Below, piece by piece: positions 1 through 64,000 of a stretch of DNA of 64,000 nucleotides. The notes below the pieces were generated by a model. It did not search any database. It was given only the letters and a program-made list of their open reading frames with translations, and was not told the origin of the DNA. How positions within the stretch are numbered: the stretch's first letter is position 1; the number at the start of each line of letters is the position of its first letter. The DNA is from a virus (Duplodnaviria > Caudoviricetes), in IMG/VR virus record IMGVR_UViG_3300018405_000014, positions 32,001-96,000 of that record; one strand, written 5' to 3'. The translations under genes were made by a program, and so were the position numbers.

Positions 1-1
1 T

Positions 2-241
2 GATCTTGCTGTCCTAGAATTCGACAGCCAGGATCGCGAATACTTCAAAGTAGTCGACGGGATATCCGGTTATTTGGAATGGTGTGAACAGGAGAAAGCG
101 CGGGTCTCTATGAATGCGATCTGCAATGCCTGTCCCTATTACGGTAAGTGTCTCTCTGAACACTTGAGAGAGGTGGTGGCACTGGATGAATCCTGCAATG
201 GGTTCCGTGGACTCATAGAGCGCTGGGAGAAACTGAAATGA
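2..241 (+). CDS. C-terminal part of a radical SAM/SPASM-like protein (partial, 5' end outside window)
   Basis: Frame from nt 2 reads DLAVLEFDSQDREYF...ICNACPYYGKCLSEHLREVVALDESCNGF...KLK*. Its CX2CX5CX14C motif resembles those of the next three genes; stop overlaps next start (ATGA). Confidence 0.7.
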   Translation, partial: DLAVLEFDSQDREYFKVVDGISGYLEWCEQEKARVSMNAICNACPYYGKCLSEHLREVVALDESCNGFRGLIERWEKLK

Positions 242-1305
242 TGACTGATCCTGCTACATTCACTGTGAACTTCAATCTGGAGATCACTGCCGGGTGCGGC
301 TATAACTGTCTAGGATGTACAGTCGATAAGAATGGGGCGAATACCCAGCTCGAACCGGAACTAGGCGATCTTCTGCCCCTTCTGGAGGACATTAGATCGA
401 AAGGCTGGCGCACACTCGAATTGAAAGTAGGGCCAACTGACCTGACCACTGCTGAGAACGGCTTTACCATCCTTGATGATCCTGTCTTCGGGAAGATAGT
501 CAGCTACTTCAACTTGATCTCAATTAATCTGGCAATGTTGAATGACCATGGCCTTAAAAGGTTAGCCGACAAGCTTGAAGAATTGATCCCTGGCAAATAC
601 CTGATGGTAGGTACCCCTGTCACCCTCAAGAACATGCTGAATAAGAAATACATGACGCAGTTGAGGGAACGATTTGCCCGCTTCAAGGGTATGTTAAAGA
701 CCATTACATTCACTCGCATTTACATGACCATCAACGTCGATTCGGATTCCATCCGCCAATTCAGTGACGAGACCTTCGATGCAATCAGCGACAGTAACCT
801 GACAGAGTTTGATTCGGTAGAATTCGTTTTCACCGATGTGAGGCGTGGCTTTGATAACCTCATGGTTGCCGAACAGTTCAAGCGGGTGACGCGCCAGTTT
901 TCATCGTTCGTACTTGATCGTGAAAAACGTGTGGCGGGCAGTCATGTCTTCACTCGACTGGTACCTCGTCCACAGGAGGGGTTCGAGTTCACTTACCGTA
1001 CAGGTGACCTCTATACAACGATAACCATGGTTGAAACGCTGACTATCTTTGACGATAAGTACAAACTCCCAAAACCATGGACATTCGAGTCACTGATTGA
1101 CTTCAGGGAAAACCAGTACGCTGATACACTGATAAAGTATTCAGGGCATCCTGAATGTGGCGATTGTTGTTACCTTGACAACTGCTCTCGAAATAACATC
1201 CCGACGCTGATGGAAGAGGCCAGCAGTGATAGGTGCCTGTTCGACATCAAGAACAGGTGGGAACCTGCCTGTCACCTCGAGAATCCGGAAAGGAATATCA
1301 CATGA
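238..1305 (+). CDS. Divergent radical SAM protein with C-terminal SPASM-like Cys cluster
   Basis: N-terminal LEITAGCGYNCLGC (CxxxCxxC); C-terminal CGDCCYLDNC...C. Confidence 0.75.
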   Translation: MMTDPATFTVNFNLEITAGCGYNCLGCTVDKNGANTQLEPELGDLLPLLEDIRSKGWRTLELKVGPTDLTTAENGFTILDDPVFGKIVSYFNLISINLAMLNDHGLKRLADKLEELIPGKYLMVGTPVTLKNMLNKKYMTQLRERFARFKGMLKTITFTRIYMTINVDSDSIRQFSDETFDAISDSNLTEFDSVEFVFTDVRRGFDNLMVAEQFKRVTRQFSSFVLDREKRVAGSHVFTRLVPRPQEGFEFTYRTGDLYTTITMVETLTIFDDKYKLPKPWTFESLIDFRENQYADTLIKYSGHPECGDCCYLDNCSRNNIPTLMEEASSDRCLFDIKNRWEPACHLENPERNIT

Positions 1306-2381
1306 AAAAACCTATAGTACAGCATCGCCAGCGCCTGGAGATTGCCCTCGATATTCTAAAGGGATGTGGTCACTCGTGTAGTGGCTGCATGATCGATAAG
1401 GAACTCGGCGGTAGTGCAGAAGACATTCCCCAACTGTACGCTCTAATTCAAGAGATGGTGGCTGATGGTGGGTACGTTGCATTTGACCTTGGTGTAGGAC
1501 CGACTGACTACATGTCTTCGGATAACACCAGTGTCCTCATGGACAACCCAACATTTAGAACCATGGCGCAGATGTTTGACCAGGTTACGTTCAACGCCGC
1601 CTTCCTCGAGAAAGACCTGGACAAGTACGCTAAAATGTGCGAAGAGATCGACGAGGCCTGTCCCAACAAGGCGATTCGATTTCTGATGCCTGCTGCCCCC
1701 GACTTCTTCAAAACAGATAAGTTCGGGACCATGATTGCCAGTAAGCTCCAATACGTCAAAGATACGTTTAAGAAAGCCTACTTAAATGAAGCAGGGTTTG
1801 TGGTCAACTGTACCTCAGACACTGTAAGCGAGAACTTTGACGAATTGATGAAGAACGGCTTTGCAGTGGAGTTCCCCACTGAGAAAGACGATATCCTCAA
1901 TATCCCATATGGTCGGCTACCTTACAAGGATATTATGGTTGGCCAGAACATCAGACGGATGTCCCACCGTATCAGTCAGTTCTACTCTGCTCTCTGTGGT
2001 GTGGATGAGCGCCGCAGGAACCCTGATCTCTGTTACCACACTGGCACTATGGTAAACCTCTGGTACACAGGCGGTAAGCTCTACTGGGTACCTTTCTTAA
2101 AAGATGATTGTCCGTTCCTTGAAGAAGAATTTGTCATCCCTAAGCCCTGGAACATGGAGAATGTTCTAAGTGTTCGTCAGAAAGCGATGAATGAGGCGAT
2201 CGAGTATCTGGAAGGTACTGACTGCATGACATGTGTTTACATGAGCAGTTGTACCGAGAAAGGGATCATTAATATCATGAAACGGTTAGCAATCAAAGAC
2301 TGTATGGTAGGGCTTCAGTATGTCAGAGATGATTCCCAATCGGGGGTTCAACATAACCTTGGAGATCCTTCAAGGGTGTAA
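1302..2381 (+). CDS. Divergent radical SAM protein with C-terminal SPASM-like Cys cluster
   Basis: Start MKKPIVQ at ATGA overlap with AAGGA SD; LDILKGCGHSCSGC; C-terminal CMTCVYMSSC...C. Confidence 0.75.
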   Translation: MKKPIVQHRQRLEIALDILKGCGHSCSGCMIDKELGGSAEDIPQLYALIQEMVADGGYVAFDLGVGPTDYMSSDNTSVLMDNPTFRTMAQMFDQVTFNAAFLEKDLDKYAKMCEEIDEACPNKAIRFLMPAAPDFFKTDKFGTMIASKLQYVKDTFKKAYLNEAGFVVNCTSDTVSENFDELMKNGFAVEFPTEKDDILNIPYGRLPYKDIMVGQNIRRMSHRISQFYSALCGVDERRRNPDLCYHTGTMVNLWYTGGKLYWVPFLKDDCPFLEEEFVIPKPWNMENVLSVRQKAMNEAIEYLEGTDCMTCVYMSSCTEKGIINIMKRLAIKDCMVGLQYVRDDSQSGVQHNLGDPSRV

Positions 2382-3333
2382 GTACAGTTGTGTTGGCTGT
2401 ATGGTCGATAAGGAACTTGATCCCGGTCCGTTCGATGAAGATGGACCGGCACTGCTCTCCTTAGTCGATGAGATGAAGGACAGTGGATATGAGCTCAATG
2501 AGTTCACAGTTGGTCCGGTTGATGTTATCGCGTCGAGTGCTGGTACCGCTATCCTGGACCATCCATTGATACAGTCCTTGGCAGATCGATACTGTGGTAT
2601 GGTACTGCCGCTCGCCCTGCTGCAAGAGACAGGCCTTAAGGAACTGTGCGAGAAACTAAACTCCCTATTAAAAGGGAAGCGGTTGAAAGTTGCCACTCCC
2701 TTCCCCGTGAGAAGTATCCGAAATAGAAAACACATCGACCTAATCAAAGACCGGGTGCAGTATATCGTTGATCATCTACCAGATGTCAAGTTCGAGTTAC
2801 TCTACCTCACCGTGAATATGTCAGACGACCCGACTGAACACCTTAGCGATCAACTCGATAAGGAAATTCATGCGTTGGATTTCGGCGTCCGTAAACTGGT
2901 GGAATATGTCTTCCCCCATGCTCGTAAGGGTTTCGATGACCTTGTCAACAGACAGGCATTCTTAAGAGCGTTTACAGGCTTCACTGAGGTCATCCGAGAA
3001 AACCGGTCGCGGTACCTGATAAAGCCTTTGGATGATTCCCTGGAACTCACCTATAGGAACGGGTACCTATATTACACCCCAACACTAATTGAGAAGTTTC
3101 CTCTATTCTCAGATCAATATAGCATTGAACGACCATGGACACGTCATGGGGTCGAAGGACTGGAAGGGAATCTCTATATCGACGAACTTACTCGTCGAGT
3201 TGAGCACGTTACCTGCGGCGATTGTATCCATATCGATCGTTGCGCACGAGGTGACATCCATCTGATAATGACCCATTTGAATTACGACGAATGCCTGGTC
3301 GGGATGAAGAACGATTGGACTATGCCATTATGA
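2320..3333 (+). CDS. Divergent radical SAM protein with C-terminal SPASM-like Cys cluster
   Basis: LEILQGCKYSCVGC; C-terminal CGDCIHIDRC...C; clear paralogue of the two upstream genes. Confidence 0.75.
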   Translation: MSEMIPNRGFNITLEILQGCKYSCVGCMVDKELDPGPFDEDGPALLSLVDEMKDSGYELNEFTVGPVDVIASSAGTAILDHPLIQSLADRYCGMVLPLALLQETGLKELCEKLNSLLKGKRLKVATPFPVRSIRNRKHIDLIKDRVQYIVDHLPDVKFELLYLTVNMSDDPTEHLSDQLDKEIHALDFGVRKLVEYVFPHARKGFDDLVNRQAFLRAFTGFTEVIRENRSRYLIKPLDDSLELTYRNGYLYYTPTLIEKFPLFSDQYSIERPWTRHGVEGLEGNLYIDELTRRVEHVTCGDCIHIDRCARGDIHLIMTHLNYDECLVGMKNDWTMPL

Positions 3334-3758
3334 CTCCACCTTATAAAGATTTTCAGCGTGTCTACAATCAGTTAATTACGGATCATCCAGATGACTTCAG
3401 TAACATGGAGATCATTGAAGACGATGAGTTGGTGGACAATGCCCTGTCTTATTTCAAGCACGCTACGTTCCCCCTTATCTACCGTAGTAAGAGTTACGCG
3501 GTCGCCATTATCTACGCGCATAAACTCAATGAAATCTACGGTATCGATAAGTACGATATACTGAATGACCCTGATTTATTCCTGGGTCAGGACATGTATT
3601 TCGTACCGTATAGTCAAGACCCTGAGACATACGACCGAATCATGGAACGTCTAATGACCATCCCAAATTGGATTGAGTCAGGGTGGGCCCCTCAGACCGT
3701 TAAGTATTGTCTACTTGAATGTACTGAGGAAGGCATTGCTTCACTTAGCGAGGTGTAA
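3330..3758 (+). CDS. Hypothetical protein of the radical SAM operon
   Basis: ATGA-coupled ORF (MTPPYKDF...), 142 aa. Confidence 0.75.
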   Translation: MTPPYKDFQRVYNQLITDHPDDFSNMEIIEDDELVDNALSYFKHATFPLIYRSKSYAVAIIYAHKLNEIYGIDKYDILNDPDLFLGQDMYFVPYSQDPETYDRIMERLMTIPNWIESGWAPQTVKYCLLECTEEGIASLSEV

Positions 3759-3759
3759 T

Positions 3760-4320
3760 GTGGAAGTCTTTGAACTCTGGAAGACCCCGATTGTACGCAT
3801 CAATGTTGCGGATCGGTTCAACATGGCAGACTGGACCGATGAGGTGTTCGCACTATACAGCATGACTGGTGGGGAGGACAGCCGCCAGCGCTGCATCGAT
3901 AAAGATTTGTTTCCAGTCATCCTCAGTATGCGCGATGAGGTGATCACTCCGGCAGTGAAACAATTCTGCCTAGATCACTTCAATTACAAGGTTGGGAACT
4001 TCTACGTCGACACCAATGGCAAGTGGATTGTTGAGGGTGAAGGTCTGTATCCACATTACCATCCCGGTTCGGTTGTCTCGGCAATTTGCTACCCAGGTGA
4101 CTCGGTAAATGGCATGACCATGTTCGACCCGAAAGGGAATGCATGTCGTGGTTACCCAAAACCTATGCGGAACAGTGCACTATTCAAAAACTTTACACTA
4201 CAACCCAAGCAAGGGGACATCTATTTGTTCCCGAGTTATGTGCAGCACAGCGTAGCCCACGTCACCGAGGACTTGCGTCTGTCGTTACTGCACGAATACT
4301 ACATCATCGAGGACCTTTAG
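3760..4320 (+). CDS. Putative 2OG-Fe(II) oxygenase (TIGR02466-like)
   Basis: GTG start with GAGGT SD; PHYHPGSVVSAICY (HxH), PKQGDIYLFPSYVQHSV (distal His), RLS. Confidence 0.75.
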   Translation: MEVFELWKTPIVRINVADRFNMADWTDEVFALYSMTGGEDSRQRCIDKDLFPVILSMRDEVITPAVKQFCLDHFNYKVGNFYVDTNGKWIVEGEGLYPHYHPGSVVSAICYPGDSVNGMTMFDPKGNACRGYPKPMRNSALFKNFTLQPKQGDIYLFPSYVQHSVAHVTEDLRLSLLHEYYIIEDL

Positions 4321-4405
4321 CCATCGATGAGGGCGTCGCCTTGCGTGGTCTCCCTCGATCTTCTGCTCTCTGGGCGGAAGATCACTTACCTGCTTGGAGT
4401 TCACA

Positions 4406-5839
4406 ATGTCAATTCCACCAATTATTCAATATCCCTTGGATCTCACTGGCACCTCGCCAACGAACCACATTGTTGGGGAAGTCCGTGATATCCTGACCGA
4501 TGCCAATCGGGTCTTTATTCCGTTGGCCGGTCCGTTTTATGCCGACAGTTTCACCATCCTCGACAACGAAACCGGTATGCCGCTACGCCCTGTGGATGAT
4601 TATATCCTGGCACAACCGTTTTCTCAAGCGTCGTTGCGCAGCGGCAAGGATGTTCAGTCGGCGGTCGTGCTTCGTGTATCAGCGCCGATCAGTGTCAAGC
4701 TTGACTACCGTGTAGTCGGTGGTGAGTATTCCTGGAACCTCGATGCGTTGCAGGACCTGATCACTCAGTTGGATCTGGATGACCGCCCTATCAAATGGGG
4801 TTCTGTTCTGGGTCGTCCAACAGCCTATCCAGCAGCCCCTCACATCCATGACATCGGTGATACCTTTGGCTGGGAATATGTCGTCTGGCAACTTGAGCGC
4901 ATCACTCAAGCGATCATGGTGGGCGATGAAGCCTCGCATGAAGAGATCCGTCAGCAAATCCGGATTGTTGAAGAGCAGCTTATTTCGCTCATTGGCAGTT
5001 TGGACAATCGACTGGTCACGCACGTTAATGACAAAACCAACCCCCATGCCACGACCAAAGCACAGGTCGGGCTTGGAAGCGTCGACAACTATGCCACAGC
5101 CACGGCAGCTGAAGCCCTGGCGGGTCTGGTAAACAACCGCTTCATGACCCCAGCGCTGGCCAACACTCTGGCACAACGCATTGCAGCCGAACACGTAGCA
5201 GACCATGAGGCCAAGAAGACCAACCCCCATGCGGTTACTAAGGCGCAAGTGGGTCTGGGTAATGTGGACAATTACCTCACGGCTACCCAAGCACAGGCCA
5301 CTAATGGCACCGCGAACGACAAGTTCATGACGCCCTTGAGGACCAAGGAAGCGATCAATGCCATCGCCGGGAATTTGCTGCAGGCGCACATCAACAACAC
5401 CAGTAACCCACACTCTACGACCAAAGCACAGGTCGGCTTGGGTAATGTGGACAATTACAGCACCGCCACCGCCGAACAGGGTATTTCCACTACGATCTCC
5501 GATAAGTTCATGACGCCTCAACGGACTTATCAGGCCATCATGTCGCACGCCGGAAATGCCCTGAACAGCCACATCGGAAATCTGAACAACCCACACCAGA
5601 CCACCGCAGCACAAGTGGGCGCATACACCACAAGTCAGACCGACACCCTGCTGTCCAGGAAATTGGGTTCGGCTGAGACAGCGGTCAATGCGAATCGTCT
5701 GGAAAACACCACCCGTGCATCAATCCTGTCGGATGCTTACGCAGCTGTCGGAAGCATGGGTAAGCGCAACGTGTTCATCTCCACGGTCGATCCAACCGGC
5801 TCTCAAGGTGCGGTAGGTGATATCTGGCTGACTTACTGA
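4406..5839 (+). CDS. Tail fibre/baseplate-associated virion protein
   Basis: YPLDLTG N-terminus typical of phiKZ-like baseplate/fibre proteins; four NPHxxTxAQVG(LGxVDNY) fibre repeats; GGAG SD. Confidence 0.8.
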   Translation: MSIPPIIQYPLDLTGTSPTNHIVGEVRDILTDANRVFIPLAGPFYADSFTILDNETGMPLRPVDDYILAQPFSQASLRSGKDVQSAVVLRVSAPISVKLDYRVVGGEYSWNLDALQDLITQLDLDDRPIKWGSVLGRPTAYPAAPHIHDIGDTFGWEYVVWQLERITQAIMVGDEASHEEIRQQIRIVEEQLISLIGSLDNRLVTHVNDKTNPHATTKAQVGLGSVDNYATATAAEALAGLVNNRFMTPALANTLAQRIAAEHVADHEAKKTNPHAVTKAQVGLGNVDNYLTATQAQATNGTANDKFMTPLRTKEAINAIAGNLLQAHINNTSNPHSTTKAQVGLGNVDNYSTATAEQGISTTISDKFMTPQRTYQAIMSHAGNALNSHIGNLNNPHQTTAAQVGAYTTSQTDTLLSRKLGSAETAVNANRLENTTRASILSDAYAAVGSMGKRNVFISTVDPTGSQGAVGDIWLTY

Positions 5840-5849
5840 GGAAGCTGAT

Positions 5850-6983
5850 ATGCCTATTGACATGAAGATAGGTCCATCGACCTGGGCCAGGACAAAGCAA
5901 CCGCATGTGAAGGTGTCTGACTCGAGCTGGGCGCCGTTGAAACGCGCGCTGGTGAAAACAACTGCAGGCTGGAAGGAAGTCTGGCCATCGGAAATGGTTT
6001 ACACCCACACCGGTGTTGGTTATAACCTGAACATCTACAACTGTTTCGGTCAACCCAATTCGCCTGGGAAGTACGTGTTTGTTAACAACGGCTACATTGG
6101 TTCAGATACTACCGATCAATGGGCCTTGGCGACAGGTGTGTTCCCGGCAGGTTCAACTGTGGTCATCATCAACAATGGCCTGATCATTGGACGGGGTGGT
6201 CACGGTGCATCCTTCCATAGCTATGGAATGAGTTCATCGATCAGTCAGGCCGGCCCTGGCGGCCCTGGACTTAACCTCCAGACACCCGTCACTATCCAGA
6301 ACAATGGGGTTATCGCGGGTGGTGGTGGTGGTGGCGGTGCCAGTGGAGACTTCGGCGGGAAAACACGTTGGAACTTCCGAGGGGGTGGCGGTGCAGGCAT
6401 TGAGCCAGGTGTAGGTGGTATCCATACCTGGGGTAATACGCCACCTTCCCCGGCCACTTATGAATTGGGAGGTATCGCCAGAAGTGGCAGTGATGGACAT
6501 GGTGGCAACGCAGGTGTAAATGGACGAACTGCAACCATGGTTGTCAACAACGACCACTCGATGATGACGATTGGTGCACCTGCTGGTATCTCCATTGGCA
6601 GTACTGGTTTTATTCAGGCCGGTTCTACCGGTTTGGATTCCACCCGTGTTAAAGGTCGACAGGTTGGGGGTACGGGACGTACTCGTATACGGGTTGCCAG
6701 TATCGATGGTCGAGGCCAATACGGTGATACCCTCACCGTGAACCTGACCTATGACGGCCCGGCTGGTACCATCGGCGGATCATGGATTTCAGGCGGTTCC
6801 ATGATCTCGGTCGGGCGCATCGGAAACACCTTCAGATTTACCGCAACAGGGTACGAAAGCGGGTATTCGAGAAACTTCTGGCGCAGTGGGACCATGCGGT
6901 TCACCCTGACAACTGGGGAAGGCAGTGACTACCAGGATGTGTACATCCGAGTAGGTGATGGCGGCTACTTTGAACTTTACTAA
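5850..6983 (+). CDS. Glycine-rich tail fibre tip/adhesin-like protein
   Basis: GWKEVWP N-terminal motif, INNGLIIGRGGHG and NNGVIAGGGGGGG glycine-rich blocks; follows fibre gene. Confidence 0.75.
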   Translation: MPIDMKIGPSTWARTKQPHVKVSDSSWAPLKRALVKTTAGWKEVWPSEMVYTHTGVGYNLNIYNCFGQPNSPGKYVFVNNGYIGSDTTDQWALATGVFPAGSTVVIINNGLIIGRGGHGASFHSYGMSSSISQAGPGGPGLNLQTPVTIQNNGVIAGGGGGGGASGDFGGKTRWNFRGGGGAGIEPGVGGIHTWGNTPPSPATYELGGIARSGSDGHGGNAGVNGRTATMVVNNDHSMMTIGAPAGISIGSTGFIQAGSTGLDSTRVKGRQVGGTGRTRIRVASIDGRGQYGDTLTVNLTYDGPAGTIGGSWISGGSMISVGRIGNTFRFTATGYESGYSRNFWRSGTMRFTLTTGEGSDYQDVYIRVGDGGYFELY

Positions 6984-7204
6984 GATACGAGTGGCGGGGG
7001 TTGTTGTTTCACGGGCGATTCGCTGGTAACCATGTACAACGGTGACCTCAAGCGAATTGATGAGGTGGTACCAGGCGATCTGGTCAAGACTCCGTGCAGT
7101 TTACGTGGGACGGTTCGAACGAGCAGATCCCAGTTTACAGCGTTTACGACTACGAGTTGCCTGCAGTGGATGCCTCACCATTCAAGCGCATCAGCGACAA
7201 GTAA
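6984..7204 (+). pseudogene. Remnant of a C-terminal Hint (intein/hedgehog-like) domain of the preceding fibre gene
   Basis: In frame directly after TAA 6981-6983: DTSGGGCCFTGDSLVTMYNGDLKRIDEVVPGDLVKT (Hint N-terminal block). The similarity then stops, and a protein-like tail continues in another frame to TAA at ~7204. Confidence 0.7.
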
Positions 7205-7293
7205 TTGCATACGGGAGGGGCAACCCTCTCGCTATGTCACGTCTCATTATATGACCAGAACACCTACCCACCACTCCGAGCAAGGGGTTATTC

Positions 7294-7929
7294 ATGCTTG
7301 ATGAAATTTACACCGGTCCTGACCGAGGCCATTTCAGGACCATCCGTCTACTGGACAATAGCGGTGTTCAGCAACTGGCAAACTGCCGAATCAAGGAAGC
7401 TACGGTATTCAACTACCTGAGCGACCTGAAGTACGCCATTATTGGTTACACCGTTGAATGGTGGAAGAATGACGAACAAGCCCCGCACGAGGGCGGTGAA
7501 TCGCAGATCTACATTCCACACGGTCGACCCAATGTCAACAAGCTTTACTTCCGGGCTAAGTCGAGCATCACCTCGAACATGCTGTATCTGGAAGATGCCA
7601 TCATCAACGACTTCCTGAACACCAAGGCATTGGCTGATCCGATGTCCCTGCAGTCGTACAGTCAGGAAGCGGCTGAACAAACTGCCTCAGTGGCCATCTG
7701 GCGTGAATTGGAAGGCACTCCTTACTCGTACAACGAAGCCGTCCACATCACCCAATTGCAAGCCACACCTGACAGCCCACTGATGGTGGTCTCTCAAGGT
7801 CTGCGGGCCAACTGGCGTCACACTGGTGCAGAGGAATTGCTCCAACTTCGCGTGACGGATTATGCCTTCACCAAACTGCGTGAGTGCTACGAAAAGCTCC
7901 ATGCTGCTATTATTACCGAGGATGTATAA
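7294..7929 (+). CDS. Hypothetical protein
   Basis: 211-aa ORF with SD, co-oriented with fibre/lysin genes. Confidence 0.7.
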   Translation: MLDEIYTGPDRGHFRTIRLLDNSGVQQLANCRIKEATVFNYLSDLKYAIIGYTVEWWKNDEQAPHEGGESQIYIPHGRPNVNKLYFRAKSSITSNMLYLEDAIINDFLNTKALADPMSLQSYSQEAAEQTASVAIWRELEGTPYSYNEAVHITQLQATPDSPLMVVSQGLRANWRHTGAEELLQLRVTDYAFTKLRECYEKLHAAIITEDV

Positions 7930-7932
7930 GTC

Positions 7933-8655
7933 ATGGCCACTAAAGAAACCTTGAAAGAACTCCAGCGCCAAATGAAGGCAGCTGGGATGTACAGCGGCGC
8001 TATCGATGGACTCTGGGGCCCGATCAGTCACGGAGCGTTTCTCAATGCCCGCCGCAAAGCGCTGCGGATGAGCCGACCGAGCGCTGAAGCCAATGGCATT
8101 GGTCCGTTGCTGTTCAGTTACTGTAAAGCCACTGCATGGTCCGCCAAGGTCTCTGAAGAATTCGTAGGGATGGTACATCAGATCTGTGACGACCTGCAGA
8201 TGGGTACCCAGGGCGCTGACCTACTGATGTCCTGCATGGCGTTCGAGACGGGCGAGACCTTCAGTCCCTCCATCAAGAACGGTGCTGGCGCACCTCACTA
8301 CGGTCTGATCCAGTTTGGCAGGGCTGCTGCAAAGGACGTAGGGACCACTGTAGAGGCGCTGGTGACCCTGACAGCCGAACAGCAGCTGATCTACGTCCAC
8401 AAGTTCTTCAAGCCGTATAAAGGCAAACTGAAGACCCTGAGTGACATTTACATGCGCATCCTCTACCCTGTGGCCGTTGGTAAGCCCGAAGACTATGTAT
8501 TATTCAGTGAAAAGAATACGAAGTCTAAGGCATATGTTCAAAACCGTGGTCTCGATGCTAACCGTGATGGGCTTATCACCAAAGCCGAAGCCGCTGCAAA
8601 AGTACAGGACAAGTTGCGTCGTGGTCTGCATCCCCGTAATCTGCGGGCCTGCTGA
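7933..8655 (+). CDS. Endolysin: peptidoglycan-binding domain + lysozyme-like/lytic transglycosylase domain
   Basis: LQRQMKAAGMYSGAIDGLWGPIS (PG-binding); CMAFETGETFSP...GLIQF; EF-hand-like DANRDGLITKAE. Confidence 0.85.
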   Translation: MATKETLKELQRQMKAAGMYSGAIDGLWGPISHGAFLNARRKALRMSRPSAEANGIGPLLFSYCKATAWSAKVSEEFVGMVHQICDDLQMGTQGADLLMSCMAFETGETFSPSIKNGAGAPHYGLIQFGRAAAKDVGTTVEALVTLTAEQQLIYVHKFFKPYKGKLKTLSDIYMRILYPVAVGKPEDYVLFSEKNTKSKAYVQNRGLDANRDGLITKAEAAAKVQDKLRRGLHPRNLRAC

Positions 8656-8656
8656 A

Positions 8657-8708
8657 ACAAAAAAAAGAAAGTGAAGCTAGAGGGAGCCCTAGGGCTCCCT
8701 CTTATGCC
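8657..8708. terminator. Bidirectional hairpin terminator between convergent genes
   Basis: A-tract then agagggagccc-ta-gggctccctct followed by tatgccg. Confidence 0.75.
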
Positions 8709-8796
8709 GGCTGTAGGTATTCTTACGACCGTTCTGATTTGGTAAGACGAGTAGCACGAATGCCACAGAAGTTGAAAGTGTCTGGCAGACCGTGAG

Positions 8797-8961
8797 TCAG
8801 ATGCCAAGGGCTGATTCCAGGTGCGCAATCTTACGTTCATACTCCAGAACCTCTGGACTGCGAACGCCATAGCGACGCATTGCCCGTTCGAGCAAGCGTA
8901 CGGTATGGTCCAGATCGGATTTGAGGGCGCGGTTGTCGATACCGAACAGTTTCTTAAACAT
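8797..8961 (-). CDS. Small hypothetical protein (54 aa, below ORF track cutoff)
   Basis: MFKKLFGIDNRALKSDLDHTVRLLERAMRRYG...ESALGI*; AAAGGAG SD. Confidence 0.65.
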   Translation of the reverse strand: MFKKLFGIDNRALKSDLDHTVRLLERAMRRYGVRSPEVLEYERKIAHLESALGI

Positions 8962-9003
8962 GGTGCGCCCTCCTTTGGGCCAGTAATAAATTAGGTGGTG
9001 AGA

Positions 9004-9504
9004 TTAACGGCGCTTGGATGAAAGCATGCCAAGGCCAATACCCAGCAGGGTACCCAGGGCCACTGAAGCATTTTCAGTGGCCCTGGTGTGAGTGGATGTG
9101 CCAAAGGTCCGCACCACAGTAGGTTCTACAGCATCCCACGGATCATCGACCGGTACTTCACGCACCTTGGGGTTAGCCTCAGTGCAGTTGTTTACCAGAC
9201 CGACGATATCGTTGTACCCGATGACGAAATGATCGACACCGAGGGCGATGCATGCTGCAGCTACATGATGCTTCTCAGTAGCGGACAACCCACTCCAGGG
9301 ATTGAAGTACAGGGTGTAGGTGCAACGGTATTCGATCTGCACGGACTTGAGTTCCAGCTGACCTTTGGTGGTCTTGTTGAAGACCACCTTGTTGGCTGTA
9401 CCGCGACCAAAGGTAACGACCACACGGGTGCTGGTCGATTCGACATTCGCAGTCTTGGAGAGAATGGTGGCGATAGCAGAAACATCGAGGGTATGAACAT
9501 TCAT
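9004..9504 (-). CDS. Hypothetical early protein with C-terminal hydrophobic anchor
   Basis: TAGGAG SD; ends VALGTLLGIGLGMLSSKRR. Confidence 0.75.
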   Translation of the reverse strand: MNVHTLDVSAIATILSKTANVESTSTRVVVTFGRGTANKVVFNKTTKGQLELKSVQIEYRCTYTLYFNPWSGLSATEKHHVAAACIALGVDHFVIGYNDIVGLVNNCTEANPKVREVPVDDPWDAVEPTVVRTFGTSTHTRATENASVALGTLLGIGLGMLSSKRR

Positions 9505-9535
9505 GGGTAGTTCTCCTAAGAACAGGGTAATGGTG

Positions 9536-9769
9536 TTAAATCAGTTGTTCGAGTAAGTGTCTGTGAAACTGCTCACGGTACGAGCGATCATCTCCTCCAG
9601 CCGCGGTGAGGCTGCGAATGAGACGCCCGTCGTCTAACCGGTAATACGGTTGTTTAAGGAACGTGGTCAGTGGCATGAATGTCATGGCTGACCGGGTTAC
9701 TGGGACCATCACCCCCGTCTCGGGGTGCGGCATGAAAAAACGGTACGTGTTAGGTACTGTGTCAGTCAT
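9536..9769 (-). CDS. Small hypothetical early protein
   Basis: AGGAG SD; directly downstream of early promoter copy. Confidence 0.65.
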   Translation of the reverse strand: MTDTVPNTYRFFMPHPETGVMVPVTRSAMTFMPLTTFLKQPYYRLDDGRLIRSLTAAGGDDRSYREQFHRHLLEQLI

Positions 9770-9802
9770 GGACCTGACTCCTGAGGGGATTGCTGGGGTA
9801 TA

Positions 9803-9838
9803 TCACCAGTACTATGTAGGGTTGAAAAAAGTTCGAAT
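9803..9838 (-). promoter_or_regulatory. Putative early (virion RNAP) promoter
   Basis: ATTCGA-N14-TACATAGT-ACTGGTGA; one of 7 copies with identical spacing. Confidence 0.7.
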
Positions 9839-9844
9839 CAAAAA

Positions 9845-10006
9845 ATAAAGGGATGATAGATCAGTTTATCAGGCACAGGCCTAACGACTGATCTATCAGA
9901 ATTTCGGTGAGACGGCATAATGGGTAGTCAGGGGCGATGGCCATTGCCGATCGCTCGCCTGATCCTACCCCGGAGGCACTGTGGTACCTATCCTCCCTAT
10001 AGCATA
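9845..10006 (-). ncRNA. Candidate structured small RNA (~160 nt)
   Basis: No ORF; three hairpins including a 12-bp perfect stem (9854-9865/9887-9898); upstream AAAATAAC-N11-TATG, downstream U-tract. Confidence 0.45.
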
Positions 10007-10025
10007 CTGCCGACCTAGTTATTTT
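10003..10025 (-). promoter_or_regulatory. Putative non-virion RNAP (middle/late) promoter
   Basis: AAAATAAC-N11-TATG, same architecture as 44276-44298. Confidence 0.45.
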
Positions 10026-10087
10026 TTACTATTTTGACTGAACTGACTTCGAAGGCACAACGAATTCTAACAAGAGAAGTGACCACT

Positions 10088-10123
10088 TCACCTAGGTGAT
10101 GTAGGGCTGACTTTAATTCGAAT
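10088..10123 (-). promoter_or_regulatory. Putative early promoter
   Basis: ATTCGA-N14-TACATCAC-CTAGGTGA. Confidence 0.7.
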
Positions 10124-10161
10124 CGAATCGGCATGGGGAGGCAGTGCCTCCCTCGTTATGT

Positions 10162-10434
10162 TCAGAACCCGTTCATCTTGGTCCATTCACGATCTGTCCA
10201 CTTGGGCGTATCAGGCGATACTGCTACCAAGCTAGACCGTTCAGCGATCCATTTGTACTTCGTGACCCCATCGTAGTCACCCGACTTGCAGAACATCTCG
10301 AACGCATCTGCAGGAGTGTACTCGTAGTCGTTCTTATACCACTCTCGCTTCTCCAGATACAACTCATCACCATCAATCACCTTGATGATAAAGGGGGTCT
10401 TCTGTAAATCCTCGAAGTAGATCGCTTGTTTCAT
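10162..10434 (-). CDS. Hypothetical protein
   Basis: 90-aa ORF, AGGA SD, followed by hairpin 10136-10153. Confidence 0.7.
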   Translation of the reverse strand: MKQAIYFEDLQKTPFIIKVIDGDELYLEKREWYKNDYEYTPADAFEMFCKSGDYDGVTKYKWIAERSSLVAVSPDTPKWTDREWTKMNGF

Positions 10435-10647
10435 TGTTATTGTCCTATCGTGATGACCATTACCAATTAACTAAGTTGACCGCCGATCCCACCCCAACAC
10501 CTTGTCCCTCATCGTCGTCGGACTGCGCTTAGGGACACCAGAGCCATTACCCCGGTCACACCAATATACAGGTTTAGTGTTTATTCACGCCCGACCTTAA
10601 CAAATAGTGTGAAAGATCTTTCTATTGACTTACTTCGGTGACTTACA

Positions 10648-11277
10648 ATGCTACTCAATATGGTTATGGCGGCACATCAAGGGCGTCTTCGTTGGGGTCG
10701 GAGACCCACTCCCAATGGTCAGGTACTGTTCGATACACCGGGCACATTTCAATGGACGTGTCCTGAAGGGGTCACCAAAGTATGCATTGCCATGGTTGGC
10801 CATGGCGGCACTGCCAATAGAGATCCGTCGTACGTAGGCGGTGGCGCCAACATCCGTTATATAAACGACATCGACGTAGTCCCTGGACAGGTATACGGCA
10901 TCGTTGTAGCAAGACCTCATCCACATTTCGCAGGTAACGCCAACAATAACTGCGGTGCGCTAGGTTATAGCTGTACATCTCCGCTTAAAGGTGTCGTACA
11001 AGGCTGGAATGGAGGCGAGAGTAGAGTAAGTATCGCTCAGAACGCGAATCGATTTGGTAATAGCGCAGGCAACCTGGGAACTCACGGACATGGTATAGAT
11101 CTCCGTACGTTTAATACAGTCCCTCCTAACAGTGCTACATTCTCTGGTGGTAACTATGGCGCGGGTGCTGGTGTGAGTAATCAGTGGCGAATGACAGGCG
11201 CGGCTGGAAGGTCAGCACTCCGCATCATCTGGGGTGAGGATCGTACCTTCCCAGACAAAAACATCGGTGATCTATAA
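10648..11277 (+). CDS. Glycine-rich tail fibre/tip accessory protein
   Basis: FDTPGTFQWTCPEGVTKVCIAMVGHGG and C-terminal LRIIWG motifs of phage glycine-rich domains. Confidence 0.7.
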   Translation: MLLNMVMAAHQGRLRWGRRPTPNGQVLFDTPGTFQWTCPEGVTKVCIAMVGHGGTANRDPSYVGGGANIRYINDIDVVPGQVYGIVVARPHPHFAGNANNNCGALGYSCTSPLKGVVQGWNGGESRVSIAQNANRFGNSAGNLGTHGHGIDLRTFNTVPPNSATFSGGNYGAGAGVSNQWRMTGAAGRSALRIIWGEDRTFPDKNIGDL

Positions 11278-11708
11278 TGAACCCACTGTTAATCGCAGCT
11301 GCACACCAACGCTCAAAGGGTAGTGGTTTCAACCCCGCTGCCTATCGCTACGCCGGGACTGTCGTAATCGGTCATATTTCAGCGGGTGGGGCTGAGTATG
11401 GTTACTACAAACCCACCAACATTGGCTCAATCACCCCAAGTACCCTAGACACCCGCGCCATCACTCGCGCCACTTGGAAAGACAAACGATTCCAGGCGCC
11501 TGCTAGCCGCGAACTGGTCTTAACACTCAATGGCACCCAACGCCCCAACATTACCAAGCTCGCCTTGGTCAAAGACGGTCAGTTGGTAGTCGAACTCACC
11601 ACACCGTCCCGCGAAGGTACCTACGGCACCCCAGAGTACAACTTGATCTATCTCACGGGTGACGCTGAGATGCCTATCAGTGGGACAGTACAGCTCTATA
11701 TTGAATGA
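11277..11708 (+). CDS. Putative tail tip/fibre accessory protein
   Basis: TAATG coupling; N-terminal AAHQ tag shared with upstream gene; YGY...IGSITP beta-rich motif. Confidence 0.6.
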   Translation: MNPLLIAAAHQRSKGSGFNPAAYRYAGTVVIGHISAGGAEYGYYKPTNIGSITPSTLDTRAITRATWKDKRFQAPASRELVLTLNGTQRPNITKLALVKDGQLVVELTTPSREGTYGTPEYNLIYLTGDAEMPISGTVQLYIE

Positions 11709-11714
11709 CATCCG

Positions 11715-11751
11715 TCATAACAGGGGAGCCAGTGGCTCCCCCTTATGACGT
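11715..11751. terminator. Hairpin terminator
   Basis: gtcataa-c-aggggagcca-g-tggctcccct-tatgac. Confidence 0.7.
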
Positions 11752-12006
11752 CGCGATTGAGACACTACCCCATGCATGGATGGGTAAATACCCATTTGTT
11801 CAGGGGATGACATACCGTAGATCGTGCATGGTTCGATCAAGTTCACAGAAAAGATCATAAGAAGTCGTCGCTCCGCTCCTCCGCTAGCGCATTGCTTCCG
11901 TACCCTCCAGCAATGCTTTTTATAGCATTCTGAATTTATTCAGAGAATAGACCGCCAAGGTAATTAATTACCAAATCGTATGTATTAGTCCATCTTTAGG
12001 TAAACC

Positions 12007-12454
12007 ATGAAAACAGCAATGATGGCAGCATCTGGACGTCGTTTAGGTGACTGGAGACGACACGTAAAGATCGATCTCTGGCGACTTCACCATGGAGACG
12101 TTTATCAACTTTGATAGCCTCTCCAATAACAACCAGTACATCTTCGACCTGAACAACAACAGCATGACGTTACGGTACTATGGCACAAACGGAATTCAGT
12201 TCGCTCATTCTGGTTCGCTGGCATCTCAGTTCATTCCCACTGTAGGTGTATGGTACCACATCGCCTTAGTCAGAAAGAACGGTGTTGTTACGGGTCCTCT
12301 TGGATCAAGTATCCCAGATACGTTACTCTACATGAAGATGATGGTGGGTAACTACGGTGGTGGCGGTGGTTATAACGTAGCAGGTCGTTTGTATGGCTTC
12401 AAGCTGTCACTCAGGGCAGTTTATGACGGTAACTTTGTACGTCCTACTTACTGA
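12007..12454 (+). pseudogene. Frameshifted LamG/concanavalin-like tail protein
   Basis: ATG 12007 gives MKTAMMAASG (tag like neighbours) but is out of frame with SGDFTMETF...GVWYHIALVRKNG...FKLSLRAVYDGNF (LamG motifs). Confidence 0.6.
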
Positions 12455-12474
12455 CTGTGATTTAACCGAGGAGA

Positions 12475-12508
12475 CATAGGAGGAGGCCCTAGGGCCTCCT
12501 CCATATGC
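12475..12508. terminator. Hairpin between convergent genes
   Basis: cata-ggaggaggccc-ta-gggcctcctcc-atatg. Confidence 0.75.
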
Positions 12509-12509
12509 G

Positions 12510-15392
12510 TTACACCTTAGGTGCGTCAGAGATATCCAAATCCTCTTCCTCTCCCTCGGCAGGTTCCTCTCCTTCAGCCTGTTCTTCCTCAGGAAGCTCC
12601 TCGTCCAGTCCTTCGTCGTCCGGATCTTCCCCTTCAGCAGGTTCGTCTAGGTCAAAACTCCCCTCCTCATCACCTAGGCCGTCATCCCCTCCTTCGGCAT
12701 CAAAGCTTTCCTCGCCGCCGGCGTCATCCCCACCGCCGAACTCACTACCACCGGCCTCATCCTTAATCTCTTGCAGTTCCTGTTTACGGTCTGCCAGATC
12801 TTTCAGGATTTTAGCCCGCTTCGTGGCCGCGGTCAGCAACTCTTTGACGTAGTCGGCGATCGAGCCATTGAGTCCATCCAGATGGTTGCTTGCCGTCTCC
12901 AGTAGGTTGAAGGCTGGAGAGCCATCTTCCTCGTCGACTGTAGTGAAGATATCCACTTCCGGCATGATGTTGCGCTTACGCAGCCAGCGACGCTGGAATT
13001 CGGCTTTGACCACGGCGGTAATGGTTGGGATCATTTCCTCCATGCCAATGGCGGTATCGGATGCAAACATCTCTTCACTGATGTACGCCGCGATGACCTT
13101 GTCCAGTGCCTCACTGTACGCATCGTAGCCCTGCATGGATTTGCTGACATCACCCACTTCAGGCGCTGGCAGGTTAGCATGTAGCGACTCGACGAATTCA
13201 AAGATGAACTGGTCAATCAGCTCTTCTTCAGACAACTTCTGTTCGCCCGTGTTGTCCAAGAACTTCTTGTTCTCGGTTACGAACTCACGCATCTCAGCCA
13301 GGAAGATCCCGGAGTTGAGCAAGTAGCTACGGATGAAGTCTGTCAAGAACGGATCGAACTTGTCCTGGTTCTGGATCACGCGCTTAAGCAGCATCAGGTT
13401 GTTCTGAACTACCGTGGTCGCAAAGTCCGTTGAGTTGATACCCTCCATGATCTCAGGGCTCAGGCCGAACATCTGGATGTGTCGACGGCGGTACATCTCT
13501 TCCATCTCAGTGTCGATCGGGCGAGAGGTGCCTTCACGCTGACTGACGTCCAGTTTGGTCTCCGGGTAGCGGGTGTTTCCACTGACGACGACGTTCACCC
13601 CGTGATTTTGAATTTGATCCGCCAATCCTAGAGGGTGCGTCGAGCCTACGATGCGACTGAACCCCTGGCTGTTGACCTTGGCGTATTCAGAGAGCATGAA
13701 CTCTACTGTGCTGACCGGGTCTTCGTCCTGTGGGTCCAGGGTGATCTCCAGGGTCTTTCCGCCCACGGCGTTGTTGATCGTAGCCAGCGTGTTAGCCAAC
13801 ATGATCGCCGCACGAATCGAACCTAGAATCTTACCGTCTTCCAGCACTGTCTTACCTACACCGAACTCGTTGTAGTCAAACGCAATGTAGGTCATCATCT
13901 CCGCAGGGACAAACAAGATCATGGTCCGCTGACCCTTCAGGTGACGCGACAGCCAGATACGGTTGTGATTCTCAGTCTTGCCCAGTTCGTAGTTGCCAGA
14001 CAATGCCCCAGAACGTAGGCGGCTCAGTAGATCACCCTCGATCACCTCCCCGTGAATGCGCCCCAGTTCGTCAATGATTTCGTTCTGAAAGCCGCCCATG
14101 CCTTCAAACCCACGACGGGCTTGCTGAATCATTTGGCTGGCGTAGCTGTCGACGTTGTTCATCTGAGCTTTGATGTCGTCGTAGTACGAGCTCTGATCGG
14201 CGACATCGATAGGGTTGCCATCGATATCCAGAAGAACGTAGTACCCGACATGCTCTGCTGGGTTACCGGGGACGTGGATCGGGATTACCGATTCAGACGG
14301 CAGGTGCATGACCAACGGATGACCGTAGGTTTCAACCCCCGTCTGCCGATGCGTCATCACTGGCTGTACCGGTACGTGGGTGTAACGGCGCTTATTGTAG
14401 AAGCTCCGTTCGATGGCAGACAAGGTTCGCTTGGCGCCCTGATCGCCCTGATCGGCACGGCTCTCAAGTGACGCCCTGGAGTGCAAACGCCCACCATAGA
14501 TACGTTTGACAGCCAACTTGCGACGGGTCTCCACGACCATCGGCCGTTTGAGGATGTTGAGGTTATCCAACACCTCGATAGTGGACCCCTTATCAGTAAT
14601 CGCCTTCTGCATCGTTTTGGACAATTCACTGAGCTTACTGCGCTGATCACGGTGCTCACTGTCTTCAGGAATCAGGTTCTCCAGCGAGACCTTGATACCG
14701 GTTACATTGACCTCATGGTTATACTGTTCACTGCGGTAGTTGATCGATTCGAACGAGACGCCCGAGTACGAGTCAACCTTTTCAGGATTGGTGGACCCTT
14801 GGCCCAGTACACCCCACGGTAGGTAACGTCCTTTGTTGTCGGTTTCCTGACGAATGTGGCCATCGAGCTGCCGCACCGCCGATTCCAGAGACACACCACT
14901 GTAGTTGTCTGCGTTGATAATGCGGTCAATGGAAGACTCGGGCAAAACCAAGATAGGATACGAACCCTTCTCAAACAGAACATCGTTGAGAATAGGTTGC
15001 AGCAGCGACGTAATCCTATAGGAGTCATCGAAGAATTCCTGGACCTTCCTCAGTAAGGGTCCGGTCAGGTTGGAATCCAGTTTCTGGTTTTTAATCGTGT
15101 ACAGCACCTTGACATCTGTCAGGTCACCTGGTGCCAGCGTAGCTGAAATCAGGATCTGACGCGCATAATCCATGTCCGGAAGGATCTGGAAAAGGTTGCG
15201 TGCATCGCGAATATTGCCAATCGTTGTGTTAGCCACATGCGCCAGCACACGGTTGTCTGGCAGACGCATATTTTGCCGGGGCGTCGCAGCGCCACGCGGG
15301 TCAGGCTGCATCTTGCTGAGTGCCGCTTTGGTTTCATTGTCAATGTCACGCGTTGACAAGAACCTGGGAAAGCGGCGTGTTTCGTCGGCCAT
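12510..15392 (-). CDS. Portal protein (phiKZ gp129-like) with acidic C-terminal tail
   Basis: ~960 aa from MADETRR (AAGGAG SD); LPSESVIPIHVPG, YIAFDYNEFGVGK motifs; divergent from gp128-like gene as in phiKZ; several SxE sites. Confidence 0.75.
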   Translation of the reverse strand: MADETRRFPRFLSTRDIDNETKAALSKMQPDPRGAATPRQNMRLPDNRVLAHVANTTIGNIRDARNLFQILPDMDYARQILISATLAPGDLTDVKVLYTIKNQKLDSNLTGPLLRKVQEFFDDSYRITSLLQPILNDVLFEKGSYPILVLPESSIDRIINADNYSGVSLESAVRQLDGHIRQETDNKGRYLPWGVLGQGSTNPEKVDSYSGVSFESINYRSEQYNHEVNVTGIKVSLENLIPEDSEHRDQRSKLSELSKTMQKAITDKGSTIEVLDNLNILKRPMVVETRRKLAVKRIYGGRLHSRASLESRADQGDQGAKRTLSAIERSFYNKRRYTHVPVQPVMTHRQTGVETYGHPLVMHLPSESVIPIHVPGNPAEHVGYYVLLDIDGNPIDVADQSSYYDDIKAQMNNVDSYASQMIQQARRGFEGMGGFQNEIIDELGRIHGEVIEGDLLSRLRSGALSGNYELGKTENHNRIWLSRHLKGQRTMILFVPAEMMTYIAFDYNEFGVGKTVLEDGKILGSIRAAIMLANTLATINNAVGGKTLEITLDPQDEDPVSTVEFMLSEYAKVNSQGFSRIVGSTHPLGLADQIQNHGVNVVVSGNTRYPETKLDVSQREGTSRPIDTEMEEMYRRRHIQMFGLSPEIMEGINSTDFATTVVQNNLMLLKRVIQNQDKFDPFLTDFIRSYLLNSGIFLAEMREFVTENKKFLDNTGEQKLSEEELIDQFIFEFVESLHANLPAPEVGDVSKSMQGYDAYSEALDKVIAAYISEEMFASDTAIGMEEMIPTITAVVKAEFQRRWLRKRNIMPEVDIFTTVDEEDGSPAFNLLETASNHLDGLNGSIADYVKELLTAATKRAKILKDLADRKQELQEIKDEAGGSEFGGGDDAGGEESFDAEGGDDGLGDEEGSFDLDEPAEGEDPDDEGLDEELPEEEQAEGEEPAEGEEEDLDISDAPKV

Positions 15393-15419
15393 CTCACTAC
15401 TCCTTTTGGATCTTAAACG

Positions 15420-17609
15420 ATGAGTACTCTGTATCAGATTTATCACGAGTCGGTGATTCGACTGGCAGCAACTTTGGTGGTCAAGGACGAAGCAACCTGC
15501 ACCATCATCAACCAGCGCCTAGCCCTTCTGGGTCATGAGGTGTTGGAGGACCGTCCTGAGACATGGAAGTATTACCTGAACCTTGCAGGTCAGTACCATC
15601 CGTCGGACACAGTGATGACAGTGGTGTCCATGGACACCCATGAGAACATCGAATTCACCAAGGAAAACATGACATTGCACCGTGCCACCTGGCGCGAATA
15701 TCAGTACGGGTCTCGTTACTATAAAGAATTGTTGGCGCGCTACCCCGCTCAAGATGCACTGATCCACGGGATTTTAAACCCGGTGGACCTGAGCACAGCA
15801 ATAACTGCGCCGGATCATAGTATTCTGTATCATGACGCCGCTGAAGTTGAAGCACGCGAAGTCAACCTTATTGCCGAGTTGCAGAACTGGATCAATGCTC
15901 AGTTTGTTCGTTGGGCAAATGACGACTACCGTATCAACAACGCGTATTTTGTCACGGCTCGCCTGGGTGTCCTGTTTATGGCCATGCCGGAAGCGATCAA
16001 ATCCATCCGATCGGCCAATGCACGAACCAACCGCGTCCACAGTTACCACATCCGTCGGTACCTTGCCAGTTTTGGTCCGCTGGATAAGTACTACGACTCG
16101 ATGAATGAGTTCCAGCGCCTGTACTTCTACCGGAACATCCGCTATATCCTGAACAACAATGGCAAGGACGAAATGTTCCAGGAGCTGGTTGGTAAGGTCA
16201 TGACCGAACGAAAGTTCCCACTGGCCGAATACGTCATGCAGCAAAATGACACCAGGCTACTGGAACAAATGGACCCCGAGATACAGTTCGAACGCATGAG
16301 TGTCAATGCCATCCCGTCGGCTTTGGGTGAAGACATCAAGACACCTCGGATGATGTTGAGTCTGCAGCGTACCTTGGCGCGCTCCAACGACGAAGAAAAC
16401 TTCTACGCCGAGCAATACGTGCCAGAGGCCATGAGCCGCAGCTTGACGTCGGAGGTGCGTACCAAGTCACTGGAATCCAACGTCCTTGACCTTAAGGAAT
16501 CGGAACCCTATACCCTGAGCGAGGTCCTGCTCAACCACTGGATCTATTTGGCTGACAGTGGCCAGTACCGTACAGTGTTGATCATGCAGTTGCCAGACGG
16601 TGGTGATGGCGTCAAGCTCAGCATGAAGGAAGCGTACCTGGTATACCAATACCTTTACTTCCGGCGCATGGGCATCGAGTTGACCGAGATCCCACGGATC
16701 ATGGCCAAACGAGTCCGTCGTCAGCCTCTACCGACGTTTGAGGAGCTGCGGTCCATCACGACCACGGCAGTGACCTCAGACGCATTTATCCATGAGGCAC
16801 TGCGAGACAACGAAAGCATCACGTCTTATGTTTCAGTGGATTCATTCCTGAGGCTAAGTCAGAACATTCAGCGTCGAATGCTGTTGCATCGAGACCTCTA
16901 TGTTTACCGGGAAGACCTGTTCCAGTACGGGGAGATAAAACTTCTCGTTGACCGGTTCTATGTTGACATGCCAGTGGACATGGACAACGGACAATATTAC
17001 GCTGATTGGCTCAGGGCCCGCAGCCTTGACTTTGAGAAGTACAGCCAGGCAGAACTCGATGAGATCATGCTGGGAATTCTGAATCAGGCCACCGGGTTGG
17101 AATTGCGTACCGCACAGACGGTCAAGGACATCCAGCGAGCCATGTTGGGGATCATGTCTCAGTTGTCAAGCTACAGTGTTCATTATATCCAGCAGATCAA
17201 CGATGAAGCCGTGATCATGTTGGATTGGCCTCATCTGCGCTGGCATAACCCAGGTGGTTGGGTTGGACATGACGTGCGGCTACCAGTGCCTCAGGCAACG
17301 CCTTTAGACTTTTATGGCGCGGCAAAGCTCAAAGGGGTAATCGACCTGTCCGGGATGACTATTCAGGACCTGTCCCGCAGTGCTGCCCATGAGTTTGGTC
17401 TGGACCTTGGGATTGACTTCAACCTCAGTGGTCTTAACCAGCACCTGGAAGGCGGACTGATGCTGAACTCACTGGTCACTGTTCTCGGTCAGCCGTCATT
17501 CGACCTCAGTCAACTGAACAACACCACGGTCATCATTCCTGCATTGGCAAACAAGCCGATTGCAGACCTTTTTAACAGGACTGTGTCCAATGACTTCGTC
17601 AATCCTTAA
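15420..17609 (+). CDS. Virion structural protein (phiKZ gp128-like, baseplate)
   Basis: TWKYYLNLAGQYH, LYFYRNIRYILNNNGK motifs; synteny with portal. Confidence 0.7.
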   Translation: MSTLYQIYHESVIRLAATLVVKDEATCTIINQRLALLGHEVLEDRPETWKYYLNLAGQYHPSDTVMTVVSMDTHENIEFTKENMTLHRATWREYQYGSRYYKELLARYPAQDALIHGILNPVDLSTAITAPDHSILYHDAAEVEAREVNLIAELQNWINAQFVRWANDDYRINNAYFVTARLGVLFMAMPEAIKSIRSANARTNRVHSYHIRRYLASFGPLDKYYDSMNEFQRLYFYRNIRYILNNNGKDEMFQELVGKVMTERKFPLAEYVMQQNDTRLLEQMDPEIQFERMSVNAIPSALGEDIKTPRMMLSLQRTLARSNDEENFYAEQYVPEAMSRSLTSEVRTKSLESNVLDLKESEPYTLSEVLLNHWIYLADSGQYRTVLIMQLPDGGDGVKLSMKEAYLVYQYLYFRRMGIELTEIPRIMAKRVRRQPLPTFEELRSITTTAVTSDAFIHEALRDNESITSYVSVDSFLRLSQNIQRRMLLHRDLYVYREDLFQYGEIKLLVDRFYVDMPVDMDNGQYYADWLRARSLDFEKYSQAELDEIMLGILNQATGLELRTAQTVKDIQRAMLGIMSQLSSYSVHYIQQINDEAVIMLDWPHLRWHNPGGWVGHDVRLPVPQATPLDFYGAAKLKGVIDLSGMTIQDLSRSAAHEFGLDLGIDFNLSGLNQHLEGGLMLNSLVTVLGQPSFDLSQLNNTTVIIPALANKPIADLFNRTVSNDFVNP

Positions 17610-18576
17610 TGGCCCTAGTAACACCCAAGCTGCTCTCCAGGAAAACGACGAGCAGGCGTTTTATCGCCTGCTTCGCTCCATGGTGAAGGCAGGTGTTGAA
17701 GTAGAGGGGTTTGAACATTCTGTACCTGTCACTGACCCGACAAATCCCACTCAGGCGTTGATCGAGGTGGGCATTACTCCTGCTAAATCCATGATCGACT
17801 ACTGGGGGTATCAGGACAAGATCCAGTTGACATATCGTCGCATTCCCATGAGCGCCATGGTGCAGCGCTACGGTACTATCCTGCGTGCTGACCTGCCTGT
17901 TACTGTCAAGACGCTGATGCAGGGGTGGTTTGACCGTGCCGGGCTATACGACCGGTCAGAACAATTTGTCGAGCAATCCATTGCCACCTTCGGTCAACAC
18001 ATAATGACCATCAAAGACGGTCAGTTCCTGCTTTATGGAGGAGCCCCCTTTGAGGTCAAACCGCTACAGCGCCAGCTGATAGATGTCTTGCCAAATCGTA
18101 CGGTTACGGGTTTCCGGACCCCCACTGACTTTGACACCAACGTCAAGGCGGTCCTGCTGTCGCAGTTAACGGCTGCCAATCCCGACACCTTACCTTACCC
18201 CTTGGAAATTGACCGGATCACGTTGAGTCCAGTCGAGGTTATGGGTGGGTATGCACATGACAACAGCCGGATTCGGTTGACTGCCAGTAGTGAGGGGTAT
18301 TACCTCGGTGATCTGGATGTCATCTACAGTCGACTGGACTTTGGCTGGTACACCATGGGTGATCAGATCTACATGGAAGGCCCACCGCTGCCAACCCTCA
18401 ACTACATCCTGAATCAGGCCAGTACTCAGACAGGGTTTCCATTGTCCAGTGACGATGTCGTCGCCACTACCTTCTCCAAGTTGACAGTGGGTGACCTCGC
18501 CACCCTGACCATTGCCTTCAAGCCTCAGAACCTGCGGTATGTGGGCGAACTAACCATTGATTATCGAGCGGTGTAA
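17590..18576 (+). CDS. Virion structural protein
   Basis: Repeated YxRl motifs and C-terminal LRYVGELTI typical of phiKZ-like baseplate paralogues. Confidence 0.65.
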   Translation: MTSSILNGPSNTQAALQENDEQAFYRLLRSMVKAGVEVEGFEHSVPVTDPTNPTQALIEVGITPAKSMIDYWGYQDKIQLTYRRIPMSAMVQRYGTILRADLPVTVKTLMQGWFDRAGLYDRSEQFVEQSIATFGQHIMTIKDGQFLLYGGAPFEVKPLQRQLIDVLPNRTVTGFRTPTDFDTNVKAVLLSQLTAANPDTLPYPLEIDRITLSPVEVMGGYAHDNSRIRLTASSEGYYLGDLDVIYSRLDFGWYTMGDQIYMEGPPLPTLNYILNQASTQTGFPLSSDDVVATTFSKLTVGDLATLTIAFKPQNLRYVGELTIDYRAV

Positions 18577-18578
18577 CT

Positions 18579-19025
18579 GTGGCGAACTTTAGTCTTGAAC
18601 AACTCCTGCGTTTTACACCGTACGAGGCCGCACTGATCAGTTTCAATGAACAGCACGGCACACAACTCAACCCACGTTACGTGGAGCTGACAGAAGTCAT
18701 TGGTAGTGAAGGTCCGCAAGTCAGCCTGCGGTTGAAAGCGTCTTCCATAGCCCCCAACAGCGAAGAGAACCGCTTCACCAATCAAGCCCTGATTACCATC
18801 CAGCGCTTGGATATAGGTGCGCTATTCGCCGGGGCTGTTCGTATTCCGTACAGTGGCCGGATTGTCAGCTACGACGTCGGGCGCATCCTGACCCAACGCT
18901 CAGGGATAGTTTTTGATCCCAGTGACTTTATGGACCAGGTCCTGACGCCTGAGAGTAACATTCTGAAGGCTTCCCCTAAATCGCTTCGCTGGTACGGTCA
19001 ACTCACCGTCCTGCAACAACCCTAA
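18579..19025 (+). CDS. Virion structural protein
   Basis: GTG start; IQRLDIGALF and SLRWYGQLTV motifs, paralogous to upstream gene. Confidence 0.6.
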   Translation: MANFSLEQLLRFTPYEAALISFNEQHGTQLNPRYVELTEVIGSEGPQVSLRLKASSIAPNSEENRFTNQALITIQRLDIGALFAGAVRIPYSGRIVSYDVGRILTQRSGIVFDPSDFMDQVLTPESNILKASPKSLRWYGQLTVLQQP

Positions 19026-19030
19026 TAGAG

Positions 19031-20050
19031 GTGGGTATGTATATCCGTCCACTGAAGTACAACAAACCGGTCGAGCAGCAACTGCTCGACATTTTGAACT
19101 TTACCAACGGCACCGCTATCGAGCCGTGGCAGGTTACCTTCGGTCCTCCCATCCCCGAGCAAGATCGAGAGATCCCGATTAACCTGCCTCACGTTCACGA
19201 CTACGATCTTCAGCGCCCCAACGTCACCACGCTGACGCGGATCGAAGTCAAGCCGACACCGGAATCGGGCTGGCGCCGCTCGCAGCACCTGACCTACCGC
19301 CGGCGGATCATCCAGGACCATTTTGCTGCAGTGCCGTTCGTCATCTATGCAGTGGAAAATTCCGATGCGGTGATCCTCAAGGCACTGAAGGATCAGTACG
19401 GACTTCACCTTGAACCTCACCTGGTCACCATCGACTTCGAACAGATCCCCATCACCACTGTGCTCTTTCAAACGCACATGGGGTCGATCATTGAGAACAA
19501 TATCGAATGTGAAGACTACATTCCACCTGTGACCTGGAATGCCAACGTCAAGATCAATCCAGACCACCCGATCTGGATGGGTGAAATCAAGGTCTATATC
19601 CGTGAGGCTGTCCTGCTTCTGGATCGTCCGATCAAGACCACCCTGGAAGTCAAGCGTTACCTGGGACCAGGCAATCACGACAAGCTTCCTGCCGAGATGA
19701 TCCTGCCCATGGATCGCTTCGTTGATTACGACCATACCCTCAAGCACCTCAAGCACGGTGATCTGGTTGGGGCATGGGCAGTGGATATGGCCAAACGGGT
19801 CACTGGTGATGAGTGGGTGTTCGAGAAGCGCCCGTTGCCTTTTAACCTCTATGGGGCAAAGGTAGTTTACAACGGCCTGAACACGGGCGAGATCTACATC
19901 AATGACCCTAAGGTCTCCAATGCTTTGATTATTCAGTTCCATGACGAGTACTCGAATAACCTTGCAGGCCAATGGATCATCGGCTACTACAACCACGAGA
20001 ACTGGCTGCGGCGTTCGCGCATTGATCATCTGCCGATACAGGATCAATGA
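19031..20050 (+). CDS. Virion structural protein
   Basis: 339-aa ORF in structural operon; LTYRRR, HPIWMGEI, PFNLYGAKVVYNG. Confidence 0.65.
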   Translation: MGMYIRPLKYNKPVEQQLLDILNFTNGTAIEPWQVTFGPPIPEQDREIPINLPHVHDYDLQRPNVTTLTRIEVKPTPESGWRRSQHLTYRRRIIQDHFAAVPFVIYAVENSDAVILKALKDQYGLHLEPHLVTIDFEQIPITTVLFQTHMGSIIENNIECEDYIPPVTWNANVKINPDHPIWMGEIKVYIREAVLLLDRPIKTTLEVKRYLGPGNHDKLPAEMILPMDRFVDYDHTLKHLKHGDLVGAWAVDMAKRVTGDEWVFEKRPLPFNLYGAKVVYNGLNTGEIYINDPKVSNALIIQFHDEYSNNLAGQWIIGYYNHENWLRRSRIDHLPIQDQ

Positions 20051-20101
20051 AAGCGAATTCTATGACCATATCCTATCTTTACGCTTGCTAAAGGCCTCGT
20101 C

Positions 20102-20977
20102 ATGCAAAAGATTGTCCCAACCCAACTGTCCAACTACCTTCAGGTAGCCAACTTCCTTGGCAGTTCCTTTGTTAAAGAAGAGAACACCACGCTCAACCAG
20201 AAGTTCGATATCCAGGCCAGTGCAGCCATTCCGCCCAACGCTCGCCCGACATTGAAGTTCTTCACCATCGGTATCGGTGGACACGGCTACACCATGGGGC
20301 CGAACAACATCCCCTTGAGCCAGGGTGTCGACCATACCTCGGCAGACGCCGGCCTGTACCATCACCTGCCGTTCGTGGTTCGTCCGATCAATGACGACCT
20401 GACTGCCGGTGAGCGAACCCGCTACTGCCTGCGCAAGACCATAACGGTTGATTCCGTGAACCTGGTTGCCTATTACGGGAAGCGTCTGGACCTGACGTCG
20501 GTCCGTCCCCGGATGACCAAGCGCACCATTCTCGATGATCAAACCATCGTCGAAGACTACGTCTACACCGAAGCCAACCTCTCCCCTACGCCGCCAGAAA
20601 TCCCCAACACTGGAGCGGTGACCACCAGCAACGAGTACCTGGCCACTTCGGCTATCGTGCCCATGCCGTTCACGGAAAAGGACGTGGCTGAGCTGTACAA
20701 CGTCGCAGAGACCCTGTTTGGGGATCGTCGGTTGGCGGTAATCAGTGAGTTCGGTTTCTGCACAGGAATCGATGCCGATGTGTCGATCAATACGCCGGCT
20801 GGCGCAGTCAACTTCAAAGAAGTCATCGCTGCCCAGATCGCCTCGATCATCAGCGGCCACTACGAACTGATTTACAACAGCAAAGGCTTTGACTTCAGTC
20901 TGGAAGTGGGTGCTGTCCAGCCGCTTCTTGGCACCAGCCAGATCCCGACGGTGTCCATGCAGATGCTGGGTGGTTAA
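20102..20977 (+). CDS. Virion structural protein (conserved phiKZ-like)
   Basis: TTLNQKF, IGIGGHG, LPFVVRPINDDL motifs. Confidence 0.65.
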   Translation: MQKIVPTQLSNYLQVANFLGSSFVKEENTTLNQKFDIQASAAIPPNARPTLKFFTIGIGGHGYTMGPNNIPLSQGVDHTSADAGLYHHLPFVVRPINDDLTAGERTRYCLRKTITVDSVNLVAYYGKRLDLTSVRPRMTKRTILDDQTIVEDYVYTEANLSPTPPEIPNTGAVTTSNEYLATSAIVPMPFTEKDVAELYNVAETLFGDRRLAVISEFGFCTGIDADVSINTPAGAVNFKEVIAAQIASIISGHYELIYNSKGFDFSLEVGAVQPLLGTSQIPTVSMQMLGG

Positions 20978-21011
20978 CACCCGGTAAACCGACTCCCTGG
21001 GGGACCTAGCC

Positions 21012-21602
21012 ATGCAGTTTAACGATGAGTCATTCATCTACCGCATCATGGGGATCGATAACGGCTCGTCTATGTTAGGGATGGTGGTGACAGACCTGGA
21101 TTTGCGTACTGGATTGTACGAGGTCGTCACTGCCGAAACCTTCGTGGCCGAGAAGATCCTAAAGGACTACCAGGGGTTGGTTTCATCGCACGGGGCTCGT
21201 TGGGCACGTCAGCACGCATTGCAAGATGCGGTGGCCAGTGCATTGCGATTCTTTAACCCGCATGTCGTGGCTGTGGAGACTCCATTCTTCATGCCACGTC
21301 GGGTACAGAGCTTTGAAACCCTGACAGAGATGATGATTTTCATTCGACTGGCTGTAGAAGATTACGGTCTAGGCAGTGACATTATCCGCGTCACCCCTGG
21401 TCAAGCCAAGCGGGCTGTTCAGCCTGCTAACTTCACCATGAAAAAGGCAGTCATGAAGGACTGCGTTCTTAGAATGGAAAACATCCATTATCGAGAGGGA
21501 ATCCACAAAGACGCGCTGACGGAACACGAGTACGATGCAATCGCTGTGGCCGTGGCCCATGGTCGAGATGTGAGAAGTGCGACGGGTTTCGTCAAGCCAT
21601 AG
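21012..21602 (+). CDS. ruvC: Holliday junction resolvase RuvC-like
   Basis: IMGIDNGS, VAVETPF, HEYDAIAVA catalytic motifs. Confidence 0.85.
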   Translation: MQFNDESFIYRIMGIDNGSSMLGMVVTDLDLRTGLYEVVTAETFVAEKILKDYQGLVSSHGARWARQHALQDAVASALRFFNPHVVAVETPFFMPRRVQSFETLTEMMIFIRLAVEDYGLGSDIIRVTPGQAKRAVQPANFTMKKAVMKDCVLRMENIHYREGIHKDALTEHEYDAIAVAVAHGRDVRSATGFVKP

Positions 21603-21620
21603 ACCATGAGGGGCGTCGTG

Positions 21621-22088
21621 ATGCTACTGTCTGACGTGATAAAGGTAATTGGTGACGATGAGCTCGAAGAGTTTCCGTGGGGGGGCGTGGTTGTCGATAC
21701 TGTCAACCTATTCGTCACTGAAGAATTTCGTTTGAAGCTGTCTTCAACCGGCCACGATGTTGACCGCGCCCTGAATTCTCTGGGTGCGGATGTGAAGGAT
21801 CTGGTGCTTAGGGCCAACCTGGACACCAGTCAATGCCGTATCACTGCCCCAGTGGGCGGTGGCATGGTAGTAGAGTTTGAAGAGACTACACCTGAAGATG
21901 AAACACGTAAGCTATGCAAGGCCATGAAGAGTCCGGTCTTTGTCGTAGTGGCGGTGGTGGTGATGATGATGATTATAGTCGCAATGATTATGATCAGTCT
22001 CCTGCCAGGAAACAGACCAATCGACCGGTCCGAGGTGTTTTCAGAGGCGGTTAGGATCTTCTTCCCGTCCCTATTAAACCTACCGTGA
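21621..22088 (+). CDS. Membrane protein
   Basis: Long hydrophobic stretch VFVVVAVVVMMMIIVAMIMISLL; GAGGGG SD. Confidence 0.65.
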   Translation: MLLSDVIKVIGDDELEEFPWGGVVVDTVNLFVTEEFRLKLSSTGHDVDRALNSLGADVKDLVLRANLDTSQCRITAPVGGGMVVEFEETTPEDETRKLCKAMKSPVFVVVAVVVMMMIIVAMIMISLLPGNRPIDRSEVFSEAVRIFFPSLLNLP

Positions 22089-22098
22089 GTAACGGACT

Positions 22099-22302
22099 AT
22101 GGGTACTGTTGAACCTGTAACACCACCTGAGAACAAACGTGGATTTGCTTTCTACGTCAAGATGGCCATTCTGGCTGTCGTATTGTTGGTTGTACTTTCT
22201 GAAATTGTTATATCGCAGCGCGCGGGAACCTCATTCAACATGGAGATGCTCGATAAGCTTCTCGATACCTTATTGACCCTGCTGGCCCCGACTCCTGAAT
22301 GA
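22099..22302 (+). CDS. Small membrane protein
   Basis: One TM segment (MAILAVVLLVVLSEIVIS). Confidence 0.6.
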   Translation: MGTVEPVTPPENKRGFAFYVKMAILAVVLLVVLSEIVISQRAGTSFNMEMLDKLLDTLLTLLAPTPE

Positions 22303-22310
22303 TGTACAGA

Positions 22311-22356
22311 CATAGAGCCTCCTAGAGCCCCTTCAAAGGCTCTAGGAGGCTCTATG
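22311..22356. terminator. Long hairpin between convergent genes
   Basis: catagagcctcctagagcc / ggctctaggaggctctatg, 19-bp stem. Confidence 0.8.
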
Positions 22357-22363
22357 CGGCACG

Positions 22364-23002
22364 TTAGTGCTTCTTGCGATGCATCGGGTTGCTTACCTCA
22401 AAAGAGTTCTTAAACAGCGTCCTGACGAACTCTGCATCTTCCTGGGTCTTGATGCCGGGTTTGATCACGCGGATGTCTTCCAGGGCAAAGGGAATCTCCA
22501 CCTCTTCGATCTTCACACCATCCGGTACTTCCAGATCGATCTTGACCATCGATTGCTGGACACCCTCGGCATCTTCAAAGACGTCCACTTCAAGCACCAA
22601 GTCACTGTCCTTGACCGGGAAGAAGTAACGGGTCTTTTTCAGACCAGTGGGTACCAAGGAACGGAAGATAGCGAATGTATCGGCCGAGATCTCCATTTCA
22701 TTCTCTTGATTGCCGTCGGGTTGTTTGACCTTGATGGTTTGGGTGTAGACAGGCTCACCGTCCCCGGTCTTTGTCATGCGGACACGGATGTTACCGTTTA
22801 TGCCCGTATCACCCCCTACGTTGCAGGGCATGCCCCATTGTTCCTGGAACTCCTGACGGTCTGCCGACTTGGCCAGTGCTTCAAGGTCCTTGACTTTACC
22901 GTAGATCTCATATTCCCGTTCCTGGACCGTAGCCCCTTCTGCATTACTCTCCAAGCTGACGGCGTAGACGGGCGCCATGGCTTGTTTGAGGATTGTGTTC
23001 AT
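22364..23002 (-). CDS. CYTH-superfamily (triphosphate tunnel metalloenzyme) protein
   Basis: EREYEIYGK, IRVR, TIK, ENEMEI, KKTRYF, LEVDVF, IDLEV motifs. Confidence 0.7.
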   Translation of the reverse strand: MNTILKQAMAPVYAVSLESNAEGATVQEREYEIYGKVKDLEALAKSADRQEFQEQWGMPCNVGGDTGINGNIRVRMTKTGDGEPVYTQTIKVKQPDGNQENEMEISADTFAIFRSLVPTGLKKTRYFFPVKDSDLVLEVDVFEDAEGVQQSMVKIDLEVPDGVKIEEVEIPFALEDIRVIKPGIKTQEDAEFVRTLFKNSFEVSNPMHRKKH

Positions 23003-23101
23003 GATAATGTCCTGTAGACGTAAGACCGACAAAAAAAGAAATGCACCATAGAATGACAGGGAAAGGCCGAAGCCCTCCCCTGTCACCCTGTGGCGTATGA
23101 C

Positions 23102-25018
23102 TTAAGCCAGACGGATACCTACGATGTCGCGGGCACCACTGATGGCCACCAGCTCGAAGCACAGGTTGTCAGCGGTCATCATGTAGATGTGCCCTGCGCC
23201 AGCCAGACGGCGTGCGGTGGCATACAGCTGCACCAGAACTTCAGCCAACTGCGGTTGTGCACCGGCCCCAGTCTTATTGGGGGTGCGCACTTCCTCAGAG
23301 ACCAGCCCGAATTCTTCAGAGCTCACCTTGACATGGATCATGCCCAGCGGCTTGAACAACACCGCGACATTTTCACGGAACTGACGGTAGGCTTCCGGAT
23401 CTTCTTCAGCGATCGGCAGCGTGTCCGTGCACTCCATGAACTCCATACGCATGGCCTCATCGGTCAGCGGCGTCAGGCTCAGCAGCAGGTTGCGGGTACG
23501 GCTGAGGAACTGTGCTGCATAGCCGGCACCGAACTTCTTGAACCGACCGCAATTGAGCAGGTCTTCAAAGTCCTCAACAAAGCTGGTGATCTTCAGGCCC
23601 GACAGACCAAACTGATCCAGGACTGCACGGTTCACCTCGTCGGTGTAATGCTTGTCCAGGTAGTTCATCACGTTTTCAGCGATGTTGCCACGCAGTGTCT
23701 TCAGGCGCTTTTGCAGCACCAGTAGATCCGCTTCGCTTTCATTCAGCGCTTTGATGGAATCCAGCGCTTTGATGGTCTCCTTGTCAGCGGGCAGTTGGAC
23801 AGCTACAAACTTGGATGTCACAGTGATGTGTTCATCCTGCTTTTGCGCAGCACCGGCCGCCTGAAGGGCAGCTTCTTCCAAGCTGGAAACTGCCTCAGTG
23901 CCAGACACACTGTGGACACTGTTCAGTTTCAGGTCATCGAGCACGTACTTGCGGACAGCTTCTTCCACATTCTTCAGTGCATCGAGGTCAACCACATCTA
24001 GGTCGTTGCTGGGGAACAGGTCATCACCGCTTTCACGGTCAGACACAGAACGAACTTGGTTGGGGCGGGTCATGTTGCGGATTTCGTGGGCGTACTCGAC
24101 CAGGTCTCCAGTCACGGCTAGGAACTCCTCTCGGACAGAGCCGTCCTTGCCCTTAACAAGGAAGCAGACTTCCTGGTCGGGATCGTAGGTACGGCGGGTG
24201 TGTTGTTTGGGTGACCAAGTCCAGGCGAACTTGGAACGGTGGGCCAGCTGCCAGTTCTCGCCGTTGACCCAGAAGTCATCGTACGGACGATCTACATTGA
24301 AATCAGGGCCGTCAGACTTCTGAGTTTCAGCAACCGGTTCTTGACGCACGGTTGTCGGGATGTCAGTCCGCGCCACATCGACGCGCCCTTGACTAATACC
24401 CGATGCCTCTTGACCGAACCCGGCGCGGCGTGGTTGTTGCTCGTCACGGTTAAACAGGCTAGCACGCGGCTGTTCAGCCTGCGGGACCGCTGGTCGACGA
24501 GAAAAGATGCTGTTGCTACCCCGGACATCACGCTGAGGTTCGTTGCGGCTAAACACCGAACCTGCACGCGAGCCCACGACACGGTTATCGCCACGCTCAA
24601 AGACGCTACGGCGGTCACCACCAAAGACACCCGAGGAACGACCGGTGCCGGCACTGCGGCCCTGGATACGTGCCAGCAGGGTGTTCCACTTATCCTCGTG
24701 ACGACGCATGTCGGTGTAGATGTCATCCGGAGCGGAGTCAACAAAATCCGGATCACTCATACCGAAGGCGCCCACATGACTGTCGACGATGTCGACGATC
24801 ACGTCACGGACGATAGCTTCTTCGTTCGAGCTACGCGAGGTGCGCAGGTCGTTGTCTGCCACGACGGCAATCACATCCACCAGCTGATTCATCTCGCTGT
24901 TGTTGTAATTCTGAGCCGACATGTAGCGCGCGTACTCACGACGAAGGCTGTTGGAACTGGCCCGGTTCTCGATGTAATCGATAGTGCGGTCGTAGACGTA
25001 GTTGATCAAGTCGCTCAT
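23102..25018 (-). CDS. Conserved hypothetical protein downstream of nvRNAP subunit
   Basis: 638-aa ORF, GGAG SD, low-complexity S(V/I/L)F-repeat linker. Confidence 0.75.
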   Translation of the reverse strand: MSDLINYVYDRTIDYIENRASSNSLRREYARYMSAQNYNNSEMNQLVDVIAVVADNDLRTSRSSNEEAIVRDVIVDIVDSHVGAFGMSDPDFVDSAPDDIYTDMRRHEDKWNTLLARIQGRSAGTGRSSGVFGGDRRSVFERGDNRVVGSRAGSVFSRNEPQRDVRGSNSIFSRRPAVPQAEQPRASLFNRDEQQPRRAGFGQEASGISQGRVDVARTDIPTTVRQEPVAETQKSDGPDFNVDRPYDDFWVNGENWQLAHRSKFAWTWSPKQHTRRTYDPDQEVCFLVKGKDGSVREEFLAVTGDLVEYAHEIRNMTRPNQVRSVSDRESGDDLFPSNDLDVVDLDALKNVEEAVRKYVLDDLKLNSVHSVSGTEAVSSLEEAALQAAGAAQKQDEHITVTSKFVAVQLPADKETIKALDSIKALNESEADLLVLQKRLKTLRGNIAENVMNYLDKHYTDEVNRAVLDQFGLSGLKITSFVEDFEDLLNCGRFKKFGAGYAAQFLSRTRNLLLSLTPLTDEAMRMEFMECTDTLPIAEEDPEAYRQFRENVAVLFKPLGMIHVKVSSEEFGLVSEEVRTPNKTGAGAQPQLAEVLVQLYATARRLAGAGHIYMMTADNLCFELVAISGARDIVGIRLA

Positions 25019-25041
25019 GGTGTACTCCAGATCTGGTAAAC

Positions 25042-26676
25042 TTAGGTGCGTCGGATCAGTGCTTGCGTATGATCCAAGATAGGTTTGAACTCAGGTACCT
25101 CTTCGGTCGTATGTCGAGGTCCCAGACGGATACACGGATTGAACCGGTTGTTTCCGATGGGGGTTGACTTCGGCAGTACGCCGAACCCTGTGACAGCAGC
25201 GAAGGAGGAGTCCAAGTACATGGTGGGGCCAATCGGCTTGGCATCTTGGCTTTTACCCCGGCCGTGGGTATCGGTCTGCTGAACAATCACACTCGTGATC
25301 TTAAAGAACATGTTGTCACTCGGGTTGGACACCGAGGAGACTTCGGGATGTTCGGCAGCGGAACTGATGCCATGGATCAACCATGGGTTGAAATACTTGC
25401 GAAGAATATCCTCGTACTCCTTGTTGGTGAGGGTCTTCTTGGAATTGCCGGTGATCTTGAACAGGAACTCGAACACATTGTTGTTGATGTTACGCAGCAG
25501 ATAGCGCAGCACTTCGAGACGCTTGTTGTACAGGCAGGCCTCCTGGCCTCGCTTGCTGTTCAACATGTTCTGCATCTCTTTCATGATGTGGGCCATCAGG
25601 TCGTACAGATCGCTGCAGTCGATGTTCACTTCCTTCAGTGTCTTGATGGTTTCTTGGTCCACATAACCATCGAGCGACTTCAGGTGAATGTCAATTTCAC
25701 TGACCAGCTTGCCGTAGTTGTTGCTTTCACCCCAGAGAATGAACGCGAGGAATACACGCCACCACCAAGTATCATTCAGATCCTTGACGTCTTCCACGTA
25801 CTCTGGGAAATGGTCAATCACGTAGAAGAACCCTGCCGCCATCGAACTGGCCAGCTCACTCCATGATCCGCGGTCTATCAGCATGATAAAGTCGGTGGCA
25901 ATGGCTTCGTAGTTACGACGTGGGTTCACGCCCCGCGGGGCTTTACGCATCGAGCTGACCTTGACCCAATATTCTTCAGGATAGGCTTCCGGGTCGTAAT
26001 CTTGCTGGCGCATGACCACCGGTCTGGTGCCGGTGTACTTTTCAAACGCCTCGTACAACCCATACTTACAGAACAGGTAATGTGGAAGGGAACTGAAGAC
26101 ATACCCCAGGCGAATCAGATCGCTACGGTTGCGTGCCTTCTTGTTGTGCAGCTGGGAGTACACCACCTGCTCCTTGACCCGCAGACCATCGATCACCACG
26201 GTGTAGCTTTCGCGGTTAAACGACATCGGTGCACGCGGGATGCGGATGAACACACTGTTCTCTTCGATCTCGAAAGCAATGTCGCCCATGACGGGTGCCA
26301 CTGCAAACGGTTTACCTGAAATGTAAAGCATGCCTGCCTGTCCCACATATGGCAGGTACATGTACATTGGGGCAAGTTCTTTGCCCTGATTCCTGAACCG
26401 ATACTTCACCAAATACACCGAGGTGTGCGCGATGTCGTAGATCCGGTTATTGCCCGAGCGCGCCCGAGTAATGACGTTATACGTTTCCAACGGCGAACAG
26501 CGCTCACTCCCGATAAATTCGAACCCATCCGGATACTGGGACTCACCGCAACGGATGCGGCTATCAATGTAGGCCTTGGCGTGCGGGACGTCCTTACAGG
26601 CAATCCCTTTGACCACATCCTCATTGAACACTGGCGCACGTTTGCGGTGAGAGTATTCGAATAATGCGGAGTCCAT
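25042..26676 (-). CDS. Non-virion RNA polymerase beta-type subunit (phiKZ gp123-like)
   Basis: 544 aa; YLPYVGQAGMLYISG, LYNKRLEVLRYLL; position two genes downstream of MCP as in phiKZ. Confidence 0.75.
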   Translation of the reverse strand: MDSALFEYSHRKRAPVFNEDVVKGIACKDVPHAKAYIDSRIRCGESQYPDGFEFIGSERCSPLETYNVITRARSGNNRIYDIAHTSVYLVKYRFRNQGKELAPMYMYLPYVGQAGMLYISGKPFAVAPVMGDIAFEIEENSVFIRIPRAPMSFNRESYTVVIDGLRVKEQVVYSQLHNKKARNRSDLIRLGYVFSSLPHYLFCKYGLYEAFEKYTGTRPVVMRQQDYDPEAYPEEYWVKVSSMRKAPRGVNPRRNYEAIATDFIMLIDRGSWSELASSMAAGFFYVIDHFPEYVEDVKDLNDTWWWRVFLAFILWGESNNYGKLVSEIDIHLKSLDGYVDQETIKTLKEVNIDCSDLYDLMAHIMKEMQNMLNSKRGQEACLYNKRLEVLRYLLRNINNNVFEFLFKITGNSKKTLTNKEYEDILRKYFNPWLIHGISSAAEHPEVSSVSNPSDNMFFKITSVIVQQTDTHGRGKSQDAKPIGPTMYLDSSFAAVTGFGVLPKSTPIGNNRFNPCIRLGPRHTTEEVPEFKPILDHTQALIRRT

Positions 26677-26694
26677 TGGCTACCCCTTGTTCTG

Positions 26695-27825
26695 TCAGGC
26701 TTTGGCTGATATTTTAGACAATACCCCGTAAAGAGTAATGGCTGCCCCTACGATCGCAACGATCGTCTTAGCCCATTCGACATAATTACGCCGCATCGCG
26801 GCTTCCCTGTCTTGCTGAGCTTTGCTGTAAGCCCCTTCATTACGTAAGTTCTGAAGTGTCTTCTCTACCTCGAGCTGTTCGGTCCTGATCTTGGATTCCT
26901 CCAGTTTCCGAATCGTCATGTCGCGCTCGATCATCCCCTTCGCCATCTCGGTGATCGGGCCACCGTTGATAGCGTCTTCCACGGTCCGGTGTAGTCCGAA
27001 CTTCTTATCTGCCTCTTCGAAGGTGTACGAACGGTTGATCACTTCACTGACCACCCGCCCTTCATCCACCGGCTTACGGCAGACCACATGAATCCCAGTC
27101 GGGTAGGACAGGTCCCGCTCCACCGGAATCATGAATACATCGCCACCCACATTGATGTAGCGCGTCCCGCGCTGCACCTGATGGGCATTGTCCACAGCTT
27201 TAAGCATGAAACCAAAAGTCGCCTCACCCATGCCAGGCGCTATGTCCTGCAGGGTCCGTTCATCGCGCTTGATCTTGTCAAACGGATGGCGGGCTCCACG
27301 GTCTGCGACCCACTCTACCAGAAGATCGACATCCGGCATATAGCAACGCCCGGAGGCGTCTGTCATGTCGCGCCAATAGATGACATACTCTACACTGGCA
27401 CTCACGAACTGCTGAGTGTTTGCATGCAGTGCACCGTCGTAGGCCCTGATCCAATACTGGGTCTCACGGTCATCCAGGTTAGGACGGGTCCGTAACGTAT
27501 CAAGAGCCCGTTCCATGGATGCCTTGCTCATGGTGTGCGTGACACAGACGATGAATTCATCGCCACTGCCATTACCGATCGGCGGAACCACAATAGCGGT
27601 ACCGTCTCGACTGGTCACAACAACGTCACGCTCCATGTAGTTGTAATAGTTGGTGGTGACATACGGAGCACCCCTCACTCCTCGCTCATGGTCCGCACTG
27701 GCTCTTCTTATCCGCGTAGCGTTTCGCTGCTGATAAGGAAGATCTTCACGTTCGAGGTGAGCGGGATTCTGAGTGCTATGTGGGTACCTATTAAAGCGAT
27801 TATCGATGCGAGTGACGTCGTCCAT
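26695..27825 (-). CDS. Conserved hypothetical protein (phiKZ gp122-like) with coiled coil and C-terminal TM
   Basis: Synteny; ends WAKTIVAIVGAAITLYGVLSKI. Confidence 0.7.
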   Translation of the reverse strand: MDDVTRIDNRFNRYPHSTQNPAHLEREDLPYQQRNATRIRRASADHERGVRGAPYVTTNYYNYMERDVVVTSRDGTAIVVPPIGNGSGDEFIVCVTHTMSKASMERALDTLRTRPNLDDRETQYWIRAYDGALHANTQQFVSASVEYVIYWRDMTDASGRCYMPDVDLLVEWVADRGARHPFDKIKRDERTLQDIAPGMGEATFGFMLKAVDNAHQVQRGTRYINVGGDVFMIPVERDLSYPTGIHVVCRKPVDEGRVVSEVINRSYTFEEADKKFGLHRTVEDAINGGPITEMAKGMIERDMTIRKLEESKIRTEQLEVEKTLQNLRNEGAYSKAQQDREAAMRRNYVEWAKTIVAIVGAAITLYGVLSKISAKA

Positions 27826-27937
27826 AGATGAACACCATTATTTAAAAAATTACTACGGAATCGTGTGATTTTATTTCTTTTGATACTGATGACTGACTGC
27901 GTGCCATCAGTCTAATGGCAATCGCTTATTTCCTTGA

Positions 27938-27973
27938 TCACATCGATAATGTATCGCTCTATTTCGCTTCAAT
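27938..27973 (-). promoter_or_regulatory. Putative early promoter driving the nvRNAP-subunit operon
   Basis: ATTGAA-N14-TACATTAT-CGATGTGA. Confidence 0.6.
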
Positions 27974-27989
27974 GGATTCTGGACATGCG

Positions 27990-28025
27990 GCATAAAAAGC
28001 GGACCGAAGCCCGCTTTTTATTTGC
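27990..28025 (-). terminator. Terminator after major capsid gene
   Basis: ataaaaagcgg-accgaagc-ccgcttttta (TTCG-containing loop on minus strand). Confidence 0.7.
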
Positions 28026-28056
28026 GTCACTAGGACACCCAGTCAACCCTTACGGA

Positions 28057-30294
28057 TTAACCTCCAGTTCCAGCGCCGGTATCAGAACCGGTACCAGTGC
28101 TGCCAGTGCTACCTTCGACGGGGTCGGTGGCGTCGGCGCTACCGGGAAAGTTCTGGACGGGATACGCCCAGCCCTCCGACAGTACTTCGTCCAGGCCGAT
28201 CACGTTGATCTTGCCGAAGATCGGGAGGTGGTTGACGTGACGGTTACGCGGCTGAACCATCGCTTCACGGATCTGGGTTTCATCACGGCTCACGTTAACG
28301 TGGCTGATCAGTTCCGGAATCCAGAAGTGAGTACCGCAGTTCAGCGGATCGAGGCCTTCGGTTTCACGCTTGAAGGTCCAGTAGATGGTGCGGCGAATGC
28401 GCTCGTCGACCGAGGTCACTTTCTCGAAGCTGATGTCGTCACCCAGGGTACGGGCATCGCCGTCCTTCAGGATGTACGAAGCAGTCTTCGGATCGGAACC
28501 GATGATCACGTGCACCTTCTCACCAACGTAGCCGGTGTAGGCGTCCAGAGCGGTCTTGTAGTTGGACTCCAGGATAGCATCCTGAATGTCGCTACGCAGG
28601 ACGTTGCCCAGAGCAGCCTGGACGTCCTGTACGCGCTCGAAGCTGCGGCGGCTGATTACCAGCTCACGCAGGTCGAGGTTGCGCTCACGGAACCACGGAC
28701 GGACCAGGAAGCGTGCGATACCTTCGACTTCCGGCAGGAGGTCGTCAGCGTCGATGCTGCCGCTCAGGAACTTCCAACGGCTCAGGCCGTCAACGAAGCG
28801 CTGCAGAGTGGTCACAGCCATGTTGTCGTTACGCAGACGCGCAGCAGTCACCAGCAGATCGATGTCAGCCATGCCACGGGCTTCAGCCAGCGGGGACGGA
28901 ATCGACAGCGGGCTACCCAGCATCACCGGATAACGCTCGGTGTACTCGGAGCTGTTCAGCTGCAGGCCGCGCAGACGGCGGTTGGCGTTGGACAGGCGAG
29001 CAGCCGGTTCCCAGCCGATCACAGCGAGGTCAGCCAGGCCATCAGCGATGGTCTTGCCTACGCCAGCGTTGGTCAGGGACAGGACTTCACCAGCAGCGTT
29101 AACCACACGGTCAACAGCGATGGTAGCCGGGTTGACAACAGCGTTGCCCTTCTCGACGTCCACGTTACCAGTCACGACCAGAGCCAGAGTCACGGTGTAA
29201 CCACCTTCGACGATCTGCTTCAGGATCGGGTTGGTTACCGGCTCGCCATTGTAGTTCAGGGACTTGGCATTGATCTGGATGGAGCTCGAACGGAAGTTCA
29301 GTTCCAGTTCGCGGGCCAGACCCTGGTTGCCCTTGATGAACGCAGCACGCGGCAGGTTCTCGACATCGAAGCCCAGAACGTCGCTGTCACCCTTACGGAT
29401 GTACAGAGTCTTCAGACCGACGTTGCGGTCCAGAGAATCGGTCTGGTTGGCTTGACCGGCGATCTTGACCAGAGTGTTCTGGGCCAGGCCGACCAGGTTG
29501 ACGCGATTGCCGACTTTCAGAGCGCTGGTGGTGACCTTACGGTTGCCCAGTTCAACGCTGCGCGGAGCGATGACGTTTTCGGCGACGAACAGATCCTTGT
29601 TACCGTCATGGATTTCCGGTACCAGAGTGGTCGACTGGTCGGCCAGGATCTTGTAGTTCAGAGCAGCTTCGAGCAGACGGCGCTGTTTGAAGTCGGCGTG
29701 GTCGCCACGGGTGTTGTGCAGGAAGTGGTTCAGCACGAGGTGCGAACGGATGGTGACGTCAGCGCCGCCCTGTTCCGGGGTCAGAACCACGGTACGGTAG
29801 AAGCCTTCAGCGAATTCGCCCTGCTTGGCCGCTTTCTGGTTGTAGACCATGGACAGACCGATGAAGTCGGTCAGGTTGCTGTTGTCGAAGGCTTCCAGGG
29901 AAGCGACAGCTTTTTCCATGAAGTCGAAGTCGCCGAGGGACTCGACGGAAACGACGGTGCCAGCGCCACGAGGAGCGGAAGCGTCCGAAGCGCTGAGAGC
30001 GGTACGGGCGTATTCAGCCGGGGAGGCCGAAGCCATGGCGATAACAGCAACGGCGTCTTTCTGAGCCTTGGTCAGGGTTTCGCCGCCGAAGGATTCCAGG
30101 GAGACCGACAGGTCGCTGACCACGGATTCCATGGACAGTTCCAGGTTTTCACGGTCCAGCGAGGACAGCGATTCCATGGATGCTACACCGATGTTACCAA
30201 CGATGGCACCCTGGCTGAAACGGGATTGCAGATCTTGAGCCTGACTGGCCAGGGTTTCCTGGGCGGTCGGCGCCTTCTTACCTACTACACTCAT
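28057..30294 (-). CDS. Major capsid protein (phiKZ gp120-like)
   Basis: 745 aa from MSVVGKK (alternative start 30357); propeptide with SMES/SLES/SLEAF sites; QGEFAEGFYRTVV, VQPRNRHVNHLP motifs; strong codon bias; synteny. Confidence 0.85.
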   Translation of the reverse strand: MSVVGKKAPTAQETLASQAQDLQSRFSQGAIVGNIGVASMESLSSLDRENLELSMESVVSDLSVSLESFGGETLTKAQKDAVAVIAMASASPAEYARTALSASDASAPRGAGTVVSVESLGDFDFMEKAVASLEAFDNSNLTDFIGLSMVYNQKAAKQGEFAEGFYRTVVLTPEQGGADVTIRSHLVLNHFLHNTRGDHADFKQRRLLEAALNYKILADQSTTLVPEIHDGNKDLFVAENVIAPRSVELGNRKVTTSALKVGNRVNLVGLAQNTLVKIAGQANQTDSLDRNVGLKTLYIRKGDSDVLGFDVENLPRAAFIKGNQGLARELELNFRSSSIQINAKSLNYNGEPVTNPILKQIVEGGYTVTLALVVTGNVDVEKGNAVVNPATIAVDRVVNAAGEVLSLTNAGVGKTIADGLADLAVIGWEPAARLSNANRRLRGLQLNSSEYTERYPVMLGSPLSIPSPLAEARGMADIDLLVTAARLRNDNMAVTTLQRFVDGLSRWKFLSGSIDADDLLPEVEGIARFLVRPWFRERNLDLRELVISRRSFERVQDVQAALGNVLRSDIQDAILESNYKTALDAYTGYVGEKVHVIIGSDPKTASYILKDGDARTLGDDISFEKVTSVDERIRRTIYWTFKRETEGLDPLNCGTHFWIPELISHVNVSRDETQIREAMVQPRNRHVNHLPIFGKINVIGLDEVLSEGWAYPVQNFPGSADATDPVEGSTGSTGTGSDTGAGTGG

Positions 30295-30442
30295 TTTTTG
30301 TTTCTCCGCGAAGATTGCAGCGCGCGCTGCGTGACTGCGAGCATACCGGGTTTTCATCTCCGTCCCCCGATACTTACGCAAGTTTTGCATACCATTGCAG
30401 AAAGATGTCCGCAATAGTCCTCAATAAAATACCGGCTTTTAG

Positions 30443-30952
30443 TTACAGTTGGTTCACGGCGTGCTGAAACGTGATAGTTTTAGCCAACTCGTGTACACCT
30501 ACCATGTCATAGAGTACGGCGCTGATTTTAAGCGAAAGGTCAGCACGGGCAGTTTTCAAATCCTGCTCAGACTTATCCGACGCCTGTGTACATAGAAAGA
30601 GTCCCAGAGTGTTCTGGTCGATCATTTCTACATGGGCATGTAGCTCACCCTGCCTGTTGGTAGTCGCACCGAAGACAGTAGTCTCGAACGGCACGTTGGC
30701 GCAAAATGCACGTTCTTCGAGGTTCAGGCTTTCACCTACACCGTCGAAATCGAAGGTGCATTTGCCCTCACCCAACAGGATGTTCAGGATTTCTTCACGA
30801 TGGGATTGCACCAAGCGGTAAATCAAAAGATCTCTGCTTGATACTATGCCAGACAACTTTTCCCAATCAGTGAGATCGGCATTCGACAGTCCCAGCTCCT
30901 TCATGATGAGGTTGAGCCAGACAGGGACTACGACCAGTTTGATTTTGCTCAT
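30443..30952 (-). CDS. Conserved protein upstream of MCP (gp119-like)
   Basis: 169-aa ORF, GAGGA SD, between MCP and DnaB. Confidence 0.65.
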   Translation of the reverse strand: MSKIKLVVVPVWLNLIMKELGLSNADLTDWEKLSGIVSSRDLLIYRLVQSHREEILNILLGEGKCTFDFDGVGESLNLEERAFCANVPFETTVFGATTNRQGELHAHVEMIDQNTLGLFLCTQASDKSEQDLKTARADLSLKISAVLYDMVGVHELAKTITFQHAVNQL

Positions 30953-30993
30953 TAGACATTCATCCTCTTTAGAGCGGTGGTTAAGGCTTATCC

Positions 30994-32553
30994 ATGGACA
31001 TTAAGCTATTCCTTGTTAAATCCGTTTCGCTTCTGTACCTTGAAAGTCAGGTAGAGGGGTATAAATCCGGTAACGTCTCGTTAATTCGCGATCTATTGAC
31101 CAACCTCCAGCTTCCAGATGACATCAGCGAAATCGGCGAAGGGCGGAACGTCCTTGCCAATCTCCGCACCACAGTCCTGTGGATGCTTAATAACGGTGAT
31201 TCACAAAGATATGAACCGGATTCGCTTCTTCAGCGGCTTCGGATGAACACCCAGCATGACGATGTCACCTATAAAGCCCTTGAAAAGTCTATCCGTAAGT
31301 ACCCGGATGAGTCCGTCGTCCGCAAACATATCAATGACATTTCGCAGGAACTGCGCCGCTACAAAAACCGCGAGAAGCTGCACGAGATCATCAAGAAGGC
31401 GTCCTACACTCTGAGCTTCAAAGAAGCCGAAGTCGAGGATTGGGACGGCTTTATTCTCAACACCGCCCAAGACCTCTTGTCGGTGGACATGGAAACTGAA
31501 GACCGGGTCGACCCTGCCTTCATTACCAGCGTCAACTTCCAGGACAAGAGTTCGGTCACCGCGGCGTTCGAGGACATGAATAAGTCCTTGGGCACCGAAG
31601 GTATCATCCGCTGGCCAATCAAGGCCCTGAACCGTCTCATGGGCGTCCAGGCAGGGGGTAGACGCGGTGAGTTCGGTCTGATCAATGCCCTGCCTGGTAA
31701 CAATAAGTCAGGCACTATGCTTGACCTGTTTATCGGCACCTGCATTTTCAACGATCCTTTCCTGTTCGATCCTGAGAAGAAACCTTTGGCTCTGTTCTAT
31801 AGCACCGAAGATGACATCCCAGTGATCATCCAGAAGATCTACGTGATCCTGCGGCAGCGGGAAGTCGGTCACGCAGTCTCTGTCAAAGGTATGGACCCGC
31901 AAGCTGCTGCTGAGTACGTCATCGAGAAACTGCAAGCCCGTGGCTGGAACGTGGAGCTGCACCGTATCCGGGGTTCATCATTCTCCTATGCCAAGTACAT
32001 CAAGCACCTGGAGCAGTACAAGGCTAAAGGGTATGAGGTAGCAGTATCTTTCGTCGACTACCTGGCAATGTACAGCAAAGACGGCTGTGCACAAGGCTCG
32101 ACTGGTGACGACCTGCAAGACCTGTTCAAGCGTGTGCGTGAGTACACATCTGCTGAAAAGATCCTTCAGGTCACAGCACACCAGCTCTCGACCCAAGCCA
32201 AGGAAGAGAAGCGCATGAACCCCACCAAGTTCATTCGCGACATGCCGGGCGGCGGTTACTACCAGGGCTGTAAGAAGCTCGATACCGAGGTGGATTGGGA
32301 GTTCTACGTCAACAAGCAAGTGGTCAACAACGGCACGTACTTGGAATACATCTGGGGTAAACACCGCGGTGTGGTGGAGCCGACTCCAGAGGCGCACAAG
32401 TACTTCGTCATGCGGTATCTGGATAACCACATGTACGGCATCCCGTACGACCTGGATCTGGATGAAGACCTCAGTTACAAAGTCGTGGGTGGACGTCCTA
32501 ACTCCGAAGGCGGCGGAGCTACGTGGGACGACATTGAAAACATCGCAACATAA
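30994..32553 (+). CDS. dnaB: DnaB-like replicative helicase (phiKZ gp118-like)
   Basis: GGRRGE, ALPGNNKS (Walker A-like), STED, FVDYL, TAHQLS, GKHRG. Confidence 0.85.
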   Translation: MDIKLFLVKSVSLLYLESQVEGYKSGNVSLIRDLLTNLQLPDDISEIGEGRNVLANLRTTVLWMLNNGDSQRYEPDSLLQRLRMNTQHDDVTYKALEKSIRKYPDESVVRKHINDISQELRRYKNREKLHEIIKKASYTLSFKEAEVEDWDGFILNTAQDLLSVDMETEDRVDPAFITSVNFQDKSSVTAAFEDMNKSLGTEGIIRWPIKALNRLMGVQAGGRRGEFGLINALPGNNKSGTMLDLFIGTCIFNDPFLFDPEKKPLALFYSTEDDIPVIIQKIYVILRQREVGHAVSVKGMDPQAAAEYVIEKLQARGWNVELHRIRGSSFSYAKYIKHLEQYKAKGYEVAVSFVDYLAMYSKDGCAQGSTGDDLQDLFKRVREYTSAEKILQVTAHQLSTQAKEEKRMNPTKFIRDMPGGGYYQGCKKLDTEVDWEFYVNKQVVNNGTYLEYIWGKHRGVVEPTPEAHKYFVMRYLDNHMYGIPYDLDLDEDLSYKVVGGRPNSEGGGATWDDIENIAT

Positions 32554-32560
32554 GAGCCAA

Positions 32561-32597
32561 CATAAGAGAGCAGCCCTCGGGCTGCTCTCTATGCCGT
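32561..32597. terminator. Hairpin between convergent genes
   Basis: cata-agagagcagccc-tc-gggctgctctct-atgcc. Confidence 0.75.
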
Positions 32598-32600
32598 TTG

Positions 32601-33224
32601 TCATGGAGCGTTCTGTGCAGCGACCAAGGCTTCGATCAGAAGTGTTTGTTCATCAATGGTGCGTTGTAGTTCGGCAACCTTATCGCTCAGGCGAATGATG
32701 ATGGCGGTGTCGGTTTCTGTGTGGGTCACAGCCGCACGCCGCGCCGCTGTCAACTGGGTGTGTTGCTGCTCGCTAACATGGTCACTGACCGGTGCACGCG
32801 TCACGTAGAACACCGGGTCGACACCGATCTTGGCTTTGACCGATTCGGTGATAGCCTGAACGATATCATCGGTACTGCGGTTCTCAGGCCACATCCCTAA
32901 CGAGACTGCCAGCACTAAGTGGCTGTAAGGAATGCTGCCCATGCTTGGATAGCGTTCGATGTAGGTGTCAGGTACATAGATCAATGATCCATCTTTATCA
33001 CGCAGACAGATGACCAGGGCATTCAGTGAGAGGTCATCCTTGTAGGCGGTCTCGGTCAGCCCGACTGGAGCATAGATCAGCTTCAGCGGCTCTTGCCCAC
33101 GGGCGATGAGTTCGTTGAATTGACGAATGGCGATGACGGTATAACTTTTGTCCGTATCTGCAACGAAAGGCGCACGGAACAGGAAGGCACCAGAAATACC
33201 CATCGGGGGAGTCATGCGGATCAT
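32601..33224 (-). CDS. Conserved hypothetical (probable virion) protein
   Basis: 207-aa ORF, GAGG SD; YVPDTYIERYP; C-terminal coiled coil. Confidence 0.7.
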   Translation of the reverse strand: MIRMTPPMGISGAFLFRAPFVADTDKSYTVIAIRQFNELIARGQEPLKLIYAPVGLTETAYKDDLSLNALVICLRDKDGSLIYVPDTYIERYPSMGSIPYSHLVLAVSLGMWPENRSTDDIVQAITESVKAKIGVDPVFYVTRAPVSDHVSEQQHTQLTAARRAAVTHTETDTAIIIRLSDKVAELQRTIDEQTLLIEALVAAQNAP

Positions 33225-33318
33225 GAGGTGACCTCAGGCAAAGAAAAAGAAAAGAAATAGGGAGAGGGGCCGAAGCCCCTCTCTGTTGTTAAAGACTAGG
33301 GCATAGCATATCCAGTCC

Positions 33319-33702
33319 CTAGAACCGCACCAGGTCAAACCCGATGATCTCAGAGGCCTTGGAGCTGATATGTGTCCTGATCCCAAGGACCATCCGATCG
33401 GCCTGATCCCGCTCGATCAGTTGCTTGATCAACTTGCTCTTGGGGCCATGAGGTTGAATGACACCCCGCAGTTGGCCAGTGGACTCATCATAATGAACAC
33501 TGACAATCTTTGCACAGACGTTCTTCTCGTTCACCGAGGTGTGACGGTCGGCGCGCTGCTGGATCGTCTGGTGACCAAAGAGTGATGGCGTACCGAACTC
33601 AACCAGTAGGCCACCCGCAACTGCTGACCGATGAAGTTTCTCGACAACCTCAGGAGACAGGTCTAGGGCAAATTCCCCCAGACGTACAGACGCTTCTTTC
33701 AT
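33319..33702 (-). CDS. Hypothetical protein
   Basis: Start MKEASV with GAGGAG SD; followed by hairpin + U-tract 33239-33285. Confidence 0.65.
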   Translation of the reverse strand: MKEASVRLGEFALDLSPEVVEKLHRSAVAGGLLVEFGTPSLFGHQTIQQRADRHTSVNEKNVCAKIVSVHYDESTGQLRGVIQPHGPKSKLIKQLIERDQADRMVLGIRTHISSKASEIIGFDLVRF

Positions 33703-33712
33703 GAGTCTCTCC

Positions 33713-34513
33713 TCAGTACATGCTAGCACGCAGACCAATGGGTTTATCGTTACCGTCGTAGCAGATGGGGTATTCGCACATCCCACCTTCATTCTCGACA
33801 CGGGTCTCATCGACCAATGGCAGGTATTTGGGCAGGTCAGCTATCTTTACCGCCCGACCATTGATTGAGCAGTCGTCATCTGCCCTGGGGTTGCACCAGG
33901 CTTCATTGATTTCATCCATCGGGACTTTCTGTGCAAGGTCAGGCACCTGACTGTCAGAGAGATAACCATCCAAACCGCCAATGTAGAGATGATCCATCCG
34001 GTTCTTGATCAGAGCTTCACTGGCACCATAAGTCCGGTAGTATTCGAGAATGTAATTGGCAGCATCCACGTAAGCCACCTGACCCCGTCCAGCATTGGGA
34101 CCCTGGTCCAGTCGATAAGCCATGGGCTGACCTTCGGTGGATTGATCCAGGTAATACCAGATATTGATGACACCCTGATTACCGACCGGATAAGCCCCTA
34201 CAAGGTAGCCTTGGTTGACCCCTGTACCTACGCATTGCCCACGGGCCGAACACGTGAAGAGGATCTGATTGAAGGTGTTGTAGTGCCGTCCTGTACTTTC
34301 ATCGAACAGCTCCACGGTCGATTCACCGATCCAGGCGCAGGAAATAAACCCTTCCCCTTGTTTGTGGTAACTGGCCGTCTTGACAGAGCAGGGGTAGTAA
34401 AGCGGCAGGTTGCTCATGTTGCTTTGGGTGGGTGGGTTGAAGGCATGAGCCGGCAGGACAATCAGAGAGACTAGCAGCGATACAGTGAGCCAGAAGGCGC
34501 GTTGAATAGTCAT
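33713..34513 (-). CDS. Secreted/periplasmic Cys-rich protein
   Basis: Signal peptide MTIQRAFWLTVSLLVSLIVLPAHA|FN; 8 Cys; GAGG SD. Confidence 0.7.
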   Translation of the reverse strand: MTIQRAFWLTVSLLVSLIVLPAHAFNPPTQSNMSNLPLYYPCSVKTASYHKQGEGFISCAWIGESTVELFDESTGRHYNTFNQILFTCSARGQCVGTGVNQGYLVGAYPVGNQGVINIWYYLDQSTEGQPMAYRLDQGPNAGRGQVAYVDAANYILEYYRTYGASEALIKNRMDHLYIGGLDGYLSDSQVPDLAQKVPMDEINEAWCNPRADDDCSINGRAVKIADLPKYLPLVDETRVENEGGMCEYPICYDGNDKPIGLRASMY

Positions 34514-34607
34514 GGTTGTGTACCTCAGAAATGTTGAGTTAAAACCCGAATAGGCGCTTGATACGTTGAAAGAAAGTGGGTTTGGGGTGTAGCCATGATC
34601 GGGTTCC

Positions 34608-35180
34608 TTATATTCTCGGAGATACCGGCCCGTCTTCCTGGTTCTGGTACTTACCAGAGCGCGAAGCATACGACGTATTGCATGGCGCCCCTTCGAAAAA
34701 CAATACTTGACAAGATCCTTCACCCGCATAGAGCATCGCTGGCAATGGAGTGGTGTTGGCAAACTCTAGGGTTACATACCCTTCCCAGCCAGGCTCGAGA
34801 GGAGTAGCCAAGCAAGAGATCCCACAGCGCGCGTAGGTCGATTTACCAAGTACGATGCCGACCATGTTATCAGGCATTGAAATGCGCTCGGCGCTACTCG
34901 CCAAGACAAACGAGTTCGGCGGAATGATGCACACGTCACCTTCAAAATCGACAAATGACTTATCGGAAAAATTCTTAGGGTCGATGATGCTGTTGTTTAC
35001 ATTGGTGAAGATTTTGAATTTCTTACCGACCCGAAGATCGTAACCGTAGCTAGATAGACCATAGCTGACAATCTTATCCCCTGATTGTGAGATACGGACT
35101 TGTTCTGGATTAAATGGATGGATTAACGGAGTGTCTCCGCTACAAAGTGCTTGAATCTGATGGTCGGCCAAAACGGTCAT
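34608..35180 (-). CDS. dcd: dCTP deaminase
   Basis: [46 protein letters not shown]. Confidence 0.92.
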
Positions 35181-35201
35181 GGTATTCTCCTAAGAAATTA
35201 G

Positions 35202-35957
35202 TTAAACATCGATGGTGTGAAACCGTAATCTAGCAATGCCTTCACCTAGATAAATCGTGAGGGCACTATTGGTCACGTTGGTGATCTGTAGTGTCATCAC
35301 GCCTTCAAACTCTGGTTCGATGGGGGTGACGTTGCAGATCAGCGCAGATCGTGCATAGGTACTCTTACCCGACACGGTGACCAATACGTCACGCGGGATA
35401 TTGAAGTACTCGGCCGTCGGAGCCTGGATGTAACTGTGGGCTGGGATCAGCACATACTTGGCACCGTCTTCGTCAACCCGGATGTACGGTGCTGCGAAGT
35501 TGGTCTCCTTCATGCGCTTGGGATCTATTTCAGGCTCGAAGACGTTGGTGAAGACCTTGATCTGGTCGGGGTCACTCGTCAGGCTAACGTCGTAACCATA
35601 GGACGAAGTGCCGAACGAAATCACTTTACGGACGCCCTCATCCAGCGGTTCGCCATCAATGAAGACGCCCTGATAAGGCATGTTGGTGGCCTTATCGACA
35701 TACCGCACAGGACGGTCATGAAACTTGTCGATCATTGGCTTCCAATCCAGCCAATCATCATCCGACAGGGGTTTGGCATAAGCCCTATTGATGAAGATTT
35801 CACGCTTGTTCTCATCGCACCAGTTGGCGATCAGGGCTTTCTCCTCTTCGTTGTACGGTGGGGAAATCAGGCGCCCTTGGAGACCATCACAGTCATACAT
35901 CCGGTGCGTAGGGCGGGTGCACTGACGAATGATCCAGTTGTCAGACTTGATAGACAT
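35202..35957 (-). CDS. dCTP deaminase paralogue (insertions, E>Q, C-terminally short)
   Basis: MSIKSDNWI, SFGTSSYGYD, GKSTYARSA, PIEPEFEGVMTLQI. Confidence 0.8.
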   Translation of the reverse strand: MSIKSDNWIIRQCTRPTHRMYDCDGLQGRLISPPYNEEEKALIANWCDENKREIFINRAYAKPLSDDDWLDWKPMIDKFHDRPVRYVDKATNMPYQGVFIDGEPLDEGVRKVISFGTSSYGYDVSLTSDPDQIKVFTNVFEPEIDPKRMKETNFAAPYIRVDEDGAKYVLIPAHSYIQAPTAEYFNIPRDVLVTVSGKSTYARSALICNVTPIEPEFEGVMTLQITNVTNSALTIYLGEGIARLRFHTIDV

Positions 35958-35959
35958 TT

Positions 35960-36310
35960 TCAGATGTTCCTGTGGTTACGGTTGAGGTAGAAGAGGGCAT
36001 GGGCCACATTGCGACCGTGGACACCCAGTTCCCGTTTCTGGACGGCCAGGGATTTGCGGTTCAGCAGATTTTCAAGAGGGCCCATGGTCTTGACCAGCGC
36101 ATCGTATTTAAGCCTGACGGTATCGAACTTCAACTGGAGGTTTGTCACCTCCATCTGCGCGGCTCTCAACTCGCGGTGATTGCGATAGACGGCCGTTGGC
36201 ATGGTCGCCACTACTGTCTTCACCGAAATCTGTTTCATTTCGTTGAAGAGTTTGGTTGCAGCCCGGTACTTCGTTGGATACCGACGGAAGAAGCGAAACA
36301 GTGACGGCAT
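35960..36310 (-). CDS. Hypothetical basic protein
   Basis: 116-aa ORF with AAGGA SD ending just before dcd paralogue. Confidence 0.55.
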   Translation of the reverse strand: MPSLFRFFRRYPTKYRAATKLFNEMKQISVKTVVATMPTAVYRNHRELRAAQMEVTNLQLKFDTVRLKYDALVKTMGPLENLLNRKSLAVQKRELGVHGRNVAHALFYLNRNHRNI

Positions 36311-36629
36311 GATTGAGATCCTTTACAATATTGACTTCGATGCACTTTCTGAGTGCAGTGGAAAAATTCAAGCGGGTCGTGGCCACGCCTTGTTTAGTCT
36401 TGACCGCAAAGTTCTGGGCCAGTTTAAGTACAGCTTTGCGGACCACTTCGAGCTCGACGTTGTCAAAGCGGCGGATGAAGAAATCGCCTGCATAGAACAC
36501 CTGAATCATGCCCGATGTCTTGCCTTGCTTATCGCGAGCCACACAGGTGCCCAACGTCTTGAACCCCGGTAATGGATACAGACTCACCACAAGGCGATCG
36601 CAGACCTTGTGAACAGTAAAACCTTCCAT
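36108..36629 (-). CDS. Hypothetical early protein (3' end overlaps next gene)
   Basis: AAGGAGG SD before MEGFTV; first gene after promoter at 36686. Confidence 0.6.
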   Translation of the reverse strand: MEGFTVHKVCDRLVVSLYPLPGFKTLGTCVARDKQGKTSGMIQVFYAGDFFIRRFDNVELEVVRKAVLKLAQNFAVKTKQGVATTRLNFSTALRKCIEVNIVKDLNHAVTVSLLPSVSNEVPGCNQTLQRNETDFGEDSSGDHANGRLSQSPRVESRADGGDKPPVEVRYRQA

Positions 36630-36685
36630 AACGCCTCCTTGTACAGACATAGTTAAGTCGCAGTCTTTTATTTTAACGACTGTCT

Positions 36686-36721
36686 ACACGGTGGTAATGT
36701 AGGGTCATTAAATGGTCGAAT
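36686..36721 (-). promoter_or_regulatory. Putative early promoter
   Basis: ATTCGA-N14-TACATTAC-CACCGTGT. Confidence 0.7.
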
Positions 36722-36859
36722 GGTAACTTCCCTCGAGTCTATTTAGGGGTTCTATTTTTAAGAACTAGAGGGCGGTCTAATTATGTGCAGGCGACGAAAA
36801 CTCAACCTTTTCGATAGCCATTTAACCCCATGATCAACCCAGTAAAAGAGAGCCAACAC

Positions 36860-38977
36860 ATGACTGCTGTCGCTGCCAAATGTACCGAGAACATGACTAC
36901 GGATGTCCCGCTTCAGGCTCCCTCTCTGGACATTTGGGAATCGAAATACCGTCTTCGCGACCGTCACGGCGCTCCGGTAGATGCCAACATTGATTCCACC
37001 TGGCTCCGCGTGGCCAAAGCCCTGTCCTCCGTCGAGAAAGACCCCGAGCATTGGGAAAAGCGTTTCCTCTGGGCACTGCACAACGGCGCCATCCCAGCAG
37101 GCCGCGTAACCTCCAACGCCGGTGCTGGTTTCCACAAGCCTGCGGTATCTCTGATCAACTGCACCGTGTCGCAGACCGTCCGCGACTCGATGCGCAACAT
37201 CCTCGCCGCTGTCTCCGATGCAGGCATTACCCTGAAAGCCGGTTGCGGTATTGGCTACGCCTTCTCGACCATTCGTCCGAAGGGTGCCTACGTCCACGGT
37301 GCCGGTGCTGGCACTAACGGCCCACTGGCCTTCATGGATATCTTCGACAAGATGTGCTTTACCGTAGCATCTGCAGGCGGCCGTCGTGGTGCGCAGATGG
37401 GTACGTTCGATGTGTCTCACCCGGATGTCGAATCCTTCATCACTGCCAAGCGTGAAGATGGTCGTCTGCGTCAGTTCAACCTGAGCCTGCTGATCACCGA
37501 TGAATTCATCGAAGCGGTGAAAGCTGATGCCGAGTGGGATCTGTATTTCCCGGTCACCAACAAACTCGCCATTAACGATCTGCGGACCGAAGACCTGATC
37601 TGGCGTGACTGGCCCGTCATCGAAGACGAGTACACCGTCAATGACCAAGGCCTGGTTGCCTGTGAGATCTACAGCCGCGTGCGTGCCAAGCGCCTGTGGG
37701 ACCTCATCATGAAGTCCACCTACGACTTCGCTGAGCCGGGCTTCATCTTGATTGACGCCGTCAACCGGATGAACAACAACTGGTGGTGTGAAGTCATCCA
37801 GGCTACCAACCCTTGCGGTGAGCAGCCACTGCCTCCGGAAGGTGCTTGCCTGTTGGGTTCGATCAACCTGACCAAGTTCGTCATCAATCCCTTTACCCCT
37901 GAAGCACGCTTCGACTGGGATCGTTACCGCGAAGTGGTGTCGGTGTTCACCCGTATGCTGGACAACGTCGTCGAGCTGAATGGCCTGCCGCTGGAAAATC
38001 AGCGTAAGGAAATCATCCGCAAGCGCCGTCACGGTATGGGTTATCTGGGCCTGGGTTCCACCATGACCATGTTGGGTATGGTCTACGGCGATGAATCCTC
38101 CGTGGAGTTCACTGAGAAGGTGACCATGGAACTGGCCGTTCAAGGCTGGCGTGATGCATTGGCACTGGCTAAAGAGAAGGGCCCTGCCCCGATCATGGAT
38201 GAAGTCTTCGCCCTGACAGCCCGCCACCTGCGCCTGCGTCCTCAGCTGGTTGAAGACGGCTACAAGGTTGGTGATGAAGTTCCAGGTCGTATCCTGCATG
38301 CCAAGTACAGCCACTACATGAGCAAGATCGCACAGGTCGAGCCTGAACTGGTAGCTGAACTGGCTGAAGTGGGCGCACGCTTCACACACCACAGCTCTAT
38401 TGCACCGACCGGTACTATCTCGTTGTCGCTGGGTAACAATGCCTCCAACGGCATCGAGCCGTCGTTCTCCCACAGCTACATGCGCAACGTGATTGTTCCA
38501 GGCAAGAAGACCAAGGAACAGGTTGAGGTGGTGTCCTTTGAATTGGCGGCCTACCGTCACTTCATCAACCCAGAAGCCAAAGAAGGTGACCTGCCTGCTT
38601 GCTTCGCTACGGCTGACACCATCAGTCCCGAGCAGCACGTGCTGGTTCAAGCTGCTGCGCAGCGCTGGATCGATTCGTCGATCTCCAAGACCGTGAACGT
38701 CCCGACGGACTTCCCGTTCGACCGCTTCCAGAATCTGTACATGGATGCATACGAGCAAGGTCTGAAGGGCTGCACTACCTTCCGTTTCAACCCAGAAGCC
38801 TTCCAAGGCGTCCTGGTACGTAAGGAAGACCTGGACAACACCGTCTACGTCTTCGAGCTGGAAAATGGTGAGACCATCGAATTGCCCGGTAGTGAGAAAG
38901 TCATCTACCAGGGCGAAGAGCACGTAGCGGCCAACCTCTTTGACGGGATCAAGGAAGGAACCTACGGTAAGTGGTGA
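36860..38977 (+). CDS. nrdJa: Class II (adenosylcobalamin-dependent) ribonucleotide reductase, large subunit
   Basis: PAGRVTSNAG, SLINCTVS, GGRRGAQM, ATNPCGEQPL, IAPTGTISL, SSISKTVNVP, LKGCTTFR. Confidence 0.92.
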   Translation: MTAVAAKCTENMTTDVPLQAPSLDIWESKYRLRDRHGAPVDANIDSTWLRVAKALSSVEKDPEHWEKRFLWALHNGAIPAGRVTSNAGAGFHKPAVSLINCTVSQTVRDSMRNILAAVSDAGITLKAGCGIGYAFSTIRPKGAYVHGAGAGTNGPLAFMDIFDKMCFTVASAGGRRGAQMGTFDVSHPDVESFITAKREDGRLRQFNLSLLITDEFIEAVKADAEWDLYFPVTNKLAINDLRTEDLIWRDWPVIEDEYTVNDQGLVACEIYSRVRAKRLWDLIMKSTYDFAEPGFILIDAVNRMNNNWWCEVIQATNPCGEQPLPPEGACLLGSINLTKFVINPFTPEARFDWDRYREVVSVFTRMLDNVVELNGLPLENQRKEIIRKRRHGMGYLGLGSTMTMLGMVYGDESSVEFTEKVTMELAVQGWRDALALAKEKGPAPIMDEVFALTARHLRLRPQLVEDGYKVGDEVPGRILHAKYSHYMSKIAQVEPELVAELAEVGARFTHHSSIAPTGTISLSLGNNASNGIEPSFSHSYMRNVIVPGKKTKEQVEVVSFELAAYRHFINPEAKEGDLPACFATADTISPEQHVLVQAAAQRWIDSSISKTVNVPTDFPFDRFQNLYMDAYEQGLKGCTTFRFNPEAFQGVLVRKEDLDNTVYVFELENGETIELPGSEKVIYQGEEHVAANLFDGIKEGTYGKW

Positions 38978-39052
38978 TACCCCAGACCTGGGACCGAGTC
39001 CCAGGTCATTCCACACCCCACATCCCATTCACGCGTTATGGAACAAAATAGC

Positions 39053-39799
39053 ATGGCCATCGAAATAACCTCCAAGATCGTTGCGGTACGTCTCAAGAAA
39101 GAGCAAACCAACGATCCGATTGCACCTGTCGCCTCAACAGTTGATGAAAACCCGCTGACCCTGCGAATCGAATCGCGCCCCCAAGGGGCTCTGCAGGCCA
39201 TCTCCGAGAAGATTGTCTACGTCAGCAGTGAAGGCAAGAAGAAAGTCTACGTACTGGTGTCGTTCATGCCAGTCACCGGTATGGTCAACGGTAAAGAAGT
39301 CACCATCGAGCGTCCGGTGGAATTCTTCATTCCGAGCGGCCAGCTCTCCAGTGAACACCAGTGGATCACAGCCAGCATGCGCAGCCTTTCCCTAGCTGCT
39401 AGGGGTGGGTACATCACACAAGCCCTGCAAGACCTGCGTAAGGTCACCTGGGACAAGGGTGTGGTTCGCTGTGGCATGAACAAGTGGAATAAGCCTCAGT
39501 TCCACGACTCTGAAGTCGCGGCTATTGCCTGGTCCATCCAGCAGATCCTCATGCATCGCGGTTTTCTGGATGACGAGGGTAACCAGGTCTCGGTGGAAAA
39601 ACTGGCCAGCCAGATGAACACCCGTCACCTGAGCGCCCCGGTTACGGTTGACGAGAAGGTCAATGAAGAAGTCGCTGTGACGGACACTGGTCTTAAAGTC
39701 AATAGCGTCGGCACATGCCCCACCTGCACCGGTAGCCTGGTCCTGATGGACGGTTGTCCGACGTGTGTGGAAGGATGTGGTTACTCCAAGTGCGGTTAA
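39053..39799 (+). CDS. nrdJb: NrdJb (TSCPD domain + Zn ribbon)
   Basis: ITSKIV, RPVEFFI, SLAARGG, C-terminal CPTC...DGCPTCVEGCGYSKCG; follows nrdJa. Confidence 0.85.
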   Translation: MAIEITSKIVAVRLKKEQTNDPIAPVASTVDENPLTLRIESRPQGALQAISEKIVYVSSEGKKKVYVLVSFMPVTGMVNGKEVTIERPVEFFIPSGQLSSEHQWITASMRSLSLAARGGYITQALQDLRKVTWDKGVVRCGMNKWNKPQFHDSEVAAIAWSIQQILMHRGFLDDEGNQVSVEKLASQMNTRHLSAPVTVDEKVNEEVAVTDTGLKVNSVGTCPTCTGSLVLMDGCPTCVEGCGYSKCG

Positions 39800-39812
39800 C
39801 CGGGTACTTACC

Positions 39813-40031
39813 ATGGAAGATCGTGCGCGGCTCCTAAACCAGATCCAGCGACAAACCAGTACACATAACTGCCCGGCTTGCAGTGGGCCTGCGTACTGTG
39901 CTATCGAAGATGGTAAATCAGGTAACCTGTGCTGGTGCATGGACGTCAAAGCGGTCAACATCGCTGAAACCGACCAGTGCATGTGCAAGAACTGCCTGAA
40001 GGCTGAGACAACCCTGTTCAGCCCTACGTAG
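39813..40031 (+). CDS. Cysteine-rich CWC-family small protein
   Basis: CPACSGPAYC...CWCM...CMCKNCL. Confidence 0.7.
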   Translation: MEDRARLLNQIQRQTSTHNCPACSGPAYCAIEDGKSGNLCWCMDVKAVNIAETDQCMCKNCLKAETTLFSPT

Positions 40032-40045
40032 GTAATCCGAACCAA

Positions 40046-40083
40046 CATACGTGGCCAGACGGTACCCCGTCTGGCCACTATGT
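40046..40083. terminator. Hairpin after nrdJ operon
   Basis: cata-c-gtggccagacgg / ccgtctggccac-tatg. Confidence 0.7.
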
Positions 40084-40142
40084 CCGCAATCCTATGTACA
40101 GTCATTTAAACTGTGCTTCATCTCTTGAAGAGGAAAATATAC

Positions 40143-41276
40143 ATGACCAGCACGTTTGTCGACAAGTCTGGGCGTGGCGTCCTGCTGGCTGCCCTAAATA
40201 AGGCAGCGGCTACTAAGGGTTATTCTTTTGCTCCGACTGATCTGAATTTCGGTCCAGTGGAAGCATCGAGCAACCCGGTACGCCAGAACCAAGTCATCTA
40301 CACCGCAGCCGCTGACAGTCAGTACGAAGGCAGCCAGGTTGCTTACTACAACCGCCTTGACCTGACGCAGCTGTTCGTCAATGCAGGCATTGTTAATGTC
40401 GAGCTCACCCAGGGCGCCGTCACCACCGGTGATGTTGTGGCTGCTCTGAATGCCCGTTTCGGTCTCGGCTTCAGTGCCGAAGACATCGATTTCAATGTTG
40501 CAGTCGATCCGGCTGCCACCTCTGTGATTCTGCAGGCCCTGGAAGGCTCCTACGGCTTCCAAGGTCAGCTGGAAATCCAGTTGGTGGAGGGTAGCGTCCC
40601 TTTAGCTGAAGTCGTCGTGGACCCGGTTCTCGACGGCCCTGAATACCCCGCTCCTGTTCCAGCGTATATTATCGATCCGGTGATCGTGACTGGTGAACTG
40701 ACCCTCAAAGGTCAGAAGGCTGATGGCACCATGCTCAATGGCACTGGCAACCCATCGACCGAATTCACTGTCGCCACTAACGGTGAACTGGAACTGGCTG
40801 TCGGTGCCCGTATCTGGAAGTCGGCTGTCCTGCCGGTACCGGAGGCTGGCCATTACAACATCGAGATCGCTGAAAACAGCGATTGGAACTGGCCGTTCTC
40901 GGTGGCCCTGCTCAGCGAGAGCCGTCCGGTCACCGACCTGTACGATGTCGTCCTGTCGATCACGTCGCTTGAGACGGGTGTCGCCCTCCCATTCCAACTG
41001 GTTCGTGATGCTGAAGGCGTAATGCACTTCATCAACGAACAGCACGGGTTGGACATTTCCGACAGCGTAGTGACTGCCTCCGGTGATGTTGTGCAGAACA
41101 TTCAGCGGGCTACCTTCTACAAGGCCCAGCTGGGTGAGATGACCACTAACACCCTGGGATCACCGATCGGTGACTTCCTGATCAGTCTGAATGCCGTTCG
41201 GCGTGAAGGCCTGGTACAGCCGCTGCAGGTCGAGATCAGCGTTAGCGTATCCGTGCCTGGTTCTGAGCCGGTATAA
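40143..41276 (+). CDS. Virion structural protein (baseplate/fibre paralogue)
   Basis: YNRLDLTQLF, SYGFQGQLEI motifs shared with 17590 and 18579 genes; GAGGA SD. Confidence 0.7.
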   Translation: MTSTFVDKSGRGVLLAALNKAAATKGYSFAPTDLNFGPVEASSNPVRQNQVIYTAAADSQYEGSQVAYYNRLDLTQLFVNAGIVNVELTQGAVTTGDVVAALNARFGLGFSAEDIDFNVAVDPAATSVILQALEGSYGFQGQLEIQLVEGSVPLAEVVVDPVLDGPEYPAPVPAYIIDPVIVTGELTLKGQKADGTMLNGTGNPSTEFTVATNGELELAVGARIWKSAVLPVPEAGHYNIEIAENSDWNWPFSVALLSESRPVTDLYDVVLSITSLETGVALPFQLVRDAEGVMHFINEQHGLDISDSVVTASGDVVQNIQRATFYKAQLGEMTTNTLGSPIGDFLISLNAVRREGLVQPLQVEISVSVSVPGSEPV

Positions 41277-41298
41277 TTTGCCGAAGTGAGGAAGCGTC

Positions 41299-41775
41299 AT
41301 GGCCGATAACGTCCCGCAGGTGGTAACGATCGCCCAACTTCCTCCTCTCGAACCTGATCTGCTCTCAGGTGATGACAGCATTGAGATAACCATCAGCACC
41401 CGTGCTGATGGTGGTGCCGGGATGCCCAAACGGACTTACCGCACCACTCTCAATGCTGTCTTGTCGATCTACGCCAAGCGCAGGGATAACCCTAACCAGG
41501 TTACCGCTGAGCAAGTCGGCAGCTACACCATCGAACAGATCAAGGCTCTCCTTGAGGAGAAGCTGGGCGTAACAGATATTGCCGTCAATTCTATGAGACT
41601 TGACGGTAGAACTCGGCAAGAGATTGTCGAGGAAGCAAGACAAGGCACGGCTTCGAACTCGGAAAACCTGGCGGGGCGTCCGGCAACTGACTACCTTCTG
41701 GTCGATGAGTTTGAACATGCGTTGGTGGAAGTAACGAAAAGCATCGATGAGCTCACTGATCTCATCACCATTTAA
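41299..41775 (+). CDS. Tail fibre-associated protein
   Basis: RRDNPNQVTAEQVGSY and AVNSMRLDG motifs shared with other fibre genes. Confidence 0.7.
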   Translation: MADNVPQVVTIAQLPPLEPDLLSGDDSIEITISTRADGGAGMPKRTYRTTLNAVLSIYAKRRDNPNQVTAEQVGSYTIEQIKALLEEKLGVTDIAVNSMRLDGRTRQEIVEEARQGTASNSENLAGRPATDYLLVDEFEHALVEVTKSIDELTDLITI

Positions 41776-41796
41776 GACTTACCGTAAAGGTGAAAT

Positions 41797-43248
41797 ATGT
41801 CACTCGATCCTACCAAGTTGGCTCTACTGCTGGCTTCTCTTTCCAACTTCAGCACCACCATCAAGGGTCGTCTTGATGCCAAGCTGAACGCCATCGACAC
41901 TGCGGTCAACTCCGCGAAGCTCGAAGGCAAAACCCTGGCTGAGATCCAGTCGCTGATCGGCGACGACATCAATGCCGCTCTGGCCATCCTGGAAGCTGAC
42001 TTCGCTGCGTTCGTCGCCCGTCGCGACAACCCGCATCAGGTTACCGCCGAACAGGTCGGTCTGGGTCTGGTCGCCAACTACGCACCGGCTACTCTGGTAG
42101 AAGCCGCTGCTGGTCTGGCTTCCGACAAGTACATGACTCCGGCTGCCTCCAAGGCACTGCTGGACGCGTTCTGGGCCGACGTAGCAGGTACTGCTCCCGA
42201 AACCCTGAACACCATCAACGAACTGGCAGCCGCGCTGCAGAACAACCCTGACGTCATCGCTGCTCTGCAGACCCTGATCGACGCCAACGCCGCTGCGATC
42301 GCCGCCGTCTCCACTCGTGTGGATGCGCTGGACGTTCACGCTGGCAAGACCTACGTCGAAGTCGGTGCCAACGTCGACACCAACACCCTCACCGTCGGTG
42401 AAGGCGTTGGTGCTCAGCAGGTCACTCTGGCCACCGTTCTGGCCGGCCTGAAGAGCGACATCGCTGCTGGTCAAGCTGCTCAGGTAGCCGAAGCCACTGC
42501 TCGTACCGATGCAGATGCTGCCCTGCAGACTGCCCTGGACGCCGAAGTCGTCGCTCGTGGCGACGCCGACACTGCCCTGGACACCAAGTTCACTGCCCTG
42601 ACCGACGGTCTGGAACTGAACAAGGTCGACAAAGGCGGCAACATCGGCTCCAACACCCTGACCCAGGGTGTAGGCGAACTGGCTGCCGAGGTTACCCTCG
42701 ACACGCTGGTTGCTCAACTGCAAGCTGCCAACGCTGGCGACGCAGCTGCCATCCAGGCCCTGCAGGATTCCTTCAACGCATTCGTAGCCGCCAAGGCCAC
42801 CAGCGCTGAAGTGATTGCCGGTATCGATGACGCCAAGTACGTCACCTCCCTGGGCGCCAAAGCAGCCATCGACGCTGCCGTAGCTGCTCTGGTTGGCGCC
42901 GCTCCTGAAACCCTGAACACCATCAACGAGCTGGCCACTGCTCTGCAGAACAACCCGGATGTGATCACTGCTCTGCAGGGTCTGGTTGCTCAGAACGCTC
43001 AGGCCATCGTTGACCTGAGTGCTGTGGTTGACACCAAGCTGAACATCCTCGACAAGGCCACTTCGGCTGACGTCCAGGCTGGTATCGATGATGTCAAGTA
43101 CGTGACCTCGGCTGCACTGAAGCCTAGCTTCGATGCACAGGCTCAGGCCATTGCTGGCAACACCGCGTCCATCGACGACCTGATGGCTCAGATGGCTGCA
43201 GCGTTCGACACTGCTGCTGCTGACCTGACTCCGGCTCCGGTTGTCTAA
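41797..43248 (+). CDS. Ala-rich coiled-coil tail fibre protein
   Basis: RRDNPHQVTAEQVGLG; two APETLNTINELAxALQNNPDVI repeats; two AGIDDxKYVTS repeats. Confidence 0.8.
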   Translation: MSLDPTKLALLLASLSNFSTTIKGRLDAKLNAIDTAVNSAKLEGKTLAEIQSLIGDDINAALAILEADFAAFVARRDNPHQVTAEQVGLGLVANYAPATLVEAAAGLASDKYMTPAASKALLDAFWADVAGTAPETLNTINELAAALQNNPDVIAALQTLIDANAAAIAAVSTRVDALDVHAGKTYVEVGANVDTNTLTVGEGVGAQQVTLATVLAGLKSDIAAGQAAQVAEATARTDADAALQTALDAEVVARGDADTALDTKFTALTDGLELNKVDKGGNIGSNTLTQGVGELAAEVTLDTLVAQLQAANAGDAAAIQALQDSFNAFVAAKATSAEVIAGIDDAKYVTSLGAKAAIDAAVAALVGAAPETLNTINELATALQNNPDVITALQGLVAQNAQAIVDLSAVVDTKLNILDKATSADVQAGIDDVKYVTSAALKPSFDAQAQAIAGNTASIDDLMAQMAAAFDTAAADLTPAPVV

Positions 43249-43260
43249 GTAATACCCGCG

Positions 43261-43298
43261 ACATAGACGGAGGGGCAGTGCCCCTCCGTCTTTATGTG
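43261..43298. terminator. Hairpin between convergent genes
   Basis: cat-agacggaggggca-g-tgcccctccgtct-ttatg. Confidence 0.75.
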
Positions 43299-43300
43299 CT

Positions 43301-43858
43301 TTACTGGAAATCTTCAATCGGTACGCCACGCACCTGACCCTCATCCGTTACCCGGATGATGCCTTCGTCTGTAATGCGTCGTACGGCTTCAGACCAGAAG
43401 ATGTGGATGGTCTTACGGCCGATGTAGATGTAGGATGTGTCTTTGGCAAAGATCTCGATCTCAAGGAACTGCGCCAGCGAATCGAAGGGGTGATCGATAT
43501 CCACATCGAATTCACCATCGACCAGGTTGAACTTACCGTCCAAGTAACGGATCAGGGCTTCCTTACCGTCAATCAGGGGTGCCTTGGCAGCGTCAATTTC
43601 AAAGACCGGGTAGTGAGTCTCGATGTCAGCACGGGCATAGTAAAGATCGACATCGCCTTTGACGGGGCCGTTAACCTTACCACTGACCTTAATGACAGTG
43701 TTGTCACCGTGTTCATCCGGTTCAATGGCACGTGGTACCCCCACATCCAGATCACGAGAACTCAAGCGGATGCGGTTGGTTCTGAAGATCAGGGCAAAGA
43801 GGTTCTCGAGCGCCGTTTTATCTGGGTCGAAGTGAAAGTCTTTCGTTTTACAAACCAT
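43301..43858 (-). CDS. Virion structural protein paralogue
   Basis: LYYARAD and SYIYIG motifs; C-terminal RITDEG repeats. Confidence 0.6.
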   Translation of the reverse strand: MVCKTKDFHFDPDKTALENLFALIFRTNRIRLSSRDLDVGVPRAIEPDEHGDNTVIKVSGKVNGPVKGDVDLYYARADIETHYPVFEIDAAKAPLIDGKEALIRYLDGKFNLVDGEFDVDIDHPFDSLAQFLEIEIFAKDTSYIYIGRKTIHIFWSEAVRRITDEGIIRVTDEGQVRGVPIEDFQ

Positions 43859-43890
43859 GACGACCTCTGATAGGCGTTAAAGGAGTGGGT

Positions 43891-44256
43891 TCATAGTATT
43901 TCACCCTTGTAATTCAGGTGGTACCCGTTGTCATCGGCTATCTGTCTCATGTATCGGATAAAGAGATGCCGGTGACAGAACTTACCTGCAGTGCAGTAAC
44001 AAGCCACAGCTAATGGACCCGTTCGCTCAAGGAAGCCCTGGAAGTCCTCAGGAGCCTCTCTAAAGCGCTCTGTAAGCTTCTTTAGGTAGATCTCGGTATA
44101 TTGGTCGTCTGTAACTTCACCGCGCTTGTATGCGTACAGGACGTCCTTGTAGGGAGCGAAGGGTTCAAAGCCTGATTTGACTGTGATGTCGAATAACTCA
44201 ATGCCTCTGTCGCGGGCTTTCCGCCACTGTGGTATCGCGATCGTATAAACGTCCAT
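43891..44256 (-). CDS. DUF488-like protein
   Basis: FAP, VACYCTAGKFCHRHL motif; GGAG SD. Confidence 0.6.
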   Translation of the reverse strand: MDVYTIAIPQWRKARDRGIELFDITVKSGFEPFAPYKDVLYAYKRGEVTDDQYTEIYLKKLTERFREAPEDFQGFLERTGPLAVACYCTAGKFCHRHLFIRYMRQIADDNGYHLNYKGEIL

Positions 44257-44275
44257 GCTCGTCTCCGAAGATTGT

Positions 44276-44298
44276 CATACCCTACCCTGGGTTATTTT
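44276..44298 (-). promoter_or_regulatory. Putative non-virion RNAP promoter
   Basis: AAAATAAC-N11-TATG, 20 nt upstream of the ATG. Confidence 0.45.
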
Positions 44299-44310
44299 GA
44301 AATCACAGCA

Positions 44311-44741
44311 AAACAAAAAAAGAAATAAAGTACTTCCCCCAGTGATCAGCCCAATCGTTCGAAAGGACGGATCACTGGAGGCTGCACTTTATGTCTGAAT
44401 CGGAGAAGGAGCGGACCCCAATCCAGACACCACAGGCAGGGAGAAAGCCGGAAAACCCCCCGACTGTGTTTCTTTGCAGCGGTGTGGAGCAACGACGCTC
44501 TACACACCATCGTTTACCACCTTCCCTTGGCCTGGAAGGCGGAACCACAATCACCTGAGCTATCACGACAAGTTCACTCAGGGCAACGAACAGGGACGTG
44601 AGGTGGGATTATCCCACCTCACGAAGGTGCACCACGACTAAGGGGGTAGTCAGGTACTGGGCTAGGGAAAAAGTACCCCAGCAGGCTCTACGCAGTGAAG
44701 CGCATCAGGTTGACCATGCTTTAAATGCATAGTCTGACATA
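44311..44741 (-). ncRNA. Candidate large structured ncRNA (~410 nt)
   Basis: ORF-free gap tiled by about 9 stems; G-U wobbles mostly favour minus strand; TATG at 44738-44741; terminal hairpin + U-tract at 44311-44392. Confidence 0.55.
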
Positions 44742-44771
44742 CTATACCGTAAAACAGTACAAGTATTTCAG

Positions 44772-46313
44772 TTACACCCCAAGGAGGATACCGAGTGAGA
44801 GAAGATTGGCTTGCCCATCACGCAGCGAGGCACCGATCCACGTCTGATAATGACGTGCCAATACTTCAGCAGCATGCGGGGTCATCAGGTCAGTGGAGAA
44901 CACGAAATCGACCGCTTGGTCGTTTTCAGCGATAGCCTGACCTTCGGGGGTGAGCATACCGTGATCGCCAAGGAAGCGAAGGATCTGTGTGTGGATACCA
45001 CGGACTTCGGCGGCTTGTTCGCCGTACGCTTCGGCATCCCAGACCATGGGTTCGACCAGAGATTCGTTGGAATTGGTTTCACCGTCTTCCTCCTCCTCTT
45101 CAAGGTCTTCGTCTTCTTCCTGCTCTTCGGATTCAGGCTCCTCTTCCTCTTCGACTTCGGTTTCAATAGCGTCTTCGTCGATCGTGTCGGCGTTGGCTAC
45201 TTCTTCCTCTTCGTTATCGAAGTCGTCACCTTCCTCTTCTTCCTCAGGGAGCTCTTCCTCCTCTTCGGGAAGCTCCTCTTCTTCGACTTCTTCAGGGAGT
45301 TCTTCTTCCTGCTCGTCGTCGAGGTCGGTTTCTTCCTCTTCTTCAGACGCCTCTTCAAGATCGGGGTCTTCTTCAAGAGGTGCTTCTTCCTCTTGTTCCT
45401 GATCATCCTCGTTCGGGACGAGTTCCATTTCGTCATCGGTCATGGAAGTGTCGTCCATAACATCGTTCTGCTCGTCGTCAGACTCGGACTCGTCGAGCGT
45501 TTCTTCTTGCTCTTCGTCGTCCTTGGGTTCAGCATCCGACTGGATGCTGTTGACAGAGGTGCCTTCCTCGAACTGGATACCGACCGGGTTGTCCTGGCGA
45601 TGCTTTTCGATCAGATCGCCCAGCTTGTCCGCTTCGTCGCTGCCGACAGCCTGAGCGTCTGCGCGAATGGCTTCAGCCTGCTCAAGCACAGACTCATGGG
45701 CCTTGGTCACCAACTGTTCGATGCGATCAACGGCATCGCTCATTTCACCGAGGACTTGCGTCTGTTCCAACGATTCCATCGACACACCGAGCTTGTCAGC
45801 ATACGAGCCAAAGCAGCGGGTGACGCTTTGAAGCAGAGGTGTGGCGGCCGCTACCGGGAAGGATTCCATCGATAGGACCGAGCGAATGGCACCAATGTAG
45901 TTACGATGGATAGCCAGCATCTCCATCGACAGGATCAGTTCTTCCTGCGAGGCGTGAGTGGCGCGTTCGCTGGTATGGAAAGCTACAGGTTCTTCTGCAT
46001 CGGCCTTGGCTTGCAGAGCGTCTTCGATCTGCTCGACTTCGGTCAGACGAGGGGTCAGGACATCCTGCATGATCAGCTCGACCCGGACCTGTGGTTCTTC
46101 AACACCGTCAACGGCTACGAGGTCCTGTTGGTGGTCTGCTTGCTCAAGAACATTCTCGGCCAACACCTGGAAGGCGGTTGCAGAGGCATCTTCCATCGAC
46201 GGACTGCTGAGCAGGGCACGCCCTACACTCATCAGGCTTTCCAGGCTGGTGCGGTAGTTCTGGGCTTCGTTAAGCATGACGGCTGCAGTCGGTTTGCTTG
46301 CGGTGTGGCTCAT
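44772..46313 (-). CDS. Highly acidic head/scaffold-like protein
   Basis: Five S(L/M)E sites in N-terminal half; ~160-residue Glu/Asp-rich tract. Confidence 0.7.
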   Translation of the reverse strand: MSHTASKPTAAVMLNEAQNYRTSLESLMSVGRALLSSPSMEDASATAFQVLAENVLEQADHQQDLVAVDGVEEPQVRVELIMQDVLTPRLTEVEQIEDALQAKADAEEPVAFHTSERATHASQEELILSMEMLAIHRNYIGAIRSVLSMESFPVAAATPLLQSVTRCFGSYADKLGVSMESLEQTQVLGEMSDAVDRIEQLVTKAHESVLEQAEAIRADAQAVGSDEADKLGDLIEKHRQDNPVGIQFEEGTSVNSIQSDAEPKDDEEQEETLDESESDDEQNDVMDDTSMTDDEMELVPNEDDQEQEEEAPLEEDPDLEEASEEEEETDLDDEQEEELPEEVEEEELPEEEEELPEEEEEGDDFDNEEEEVANADTIDEDAIETEVEEEEEPESEEQEEDEDLEEEEEDGETNSNESLVEPMVWDAEAYGEQAAEVRGIHTQILRFLGDHGMLTPEGQAIAENDQAVDFVFSTDLMTPHAAEVLARHYQTWIGASLRDGQANLLSLGILLGV

Positions 46314-46362
46314 TCTATGAATCCTCTTCCATTATACTCCTAGTTAAAAGGAATATTTTCAA

Positions 46363-49300
46363 ATGTACGCCAATTTCTCGCGTCTGTTAGGGTTGATCTC
46401 CGTGAAGGAGACCGGCTCTCACATTATAGTCAATGGAATACCTGGGCTCAGGTTCTCTAAAGACGTATACAATCACTGGAAAACTAGCAAGTTGAACAAC
46501 AACATGTTCACTGCTATTTCGCGAAGTGGCGTAAAGTTTCCCAAGTTCTACGCCATCGAAGTTCTGTACATGTTGGATCAACTGATCCAATCCCGTCGGA
46601 CGTATGTGGGTCGGCGGACGCTACAGCGTGTACGCGATGAGTTGATTGCTGGCACGTGGCTGCGCAACATAGGTCTGGGTGATTTCACCTCCAGGCTTAA
46701 CATGTCGGCACTGAAGGACTTGACAGTCACATTATTTCCCCATCAAATTAACTTTTTACAGCATTACGACAGAGCTACGTTTGAATACTCGCTCAATGGA
46801 ATGTTGATGGACGCGGCAGCAGGATCGGGTAAGGCTCAGCCTCTTGACGCTAAAATCAAGGTACCTGGTGGTTGGGCCACTATGGGTGACATGCGCGTGG
46901 GGAGTCAGGTGATTGCGCCGGACGGTACGACCGTCAATGTGTCGGGTGTTTATCCTCAAGGTGTAAAAGACATCTATGAAATTGAGTTCGTCGATGGGCG
47001 GAAAACCAGGGCGTGTGGTGAGCATCTCTGGGAATGTCACGACGGAAGGCAGAGTAATGTTTCCCGTCAGTGGGATGTCCGATCGACGTTGCGTATGAAA
47101 GAGATTTTAGAATCTCGCGGTGGTAATCGACTGTACGTTCCTCTCATCACTCCAGATGAAGGTACAGAGGTACAATACCCACTTGACCCGTATGTGCTGG
47201 GTGCGTTATTGGGCGACGGTGGTCTTCGATACCATGTTGCCTTTTGTACTCCAGATGCCGAGGTACTGGAGAATGTCCGTAATGCCTTACCAGACACCGT
47301 GGAATTCAAACGTATAACTGAAATCGACTACAGCATTGTGGGTGTTGAGCGCGGCGACAATGTACTGAGACGGATAGTTAGAGAACTTGGATTATTTGGT
47401 AAGTATTCTCACGAAAAACATATTCCTAGTGAGTATCTCCAGGGTTCCCGGACACAACGCCTGAGTCTTCTTCAAGGCCTCATGGACACCGATGGAACTT
47501 CGGATCAGCAAGGGACCGTCTCATTTTGCTCCAGTAGTAAGCAATTGGCGGAAGGTGTGCAGTATCTGGTTCGCAGTCTGGGTGGTATCGCCAGGATCGC
47601 TGTTCGGAAACCGACTTATACTTACAACGGCGAGACGCGAAATGGCCGCCCTGCATATCAAGTCAACATTCGTCACTCCAAACCATCCGAACTGTTCAGG
47701 TTAAAACGCAAACAGGAACGTTGTAAAGACGATGGACAGTATGCTGCAACGCTCAAACTACGTGTTAAGTCAATCAAGCTCGTCGGTCAGGAAGAGGCGC
47801 AATGTATCAGGGTGGATCATCCGAAACACCTGTACATCACCGATGACTTCATTGTCACCCATAACACGATCTCGCAATACGCCACGGCCCATTGCTTGGG
47901 GGCTGACACCTCAGTGCTCGTTGTACCGAAGAACTCTGTGTTTGACGTCTGGGTCAAAACCATCAAGGTACTCTTCAAGCAGACGCCAGAGTACTGGCAC
48001 AGCCTGAGTGGAGAGGAATTGACTCTGGGCAAGAAGTACTACATCGTCCACTACGATTATCTGGAGAAGTTCGTGGCCTTCGTCGGGGCTAACAAAGGCA
48101 GCTTCGGCAAGGTCTACGTAGGGATCGACGAATCGCACAACTTCAACGAGCAGTCCAACCGGACCAACCTGCTGATCCAGCTCTGCCAGACCCTCAAGGC
48201 TCGAGATGTGATCCATGCATCGGGTACGCCATTCAAGGCCATGGGTTCTGAAGCCATCACCCTGCTGGCGACGATCTGTAATGACTTCACCCCTGAAGTA
48301 CAAGGGTCCTTCCGTAAGATCTTTGGCAAGGAGGCTAAGCGGGCGATTGAGATCTTGGCTAATCGAATCGGTATTGTCTCCTTCAAGGTGGTGAAAGCTG
48401 ACATCGAGACGCCGGGTGTGGATTACCATGAGATCAAGGTACCGATGAACAACTCATCGGAATATACCTTGACCAGTGTCCGCGAAAAGATGAGCAAGTT
48501 TATCGATGAGCGTTTGGCCTTCTACCGAAAGGGGATGCCGGAGTATGAAAAACTCTACGCGACGTGCATGGACCTTCACGGGCAGACTGTAAAGGGCGGA
48601 ATGGCCTCCGCAGCGTTCTCCGAATACCGACGTGGCGTGGCTCAACTTCGCAAGGGGTATGATCCAGTTACCATGAAGGATCTGGTGATGTACTGTAACC
48701 GGTACGAGCTGAAGACCATTGTTCCCTCGCTACCTGAACGGTACCGCAAACCGTTCTTGAATGTCCGTGCCATCATCAAGTACGTTGACCTCAAGGTCAT
48801 GGGTGAGGCGTTATCTCAGGTATTGGGGCGCCTGCGCATCCAGTGTCACTTGGACATGCTACCCAACATGCCCTTGGATGAGATCATCGACAACGCGACC
48901 ACCAAAACGGTGATCTTCACCAGTTACGTGGAAGTGGTCAAGGAGCTTGAGAGCCTGCTGACGAAGGCGGGGTATAAACCCATGCTGGTGTACGGGGAGA
49001 CCAACAAGGACTTGCCGAACATCGTCAAGCGGTTTGAGAATGACGACGACATCAACCCTCTGGTGGCAACCTTCAAGTCCCTGTCGACAGCTGTACCGTT
49101 GACCATGGCCAACACAGTGGTGTTCACCAATGCCCCGTTCCGTGATTACGAACGGACGCAGACCATTGCCCGTGTTGACCGAATTGGACAGAAACATCGC
49201 TGCCATGTATACGAGACGTATCTCGATACCGGTGCAGAGCCGAACATCTCGACGCGCTCTAAGGACATCATGGCGTGGAGTAAATCTCAAGTCGAGGCTA

Positions 49301-50205
49301 TCCTCGGGGTCAGTGCTCCGGATGATCTGGAGACTTCGTTGGAGTCTTTGGTGGAGAACCCTAGTGCGACCTTGCCCGATGCTGAAGGTTTCATGGCACG
49401 TTTGCAACAAGAGCTGCCAATCGACGTGGTCGAGGATGATGTGAGTATGGAGGGTCTATTTAGCAATGCCCCATCCGCAAACATCCATAAGACGGAAGCC
49501 GTTCTGGCAAAATTGAAGGAGACGTATCTTAATTCGTCTTGGAGGTCAAAGCAGAAGTTCAAGGAAGGCAAGCTTCGGCTTGAAAACAGTCACCTGACCG
49601 AGATCGCCAGAGTCAATCAGACCAAGCAGGTCATGGACAAATGGGTGGATGCAGTCAGAACCCGTAGTTCGAGCCTGGCCAGAACAGTCAGTGACTTCTC
49701 CAAGGGCTGGAAAGACCCCAGTAAGGTAGAGCGTTGGGCAGACGGAATCGAGACTGACACTCTGCACGGGGCTCGCAGTAAGCAGACAGTCACTGTCATC
49801 CGGCTGGCCGACAAAATACCGACGATGAATGGTTACATCATCGGTGGTGTCGGCACTACGACTTATCTGAGCACCGATAAAGAGGTTCTTGACGCTGCTA
49901 AGCGGCTCGAAGCTCTGCTGGATCACGATGTCGTTTGGATTGACGAACTGCTCGATAAGGAGTTTTCTCACAAGAGATTTGGAGAGTTCCATCGTGGGGC
50001 CGACCACACTACCTTGCTCGATGAAATCTCCAGCAGCGATCTCTCACATGCCGAGGATGCCATAATGGTATACAGGGCGATCAAAAACACCATGAAGAAG
50101 GAAGAAGCTGACTTCGTTAACTCACCTGAGGCCAAGTTGTTTAAGGACCATCACAGTGCGATGTACAAAGCGCTGTGGGCACAGCTAACGAAATCCACCA
50201 AATAA
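46363..50205 (+). CDS. SF2/SNF2-like helicase with intein and C-terminal head-protein-like extension
   Basis: AAGSGK|T Walker A, IDESH, ASGTP, KTVIFTSY, QTIARVDRIGQ. Confidence 0.88.
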   Translation: MYANFSRLLGLISVKETGSHIIVNGIPGLRFSKDVYNHWKTSKLNNNMFTAISRSGVKFPKFYAIEVLYMLDQLIQSRRTYVGRRTLQRVRDELIAGTWLRNIGLGDFTSRLNMSALKDLTVTLFPHQINFLQHYDRATFEYSLNGMLMDAAAGSGKAQPLDAKIKVPGGWATMGDMRVGSQVIAPDGTTVNVSGVYPQGVKDIYEIEFVDGRKTRACGEHLWECHDGRQSNVSRQWDVRSTLRMKEILESRGGNRLYVPLITPDEGTEVQYPLDPYVLGALLGDGGLRYHVAFCTPDAEVLENVRNALPDTVEFKRITEIDYSIVGVERGDNVLRRIVRELGLFGKYSHEKHIPSEYLQGSRTQRLSLLQGLMDTDGTSDQQGTVSFCSSSKQLAEGVQYLVRSLGGIARIAVRKPTYTYNGETRNGRPAYQVNIRHSKPSELFRLKRKQERCKDDGQYAATLKLRVKSIKLVGQEEAQCIRVDHPKHLYITDDFIVTHNTISQYATAHCLGADTSVLVVPKNSVFDVWVKTIKVLFKQTPEYWHSLSGEELTLGKKYYIVHYDYLEKFVAFVGANKGSFGKVYVGIDESHNFNEQSNRTNLLIQLCQTLKARDVIHASGTPFKAMGSEAITLLATICNDFTPEVQGSFRKIFGKEAKRAIEILANRIGIVSFKVVKADIETPGVDYHEIKVPMNNSSEYTLTSVREKMSKFIDERLAFYRKGMPEYEKLYATCMDLHGQTVKGGMASAAFSEYRRGVAQLRKGYDPVTMKDLVMYCNRYELKTIVPSLPERYRKPFLNVRAIIKYVDLKVMGEALSQVLGRLRIQCHLDMLPNMPLDEIIDNATTKTVIFTSYVEVVKELESLLTKAGYKPMLVYGETNKDLPNIVKRFENDDDINPLVATFKSLSTAVPLTMANTVVFTNAPFRDYERTQTIARVDRIGQKHRCHVYETYLDTGAEPNISTRSKDIMAWSKSQVEAILGVSAPDDLETSLESLVENPSATLPDAEGFMARLQQELPIDVVEDDVSMEGLFSNAPSANIHKTEAVLAKLKETYLNSSWRSKQKFKEGKLRLENSHLTEIARVNQTKQVMDKWVDAVRTRSSSLARTVSDFSKGWKDPSKVERWADGIETDTLHGARSKQTVTVIRLADKIPTMNGYIIGGVGTTTYLSTDKEVLDAAKRLEALLDHDVVWIDELLDKEFSHKRFGEFHRGADHTTLLDEISSSDLSHAEDAIMVYRAIKNTMKKEEADFVNSPEAKLFKDHHSAMYKALWAQLTKSTK
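46834..47865 (+). mobile_element. Class 3 intein (344 aa) with LAGLIDADG homing endonuclease
   Basis: GK|AQPLDAKI...ACGEHLW...LGALLGDG...LQGLMDTDG...AQCIRV...IVTHN|T; Ala1 and W-C-T triplet. Confidence 0.9.
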
Positions 50206-50243
50206 GTAATTGATGGGAGTCTAGGCTCCCTTAAGGAACTGTT

Positions 50244-51320
50244 ATGAGTAGTATTCTTTCTCGAGCACTTCACCCGACGACTCATCCAGCCGTAGCCAGT
50301 ATGGAGTGCTTCAAATTGCTGACATCCATGGAGCAGGCAGCTGACGAAGAGCGTCAGGCAGCCGCCACAGTAAAGCTCTTGGAATCCATTTCTGAATTGA
50401 GCGACACCGACAAAGCAGATGAGTTGCTCGGTCACGTGTCTGAATTACAAGGGGTTGAACGTGAGCACGTCTCGCTGGAATCGCTAAGTGGTCTGCTGCC
50501 AGTTCTTCGAAAGCTGATCACCCCTGAAAAGGAACCCAGCAAAAGCCCGAAGGACTTCAAAGAACTCCAGGCGCTGTTCAACAAGTACTACCTCAATAGT
50601 GCCTGGCTCAGCAAGCAGACGCTGGTTGATGGTGAGGTTGATGGTGCCAGTATCGGTGAGACTTTGTCAAGACGTGGCAAGTTCAATGCCGGTACGTTCG
50701 CCGCCGACCTTTCCAAGTATGCCGGGGAACTCAAGTCGACCTATTCGAAGTATGTGCGTTCTATTGCACCTTACGCCGAAAAGATCCGGACACTGGATGG
50801 TCAGCTTGTCAGTCAGGTCAATGCGCTCAATGCCAAAGATAATGGCTACGACGCTCAGCTTATCAAGCTGGTCAAAGACGCTGTAGCAAAGATGGAGGCA
50901 CTCGAAGCCCCCGTTGTGCAAATGGACGGTAAGTTCGAGGCGTTCGGCGGCTGGACCACCATCGCCAAAAACGGTACCCTGACCGCTACGCTGACTCACA
51001 AAGGCCCGACGCTCAAGACAGTTGCTACACTGACAAAAGAAGACATCGTGTCGGTGTGCAAAACCATTCTTGAGTTGTACGCGACGATTGCCGAACTGGG
51101 CAGTCTTGCCCCTGAGTTCTGCGACCTCAGCGACCGAGATCACGGGTTTGTTTCCTCGCTTAAAGGCGAATCCAAGAAGCTCTGGGAACAGTACGTACTG
51201 CAAACTTCCACGTTCGAGCAAATGCGTCGTCTGCTCTGGATGACAGGGGTTGCTACGGGTGTGAGTGAAGTGGCCCGTGTCTCGATCAAATGGATTGACC
51301 GCTCCATTAGAACTGAATAA
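50244..51320 (+). CDS. Internal head protein (paralogue family)
   Basis: Propeptide with ASME, TSME, VSLES; YLNSAWLSKQ; ends WIDRSIR. Confidence 0.7.
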   Translation: MSSILSRALHPTTHPAVASMECFKLLTSMEQAADEERQAAATVKLLESISELSDTDKADELLGHVSELQGVEREHVSLESLSGLLPVLRKLITPEKEPSKSPKDFKELQALFNKYYLNSAWLSKQTLVDGEVDGASIGETLSRRGKFNAGTFAADLSKYAGELKSTYSKYVRSIAPYAEKIRTLDGQLVSQVNALNAKDNGYDAQLIKLVKDAVAKMEALEAPVVQMDGKFEAFGGWTTIAKNGTLTATLTHKGPTLKTVATLTKEDIVSVCKTILELYATIAELGSLAPEFCDLSDRDHGFVSSLKGESKKLWEQYVLQTSTFEQMRRLLWMTGVATGVSEVARVSIKWIDRSIRTE

Positions 51321-51370
51321 AGAAAAAAGAAACAGCTAAGAGAGGGAGCCTAGGCTCCCTCTCTATGTCG
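51319..51370. terminator. Bidirectional terminator, near-identical to 55859-55911
   Basis: aaagaaaaaagaaacagctaagagagggagc-ctag-gctccctctctatg. Confidence 0.8.
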
Positions 51371-51377
51371 TCACCGG

Positions 51378-51674
51378 TTATTCGAGCGATTCGAGGAGAT
51401 CCTCAAGGCTCTCGAAATCGGTGTATCGTGAGGCTACATCTACTTCGATGGTGATCTCCTCACCATCACCACTGACGACATAATCGGCAGCGCAGAGGCT
51501 GGCGATCAAGCGCTTTCGGGTAATGGTCTTCAGGCGCTCGAGCCCCATGCGGTTCTTCAGTTCGCTATCGGACATGGTCAAGTTGATGGTACCGAAATTA
51601 CCGACCGCGATGTTAGCCTTGACACGGGCTTCGATGGCTTCGACGATTGTTTTAGCAATGGCTTTATACGGCAT
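51378..51674 (-). CDS. Hypothetical early protein
   Basis: AAGGAG SD, 98 aa. Confidence 0.7.
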   Translation of the reverse strand: MPYKAIAKTIVEAIEARVKANIAVGNFGTINLTMSDSELKNRMGLERLKTITRKRLIASLCAADYVVSGDGEEITIEVDVASRYTDFESLEDLLESLE

Positions 51675-51690
51675 GGTGTTGCTCCTTGTA

Positions 51691-51978
51691 TCAGTAAAAG
51701 ATGCCCGATTCGATCAGGCGGTTTCTAATCTGGCTTATCCAGCGTTCACTGGGTTTCCGCCGACCTTTCACAACCGCTACTTTTTCACGCAGTTCAGAGT
51801 CGGCCATTACCAGACTAGCGGGATAATAGCCACAGCCCGATTCGGGCGAGCCGTGACGGACAAGCAGGCCTGTAAGGTCGCCATCTACCTCGTCTGGATC
51901 GATGGCGACATAGCTGATCCCAACCTCCCCTTCCAACTTGCGGAAAAGAAGGCCATTGGGTTCATGGTAGATGTTCAT
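51691..51978 (-). CDS. Hypothetical early protein
   Basis: ATGA-coupled to upstream gene. Confidence 0.65.
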   Translation of the reverse strand: MNIYHEPNGLLFRKLEGEVGISYVAIDPDEVDGDLTGLLVRHGSPESGCGYYPASLVMADSELREKVAVVKGRRKPSERWISQIRNRLIESGIFY

Positions 51979-52628
51979 ACCTGGCTCCCAAAATGGATGT
52001 CGAAGAATTCACGCTTCTCTTTCCAGGCGCTCACCGGGATGTTCTTATGGAAACTCTCGGCGACGATCGGATCATTAAAGAGACAGCTCATGGGGGCGTA
52101 GAGCCATGTGCCGGAGGAGGTCTCATACCGCACCAGAAACTCATTGGGGATGAACACCCCATGATCCAGGTAGACATACTGCTTGTATATATCGCAGATG
52201 ACATGGTCGAGGACGGACGTGTACCCGACGCCTTCCACCTTGATAAAGACGTCACCTTGGAGCGGATGGATCTCAGGGCGCCCTTCGGCATTCAGGACAG
52301 TCTTGTACGCACCATCAGGGGAATTGACGATAACGTCTACCGCGTAGCTACCCACACCTACCTTAAGTCTATTGGCCTGATGGATCTTAAGTAAGACGCC
52401 ATACGTGGTGGGCAGGAGGTCACCAAGATCTGAGGTCTCGGTAAAACGCTCCCGGGTGTCCTCGCAGGCCTCGTATTTAAGGATGATCGTGCCGTCCTTG
52501 ACTTCATAACCGTACTCCGTTTCCACACTCGGGAGTTTGGTGATGTAGAGGTTCTTAAACGGCTCGACCGTATTCATTCGAGCTTCAGTGAGCAGGTCTT
52601 GGCTGATAATGAAAGTAATGTTGTTCAT
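51975..52628 (-). CDS. Hypothetical early protein
   Basis: AAGGAG SD, 217 aa. Confidence 0.75.
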   Translation of the reverse strand: MNNITFIISQDLLTEARMNTVEPFKNLYITKLPSVETEYGYEVKDGTIILKYEACEDTRERFTETSDLGDLLPTTYGVLLKIHQANRLKVGVGSYAVDVIVNSPDGAYKTVLNAEGRPEIHPLQGDVFIKVEGVGYTSVLDHVICDIYKQYVYLDHGVFIPNEFLVRYETSSGTWLYAPMSCLFNDPIVAESFHKNIPVSAWKEKREFFDIHFGSQV

Positions 52629-52657
52629 GCTGATCTCCTTAGATCGGGAAGGGTAAC

Positions 52658-52828
52658 TTAGCGAGACGGTTTGGTAATCTCGCGGACTGGGTCAAGGATG
52701 CGTTGAACTTCAGCGGCTTGTTCCGCAGAAAGAGGGGTCTCGCTTTTGAACTTCTTATACTGCCTGTAACTGCAGTAACCGATAGCGGCAGCGGCAATAG
52801 CGATGACAGAAATGGCTTTGACGTTCAT
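52658..52828 (-). CDS. Small N-terminally membrane-anchored early protein (56 aa, below ORF track cutoff)
   Basis: MNVKAISVIAIAAAAIGYCSYRQYKKFK...KPSR*; TAAGGAG SD; first gene after promoter. Confidence 0.7.
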   Translation of the reverse strand: MNVKAISVIAIAAAAIGYCSYRQYKKFKSETPLSAEQAAEVQRILDPVREITKPSR

Positions 52829-52860
52829 GATCAGTTCTCCTTAAGAACTCGGTGATGTAT

Positions 52861-52896
52861 TCACCGCTATCATGTATGTTTGTAATAAATTGGAAT
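52861..52896 (-). promoter_or_regulatory. Putative early promoter
   Basis: ATTCCA-N14-TACATGAT-AGCGGTGA. Confidence 0.7.
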
Positions 52897-52939
52897 CGAG
52901 ACGGCATAGAGAGGAGCCCACGGGCTCCTCTCTATAGGG

Positions 52940-53230
52940 TCAATCGAGGGTGTCACGTGCTTTATTGGCAGCATTGACCAGACGTATCTTCTTGTTGCAG
53001 CTGGCTGTTTGTTTGACCTGAGCAATGTAGGCACTGCTCATCATGATCAAACGCTCATCTGGGACAGCTTGTAGGTAGCGGTCGGCATCCGGAGGCGAGG
53101 TGATCTCACATTCAGATACAGCCAGGTACCGAGGTGTACACCCCGGTAGGGTGACCACGGCCCCAAGCAGTAGCAACAGCCACCACCGACTGCGTTTAGG
53201 GCGCTTGGGGGAGTACGGAGTACTGAACAT
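52940..53230 (-). CDS. Outer-membrane lipoprotein, probable o-spanin
   Basis: Basic N-terminus, WWLLLLLGAVVT-LPGC lipobox, follows i-spanin-like gene. Confidence 0.7.
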   Translation of the reverse strand: MFSTPYSPKRPKRSRWWLLLLLGAVVTLPGCTPRYLAVSECEITSPPDADRYLQAVPDERLIMMSSAYIAQVKQTASCNKKIRLVNAANKARDTLD

Positions 53231-53265
53231 CGCGAATCGGTTAAACAGGTGGTTACTGTGAGCCT

Positions 53266-53781
53266 TTATTGGGTAGGTATGCATGAGGGGTGCTCCTGTT
53301 TATTGGCGATGCAGAATGCCTCCCAAGAGTTCTCAAGAACCTTTACAGCGATCTGCTCATTTGATGGTCGTAGTGCGGTGCCCAGTGAGTCCGTCACTTC
53401 AGCCTGATTGATGTCAAGCGTAGGGCATTTGCTCATCCGGTCCCGGTAGACCACAACTTCTTTGACCAGGGGTAACTGCACCGACCTGTCCTGGACGGGT
53501 TGACCGTAACGGGCTGCGCAGAGAAGGTCATTCTGAGATTGTTCTATCTGATAGAACTTCTCTTCTAGTTTGTGGTTTTCCTGGAGGTACTGCTGTATCT
53601 CGCCACGAAGGGTGTTGATGGTCTCTTCGTGTTCTTCAATGGTCTTTGCATTGCTTGCCAGGGTCTGATTGGCCTCAAGGGTCCAGTTCACCCAGTAGAT
53701 GAACGTGGAGATGACACCCGCTACCAGAAGACCGACCAATATACCTTTCAAACCAACTGCCGCTATAAGTCTTGTCCACAT
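53266..53781 (-). CDS. Probable i-spanin
   Basis: N-terminal TM followed by coiled coil; VKEVVVYRD; Cys residues. Confidence 0.7.
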   Translation of the reverse strand: MWTRLIAAVGLKGILVGLLVAGVISTFIYWVNWTLEANQTLASNAKTIEEHEETINTLRGEIQQYLQENHKLEEKFYQIEQSQNDLLCAARYGQPVQDRSVQLPLVKEVVVYRDRMSKCPTLDINQAEVTDSLGTALRPSNEQIAVKVLENSWEAFCIANKQEHPSCIPTQ

Positions 53782-53863
53782 AATGAAATCTCACCGATAG
53801 ATAAAGACATACAATGGCACCGTCGACCCGGCATAAGGGGAGAGCCGAAGCTCCCCCGTTTGG

Positions 53864-54271
53864 TCAGGCGGACAGCGTGGCGATGTACTGGGTCACGATT
53901 GCCGAGACCAGTGCCGAGACCGAGATCTTCAGGCGCTTGGCTTCAGCGACCAGTGCAGCCTTGACGTTCACATCGACGTTGCCAGGCAGACGCACGTTAC
54001 GCGGCGACTTACCGCCGTCGGCGAAAGCTTTCAGGCGTCCGGTCAGGTCCAGAGCCATGACGGTGGCTTTGACCTTCGGTGCAGGCTTCTTGGCCGGAGC
54101 TTTGGCAGCAGGCTTTGCAACCGGCTTGCGAGCAGCTTTCGGCGCGGCGGGCTTGGTAGCCACCGGCTTCTTGGCGGGGGCTTTCGGGGCTGCTTTGGTA
54201 GCGGCGGGCTTCTTGGCTGGGGCCTTGGTAGCCGGTTTAGCGGCAGTGCCTTTCTCGATAGCGGTGGTCAT
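53864..54271 (-). CDS. Histone H1/AlgP-like KPAA-repeat protein with C-terminal ribbon-helix-helix-like domain
   Basis: AKPATKAPAKKPAATKAAPKAPAKKP repeats; VKAALVAEAKRLKISVSALVSAIVTQYI. Confidence 0.7.
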   Translation of the reverse strand: MTTAIEKGTAAKPATKAPAKKPAATKAAPKAPAKKPVATKPAAPKAARKPVAKPAAKAPAKKPAPKVKATVMALDLTGRLKAFADGGKSPRNVRLPGNVDVNVKAALVAEAKRLKISVSALVSAIVTQYIATLSA

Positions 54272-54315
54272 GTTGGACATTTCCTTCAGTGCATTAAAAT
54301 GGATTTGTAACACCA

Positions 54316-54894
54316 TCAGACGTTATTAGGTCTGTCATATGATGGCACTTGGCCAGTTGTTTTTAACTTGAATAGATTAACGATCCGATCACCGTCGGCG
54401 AATACAACGGTGGCTACATCCTCACTGGCCTTTCGGCCAAGGATGTCGAAGAGCATGTTCGACAGTTCAAACCGTTCAACCGGTGTATCGCGCAGCTGAT
54501 TAAGGGCGGTGTCACCCACCAGCAGAAAAATGCGCCGCGCAGGTCGGGCTTTAGGTAGATGGTAAACGTGCTTATCCCGACCGGGTTGATAGACGTAACT
54601 ACCTTGACAAGACATCCGCTCAAACCACTCGTCTATCCAGCGAGGCACTTGCTGACGATAAAACTCGTTATGTAGGTGCTTGCGCCTGTACATGTCAAGG
54701 AGCATGTCGTACGTGGCTTGCTTTAATTGACTGAATGCGTACGATGAACCGTAATGGCCCCGCAGGTCCATGTAGACAAAATACGTGGTCTCATTTAGGA
54801 CGGTGGCTTTTATCGTCCTTCTCAGCGTCTTGATCAGCCTTCGCTTTCGAATCGGATAAAGCAGCAGATGCCACATCTGCACTAGGAATGACAT
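54316..54894 (-). CDS. Hypothetical protein
   Basis: ~190-aa ORF in minus-strand cluster. Confidence 0.6.
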   Translation of the reverse strand: MSFLVQMWHLLLYPIRKRRLIKTLRRTIKATVLNETTYFVYMDLRGHYGSSYAFSQLKQATYDMLLDMYRRKHLHNEFYRQQVPRWIDEWFERMSCQGSYVYQPGRDKHVYHLPKARPARRIFLLVGDTALNQLRDTPVERFELSNMLFDILGRKASEDVATVVFADGDRIVNLFKLKTTGQVPSYDRPNNV

Positions 54895-55321
54895 AGGTGT
54901 AGGCCCCATCGTTAAAACTGTCGAGGATGTATGGCATGTGCATGTCCAGGAGATGGGACATGCATTTACCCGCTCGGTAGATGAGCGTGATTGTATTGTT
55001 CTTGTGTAACACTGCGGTCAGTAAAAGGTGTTCGCGGTAAGGTTCGAGTAATGTGTTGGTGGCCTTAAAGGTATCCTCATCGAAGGCATAGGGTCGAGTG
55101 CCTTCACCCACCAGGTGCCAGTGGTCATAGAGGTGATCGTCTTTGAACACAACCGACCAGGTAGAATCGTAGAGGGCCATTCGACCCTTCGTGTATTTAC
55201 GTTCATCGTCGGGGTTGAGGTCTATGAAATCACCCCTGATCACCTCGCTATCATGTAGGTAATCATCCACCTCACGGGAATCCGGGCACATGCCTTCTCG
55301 GAAGACTAGCAGCTTTTTCAT
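54791..55321 (-). CDS. Hypothetical protein
   Basis: 176-aa ORF; 3' end overlaps next gene. Confidence 0.6.
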   Translation of the reverse strand: MKKLLVFREGMCPDSREVDDYLHDSEVIRGDFIDLNPDDERKYTKGRMALYDSTWSVVFKDDHLYDHWHLVGEGTRPYAFDEDTFKATNTLLEPYREHLLLTAVLHKNNTITLIYRAGKCMSHLLDMHMPYILDSFNDGAYTYVIPSADVASAALSDSKAKADQDAEKDDKSHRPK

Positions 55322-55388
55322 TGGGGTGATGTCCGTTTCTGTTCTACAGGATCGGTGAGCTTTTTCTTATTTAACAAGGGAATTCACC

Positions 55389-55856
55389 ATGCATCATCTT
55401 TACCATGGTTCTGGTTATCGTCATGCAGAACTAAAGCCCGGTATCCATCATACGGGTGTTAAAGTCGAGTGGGATAAGAGCGAATCCAACGAGTGGCTCT
55501 ACGCAACGTCTGTGATGGAGGAAGCCATTTCGCAAGGGTTAGCCTCGGTGGTGGAGAAACACTTCGCCATGAGCCGCTTTAAGTCTTCTGGCAGGACTCT
55601 GGAATTCATCTTCGAGGATGTCCCTCCAACCCTGAGGGAAATAGAGGCCTTGACTGTCTATCTCTATAAATTGGATTGGCACAAAGACATCTGGGTGGCT
55701 GTTAACAACCTGCACAATGGCATGAAAAACGAATATAAGACAAAGGAGATTATTCCAGCCGCCATGATCGACCATTGTAAACAGGTTGATCTTAAGACTT
55801 ACCTGGGGCGTAAAGAAGTCATCCTCTCCTCTGCCAGATCCGCCATGAACTGGTAA
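55389..55856 (+). CDS. Hypothetical protein, possible ADP-ribosyltransferase fold
   Basis: LYHGS...LKP, WLYATS, VYLYKL, NEY pattern. Confidence 0.5.
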   Translation: MHHLYHGSGYRHAELKPGIHHTGVKVEWDKSESNEWLYATSVMEEAISQGLASVVEKHFAMSRFKSSGRTLEFIFEDVPPTLREIEALTVYLYKLDWHKDIWVAVNNLHNGMKNEYKTKEIIPAAMIDHCKQVDLKTYLGRKEVILSSARSAMNW

Positions 55857-55858
55857 AC

Positions 55859-55911
55859 CAAAGAAAAAAGAAACAGCTAAGAGAGGGAGCGCAAGCTCCC
55901 TCTCTATGCCG
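55859..55911. terminator. Bidirectional terminator
   Basis: aaagaaaaaagaaacagctaagagagggagc-gcaa-gctccctctctatgccg. Confidence 0.8.
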
Positions 55912-55913
55912 TC

Positions 55914-56597
55914 TCACCGACCGTTCAGGAAGTCCTTAGCGGCGCGGGCATCGAGGTGGAATGTCCCAGCGATATCCGCCTCACTCGAGACTGCCTTAGG
56001 GAACCGGCTACCCGAGGTGCTAAAGCCCATGAACACAGTACCGCCAACATGTACCACTGCCGATACATGGCCTTTGGTTACGTGAACGATAGCCGGGGCA
56101 TCAAAGCCTTCGATATGGGCCTTGTGATACCCCTTAGCCAGGGTGGGCTTGGTGCTGCTGGTGAAGTCCTGTGCAGTCAGGTTGACAACTTCCTCTCGAC
56201 GGATGTTGCGGTAGAAGAAACTCCAGAACGCCGGCGTGGTGTCGACCGCAGGTTCTTCGGATGCTTCAGATACCCGGATGCGAGATACTGCAGCGATGGT
56301 TTCACCGTCTGTGCCTGTGACACTGGAGACGGCATCATCCTGAACCACTGCTTTAACTTCTTCTGCAGCGACAGGTTCGGCTACAACAGGTTTGACAATG
56401 GACAGGGTGGGTTTGACATTCTCCCGTTCACAGACTGCCATAGCTTCCTTCAGGGAAGTGTTGACAGTGGTAACTGATGGGGACGGTGCTGCAGTGACCC
56501 TAGAAGCCTTACGGGCCTTGAGGGTCTTCCAACCAAGTCCTGCAACTGCTGCCAGACCTACAACGATGGCGCTGCCGATTGCGATATTCTTAGTCAT
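55914..56597 (-). CDS. N-terminally membrane-anchored early protein
   Basis: IAIGSAIVVGLAAVAGLGWK TM; TAAGGAG SD; first gene after promoter. Confidence 0.75.
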   Translation of the reverse strand: MTKNIAIGSAIVVGLAAVAGLGWKTLKARKASRVTAAPSPSVTTVNTSLKEAMAVCERENVKPTLSIVKPVVAEPVAAEEVKAVVQDDAVSSVTGTDGETIAAVSRIRVSEASEEPAVDTTPAFWSFFYRNIRREEVVNLTAQDFTSSTKPTLAKGYHKAHIEGFDAPAIVHVTKGHVSAVVHVGGTVFMGFSTSGSRFPKAVSSEADIAGTFHLDARAAKDFLNGR

Positions 56598-56651
56598 GGT
56601 GTGTTCTCCTTAAGAACAGGGGGCACGTAGCCCCCTTATTGGGTAGGGTAT

Positions 56652-56687
56652 TCATCGCTATCATGTATCGTTGAAAAAAAGTCGAAT
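56652..56687 (-). promoter_or_regulatory. Putative early promoter
   Basis: ATTCGA-N14-TACATGAT-AGCGATGA. Confidence 0.7.
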
Positions 56688-56723
56688 CGCATAAAGAGCC
56701 TGGGGAACTCCCCAGGCTCTATG

Positions 56724-57017
56724 TCAGGACTTGGCGCAGGCCATTTTGTAGAACTCATCGTTGATCTCAATGAGTTGGTCGACACTGGTTGCGGTATGCA
56801 ACGCATCAATGAACATGCCGCACGAAGCCTGGAAGTGGGTCATCAGGTACTTGGCTGATTCAAACTCATCGCCACTGTAGGCTGCTGGCGCAGCATTCTT
56901 GATCAGTCTGAGGAAGGTATTGAGGTGTGACGCTGTGATGCGGGCTGCCACCCAGCGCTCCCGGTTATCCAGATGTCCTGGTGCCACCCGATTAGCCGGC
57001 GTAATAGAAACTATCAT
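56724..57017 (-). CDS. Hypothetical protein
   Basis: 97 aa, TAAGG SD, followed by hairpin 56690-56724. Confidence 0.65.
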   Translation of the reverse strand: MIVSITPANRVAPGHLDNRERWVAARITASHLNTFLRLIKNAAPAAYSGDEFESAKYLMTHFQASCGMFIDALHTATSVDQLIEINDEFYKMACAKS

Positions 57018-57220
57018 GGAGCATTACCTTAGAAGAAATAAGACACAGGATTACAGTGAAACAAATTGACTAAACATACATGGTGGTGTATTCGTTTTCT
57101 TTGACGGATTAAAGCATGTACTCGCGAATGACCGTTATCTGTTCGACCTCTATATAGTGCCCCATCGTAACCGTGGGAGACGCGGCATAAAACGGCGCCC
57201 CGCAGGGCGCCGAATTACGG

Positions 57221-57742
57221 TCACCAATAGTCGCTGAAATCGACGTGAGTGGACGGGACCTTGATGATATTCAAGGCCTCGACCAATGCAGATCGTTCAG
57301 TGCGCTCGAGCAAGTTGATCGAGAAGCGTGCCAACTTGAGCGGGGTGATTTCACTTGGTCGCTCGAGGATGTACCAGTTGCTCAACTCAGGAGCCTTGAA
57401 GGCACCGGGAAGAACATTGGTGACGTAGCCATGAACCAAGGTGGCTTCACGTTCACTGATCAGACCTATTGACTGAGCGCCGATGTGCTCAAGCTCTTTG
57501 ACCCGATTCGGCCGCGGAATGTCACTGTGTTGACCTTCCAGCAGTTTATCGAGATGACGGATGTCTTTGTCGGTGAGTCCCCTCTCACCGAACTTTCGAA
57601 CCAGGATCAGGTTGCGGTTGCGAGGAATATCCCCCTTGACGAAAAACAATTCGCGACCGCGTTGACCTAGGATCACCGGTATTATATATTTACCCTTGGA
57701 CATGAAAGCTGTTCCTGTTGTGTTTCCAACTACTGACAACAC
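57221..57742 (-). CDS. Hypothetical protein (start uncertain; possibly truncated 5')
   Basis: 173-aa ORF without clear SD; short broken ORFs upstream. Confidence 0.55.
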   Translation of the reverse strand: MLSVVGNTTGTAFMSKGKYIIPVILGQRGRELFFVKGDIPRNRNLILVRKFGERGLTDKDIRHLDKLLEGQHSDIPRPNRVKELEHIGAQSIGLISEREATLVHGYVTNVLPGAFKAPELSNWYILERPSEITPLKLARFSINLLERTERSALVEALNIIKVPSTHVDFSDYW

Positions 57743-58031
57743 ATTGCAGGGCTATTATTTTAAGTGCATCTTGCTCTTTGCAATAGAGTGTCATGGAAAT
57801 TTTGAGCATATTTCGACATACTCTTGGTTTAGATTACACTATGCCAGCATTGCCCAGTGTCAGGAATGTACCGTCATGGTCCAGATAAAGTGCTTCTGTG
57901 TTGTGGATGGATTGCAATAGATTACGAAGGGATGTGGTTAACTGGAGCACACTGGCCATAACCATTCCTATATTTGGTTAATGAGGTCATAGGATAAACT
58001 GCATCAAGGTGACCAGTGTGCAGTGGGTACA

Positions 58032-58544
58032 TTAAAACAGGTGGGGGATTCGCTTAAATGTCTGGAAAACAAGGTCGGGATTAGTTGGACAAGTCAGGAC
58101 ATTGACACATTCAAACTCACCGGGTATTTCAGGAACAACGGCCAGGTCCCCTTCGAGTGATTTGTTCAGAATCACTGTCCGATGAATAGTGTCAGCCACT
58201 CCCATCCCTTCTGCGATAACTGAAGCCCCTCCGATCAAGCAGACTTCTTCGGCCATGTCCTCCAGACACACATTCAGGGCGTCATCGAGAGAGGCATGGA
58301 ACATAACCCTATCTGTACGACCCAACGAAAGAAAAGACTTCTTGCGGGTAAGTACATGATGGAACCGGCCAGGTAAAAGACATGGCAGAGATTCGAAGGT
58401 CGACATGCCCATGATCATGGGTTTCCCCCGTGTGACTTGGACAAAGTGAGTCAGGTCTTCGGGGTAGTTCCACGGTAGGGGTTTATTCCCACTGTATCCG
58501 ATGGCACAGTCTTTCGTCTGGGCATATACCAACGTAATTTTCAT
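58032..58544 (-). CDS. folA: Dihydrofolate reductase
   Basis: AIGYSGNKPLPWNYPEDLTHF, IMGMSTFESLP, LPGR, LIGGA. Confidence 0.9.
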   Translation of the reverse strand: MKITLVYAQTKDCAIGYSGNKPLPWNYPEDLTHFVQVTRGKPMIMGMSTFESLPCLLPGRFHHVLTRKKSFLSLGRTDRVMFHASLDDALNVCLEDMAEEVCLIGGASVIAEGMGVADTIHRTVILNKSLEGDLAVVPEIPGEFECVNVLTCPTNPDLVFQTFKRIPHLF

Positions 58545-58597
58545 AGCGAATCCTTTAGAGTCAGCATAGAGGAGGGCGTGTGCCCTCCTCTATGTCG

Positions 58598-59146
58598 TTA
58601 CGATGCGTGATGGGCCAGCTTATGTGACAGGCTTTCTACCATCTTTTCCATTTCAGGTTTGGCGTAATAGTTCATAGAGAACTCATGAATCTCACGACCA
58701 GCTTCACCACTCGTTACAAGGATCAGCTCAACCCCCACACCACCATTGGCAGCCTTCCACTGTCGAAGGTAAGCGTTTTCACGCGGCACCTCAGCCAGTG
58801 TCTCCCAAAGCACCTGCCCTGTCTGCAACGAACAGGTAAGGTGCTCTTTAGGCTGAATCTCAGCGATAGTCGGAAGTGTCTTAAGGTCCACGAACGCCTG
58901 ATCCTTCAGCACCACCCACGGATACTCCCGAGTAGCCTCAAGGCCCTGGATGTACTCAGTCATGACCTCGGGATTCTTATTGAGGTCATGGCGCTGGGTG
59001 CACTTCATCACCAGGTGCTTCTGGTGATAGTGCATTCTCAGGATTCGGTTTCCATGGCCCTTCTTACCAAAGCAGGTAATGGACAAATCAGCCGGAGATT
59101 GGATGCGCTGATTCTGCGCACCGACCACCAGATCAAAGATATCCAT
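58598..59146 (-). CDS. Hypothetical protein
   Basis: TAATG-coupled 182-aa ORF; followed by hairpin 58565-58594. Confidence 0.7.
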   Translation of the reverse strand: MDIFDLVVGAQNQRIQSPADLSITCFGKKGHGNRILRMHYHQKHLVMKCTQRHDLNKNPEVMTEYIQGLEATREYPWVVLKDQAFVDLKTLPTIAEIQPKEHLTCSLQTGQVLWETLAEVPRENAYLRQWKAANGGVGVELILVTSGEAGREIHEFSMNYYAKPEMEKMVESLSHKLAHHAS

Positions 59147-59607
59147 TAACTGAGCGCCGTCGGAAGCTTGATGGTCTGAACCACGTGATCACTCGGAAGA
59201 CGAAGTCTGGAGACGATGTAGCTGTCTACCAAGTGGTCGTCATTCAGGATCAGTAGCATGAGGTACTCTTCCTCGATCTCTTCAGGCACAGGCTCCTGAA
59301 TGACATGGAGGTCCAGATTATCGAACAGGCCGATCCGCGTACCGTCTTGCTTGGAACGGACGAAGTGGGCACGCGAGGTGACCGATCCTTCCGGCATATC
59401 GAAGAGGTACTGAGCGATACCGATGGAGGCCGCCAGGGCGTAGCGGTAATGTTCGCTGCGACTACTGGCCAACAACACCATGGCACGGACTGTGTCAGCA
59501 GTCATTGACTGTACACCCCAGCCCAGACTACAGTCGAAAGGCGGTAGCTTGGCCACTACCTCCCCAACAGTCAAAGGTGCAGGGAGCTTTACCAGCTCAT
59601 TGTTCAT
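59146..59607 (-). CDS. Hypothetical protein
   Basis: AAGGAG SD; overlaps ligase end. Confidence 0.7.
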   Translation of the reverse strand: MNNELVKLPAPLTVGEVVAKLPPFDCSLGWGVQSMTADTVRAMVLLASSRSEHYRYALAASIGIAQYLFDMPEGSVTSRAHFVRSKQDGTRIGLFDNLDLHVIQEPVPEEIEEEYLMLLILNDDHLVDSYIVSRLRLPSDHVVQTIKLPTALS

Positions 59608-61645
59608 GTGTTTCTCCTTGAGGTTTAGTCATGTCCGAAACAGGCATGACGACCAATTTCGAATGGAAGTTAATGGCTTTATTCAGGGTCTTGGGGTTGA
59701 CGAGCATCGCACCAACTTCGGTAAGTCCGAGTTCCTTAGCAGTCTTGGCCTTATCGGGGCCATGTCCGACACCTAGAAACACGATGTCAGTGTTCTTACT
59801 GACACTCTTGGTGAGTTTACCGCCACGCGAGATGACCTCATCTTCCATCTCCTTGCGTGACTTTCCGTCAAAAGACGATCCACTGACCACGACTGTCAAT
59901 CCGGTTAGGTCCTGATGTTCTGCTTTCTTGACCACCTCATCGGTGTAGGTCAGGATCTTATCCAGGGCCAACAGGTCGTATCCGTTGGTAAGGAACGCAT
60001 TGACTATAGACTGGGCTACGGTTGGACCAACATCATCAACCTCCTGAAGCTCCAATAGAATGGCCTGTCCCAAGGCTTCGAAGTTATGGAACTGACTGGC
60101 CAACGCCCGTGCAGTGCTGTCACCTACCTCAGGAATGCCGACCGCGCGCAGTACCTTGTAGAACGGTAGGACTCGGCAGCGGTTTATGTTGGCCAGTATC
60201 TTCTCGGCCATGTTGGTGCTGATACCTGCCAGATAAAAGTCCTCTTCCGACAGGTGGAACAGCGAACTGTACGACCCGAGTGATCCAGCTTCAATGAGGG
60301 CTTCGACTGCCGCAGGACCAAGGTTCTTAACGTCGATGCCTGCACGGCTGACGAAGTAGCTCATCCGGTTGACCACCTGAGCTGCACAGCTTTCGTCATT
60401 GGTACAGAACAACTCACCACCCTCACCGCGGCTCTCTACCGGCGAATCACAGCACGGACAGGTCGTTGGAACCTGAATGATGCCATGTTCATCGGTGCGA
60501 AGCGAGGTGATGACCGATTCAATCTTGGGAATGACGTCACCTCGACGTGAAACCACAACCGTATCGCCGATGCGAAGATCCAGGCGCTTGACTTCTTCAA
60601 AGTTGTGAAGGGTCACGCTACTGATAGTTACCCCACAGAGCTTCACAGGACGAATCTTGGCGACAGGGGTGAGCACTCCAGTCCGGCCGACTTGTACCTC
60701 AACCCGCTCCAGGATCGAAGTGGTCGACTGGGCTTCGAACTTATAGGCCACTGCCCAGCGAGGTGAGGTCGAACGCTGACCCAGCGAGGAACGCACTGTA
60801 CCGTTAATGGCCTTAAGTACCAGGCCGTCGATGTCGTACTCGAGGTTATGGCGTTCTTCAGCCACTCGATTGACCGTCTCCATGATCTGATCGATTGAGG
60901 TACTCAAGCCAGTCCACAGAGCATCAACTTTGTAGAAGGCCTGGAGTACACCATCGTCGACATCAGCCAACGACACCGACCTTGACACGCCATCGCTGTA
61001 TATCACCGCGTCGTATGCAATAAAACGAATGCCCATGCCCAGCAGGCTTTCACCTTCCTTTCTGCGCATCAGGCCAGCAACCATGTTACGGGCGTTGGCA
61101 TAGGGTTTCTTGCCTTGAGCTTCACGGCGCTCGCATGCTTTCTTGAATTGAGCGTGGGGAATTATACATTCTCCACGGAATTCAATGTCGCCCGGAATTG
61201 GACCGATGTCAGCAGGGATACCCTCAAAGAACACGGCATTGTCGGTGATGTCGTCGCCGACATAACCATCACCGCGGGTAACTGCACAGACAAGTTTGCC
61301 ATTGGTGTAACGGACATTCAGGCTGGCACCGTCGAGCTTGTATTCCAGAGCGGCGTAAATAGGACTGTCAAGCCCCACACACCAGTCGATCAGCTCTTCT
61401 TCGTTGTAGACGTTCATCAGACTGAGCATGGGCGACAGGTGCTTGACCTTATCGAAACTGCCTCCGGGCGGAGCCCCTATTTGATTCAAAGGGGAAAGCG
61501 GATCGTCGGTCTCCCCTTCAAGAGCCTTCAATTCCTGTTTAAGGGAATCATAGACTTCGTCAGAGACATCCGATTGACCCTGGTTGTAGTACAGGTCATT
61601 GAGGCGCGCCAGTTCAGCACGCAGAGTGGCGATACGGGTGTCCAT
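59597..61645 (-). CDS. ligA: NAD+-dependent DNA ligase
   Basis: SDEVYD, PMLSL, EYKLDG, TRGDG, EFRGE, DGLVLK, PRWAVAYKF, Zn finger, HhH, BRCT. Confidence 0.95.
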   Translation of the reverse strand: MDTRIATLRAELARLNDLYYNQGQSDVSDEVYDSLKQELKALEGETDDPLSPLNQIGAPPGGSFDKVKHLSPMLSLMNVYNEEELIDWCVGLDSPIYAALEYKLDGASLNVRYTNGKLVCAVTRGDGYVGDDITDNAVFFEGIPADIGPIPGDIEFRGECIIPHAQFKKACERREAQGKKPYANARNMVAGLMRRKEGESLLGMGIRFIAYDAVIYSDGVSRSVSLADVDDGVLQAFYKVDALWTGLSTSIDQIMETVNRVAEERHNLEYDIDGLVLKAINGTVRSSLGQRSTSPRWAVAYKFEAQSTTSILERVEVQVGRTGVLTPVAKIRPVKLCGVTISSVTLHNFEEVKRLDLRIGDTVVVSRRGDVIPKIESVITSLRTDEHGIIQVPTTCPCCDSPVESRGEGGELFCTNDESCAAQVVNRMSYFVSRAGIDVKNLGPAAVEALIEAGSLGSYSSLFHLSEEDFYLAGISTNMAEKILANINRCRVLPFYKVLRAVGIPEVGDSTARALASQFHNFEALGQAILLELQEVDDVGPTVAQSIVNAFLTNGYDLLALDKILTYTDEVVKKAEHQDLTGLTVVVSGSSFDGKSRKEMEDEVISRGGKLTKSVSKNTDIVFLGVGHGPDKAKTAKELGLTEVGAMLVNPKTLNKAINFHSKLVVMPVSDMTKPQGETHEQ

Positions 61646-61662
61646 AAGCAGGCTCCTATGAC

Positions 61663-62109
61663 CTAAGCGATGACTTCAGGTCGTGGGGTGAGAATAGCGT
61701 GAGACAGACCAACAATACGGCGACCAGAATTCTGGTCACCCGGGACTTTATCCACGGTCAATGTCATCAGCTTCAGTGATTGAAACACTTCACTGGCCAA
61801 ACCATCGGGATTACCGTAAAGCAATTGGGCATGCAATACGACAGATTTGTTTTCAATAATCAGACCAAGCGGCTTAAGGTATCCAACCTTGAAGGGCGCT
61901 CGGTATCGATAAATATCAACCAGGTCGGGATTGTTGCCTGTAACCGTGCGGTCTGGCCACTTGGAATACACCGGAATTGTATTTTCAAGCAGATGGGTAC
62001 ACTCCTCGGTGGAGAGCCCTTCGCTGTAAGCAATCGGTAGGGTGTGGAGCGAGGTATGATGGTAGACATCGGTCGGCGTTTGAAACAGGTTAAGTACAGC
62101 TTGGTTCAT
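61663..62109 (-). CDS. Hypothetical protein
   Basis: 148-aa ORF in operon. Confidence 0.65.
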   Translation of the reverse strand: MNQAVLNLFQTPTDVYHHTSLHTLPIAYSEGLSTEECTHLLENTIPVYSKWPDRTVTGNNPDLVDIYRYRAPFKVGYLKPLGLIIENKSVVLHAQLLYGNPDGLASEVFQSLKLMTLTVDKVPGDQNSGRRIVGLSHAILTPRPEVIA

Positions 62110-62112
62110 GAT

Positions 62113-62592
62113 TCATTTCACCACAGTAAGGAAGGAGGGGCGGGTGGGTTCTTCTTTCCTGACTTCGGCTGTAGGCGCACCATCCGCCACCTCAATGGCT
62201 ACACCATGTAGCATGTGCATCGCGGTTTCAGACACGAGGATGGTCGTTGGGATGCAGGTATGAATGATCTGCGGCATGGCGGGGTCGTATATGCCAATCA
62301 CCCCGTGAAGGCTGACGGTATGGACGTATTCAACGCCCTGGTAGCGTGCCTTGAAGATGATGTTGGTGTTTTCCAGCCGGAGGTCACGGATGGCCATGGG
62401 ACTGATGTTCAAGATAACTACATCGTCGCCCACATGGGTGGTGAATACGTAAGGGGTAAGGTGAGGATTTTGTTCCAGGAACTCAGGCGTAGCAAAAACC
62501 TGCATGTGACAGGCGCTGGCGGTCTCCATGATGTAATCGCGGGTGGATTGGATGTAACGGAATGCAATTTCAGCAGTCTGGGGTAGGATCAT
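62113..62592 (-). CDS. sspB: SspB-like ClpXP adaptor
   Basis: VILNISPMAIRDL, FKARYQG, VIGIY and C-terminal RPSFLTVVK (compare the E. coli ClpX-binding RPALRVVK). Confidence 0.8.
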   Translation of the reverse strand: MILPQTAEIAFRYIQSTRDYIMETASACHMQVFATPEFLEQNPHLTPYVFTTHVGDDVVILNISPMAIRDLRLENTNIIFKARYQGVEYVHTVSLHGVIGIYDPAMPQIIHTCIPTTILVSETAMHMLHGVAIEVADGAPTAEVRKEEPTRPSFLTVVK

Positions 62593-62939
62593 TTAATAAT
62601 ACCTGGATTGAGACAGAGGTAGTCATATACCTGATTGTCGATCTGTTCTTTAAGGAGCTTCTTCCGATCGCGTTTGGAGGCGCACGGGTACTCATGTACT
62701 CGGATGGCATTATCTCGCTCATACAGGCCATTTAGGAGCTTACAGGGGTGTTTGCTGACTGTCAGGAGGCCTAGCTGTTTATCGACCTCCTGACTGACGT
62801 GGGTAGACTCACCCATGTAAAAGCGCCCGGTGGCATCGTGTTCAAGGATATAACACCCCTTATTCACGATACCTGAGCGCTTACTGCGTCCTGAGGGCGA
62901 ATGCAGCCACTTGATGACTGCGTTCGGGGTGTCGGACAT
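62589..62939 (-). CDS. GIY-YIG-like small protein
   Basis: GCYILEHDATGRFYMGES; HPCKLL; CLN. Confidence 0.6.
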   Translation of the reverse strand: MSDTPNAVIKWLHSPSGRSKRSGIVNKGCYILEHDATGRFYMGESTHVSQEVDKQLGLLTVSKHPCKLLNGLYERDNAIRVHEYPCASKRDRKKLLKEQIDNQVYDYLCLNPGIIK

Positions 62940-63006
62940 ATCAACCTTCTTTAGGGATCGGGGCTGTGGTGCGGAAAGATTCAGGCGGTTTTAACGCCAC
63001 CGCTCC

Positions 63007-63585
63007 TTACTTGCAAAAGTCGCGGTCGTTGACAACTACGTTCTTAGGGCCGATGGTGAAGACGAAGACACTGGCAGGTTTCAAAAGTTGGATACCTTTC
63101 TCACCCTGTCCGATGAAGACACCCCACCAGCTATCGCTATTCAAACCGACGACGTTCATGCTGGTGCCATTGACATCGAGTTCGGTTTCTTCACGGACTT
63201 TCGAACTGTCCTTATACTGGATGCCGAAGAGTTCACGCTCCATGTAGGAGTAGTGCCGACGGCCAGTCAAATGGATACCTCGACCTTCATCGACAAACTC
63301 GCACGGTCGAGTGTCAGTGACCATGACCCCAGGCATCTTGACCTGTGTATACAGGTACCACGCCGCACCACCGACTACCGCAAAGAAAAGACCACTGATT
63401 AGCAGATAGGTGCGAAGCAGGGTCGCACCTATAGATTTAGATCGTGCCTGGATCTTTTCGCGGGCTTGGCGACCCGCATCAGAGGATTTATTTTTCTGAC
63501 CACTCAGAAAATTGTTCACGAGGTCCTCGGTACGCATGAAGAGTGCATCGTTCGAATTGGTAGCGTTGTCAGCTGATACAGTCAT
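63007..63585 (-). CDS. Single-pass membrane early protein
   Basis: TM YLLISGLFFAVVGGAAWYLY; AGGAG SD. Confidence 0.75.
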   Translation of the reverse strand: MTVSADNATNSNDALFMRTEDLVNNFLSGQKNKSSDAGRQAREKIQARSKSIGATLLRTYLLISGLFFAVVGGAAWYLYTQVKMPGVMVTDTRPCEFVDEGRGIHLTGRRHYSYMERELFGIQYKDSSKVREETELDVNGTSMNVVGLNSDSWWGVFIGQGEKGIQLLKPASVFVFTIGPKNVVVNDRDFCK

Positions 63586-63611
63586 GGATAATGCTCCTAT
63601 TGGTTGTGTGT

Positions 63612-63647
63612 ACTCCTCGATAATGTACGGCTGTAATGTTTTTGATT
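63612..63647 (-). promoter_or_regulatory. Putative early promoter (weaker upstream box)
   Basis: AATCAA-N14-TACATTAT-CGAGGAGT. Confidence 0.5.
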
Positions 63648-63650
63648 ACG

Positions 63651-63705
63651 GGAAAAGAAAAAAAAGAGAGATCATAGAGGCCGGGGACATCCCCGGCCTC
63701 TATGA
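63651..63705 (-). terminator. Terminator
   Basis: tcatagaggccgggga / tccccggcctctatga stem followed by U-tract on minus strand. Confidence 0.75.
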
Positions 63706-63706
63706 T

Positions 63707-64000
63707 TCAACGTCGGACATATCCCAACTCTTCGAACGGGTCGTCTTTCTCTTCAGGAACTGTGAGGCTTCGGGTGGTCTGAACTTTCTCAGTCGTGGCT
63801 GGTTTAGAAGTCTTGACCAGCAGTTTAGTCATCCAGTCGACATTGGAGCCGAGAAATTTATCCTTCCCGTCTACCCGAATGACTCCACGTCGGACGGTAA
63901 AATAGGTAGCCAGTTGCTCCAGCTCTGGAACCGAATCGCCCAAGGCGAAATAGGTGGCATGAGGACTGGTACGGTAGGTCTGGATAAGTTCCTCTATCGG
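63707..64000 (-). CDS. Hypothetical protein (partial, 5' end outside window)
   Basis: Open frame to window edge ending ...EELGYVRR*. Confidence 0.55.
   Translation of the reverse strand, partial: PIEELIQTYRTSPHATYFALGDSVPELEQLATYFTVRRGVIRVDGKDKFLGSNVDWMTKLLVKTSKPATTEKVQTTRSLTVPEEKDDPFEELGYVRR

Follow-up and report, generated by a model that had tools for sequence, protein, structure and literature searches.

In the pairs QhpD/QhpC and anSME/sulfatase, radical-SAM (rSAM) enzymes of the SPASM type act on Cys residues of folded or nascent proteins. In the HXS antiphage system, as described by Li et al. (Nat Commun 2026, PMC13128918), the His-x-Ser repeat protein HxsA is matured by the rSAM enzymes HxsB and HxsC with HxsD; several rSAM enzymes mature a whole protein rather than a short peptide, and the substrate has short His-x-Ser repeats, features that resemble those of the phage locus described here. 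The rSAM enzymes that form three-residue cyclophanes (triceptides) act on His motifs, for example HaaB and HtkB (PMC11499958).

The window (the whole 64,000-nucleotide stretch of phage DNA that was analysed) holds, at 2-4320, the 3′ half of a co-oriented cassette of ∼11.2 kb (genome 25092-36320), which starts 6.9 kb upstream of the window and is embedded in the tail-fibre module. The phage itself is a jumbo phage with Pseudomonas phage pPa_SNUABM_DT01 (DT01) as a relative. The gene order is a cupin/JmjC-like oxygenase (g03), an rSAM-SPASM gene (g04), g05, g06, g07, a further rSAM-SPASM gene (g08), the rSAM genes g09 and g10, B, C, D, E and the 2OG oxygenase F. The cassette thus encodes seven rSAM-type enzymes (g04, g08, g09, g10, B, C and D) and two iron oxygenases (g03 and F); upstream of the window are the four canonical rSAM genes, the cupin and three further genes, among them g06 and g07, to which no function is assigned. 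The cassette genes within the window and their downstream neighbours are as follows.

2-241, plus strand: C-terminal 79 aa of the rSAM gene g10, an ORF that carries a CX2CX5C...C auxiliary-cluster motif
238-1305, plus strand: B, divergent rSAM-like paralogue, 355 aa
1302-2381, plus strand: C, divergent rSAM-like paralogue, 359 aa
2320-3333, plus strand: D, divergent rSAM-like paralogue of the 'D-type', 337 aa
3330-3758, plus strand: E, core cassette protein of 142 aa with no assigned function (phrog_20737, E 8.9e-40)
3760-4320, plus strand: F, PF13759-type 2OG-Fe(II) oxygenase, 186 aa, GTG start (Pfam, phrog_81)
4406-5839, plus strand: repeat tail-fibre gene (phrog_2163, E 5e-129; phrog_13857, E 8e-72)
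5850-6983, plus strand: gp38-like Gly-rich adhesin (PF05268, GP38)
7294-7929, plus strand: downstream neighbour, 211-aa protein with no assigned function
7933-8655, plus strand: downstream neighbour, lytic-transglycosylase homologue

Neighbouring genes overlap by ATGA at 238, 1302 and 3330, and the reading frames of C and D share 62 nt. A first-pass annotation of the window had described an array of rSAM paralogues, an oxygenase, a fibre gene and a tip gene on one strand; all of these are present where it placed them, but the array at 2-4320 is incomplete, its 5′ half lying upstream of the window. The oxygenase, recognized there by its HxH motif, is indeed of the 2OG-Fe(II) type, since F passes the Pfam PF13759 threshold (46.6 bits, cut-off 27). 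The only match of E is phrog_20737, a family of unassigned function, with nothing in Pfam, NCBIfam or, at a usable level, the Atlas feature search; likewise, g07 has no match above a usable level in Pfam, NCBIfam, PHROG or the Atlas feature search. Pfam and NCBIfam scans of the cassette detected neither a peptidase family nor any glycosyltransferase, nucleotide-metabolism or transferase gene. A promoter and terminator scan of window positions 1-9000 gave counts at chance level (7 versus 9.4 expected and 12 versus 7.2 expected, sd 2.8, respectively), and a search of positions 1-7000 for near-identical DNA in a phage collection returned no match.

The CxxxCxxC [4Fe-4S] motif is present in all seven rSAM-type proteins (B, C, D, g04, g08, g09 and g10), and the SAM-binding motif is GGE in g04, g08 and g10 and GGD in g09. 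Only g10 (309 aa, with its start at genome 31312, 688 nt before the window) passes the Pfam Radical_SAM cut-off of 29.5 bits, its full protein scoring 43.3; the part within the window (2-241) matches the rSAM family phrog_1802 with an E value of 5.5e-7. On the same family (PF04055), g04 and g08 score 26.3 and 17.7 bits, below the threshold. The seven-Cys SPASM pattern, C-x(9-15)-G-x4-C, gap, CX2CX5CX3C, gap, C, was seen by eye in g04 and g08 and as a close variant in g09, and these three proteins score 25.1, 15.3 and 15.6 bits, respectively, on the SPASM HMM TIGR04085 (cut-off 27). We also considered whether g09 is a truncated pseudogene and ruled this out, as its Cys-motif N-terminus is in frame behind an ATC codon.

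The described systems recur among the weak NCBIfam matches of these enzymes. The best rows for g04 are the YhhB, PapB, FxsB, anSME, AmcB, DynA, DarE and HxsB maturases, all far under their cut-offs; cyclophane maturases (YhhB, FxsB, AmcB and GrrM) are among its top rows, and anSME is matched over its full length (E 2.9e-10), but with 39.8 bits against a cut-off of 349. HxsB and HxsC appear among the weak rows of g04 and g08, but g04 reaches only 22 bits on HxsB (TIGR03978, cut-off 370) and g08 only 17 bits on HxsC (TIGR03977, cut-off 267.9). The HxsD family (TIGR03976) had no match among the cassette proteins scanned against NCBIfam. In a PDB sequence search, g04 matched ChlB (E 0.0045). These families therefore offer no chemistry to transfer: the four canonical rSAM proteins fall far under every NCBIfam cut-off, and for B, C and D that database has no rSAM match at all.

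B, C and D are, judged from their sequences, true paralogues of one another, with BLASTP E values of 5e-66 (B-D), 2e-38 (C-D) and 7e-29 (B-C). C is the orthologue of the copy at the first position in relatives (69-75% identity), and B is an extra 'B-type' copy; relatives hold either a B-type or a D-type gene, while the present phage holds both. None of the three has an rSAM match in NCBIfam or in Pfam (none at E ≤1, the 29.5-bit PF04055 threshold being unmet). A profile of the B/C/D family nevertheless aligned collinearly with the g10 family by hhalign (E 1.4e-4, probability 53%, 286 columns), although not with the g04 family (probability 1.6%), and in a PDB sequence search the profile found only MiaB (E 0.32). 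The AlphaFold model of B (pLDDT 77.4) has a predicted partial TIM-barrel rSAM fold: it matches 23 PDB chains at E ≤1e-3, of which every one listed is an rSAM enzyme, the top match being anSME (4k37, E 2e-5, TM 0.48), followed by EpeE, CteB, viperin, SkfB and PqqE. None of the seven Cys ligands (those of CxxxCxxC and four C-terminal Cys) varies among the 128 family members. These alignments, the model and the Cys invariance bear out the first-pass description of B, C and D as divergent rSAM paralogues, and its assignment of the enzymes to the peptide- and protein-modifying rSAM/SPASM kind is backed by the structure matches of B and by the weak NCBIfam rows. B, C, D and g10 have only the CX2CX5C...C motif, whose four Cys are enough for one auxiliary cluster. 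At the position of GGE, B, C and D read G-P-[T/V]-D, and GG[ED] occurs there in none of 127 family members; lacking this motif, the three proteins might not cleave SAM.

On finding no precursor, the first-pass annotation had proposed the fibre or tip protein as a possible substrate. Inspection of the upstream DNA undid that argument: g05, a gene of 179 aa located 4.8 kb upstream of the window between g04 and g06, encodes a candidate substrate with a near-invariant Cys-His tail. Its tail, formed by the last 16 residues and preceded by V or I, has the consensus [V/I]-CHxS-CHx[S/N]-CHxx-R[G/S]RR-COOH, in which C164, H165, C168, H169, C172, H173, R176, R178 and R179 are invariant in 65 of 65 database homologues. 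Of 83 distinct g05 ORFs from the loci retrieved, 81 have exactly three CHxx units and then R[GSA]RR, 81 have a Ser at tail position -13 and 82 have the R-x-R-R end. The tail is also kept in Atu_ph07 and Phosso, where the BLASTP alignment is limited to the tail region (26-29 residues). Two loci (L038 and L014) have thirteen CHxx units and another (L019) has two tandem g05 genes; such expanded arrays and tandem copies are variants typical of modified cores.

The model of g05 (pLDDT 90.5) is folded over residues 1-164, and confidence drops to 72 and then 52 in the last two ten-residue blocks (161-179), which comprise the tail, read here as flexible. The protein has no Pfam domain, and its fold has no Foldseek match in the PDB at E ≤1e-3 and a best Z of 4.9 in a VIA wide search; it thus matches no known fold, whether of a sulfatase, a dehydrogenase subunit or any other, and in this it differs from the substrates of anSME and QhpD. 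In BFVD it matches only uncharacterised phage proteins, among them relatives from DT01-like phages and Atu_ph07. In one relative (L065) the RGRR end is replaced by a Peptidase_S74 fibre chaperone domain (44.8 bits, cut-off 22), and the g05 product looks fibre-related. The first-pass annotation had allowed that a separate precursor might account for the cluster; g05 largely fills that role, its precursor-like product being itself fibre-like. The label RiPP-like, by comparison, does not hold, since it implies a short leader-core precursor and a protease, whereas the candidate is a folded 179-aa protein with no detectable leader and the cassette encodes no peptidase. The same features set g05 apart from triceptide precursors, to which its three His-x-Ser/Asn triplets give it a likeness, and cross-links in it are only hypothetical. 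The last tail unit, C-x-x-x-R, has the Cys-to-Arg spacing of the sulfatase motif, but the +2 position of the tail units is G, S, C or N (rarely A or T), not Pro or Ala. Compared to the HXS substrate, the g05 repeats begin with Cys, have a period of 4 and lie at the extreme C-terminus, and as g05 has no Pfam match, no peptidoglycan-binding domain was found.

Relatives of g05 are encoded on 167 IMG/VR contigs. To count linkage we used 80 IMG/VR loci holding g05, several misses being loci cut by contig ends. The gene g04 is beside g05 in 78 of these loci, and g06 is present in 77, g07 in 74, the cupin and g08 in 73 each, g09 in 71, g10 in 64 and E in 61, with the F-type oxygenase family in 62. 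The core of the cassette consists of g03-g10 and E and is common to three jumbo-phage lineages and to Bdellovibrio-type genomes; in both, E comes after g10 or after the B/C/D genes. B, C and D are accessory enzymes limited to certain lineages. Of the 23 viral loci that have a B/C/D gene, 19 lie on contigs with g05 as well, and the remaining 4 are contig fragments that end before the g05 position.

Based on conservation and gene order, we estimate a probability of roughly 55% that the cassette is a protein-maturation system with the Cys-His tail of g05 as its dedicated candidate substrate, an arrangement like that of QhpD and anSME in that an rSAM-SPASM enzyme would modify Cys of a protein substrate. 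The constant neighbour of g05, g04, would apply SAM-derived radical chemistry to the tail, with thioether links, His-to-Cβ links and Cys oxidation as candidate reactions. Further links may come from the other rSAM enzymes, among them B, C and D, in which both Fe-S sites are retained but GPTD replaces GGE. The cupin and the 2OG oxygenase would then hydroxylate tail residues, and the matured g05 product would join or cap a fibre. The predicted complex of g04 and g05 (alignments A6 and A2; score 0.01, mark 0.32) is neutral on binding.

Two other readings keep the proteins of this locus in view. Three Cys-His pairs per chain in a probably trimeric fibre-type protein could bind metal ions without any enzyme, and we regard it as unlikely, if still worth weighing, that the unmodified tail is a metal- or Fe-S-binding end of such a protein, or of an accessory scaffold, while the enzymes act elsewhere. 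The tips of phage T4 fibres do bind iron through HxH repeats, and both the expansion of the array to 13 units and the relative in which a trimer-fibre chaperone domain comes right behind the repeat fit this idea. It leaves unexplained, however, why g05 adjoins g04 so consistently and why Ser -13 and R-x-R-R are constrained equally with Cys and His, and the model, which has low confidence in the tail, contains no defined metal site, though a monomer model is blind to a site between chains. We give somewhat less credence still to the original proposal that the large fibres or the Gly-rich tip (4406/5850, or the upstream g01/g02) are modified directly. A set of seven rSAM enzymes and two oxygenases is large for 16 residues, more than the tail seems to require, and other or additional substrates (fibres, g06, g07 or E) are therefore plausible. 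Moreover, across three phage lineages and one Bdellovibrio locus, no other genes neighbour the cassette as constantly as fibre genes do: they lie directly upstream of it in DT01, RSL2, Phosso and 25 of the 80 IMG/VR loci, the gene upstream of the cupin matches tail-fibre PHROGs in 5 of 5 distant loci tested, and the Bdellovibrio locus has three fibre-chaperone-domain proteins upstream. Thus the linkage of the cassette to fibre genes across jumbo phages stands, but it does not extend to the 4406/5850 pair. These two genes are an insertion specific to the present phage and are thus an unlikely substrate: they are absent at that position in 8 of 8 close relatives in which it is visible, none of the 80 loci has a fibre gene downstream of the cassette, and the gp38-like gene has no homologues in the related loci compared. 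The 4406 fibre and the fibre g02, encoded upstream, are paralogues (70% identity over 405 aa), and the 5850-6983 protein, which follows the 4406 fibre, resembles gp38 of the T2/T6 type (28.9 bits on PF05268, cut-off 25), a likeness confined to the inserted pair outside the conserved cassette. The genes at 7294-8655 directly follow the oxygenase genes in close relatives, an order kept in 8 of 8 DT01-like loci. In addition, g05 and its tail are constant across lineages but the type of fibre is not, and just 25 of 80 loci have the N-terminal domain of the present phage's fibre. A 'thiovarsolin RiPP' row for the fibre repeat (E 4e-4, 20.6 versus 35 bits) was rejected as a below-cut-off match to a common fibre repeat.

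We think it very improbable that the cassette serves to make or modify something other than protein, for instance a DNA base, a sugar decoration or a small cofactor. Nucleosides and sugars are also substrates of rSAM enzymes and 2OG oxygenases, and roles in DNA repair or host metabolism are suggested in phage papers (PMC8541153). Against this, the cassette lacks glycosyltransferase, nucleotide-metabolism and transferase genes, the rSAM families and folds nearest to its enzymes belong to maturases of peptides or proteins, and the cassette itself encodes a conserved protein with an invariant tail.

The reading in which g05 is the substrate differs from HXS in that this cassette is phage-encoded and fibre-linked, adds oxygenases and has up to seven rSAM genes. 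In a more specific form, which we offer tentatively and hold to be somewhat doubtful, a kit of four to seven rSAM enzymes and iron oxygenases, shared by at least three jumbo-phage lineages and predatory Bdellovibrio-type bacteria, may equip a trimeric fibre-type protein, at its Cys-His tail, with covalent cross-links or with a metal or redox centre derived from the protein itself. The four phage genome papers that list genes of the cassette only name them (PMC8541153, PMC5468394, PMC8066314, PMC11898562), and our full-text literature searches found no paper describing the cassette or an rSAM modification of a phage particle or fibre protein. If the more specific reading is true, it would provide the first case of a virion or adhesion-fibre component modified by radical-SAM enzymes, and the modification could harden or activate whatever makes contact with the surface of the prey or host cell. 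The cassette is widespread and crosses from phages to predatory bacteria. It is present in the cultured phages DT01, RSL2, FLC6 and Atu_ph07, and together with a defined 16-residue target these open its chemistry and its part in adsorption to direct tests.

The cassette recognized in the window continues upstream, where it includes a candidate substrate for its enzymes. The genes listed in the first-pass annotation are all present as ORFs, every one on the + strand, with ATGA overlaps at three junctions among the cassette genes of the window. Having seen no precursor there, that annotation took the fibre or tip protein as the possible substrate and proposed inspection of the upstream sequence. 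Indeed, the cassette goes on in that direction, and its genes include g05, which encodes a 179-aa protein ending in a Cys-His tail of CHxx units followed by R(G/S)RR. The source IMG/VR record is 116,699 bp long and 44% complete (CheckV), and the window corresponds to its bases 32001-96000. The record holds one cassette, flanked by three fibre genes of a single family; across the whole cassette, seven genes are of radical SAM (rSAM) type and two encode iron oxygenases.

Genes of the cassette and its flanks (genome coordinates upstream; window coordinates, from ORFs, thereafter)
Genome 20952-23351: fibre gene g01
Genome 23420-24994: fibre gene g02
Genome 25092-25607: cupin/JmjC gene g03 (JmjC_2 35.5 bits, Cupin_2 31.8 bits)
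Genome 25598-26638: rSAM-SPASM gene g04
Genome 26640-27179: g05, candidate substrate
Genome 27195-27917: g06
Genome 27919-28983: g07
Genome 28980-29978: rSAM-SPASM gene g08
Genome about 30163-31252: rSAM gene g09
Genome 31312-32241: rSAM gene g10, its end at window 2-241
Window 2-241, +: rSAM gene end (3' end of g10)
Window 238-1305, +: B, rSAM-like paralogue
Window 1302-2381, +: C, rSAM-like paralogue
Window 2320-3333, +: D, rSAM-like paralogue
Window 3330-3758, +: E, small 142-aa protein
Window 3760-4320, +: F, 2OG-Fe(II) oxygenase, GTG start, passing Pfam PF13759
Window 4406-5839, +: repeat fibre
Window 5850-6983, +: Gly-rich tip protein, passing Pfam PF05268 (GP38)

The start of g09 (L002 16160-16170; genome about 30163, or 1.8 kb before the window begins) lacks an ATG, GTG or TTG codon. 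We rejected the reading of g09 as a truncated gene: its Cys-motif N-terminus is encoded in the same frame and is preceded by an ATC codon that aligns with the Met (ATG) of all relatives. The frame is otherwise open, and the N-terminal 112 residues with the Cys motif are 72-74% identical to those of relatives; the ATC reflects either the use of a rare start codon or an error in base calling.

The last 18 residues of g05 are almost identical in all seven of the first homologues, though the protein of Ralstonia phage RSL2 is elsewhere barely alignable. One base separates the g04 stop from the g05 start, and the tail motif occurs once per locus, in g05 only. A database search returned 65 homologues of 174-220 aa, many on contigs of 200-274 kb and none (0/65) with a Pfam domain. 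Their tails show no variation at nine positions, occupied by three Cys, three His and three Arg. Similarly, 81 of the 83 distinct g05-family ORFs from the fetched loci end with exactly three CHxx units and R[G/S/A]RR, and Ser occupies position -13 in 81 of 83. The AlphaFold model (pLDDT 90.5, pTM 0.83) is confident for a folded domain at residues 1-164; in the final two blocks of ten residues (161-179), within which the tail lies, confidence drops first to 72 and then to 52. No solved structure matched the domain convincingly, and a protein of Agrobacterium phage Atu_ph07 shares it (BFVD E 4.3e-4, TM 0.61).

The cassette is conserved well beyond close relatives. A DNA search of the phage collection found nothing near-identical to window 1-7000; by protein, its closest cultured relative is the Pseudomonas jumbo phage pPa_SNUABM_DT01 (DT01), whose cassette proteins are 48-76% identical and in the same order, except for an extra oxygenase-like gene. 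Farther relatives are Ralstonia phages RSL2 and RSF1 and Burkholderia phages FLC6, FLC8 and S13. Atu_ph07 and Sinorhizobium phage Phosso, of 470-490 kb and a different lineage, have the cupin, g04, g05 (bearing the same tail), g06, g08, g09 and g10 in that order; E comes straight after g10 in Phosso, and in Atu_ph07 it is on the opposite strand at a distance of about 5 kb. An IMG/VR scan found 167 contigs encoding a g05 relative, and we counted each family over the best 80 of these loci: g04 in 78, g06 in 77, g07 in 74, the cupin and g08 in 73 each, g09 in 71, g10 in 64, the F-type oxygenase in 62, E in 61, and the B/C/D family and the N-terminal domain of this phage's fibre in 25 each. Part of the shortfall comes from several loci that are truncated where their contigs end.

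Seven loci came from a scan of bacterial genomes. The cassette and tail are present in a Rhodobacteraceae bin and on four MAG contigs of Bdellovibrio type; one contig of 4 kb, with g05 to g08, resembles a phage fragment, and one Amycolatopsis match is weak and lacks the cassette. Because FabH-like and AMP-binding genes flank locus L016, its copy lies in a bacterial chromosome.

B, C and D are paralogues of one another (BLASTP, E 5e-66 to 7e-29) that have no rSAM match in Pfam or NCBIfam and that PHROGs assigns to a family labelled unknown. Their first-pass assignment as rSAM enzymes is nevertheless supported by three lines of evidence: their profile and the family of the Pfam-positive rSAM g10 can be aligned over the full length (hhalign E 1.4e-4, probability 53%); the predicted structure of B (pLDDT 77) matches rSAM enzymes (best E 2e-5, TM 0.48), resembling anSME, EpeE/YydG, CteB, viperin, SkfB, PqqE and SuiB; and the CxxxCxxC motif is invariant, as are four C-terminal Cys. 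Only 195 relatives were found at E ≤1e-3 among 1.84 billion representative proteins; all seven Cys are invariant in B and 127 full-length relatives, and G-P-T-D stands in place of the GGE motif, with GG[ED] in none of the 127. These features together mark B/C/D, at the level of sequence, as a small, distinct, rSAM-like family under strong constraint, with one predicted auxiliary cluster. In a tree of 62 members, the first-position genes (C) form one clade, and those of the second position fall into two sister clades, B-type and D-type. Each relative examined has one of these two types; this phage has both. Bdellovibrio-type loci have one or two members each. A B/C/D scan found 23 viral loci, of which 19 have g05 on the same contig and the remaining four are contig fragments ending short of the g05 position. 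In phages, B/C/D is an accessory part of the kit (25/80 loci).

The association with fibre genes lies upstream of the cassette. In DT01 and RSL2, fibre genes come immediately before the cupin; one small gene intervenes in Phosso; in all five distant IMG/VR loci tested, the gene before the cupin matches tail-fibre PHROGs (phrog_19602, E 3.5e-4 to 1e-9). On a Bdellovibrio MAG contig (L020 4475-8217), three consecutive proteins directly upstream of the cassette begin with a weak methylation motif of the pilin type and end in a Peptidase_S74 domain ('chaperone of endosialidase'; 40-50 bits against a cut-off of 22). The downstream linkage expected from the first-pass annotation did not hold: the 4406-5839 and 5850-6983 genes are absent from this position in all eight DT01-like loci, where homologues of window 7294-7929 and 7933-8655 directly follow the oxygenase genes. 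None of the best 80 of the 167 IMG/VR loci has a fibre gene downstream of its cassette, and the gp38-like gene (5850-6983) has no homologue in the fetched loci. The 4406-5839 fibre shares 70% identity with g02 across 405 residues. We read this fibre and the 5850-6983 adhesin as an extra set inserted in this phage.

The analysis establishes gene content, order, motifs, folds and conservation; we infer that g05 is the substrate of the cassette enzymes. Radical chemistry on its tail would be opened by g04, the remaining rSAM enzymes and the oxygenases would install cross-links and hydroxyl groups, and the matured product would join a fibre. By analogy, the chemistry may be thioether linkage, as in ranthipeptides or QhpC, formation of His-to-C-beta cyclophanes, as described for His-type triceptides (PMC11499958), or Cys oxidation, as by anSME. 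The main alternative sees the tail as a simple metal-binding site in a trimer. A trimeric g05 is itself suggested by one relative (L065 9962-10909), in which four CHxS units are followed by a Peptidase_S74 domain (44.8 bits, cut-off 22), with no RGRR end. The S74 domain helps trimeric fibres and spikes to fold and is afterwards cleaved off; g05 proteins may therefore be trimers of the fibre type, their mature C-terminus carrying the Cys-His repeat.

A full-text literature search found no published description of the cassette system, and the phage genome papers merely list its genes (PMC8541153, PMC5468394, PMC8066314, PMC11898562). Among described systems, HXS comes nearest: its HxsB and HxsC mature the His-x-Ser repeat protein HxsA (PMC13128918). 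The HxsB and HxsC families do not include the enzymes of this cassette (NCBIfam).

Several variations were noted among relatives. Two g05 relatives (L038 9992-10675 and L014 3-362) have 13 CHxx units in five blocks with V/P spacers between them; L014, a contig of 4.3 kb from a Dysosmobacter assembly with a g08 61% identical to this phage's, is probably a phage fragment. On the Rhodobacteraceae bin contig (L019 6062-6879), a 1979-aa ORF is followed by a tandem pair of short g05 genes (137 and 134 aa) that each keep the complete tail, and then by a cassette of shuffled order. An insert of 1.5-2.3 kb separates g08 and g09 in several relatives (L005 3217-5477, L008 3858-5429, L030, L032 and L034), and in the last three contains a 338-372-aa ORF on the opposite strand; the gap in this phage is only about 185 nt. 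One or two extra PF13759-like oxygenase genes (L003 14978-15430, L005 10989-11540, L007 10991-11542) are found in relatives between D and E and/or after F, and are lacking in this phage, in which the 4406-5839 and 5850-6983 pair occupies the site of the relatives' second oxygenase. Finally, window 10648-11708 contains two more + strand ORFs of 209 and 143 aa, the first of which is Gly-rich, with GGxxN-type runs reminiscent of the tip protein.

Follow-up and report, generated by a model that had tools for sequence, protein, structure and literature searches.

A candidate ~420-nt structured RNA whose shape is conserved within a small clade of Pseudomonas-type jumbo phages

An ORF-free gap of 515 bp (44257-44771), flanked by two minus-strand genes in a 64-kb stretch of jumbo-phage DNA (the window), on balance probably contains a discrete gene for a structured, non-coding RNA some 420 nt in length, encoded on the minus strand, transcribed late, acting in trans and the founding member of an undescribed family. 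A preliminary description made from the sequence had proposed a stand-alone, multi-stem RNA of some 410 nt and of no recognised family at this place, and that proposal is now supported by the absence of an Rfam match, by covariation, by the boundaries of the conserved region and by a separate TATG ahead of the downstream gene. As the RNA of the gap is conserved by shape and matches no described family, it is taken to be both real and new. Most of the points named at the outset as able to overturn the proposal came out in its favour, in that the gap folds far beyond the level of its shuffles, covaries heavily across homologues, and is neither a known RNA family nor a degraded CDS. The locus is organised as follows, in the order of minus-strand reading.

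44772..46313, minus strand: upstream gene for a 513-aa acidic protein with a long D/E-rich middle, directly 5' of the RNA.
44737..44746, minus strand: 5' boundary motif TATAGTATGT, with TATG at 44741-44738, at the same distance from the RNA core in 21/21 homologues.
44309..44738, minus strand: the whole candidate non-coding RNA, about 423 nt if its 3' end lies in the U-tract, delimited from MFE folding, homologues, covariation and the lack of a common ORF.
44309..44326, minus strand: U-rich tract AUUUCUUUUUUUGUUUUG, 3' of the terminal hairpin Hk.
44276..44279, minus strand: separate promoter-like TATG followed by GGAG, 20 nt 5' of the DUF488 ATG.
43891..44256, minus strand: downstream gene for a DUF488-N3a protein of 121 aa (Pfam PF22751, E 4.5e-6; phrog_2450, E 1.9e-31).

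Read as minus-strand RNA, the gap has a minimum free energy of -225 kcal/mol; 100 dinucleotide shuffles gave -164.3 +/- 6.5, none of them as good (z -9.32), and on the plus strand the fold reaches z -4.65. The minus strand folds far better with respect to its shuffles than does the plus strand, and is therefore the RNA strand, as had been proposed on the grounds of G-U pairs. Across the 64 kb, scanned on both strands in 319 windows of 400 nt (638 strand-windows), the minus strand of 44201-44600 has the lowest GC-corrected MFE of all (z -3.46). Each of 21 homologues folds better than its own shuffles (20 for each), with z <= -4.6 in 19 of them. A contig from a near-identical relative (run X22, depth ~8) carries five substitutions within the RNA, all five at paired bases and all five keeping the minus-strand pairs, four by changing G-C to G-U and one by changing G-U to A-U; on the plus strand, four of the five would disrupt pairs. 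The 21 homologues share no ORF, those of at least 30 aa varying in place, frame and strand, and every frame carries at least one stop in every homologue. The lack of a common ORF, together with compensatory substitutions in the stems, rules out a protein-coding gene or a degraded CDS. Twenty-four sequencing runs contain 43300-46400, none of them on record as RNA, and four runs labelled RNA-Seq were rated as probably DNA, their contigs being scattered pieces that cover genes and gap alike.

The collection of homologues called for in the preliminary description yielded 21 distinct members and heavy covariation. They comprise the window copy, one in Pseudomonas phage pPa_SNUABM_DT01 (MW735835, 262318-262770, a region annotated as empty) and 19 in uncultured jumbo-phage contigs, and they run from 412 to 480 nt as counted from the G of TATG to about 28 nt beyond the terminal hairpin. 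Identities among them range from 43 to 99%, and the window copy exceeds 57% with none of the others. Not counted are two family members cut by the end of the locus (L021, L024), five loci on the same contigs as counted ones (L007, L009, L011, L013 and L040, matching L003, L004, L002, L001 and L005), two identical copies (L023 of L003, L039 of L010) and 14 chance matches of the second motif (L017-L020, L026, L029, L030, L033-L038, L041). The family is too diverged for BLAST to find its relatives: blastn in its 'distant' setting matched the window gap to none of 50,697 phage records, and the pPa_SNUABM_DT01 copy found only itself there. A model of the RNA core (R1, 132 positions) matched nothing in phages PA1C, Viktualia, pEa_SNUABM_11, Moabite and Noxifer with E allowed up to 1, and no homologue was seen in the phiKZ-like, Noxifer, Erwinia and Serratia jumbo phages examined. 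Bacterial and archaeal genomes totalling 596 Gb were scanned for the motif, with six matches, all rated as chance; R1 lists two of the six (E up to 1), with no more than 18 bits where true members score 105-120. Judged from these searches, the family is apparently confined to a small clade of nucleus-type jumbo phages like pPa_SNUABM_DT01.

The acidic-protein gene adjoins the RNA in 21/21 loci; its product is complete and conserved at the C-terminus, has no family in Pfam or PHROG and gave no usable match in an ESM Atlas search, and among the 50,697 phage records only pPa_SNUABM_DT01 carries the gene. Immediately 3' of the RNA lies the DUF488 gene in 19/21 loci, full length with respect to its profile, and in the other two (L028, L042) a different gene is inserted between RNA and DUF488; in all loci the gene 3' of the RNA is on the same strand as the RNA. 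DUF488 itself occurs in 207 phage records, and in PA1C, Viktualia, pEa_SNUABM_11 and Moabite it is found without a comparable upstream gap and without the RNA. Virion genes also occur in the neighbourhood. Several relatives have a hairpin directly after the stop codon of the acidic gene and 5' of the boundary motif, and by eye a small hairpin between that stop codon and the TATAG motif covaries in several members.

Sequence conservation begins abruptly at a TATAGTATG motif which contains TATG, and the 30-60 nt between the acidic-gene stop codon and this motif are unconserved in sequence among relatives. The TATG is present in 20/21 homologues, the exception (L003) having TGTG, and the 10-mer TATAGTATGT is unique within the window. 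As described in PMC4666361, TATG is the late-promoter consensus of phiKZ, with the start site at its G, and by that analogy transcription would start at the G at 44738. The word itself is common, with 269 occurrences of TATG in the window; in crudely defined intergenic DNA there is a roughly two-fold excess of promoter words (17 TATAG against 7.2 expected, 81 TATG against 43.1), an enrichment confounded by AT-rich composition and by uncalled small genes. At its 5' end the window copy departs from the family, reading GUCAGA in place of GUAGGA. On the minus strand the TATG at the 5' end and the U-tract at the 3' end (44326-44309) are where the preliminary description had placed them, and the promoter-like motif it had assigned to the downstream gene corresponds to the TATG at 44279-44276; relatives have TATAG or TATG at the matching position. 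In most members Hk is followed by a U-rich run, which is missing in L003 and comes after a further hairpin in L005 and L043.

The minus-strand fold consists of about eleven hairpins, here called Ha to Hk. Nine local stems had been listed in the preliminary description, all of which are present at the stated place and equate to Hc through Hk. Five of the hairpins lie towards the 5' end.

44712..44734, minus strand: Ha, the 5' hairpin GACUAUGC/GCAUGGUC, from the MFE fold of the window copy.
44689..44704, minus strand: Hb, a small hairpin UGCGC-UUCACU-GCGUA, each of its four consensus pairs formed in 20-21 of the 21.
44661..44682, minus strand: Hc, a variable hairpin (the earlier ctggg/cccag).
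44632..44654, minus strand: Hd, a hairpin with a C-rich loop CCCCCU (the earlier gacta/tagtc).
44597..44623, minus strand: He, a perfect 12-bp hairpin CGUGAGGUGGGA/UCCCACCUCACG, with a stable hairpin of differing sequence in 21/21.

In the variable 5' domain MAFFT and RNAalifold recovered seven pairs only, and single-sequence folds were used instead; by these Hc, Hd and He come in the same order in 21/21 with unrelated stem sequences. The loop region of Hd has a run of at least four Cs in 16/21 by manual count, the run being absent in L003, L005, L028, L042 and L043. Hb shows little covariation because its sequence is almost invariant. Ha corresponds to a conserved GGAC-CUGUUCUUUMACA region in the relatives, in which GGAC forms a local stem with a variable partner. 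RNAalifold on 13 sequences instead proposed a long-range helix between the 5' end and the CUCCUC loop, which is unsupported given that both its strands are invariant, and the window copy and L042 alter one side of it with no evident matching change; the local 5' stem and this helix are equally good readings of the 5' end.

Next come the two junction strands and the hairpins Hf to Hj.

44583..44590, minus strand: 5' strand of the junction helix, UUCGUUGC, whose UCGUU pairs with AAACGA at 44510-44515.
44554..44582, minus strand: Hf, CCUGAG/CUCAGG with loop UGAACUUGUCGUGAUAG (44560-44576), 7/7 stem pairs compensatory and 100% of cells paired.
44517..44542, minus strand: Hg, CCGCCUUCC/GGGAAGGUGG, outer stem with 5/6 pairs compensatory.
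44508..44517, minus strand: 3' strand of the junction helix, GUAAACGAUG, with GTAAACG invariant in 21/21.
44481..44508, minus strand: Hh, GGUGUG...CACACC with an inner GAGC/GCUC and a conserved CUCC, 5/7 pairs compensatory and 95.8% of cells paired.
44431..44468, minus strand: Hi, CACAG...CUGUG with apical loop UUCCGGCUU (44445-44453), stems unrelated among members.
44392..44429, minus strand: Hj, UGUCUG...CAGACA with loop CCGCUCCUUCU (44404-44414), a hairpin in 21/21 with unrelated outer stems.

Over the core as a whole compensatory changes occur at 17/27 pairs and pairing is kept in 98.8% of cells, a level reached by 0/500 shuffles, and sliding the partners as a control lowers pairing to 26-60%; RNAalifold on the 13 sequences found 36/74 pairs compensatory. 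The UCGUU/AAACGA helix consists of five pairs, 100% paired in the 21 sequences with four one-sided wobble changes. Amid these drifting stems a few loops hardly change. The 15-nt loop core of Hf, GAACUYRUCGUGAUA, occurs in all members and varies in its letters at two positions only, and the Hj loop has CCRCUCCU in every member with CTCCT invariant. Most relatives have in Hg an inner stem and a CGCUACC loop (columns at least 90% conserved), both of which the window copy lacks. Hi has a YCCGGCUR loop in 18/21, L042 having a different loop and L005 and L043 no hairpin at all, so that Hi and Hj are both present in 19/21; the Hi loop contains the self-complementary CCGG. The Hj loop is complementary to the Shine-Dalgarno-like AGGAG, and its complement occurs eight times in the window against 3.9 expected, unconvincing as targets; likewise the complement of the Hf loop, at up to three mismatches and with its own gene copy included, has six matches in the window against 3.05 expected.

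The RNA closes with a hairpin of terminator type, one strand of which has a second potential partner.

44327..44390, minus strand: Hk, a long terminator-like terminal hairpin, with basal AAAGUGC/GUACUUU, internal loop AG/AA and upper stem CCUCCAGUGAUC/GAUCACUGGGGG.
44476..44480, minus strand: GCUGC, 5' strand of a long-range helix with GCAGC at 44381-44385.

In Hk 12/19 pairs are compensatory and 95.7% of cells paired, again with 0/500 shuffles as high and slid controls at 34-55%. It went unreported in a simple terminator scan, whose limits on loop and length leave out hairpins that are long and interrupted. Conservation in the 5' strand of Hk goes far beyond the needs of a plain terminator, as is expected if that strand must pair with two partners. 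The long-range gctgca/tgcagc pairing of the preliminary description does exist, as GCUGC:GCAGC, and takes in bases from two basal pairs and one upper pair at the foot of Hk; its covariation is modest. Of its 105 cells in the 21 homologues 97.1% are paired, the three unpaired cells belonging to L001, L002 and L004, and double changes occur at 2/5 pairs in four sequences (U-A in L028; U-A in L005, L042 and L043); 0/500 shuffles reach its covariation score and 22/500 its count of covarying pairs. Such a helix could equally be a tertiary contact or a cis-acting switch.

In the mechanism that we favour, transcription would begin at the G of TATG, read as a late promoter by the non-virion RNA polymerase that the phage itself encodes, and would end at the long conserved hairpin and U-tract. 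The RNA folds as about eleven hairpins around a multi-helix junction closed by UCGUU/AAACGA, its stems drifting freely as long as pairing is kept and a few loops and junction strands being held frozen (GAACUYRUCGUGAUA, CCRCUCCU, YCCGGCUR, GUAAACGAUG and the GUGCAGCCUCCAG strand). Such an RNA would be stable and act in trans, and its frozen single-stranded elements may be docking sites for a partner, either protein or other RNA. A side function as terminator or antiterminator is possible. What the data establish is the fold, its conservation, the strand and the boundaries; transcription, stability, action in trans and a partner are inferred.

Given some covariation in the long-range pairing that contends with the base of the terminator, there is a rival, conceivable rather than probable, in the form of a cis-acting leader or attenuator, in which a large sensor domain would lead either to a stop at Hk and its U-tract or to read-through into DUF488 and the virion genes. 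For read-through, GCUGC would capture GCAGC and undo the base of the terminator, the choice being governed by the binding of a protein, an RNA or a small molecule. Such a switch would account for a 5' strand of Hk over-conserved for a plain terminator and for double changes in 4/21 sequences at two of the five pairs of a helix that overlaps Hk, and would suit a downstream gene that is always on the same strand; there is also precedent in phage 201phi2-1, where 8/11 small RNAs are reported to come from premature termination in 5' UTRs (PMC11512511). However, a TATG or TATAG and a Shine-Dalgarno sequence intervene between U-tract and next start codon, the downstream gene is a different one in L028 and L042, and four distant DUF488 phages inspected (of the 207 records) have neither a comparable gap nor the RNA. 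Furthermore the covariation of the switch helix is thin, with 22/500 shuffles attaining its number of covarying pairs, and 420 nt with some eleven hairpins is far above the size of known attenuators.

It is improbable that the RNA is instead a structured 3' UTR of the acidic-protein mRNA, stabilising or localising the message, or a processed 3' fragment cut off from it. The position directly 3' of the acidic gene in 21/21, even where the RNA is apart from DUF488, would fit this, as would the same narrow range of gene and RNA (pPa_SNUABM_DT01 alone among the 50,697 phage records has either) and the small covarying hairpin seen by eye between stop codon and TATAG in several members. Yet a hairpin directly after the stop codon could in several relatives terminate the upstream gene, conservation starts abruptly at TATAGTATG after 30-60 nt of unconserved sequence, and TATG serves phages of this group as a promoter word according to PMC4666361. 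A ribozyme, or the RNA subunit of an RNP with a complexity like that of RNase P RNA, ROOL, GOLLD or phi29 pRNA and a role for instance in packaging or at the phage nucleus, is similarly hard to credit. The multi-helix junction, the length of ~420 nt and the invariant loops and junction strands amid covarying stems are what such an RNA would have, and the late-promoter word, the virion-gene neighbourhood and the self-complementary CCGG of Hi also agree with it. Against this, no Rfam ribozyme or RNP RNA matches even at E up to 10, one small clade has the RNA and both PA1C (phiKZ-like) and Noxifer do without it, and some parts are dispensable, since L005 and L043 do without Hi and the window copy does without the CGCUACC loop. 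A discrete trans-acting RNA, transcribed late from its own promoter, stays the reading that we prefer.

The large non-coding RNAs known from bacteria and phages (RNase P, tmRNA, group I and II introns, OLE, ROOL, GOLLD) act as ribozymes, form the cores of RNPs or make unusual assemblies, and RNAs of such size and structural complexity are rare. The present candidate family has 21 members, covaries in textbook fashion and is absent from Rfam. That it represents a new large functional class, a late-acting RNP subunit or a ribozyme-like or self-assembling RNA partnering the co-inherited acidic protein, is rather unlikely; were it so, the role might be in virion assembly or packaging or in translation control from behind the phage nucleus, and the frozen loops GAACUYRUCGUGAUA, CCRCUCCU and CCGGCU would be the contact surfaces. 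With one member in a cultured and sequenced Pseudomonas aeruginosa phage, pPa_SNUABM_DT01, experiments are immediately feasible, and the terminator strand, with its two potential partners, would lend itself to tests of whether RNA controls the non-canonical RNA polymerase of the phage.

The Rfam search advised in the preliminary description, run with Rfam 15 (4227 models, among them RNase P, tmRNA, 6S, group I/II introns, ROOL, GOLLD, OLE, phage pRNA and riboswitches), gave no match at gathering score in the whole 64-kb window. With E up to 10, the region 44100-44950 gave mir-4504 (24.3 bits, threshold 104), mir-250 (20.7, threshold 58) and sR14 (12, threshold 38), all rejected as sub-threshold matches to plain hairpins or by chance. 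ARAGORN found no tRNA or tmRNA genes within the window. A group I or II intron was dismissed since the flanking ORFs are complete and separate and no intron model matched. An rRNA mimic or antisense RNA is unsupported by comparison with the E. coli rrnH operon, a reference that may not match the host: seven of the 21 members share 7-18 9-mers with it against shuffled means of ~7.3-8.0 and maxima of 17-24, the L005 sense strand, with 18, slightly exceeding its own shuffled maximum of 17.

Large structured RNAs whose function is unknown and which are often borne by phages or prophages, such as ROOL, GOLLD, OLE and HEARO, are already in Rfam. The candidate resembles ROOL and GOLLD in being large and phage-borne with many covarying helices and conserved loops, and differs from them in size (~420 nt against roughly 580-800 nt), in matching no Rfam model and in its setting, ROOL and GOLLD adjoining tRNAs and the candidate keeping to a constant set of neighbouring genes within a single clade of jumbo phages. 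In design it recalls RNAIII of Staphylococcus aureus, a multi-hairpin regulator of ~514 nt whose C-rich loops pair with Shine-Dalgarno regions, being likewise a series of hairpins closed by a terminator, with CCRCUCCU and frequent CCCCC loops complementary to AGGAG- and GGGGG-type ribosome-binding sites. The resemblance is of design only, there being no homology, no encoded peptide and no target found for the candidate. The 8,495 structured-RNA candidates from IMG/VR of Fremin and Bhatt (2023, PMC10690425) share with the present work the use of IMG/VR intergenic regions and a logic based on covariation; they are given as 29-151 bases long, and therefore none covers the whole 420-nt RNA, of which single hairpins could sit among them.

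Closest in setting are the small RNAs sRNA001-011 of 201phi2-1 and the phiKZ small RNA upstream of gp182, which PMC11512511 describes as non-coding RNAs of nucleus-forming jumbo phages, each delimited by a promoter of the phage and a terminator close by and lying just 5' of a same-strand gene, as the candidate does with predicted signals. Those RNAs, as reported there, are simple hairpins selected at <250 nt, a length filter that the predicted RNA of ~423 nt, with its eleven or so helices and junction, would not pass, and the candidate is without sequence or model match in PA1C (phiKZ-like) and in four other jumbo phages. One known small RNA of jumbo phages keeps both its position and its fold in different genera (PMC11512511), and to what is still a very short list of non-coding RNAs from nucleus-forming jumbo phages the present family adds a large one, putatively driven by a late promoter.

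The gap at 44257-44771 contains no long ORFs and is flanked on both sides by minus-strand genes, and from shuffling and from a scan of all 64 kb it is clear that the structure within it is real, above chance and on the minus strand. On the minus strand the gap has a folding energy of −225 kcal/mol vs −164.3 ± 6.5 over 100 dinucleotide shuffles (z −9.32; plus strand z −4.65), and among sliding 400-nt windows on both strands (n = 319, MFE corrected for G+C) the strongest outlier is the minus-strand window 44201-44600 (z −3.46). Both results agree with the strand chosen in the preliminary description, and every stem listed there is present. One sequencing run (X22) yields a 381-nt contig, at a depth of ~8, of a near-identical relative, with five substitutions within the RNA, all at paired bases; on the minus strand these change G-C to G-U four times and G-U to A-U once, and read on the plus strand four of the five would disrupt pairs, which is weak evidence but consistent with the minus strand being the RNA strand.

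Elsewhere in the window the second-strongest structure signal lies at 8640-9300 (+; 661 nt, z −5.4 vs 20 shuffles), overlapping minus-strand ORFs as well as a strong GC hairpin (~8679-8702), and may represent convergent terminators. Other stretches of 480-1140 bp lacking an ORF of at least 100 aa in a crude gene call (2748-3672, 9505-10647, 33225-33712, 51321-51974, 54910-55388 and 56598-57220) could contain small genes or further non-coding elements.

The genes bordering the RNA are:

44772-46313, minus strand: acidic-protein gene, upstream of the RNA (513 aa, long D/E-rich middle)
43891-44256, minus strand: DUF488-N3a gene, downstream of the RNA (121 aa; PF22751, E 4.5e-6; phrog_2450, E 1.9e-31)

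Searching with the DUF488 protein brought up five IMG/VR jumbo-phage contigs, all with a 506-568-bp gap at the equivalent site. The closest named phage, and the only close one, is Pseudomonas phage pPa_SNUABM_DT01 (DT01), whose equivalent gap of 513 bp is unannotated. Scanning IMG/VR with a first conserved RNA motif gave ten matches, all true, and a second motif gave 13 family matches and one by chance there, and 10 family and 13 chance matches in metagenomes. With duplicates and two truncated loci left out, 21 distinct sequences remained, sharing 43-99% identity, the window at most 57% with any other; all fold better than their own shuffles (z at or below −4.6 in 19, −3.6 in L005 and −2.5 in L043). 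A covariance model, R1, built on the conserved core scores the window at 104.6 bits and DT01 at 119.7 bits and, at E up to 1, finds no match in PA1C (phiKZ-like), Viktualia, pEa_SNUABM_11, Moabite or Noxifer, the last being DT01's nearest relative according to excerpts of the DT01 paper (PMC8541153). The gap upstream of DUF488 is absent from PA1C, Viktualia, pEa_SNUABM_11 and Moabite. Among prokaryotes, scanned at one genome per species, the motif turned up six times; all six are taken as chance, since R1 recovers just two at E up to 1, neither above 18 bits. Given its absence from the other phages and prokaryotic genomes searched, the family is, as far as these collections show, limited to DT01-like jumbo phages.

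The gene order common to all 21 loci is acidic-protein gene, RNA, (usually) DUF488 and a DUF7941 virion gene. RNA and DUF488 are separated by a 336-aa repeat protein in L028 and by a 156-aa ORF in L042, and in both the RNA still adjoins the acidic-protein gene. The inserts (L028 752-1762, +, with about six YEYDPxTNTW...NNKMY.YGG repeats, Kelch-like by eye; L042 11314-11784, −) each apparently carry their own TATG-like motif. The acidic protein has no family in Pfam or PHROG and no relative in the ESM Atlas, and among 50,697 phage records occurs in DT01 only; its N-terminal ~250 aa and C-terminal ~90 aa form conserved domains on either side of a D/E-rich middle of ~180 aa. Because the protein is found only alongside the RNA, in DT01 and uncultured relatives, the two may be partners. 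Nearby genes for DUF7941 virion proteins, a tail-fibre-like protein, an intein-bearing SNF2 helicase and ribonucleotide reductase are typical of phiKZ-like jumbo phages; the source record is 116.7 kb, rated 44% complete. The helicase (46363-50205, +, 1280 aa) has its intein-like insert between helicase motifs, with LAGLIDADG / Hom_end homing-endonuclease domains at residues about 354-440.

Covariation is extensive. RNAalifold on 13 full-length sequences predicts 74 pairs, 36 with compensatory double changes, and in the core alignment of all 21 the 27 pairs of five helices are 98.8% paired, with double changes at 17; none of 500 column shuffles matches any of five measures, and sliding the partners by 1-3 columns reduces pairing to 26-60%. 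The terminal hairpin Hk covaries at 12 of 19 pairs with 95.7% of cells paired (0/500 shuffles). The variable 5' domain could not be aligned by MAFFT, and its inter-anchor segment, folded singly per sequence, gives three hairpins in a constant order in all 21, with unrelated stems; ahead of Hk there are two hairpins in 19 and one in L005 and L043. The invariant parts are loops and joining strands (hairpins lettered 5' to 3'):

Minus strand: Hf loop, 15 nt, GAACUYRUCGUGAUA, invariant
Minus strand: junction helix strands, GUAAACGAUG and UUYGUUGC, invariant, pairing with each other
Minus strand: CGCUACC in Hg, conserved in relatives, absent from the window
Minus strand: Hi loop, YCCGGCUR, conserved, absent from L005 and L043, different in L042
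Minus strand: Hj loop, CCRCUCCU, invariant
Minus strand: Hk 5' strand, GUGCAGCCUCCAG, invariant

The proposed long-range gctgca/tgcagc pairing (44476-44480 with 44381-44385) has 102 of 105 cells paired, one mismatch each in L001, L002 and L004, and double changes at two positions, C-G becoming U-A at one end in L028 and at the other in L005, L042 and L043. As 22 of 500 shuffles equal its number of covarying pairs, its support is real but thin. Two basal pairs of Hk, its internal loop and its first upper pair share bases with this helix, which therefore either switches with the terminator base or makes a pseudoknot-like contact.

The conserved sequence has a sharp 5' edge at TATAGTATGT (44746-44737, −), beyond which conservation is lost, and TATG is present in 20 of 21 members. 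Late promoters of the phiKZ non-virion polymerase have the consensus TATG and start at the G (PMC4666361, in part), and DT01 encodes both polymerase sets (PMC8541153, in part), from which we infer a 5' end at 44738. The other landmarks are:

44390-44327, minus strand: Hk, then AUUUCUUUUUUUGUUUUG; hairpin and U run forming the predicted RNA 3' end
44279-44276, minus strand: second TATG, 20 nt 5' of the DUF488 start, followed by GGAG

L003 lacks the U run, L005 and L043 have an extra hairpin, and relatives carry TATAG or TATG ahead of DUF488. Directly 5' of the TATAG motif, at 44747-44771 (−) and the equivalent site in relatives, is a short, A-rich-looped hairpin whose stem varies (for example CCGG/CCGG, GGC/GCC, ACGC/GCGU, CCGU/ACGG) and which could terminate the upstream gene or belong to the promoter. 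After the U-tract (44309-44326, −) most relatives, even L003, carry UGCCGU (UGCUGU in the window), a candidate RNA 3' end or upstream element of the next gene's promoter.

Rfam 15 returns nothing at gathering score across the window, in keeping with the earlier view that no recognised family is involved; at E up to 10 the RNA region has three sub-threshold, chance-level matches, two of them to microRNA-precursor models and lying on the terminal hairpin, the third to a C/D-box snoRNA model and lying outside the gap. No tRNA or tmRNA is predicted by ARAGORN. A degraded CDS is ruled out by the 21 homologues, which share no ORF and have stops in all frames, and an intron was rejected since both flanking genes are complete. 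The RNA is undescribed in the literature found on jumbo-phage, phiKZ or Chimalliviridae non-coding RNAs and on DT01; excerpts of the DT01 paper cover tRNAs, polymerases and taxonomy, and the terms 'non-coding' and 'intergenic' do not occur in the paper (PMC8541153). Excerpts of other work describe 11 small RNAs under 250 nt in the 201phi2-1 transcriptome, 8 from premature termination in 5' UTRs (PMC11512511), and motifs of 29-151 bases in an IMG/VR survey of candidate structured RNAs (PMC10690425). With its stems present, folding above shuffles, covariation and no Rfam match at gathering score, the original observation and its main inference stand: the RNA belongs to a real family of large structured RNAs, not described before, in one jumbo-phage clade.

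The data show a conserved RNA fold of many helices, specific to one strand, whose ends resemble a promoter and a terminator, and a separate promoter-like site for the next gene. On the somewhat favoured reading, the RNA would be transcribed late as its own unit and act in trans through the frozen loops. The main rival, a cis-acting attenuator with the GCUGC:GCAGC helix as antiterminator, draws on the overlap with Hk; the next gene has a separate promoter-like site, and we consider attenuation rather unlikely. A 3'-UTR element of the acidic-protein mRNA, which the constant adjacency to that gene would suit and the retained TATG would not, seems improbable, and an RNP or ribozyme-type role, into which invariant loops could fit, is just as doubtful. 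For action in trans, the universal CCRCUCCU loop and a frequent CCCCC loop are complementary to Shine-Dalgarno-type sequences; no targets for the C-rich loop were found within the window. C-rich loops complementary to Shine-Dalgarno sequences are the design of regulators such as RNAIII, and it is RNAIII that the RNA resembles in this respect.
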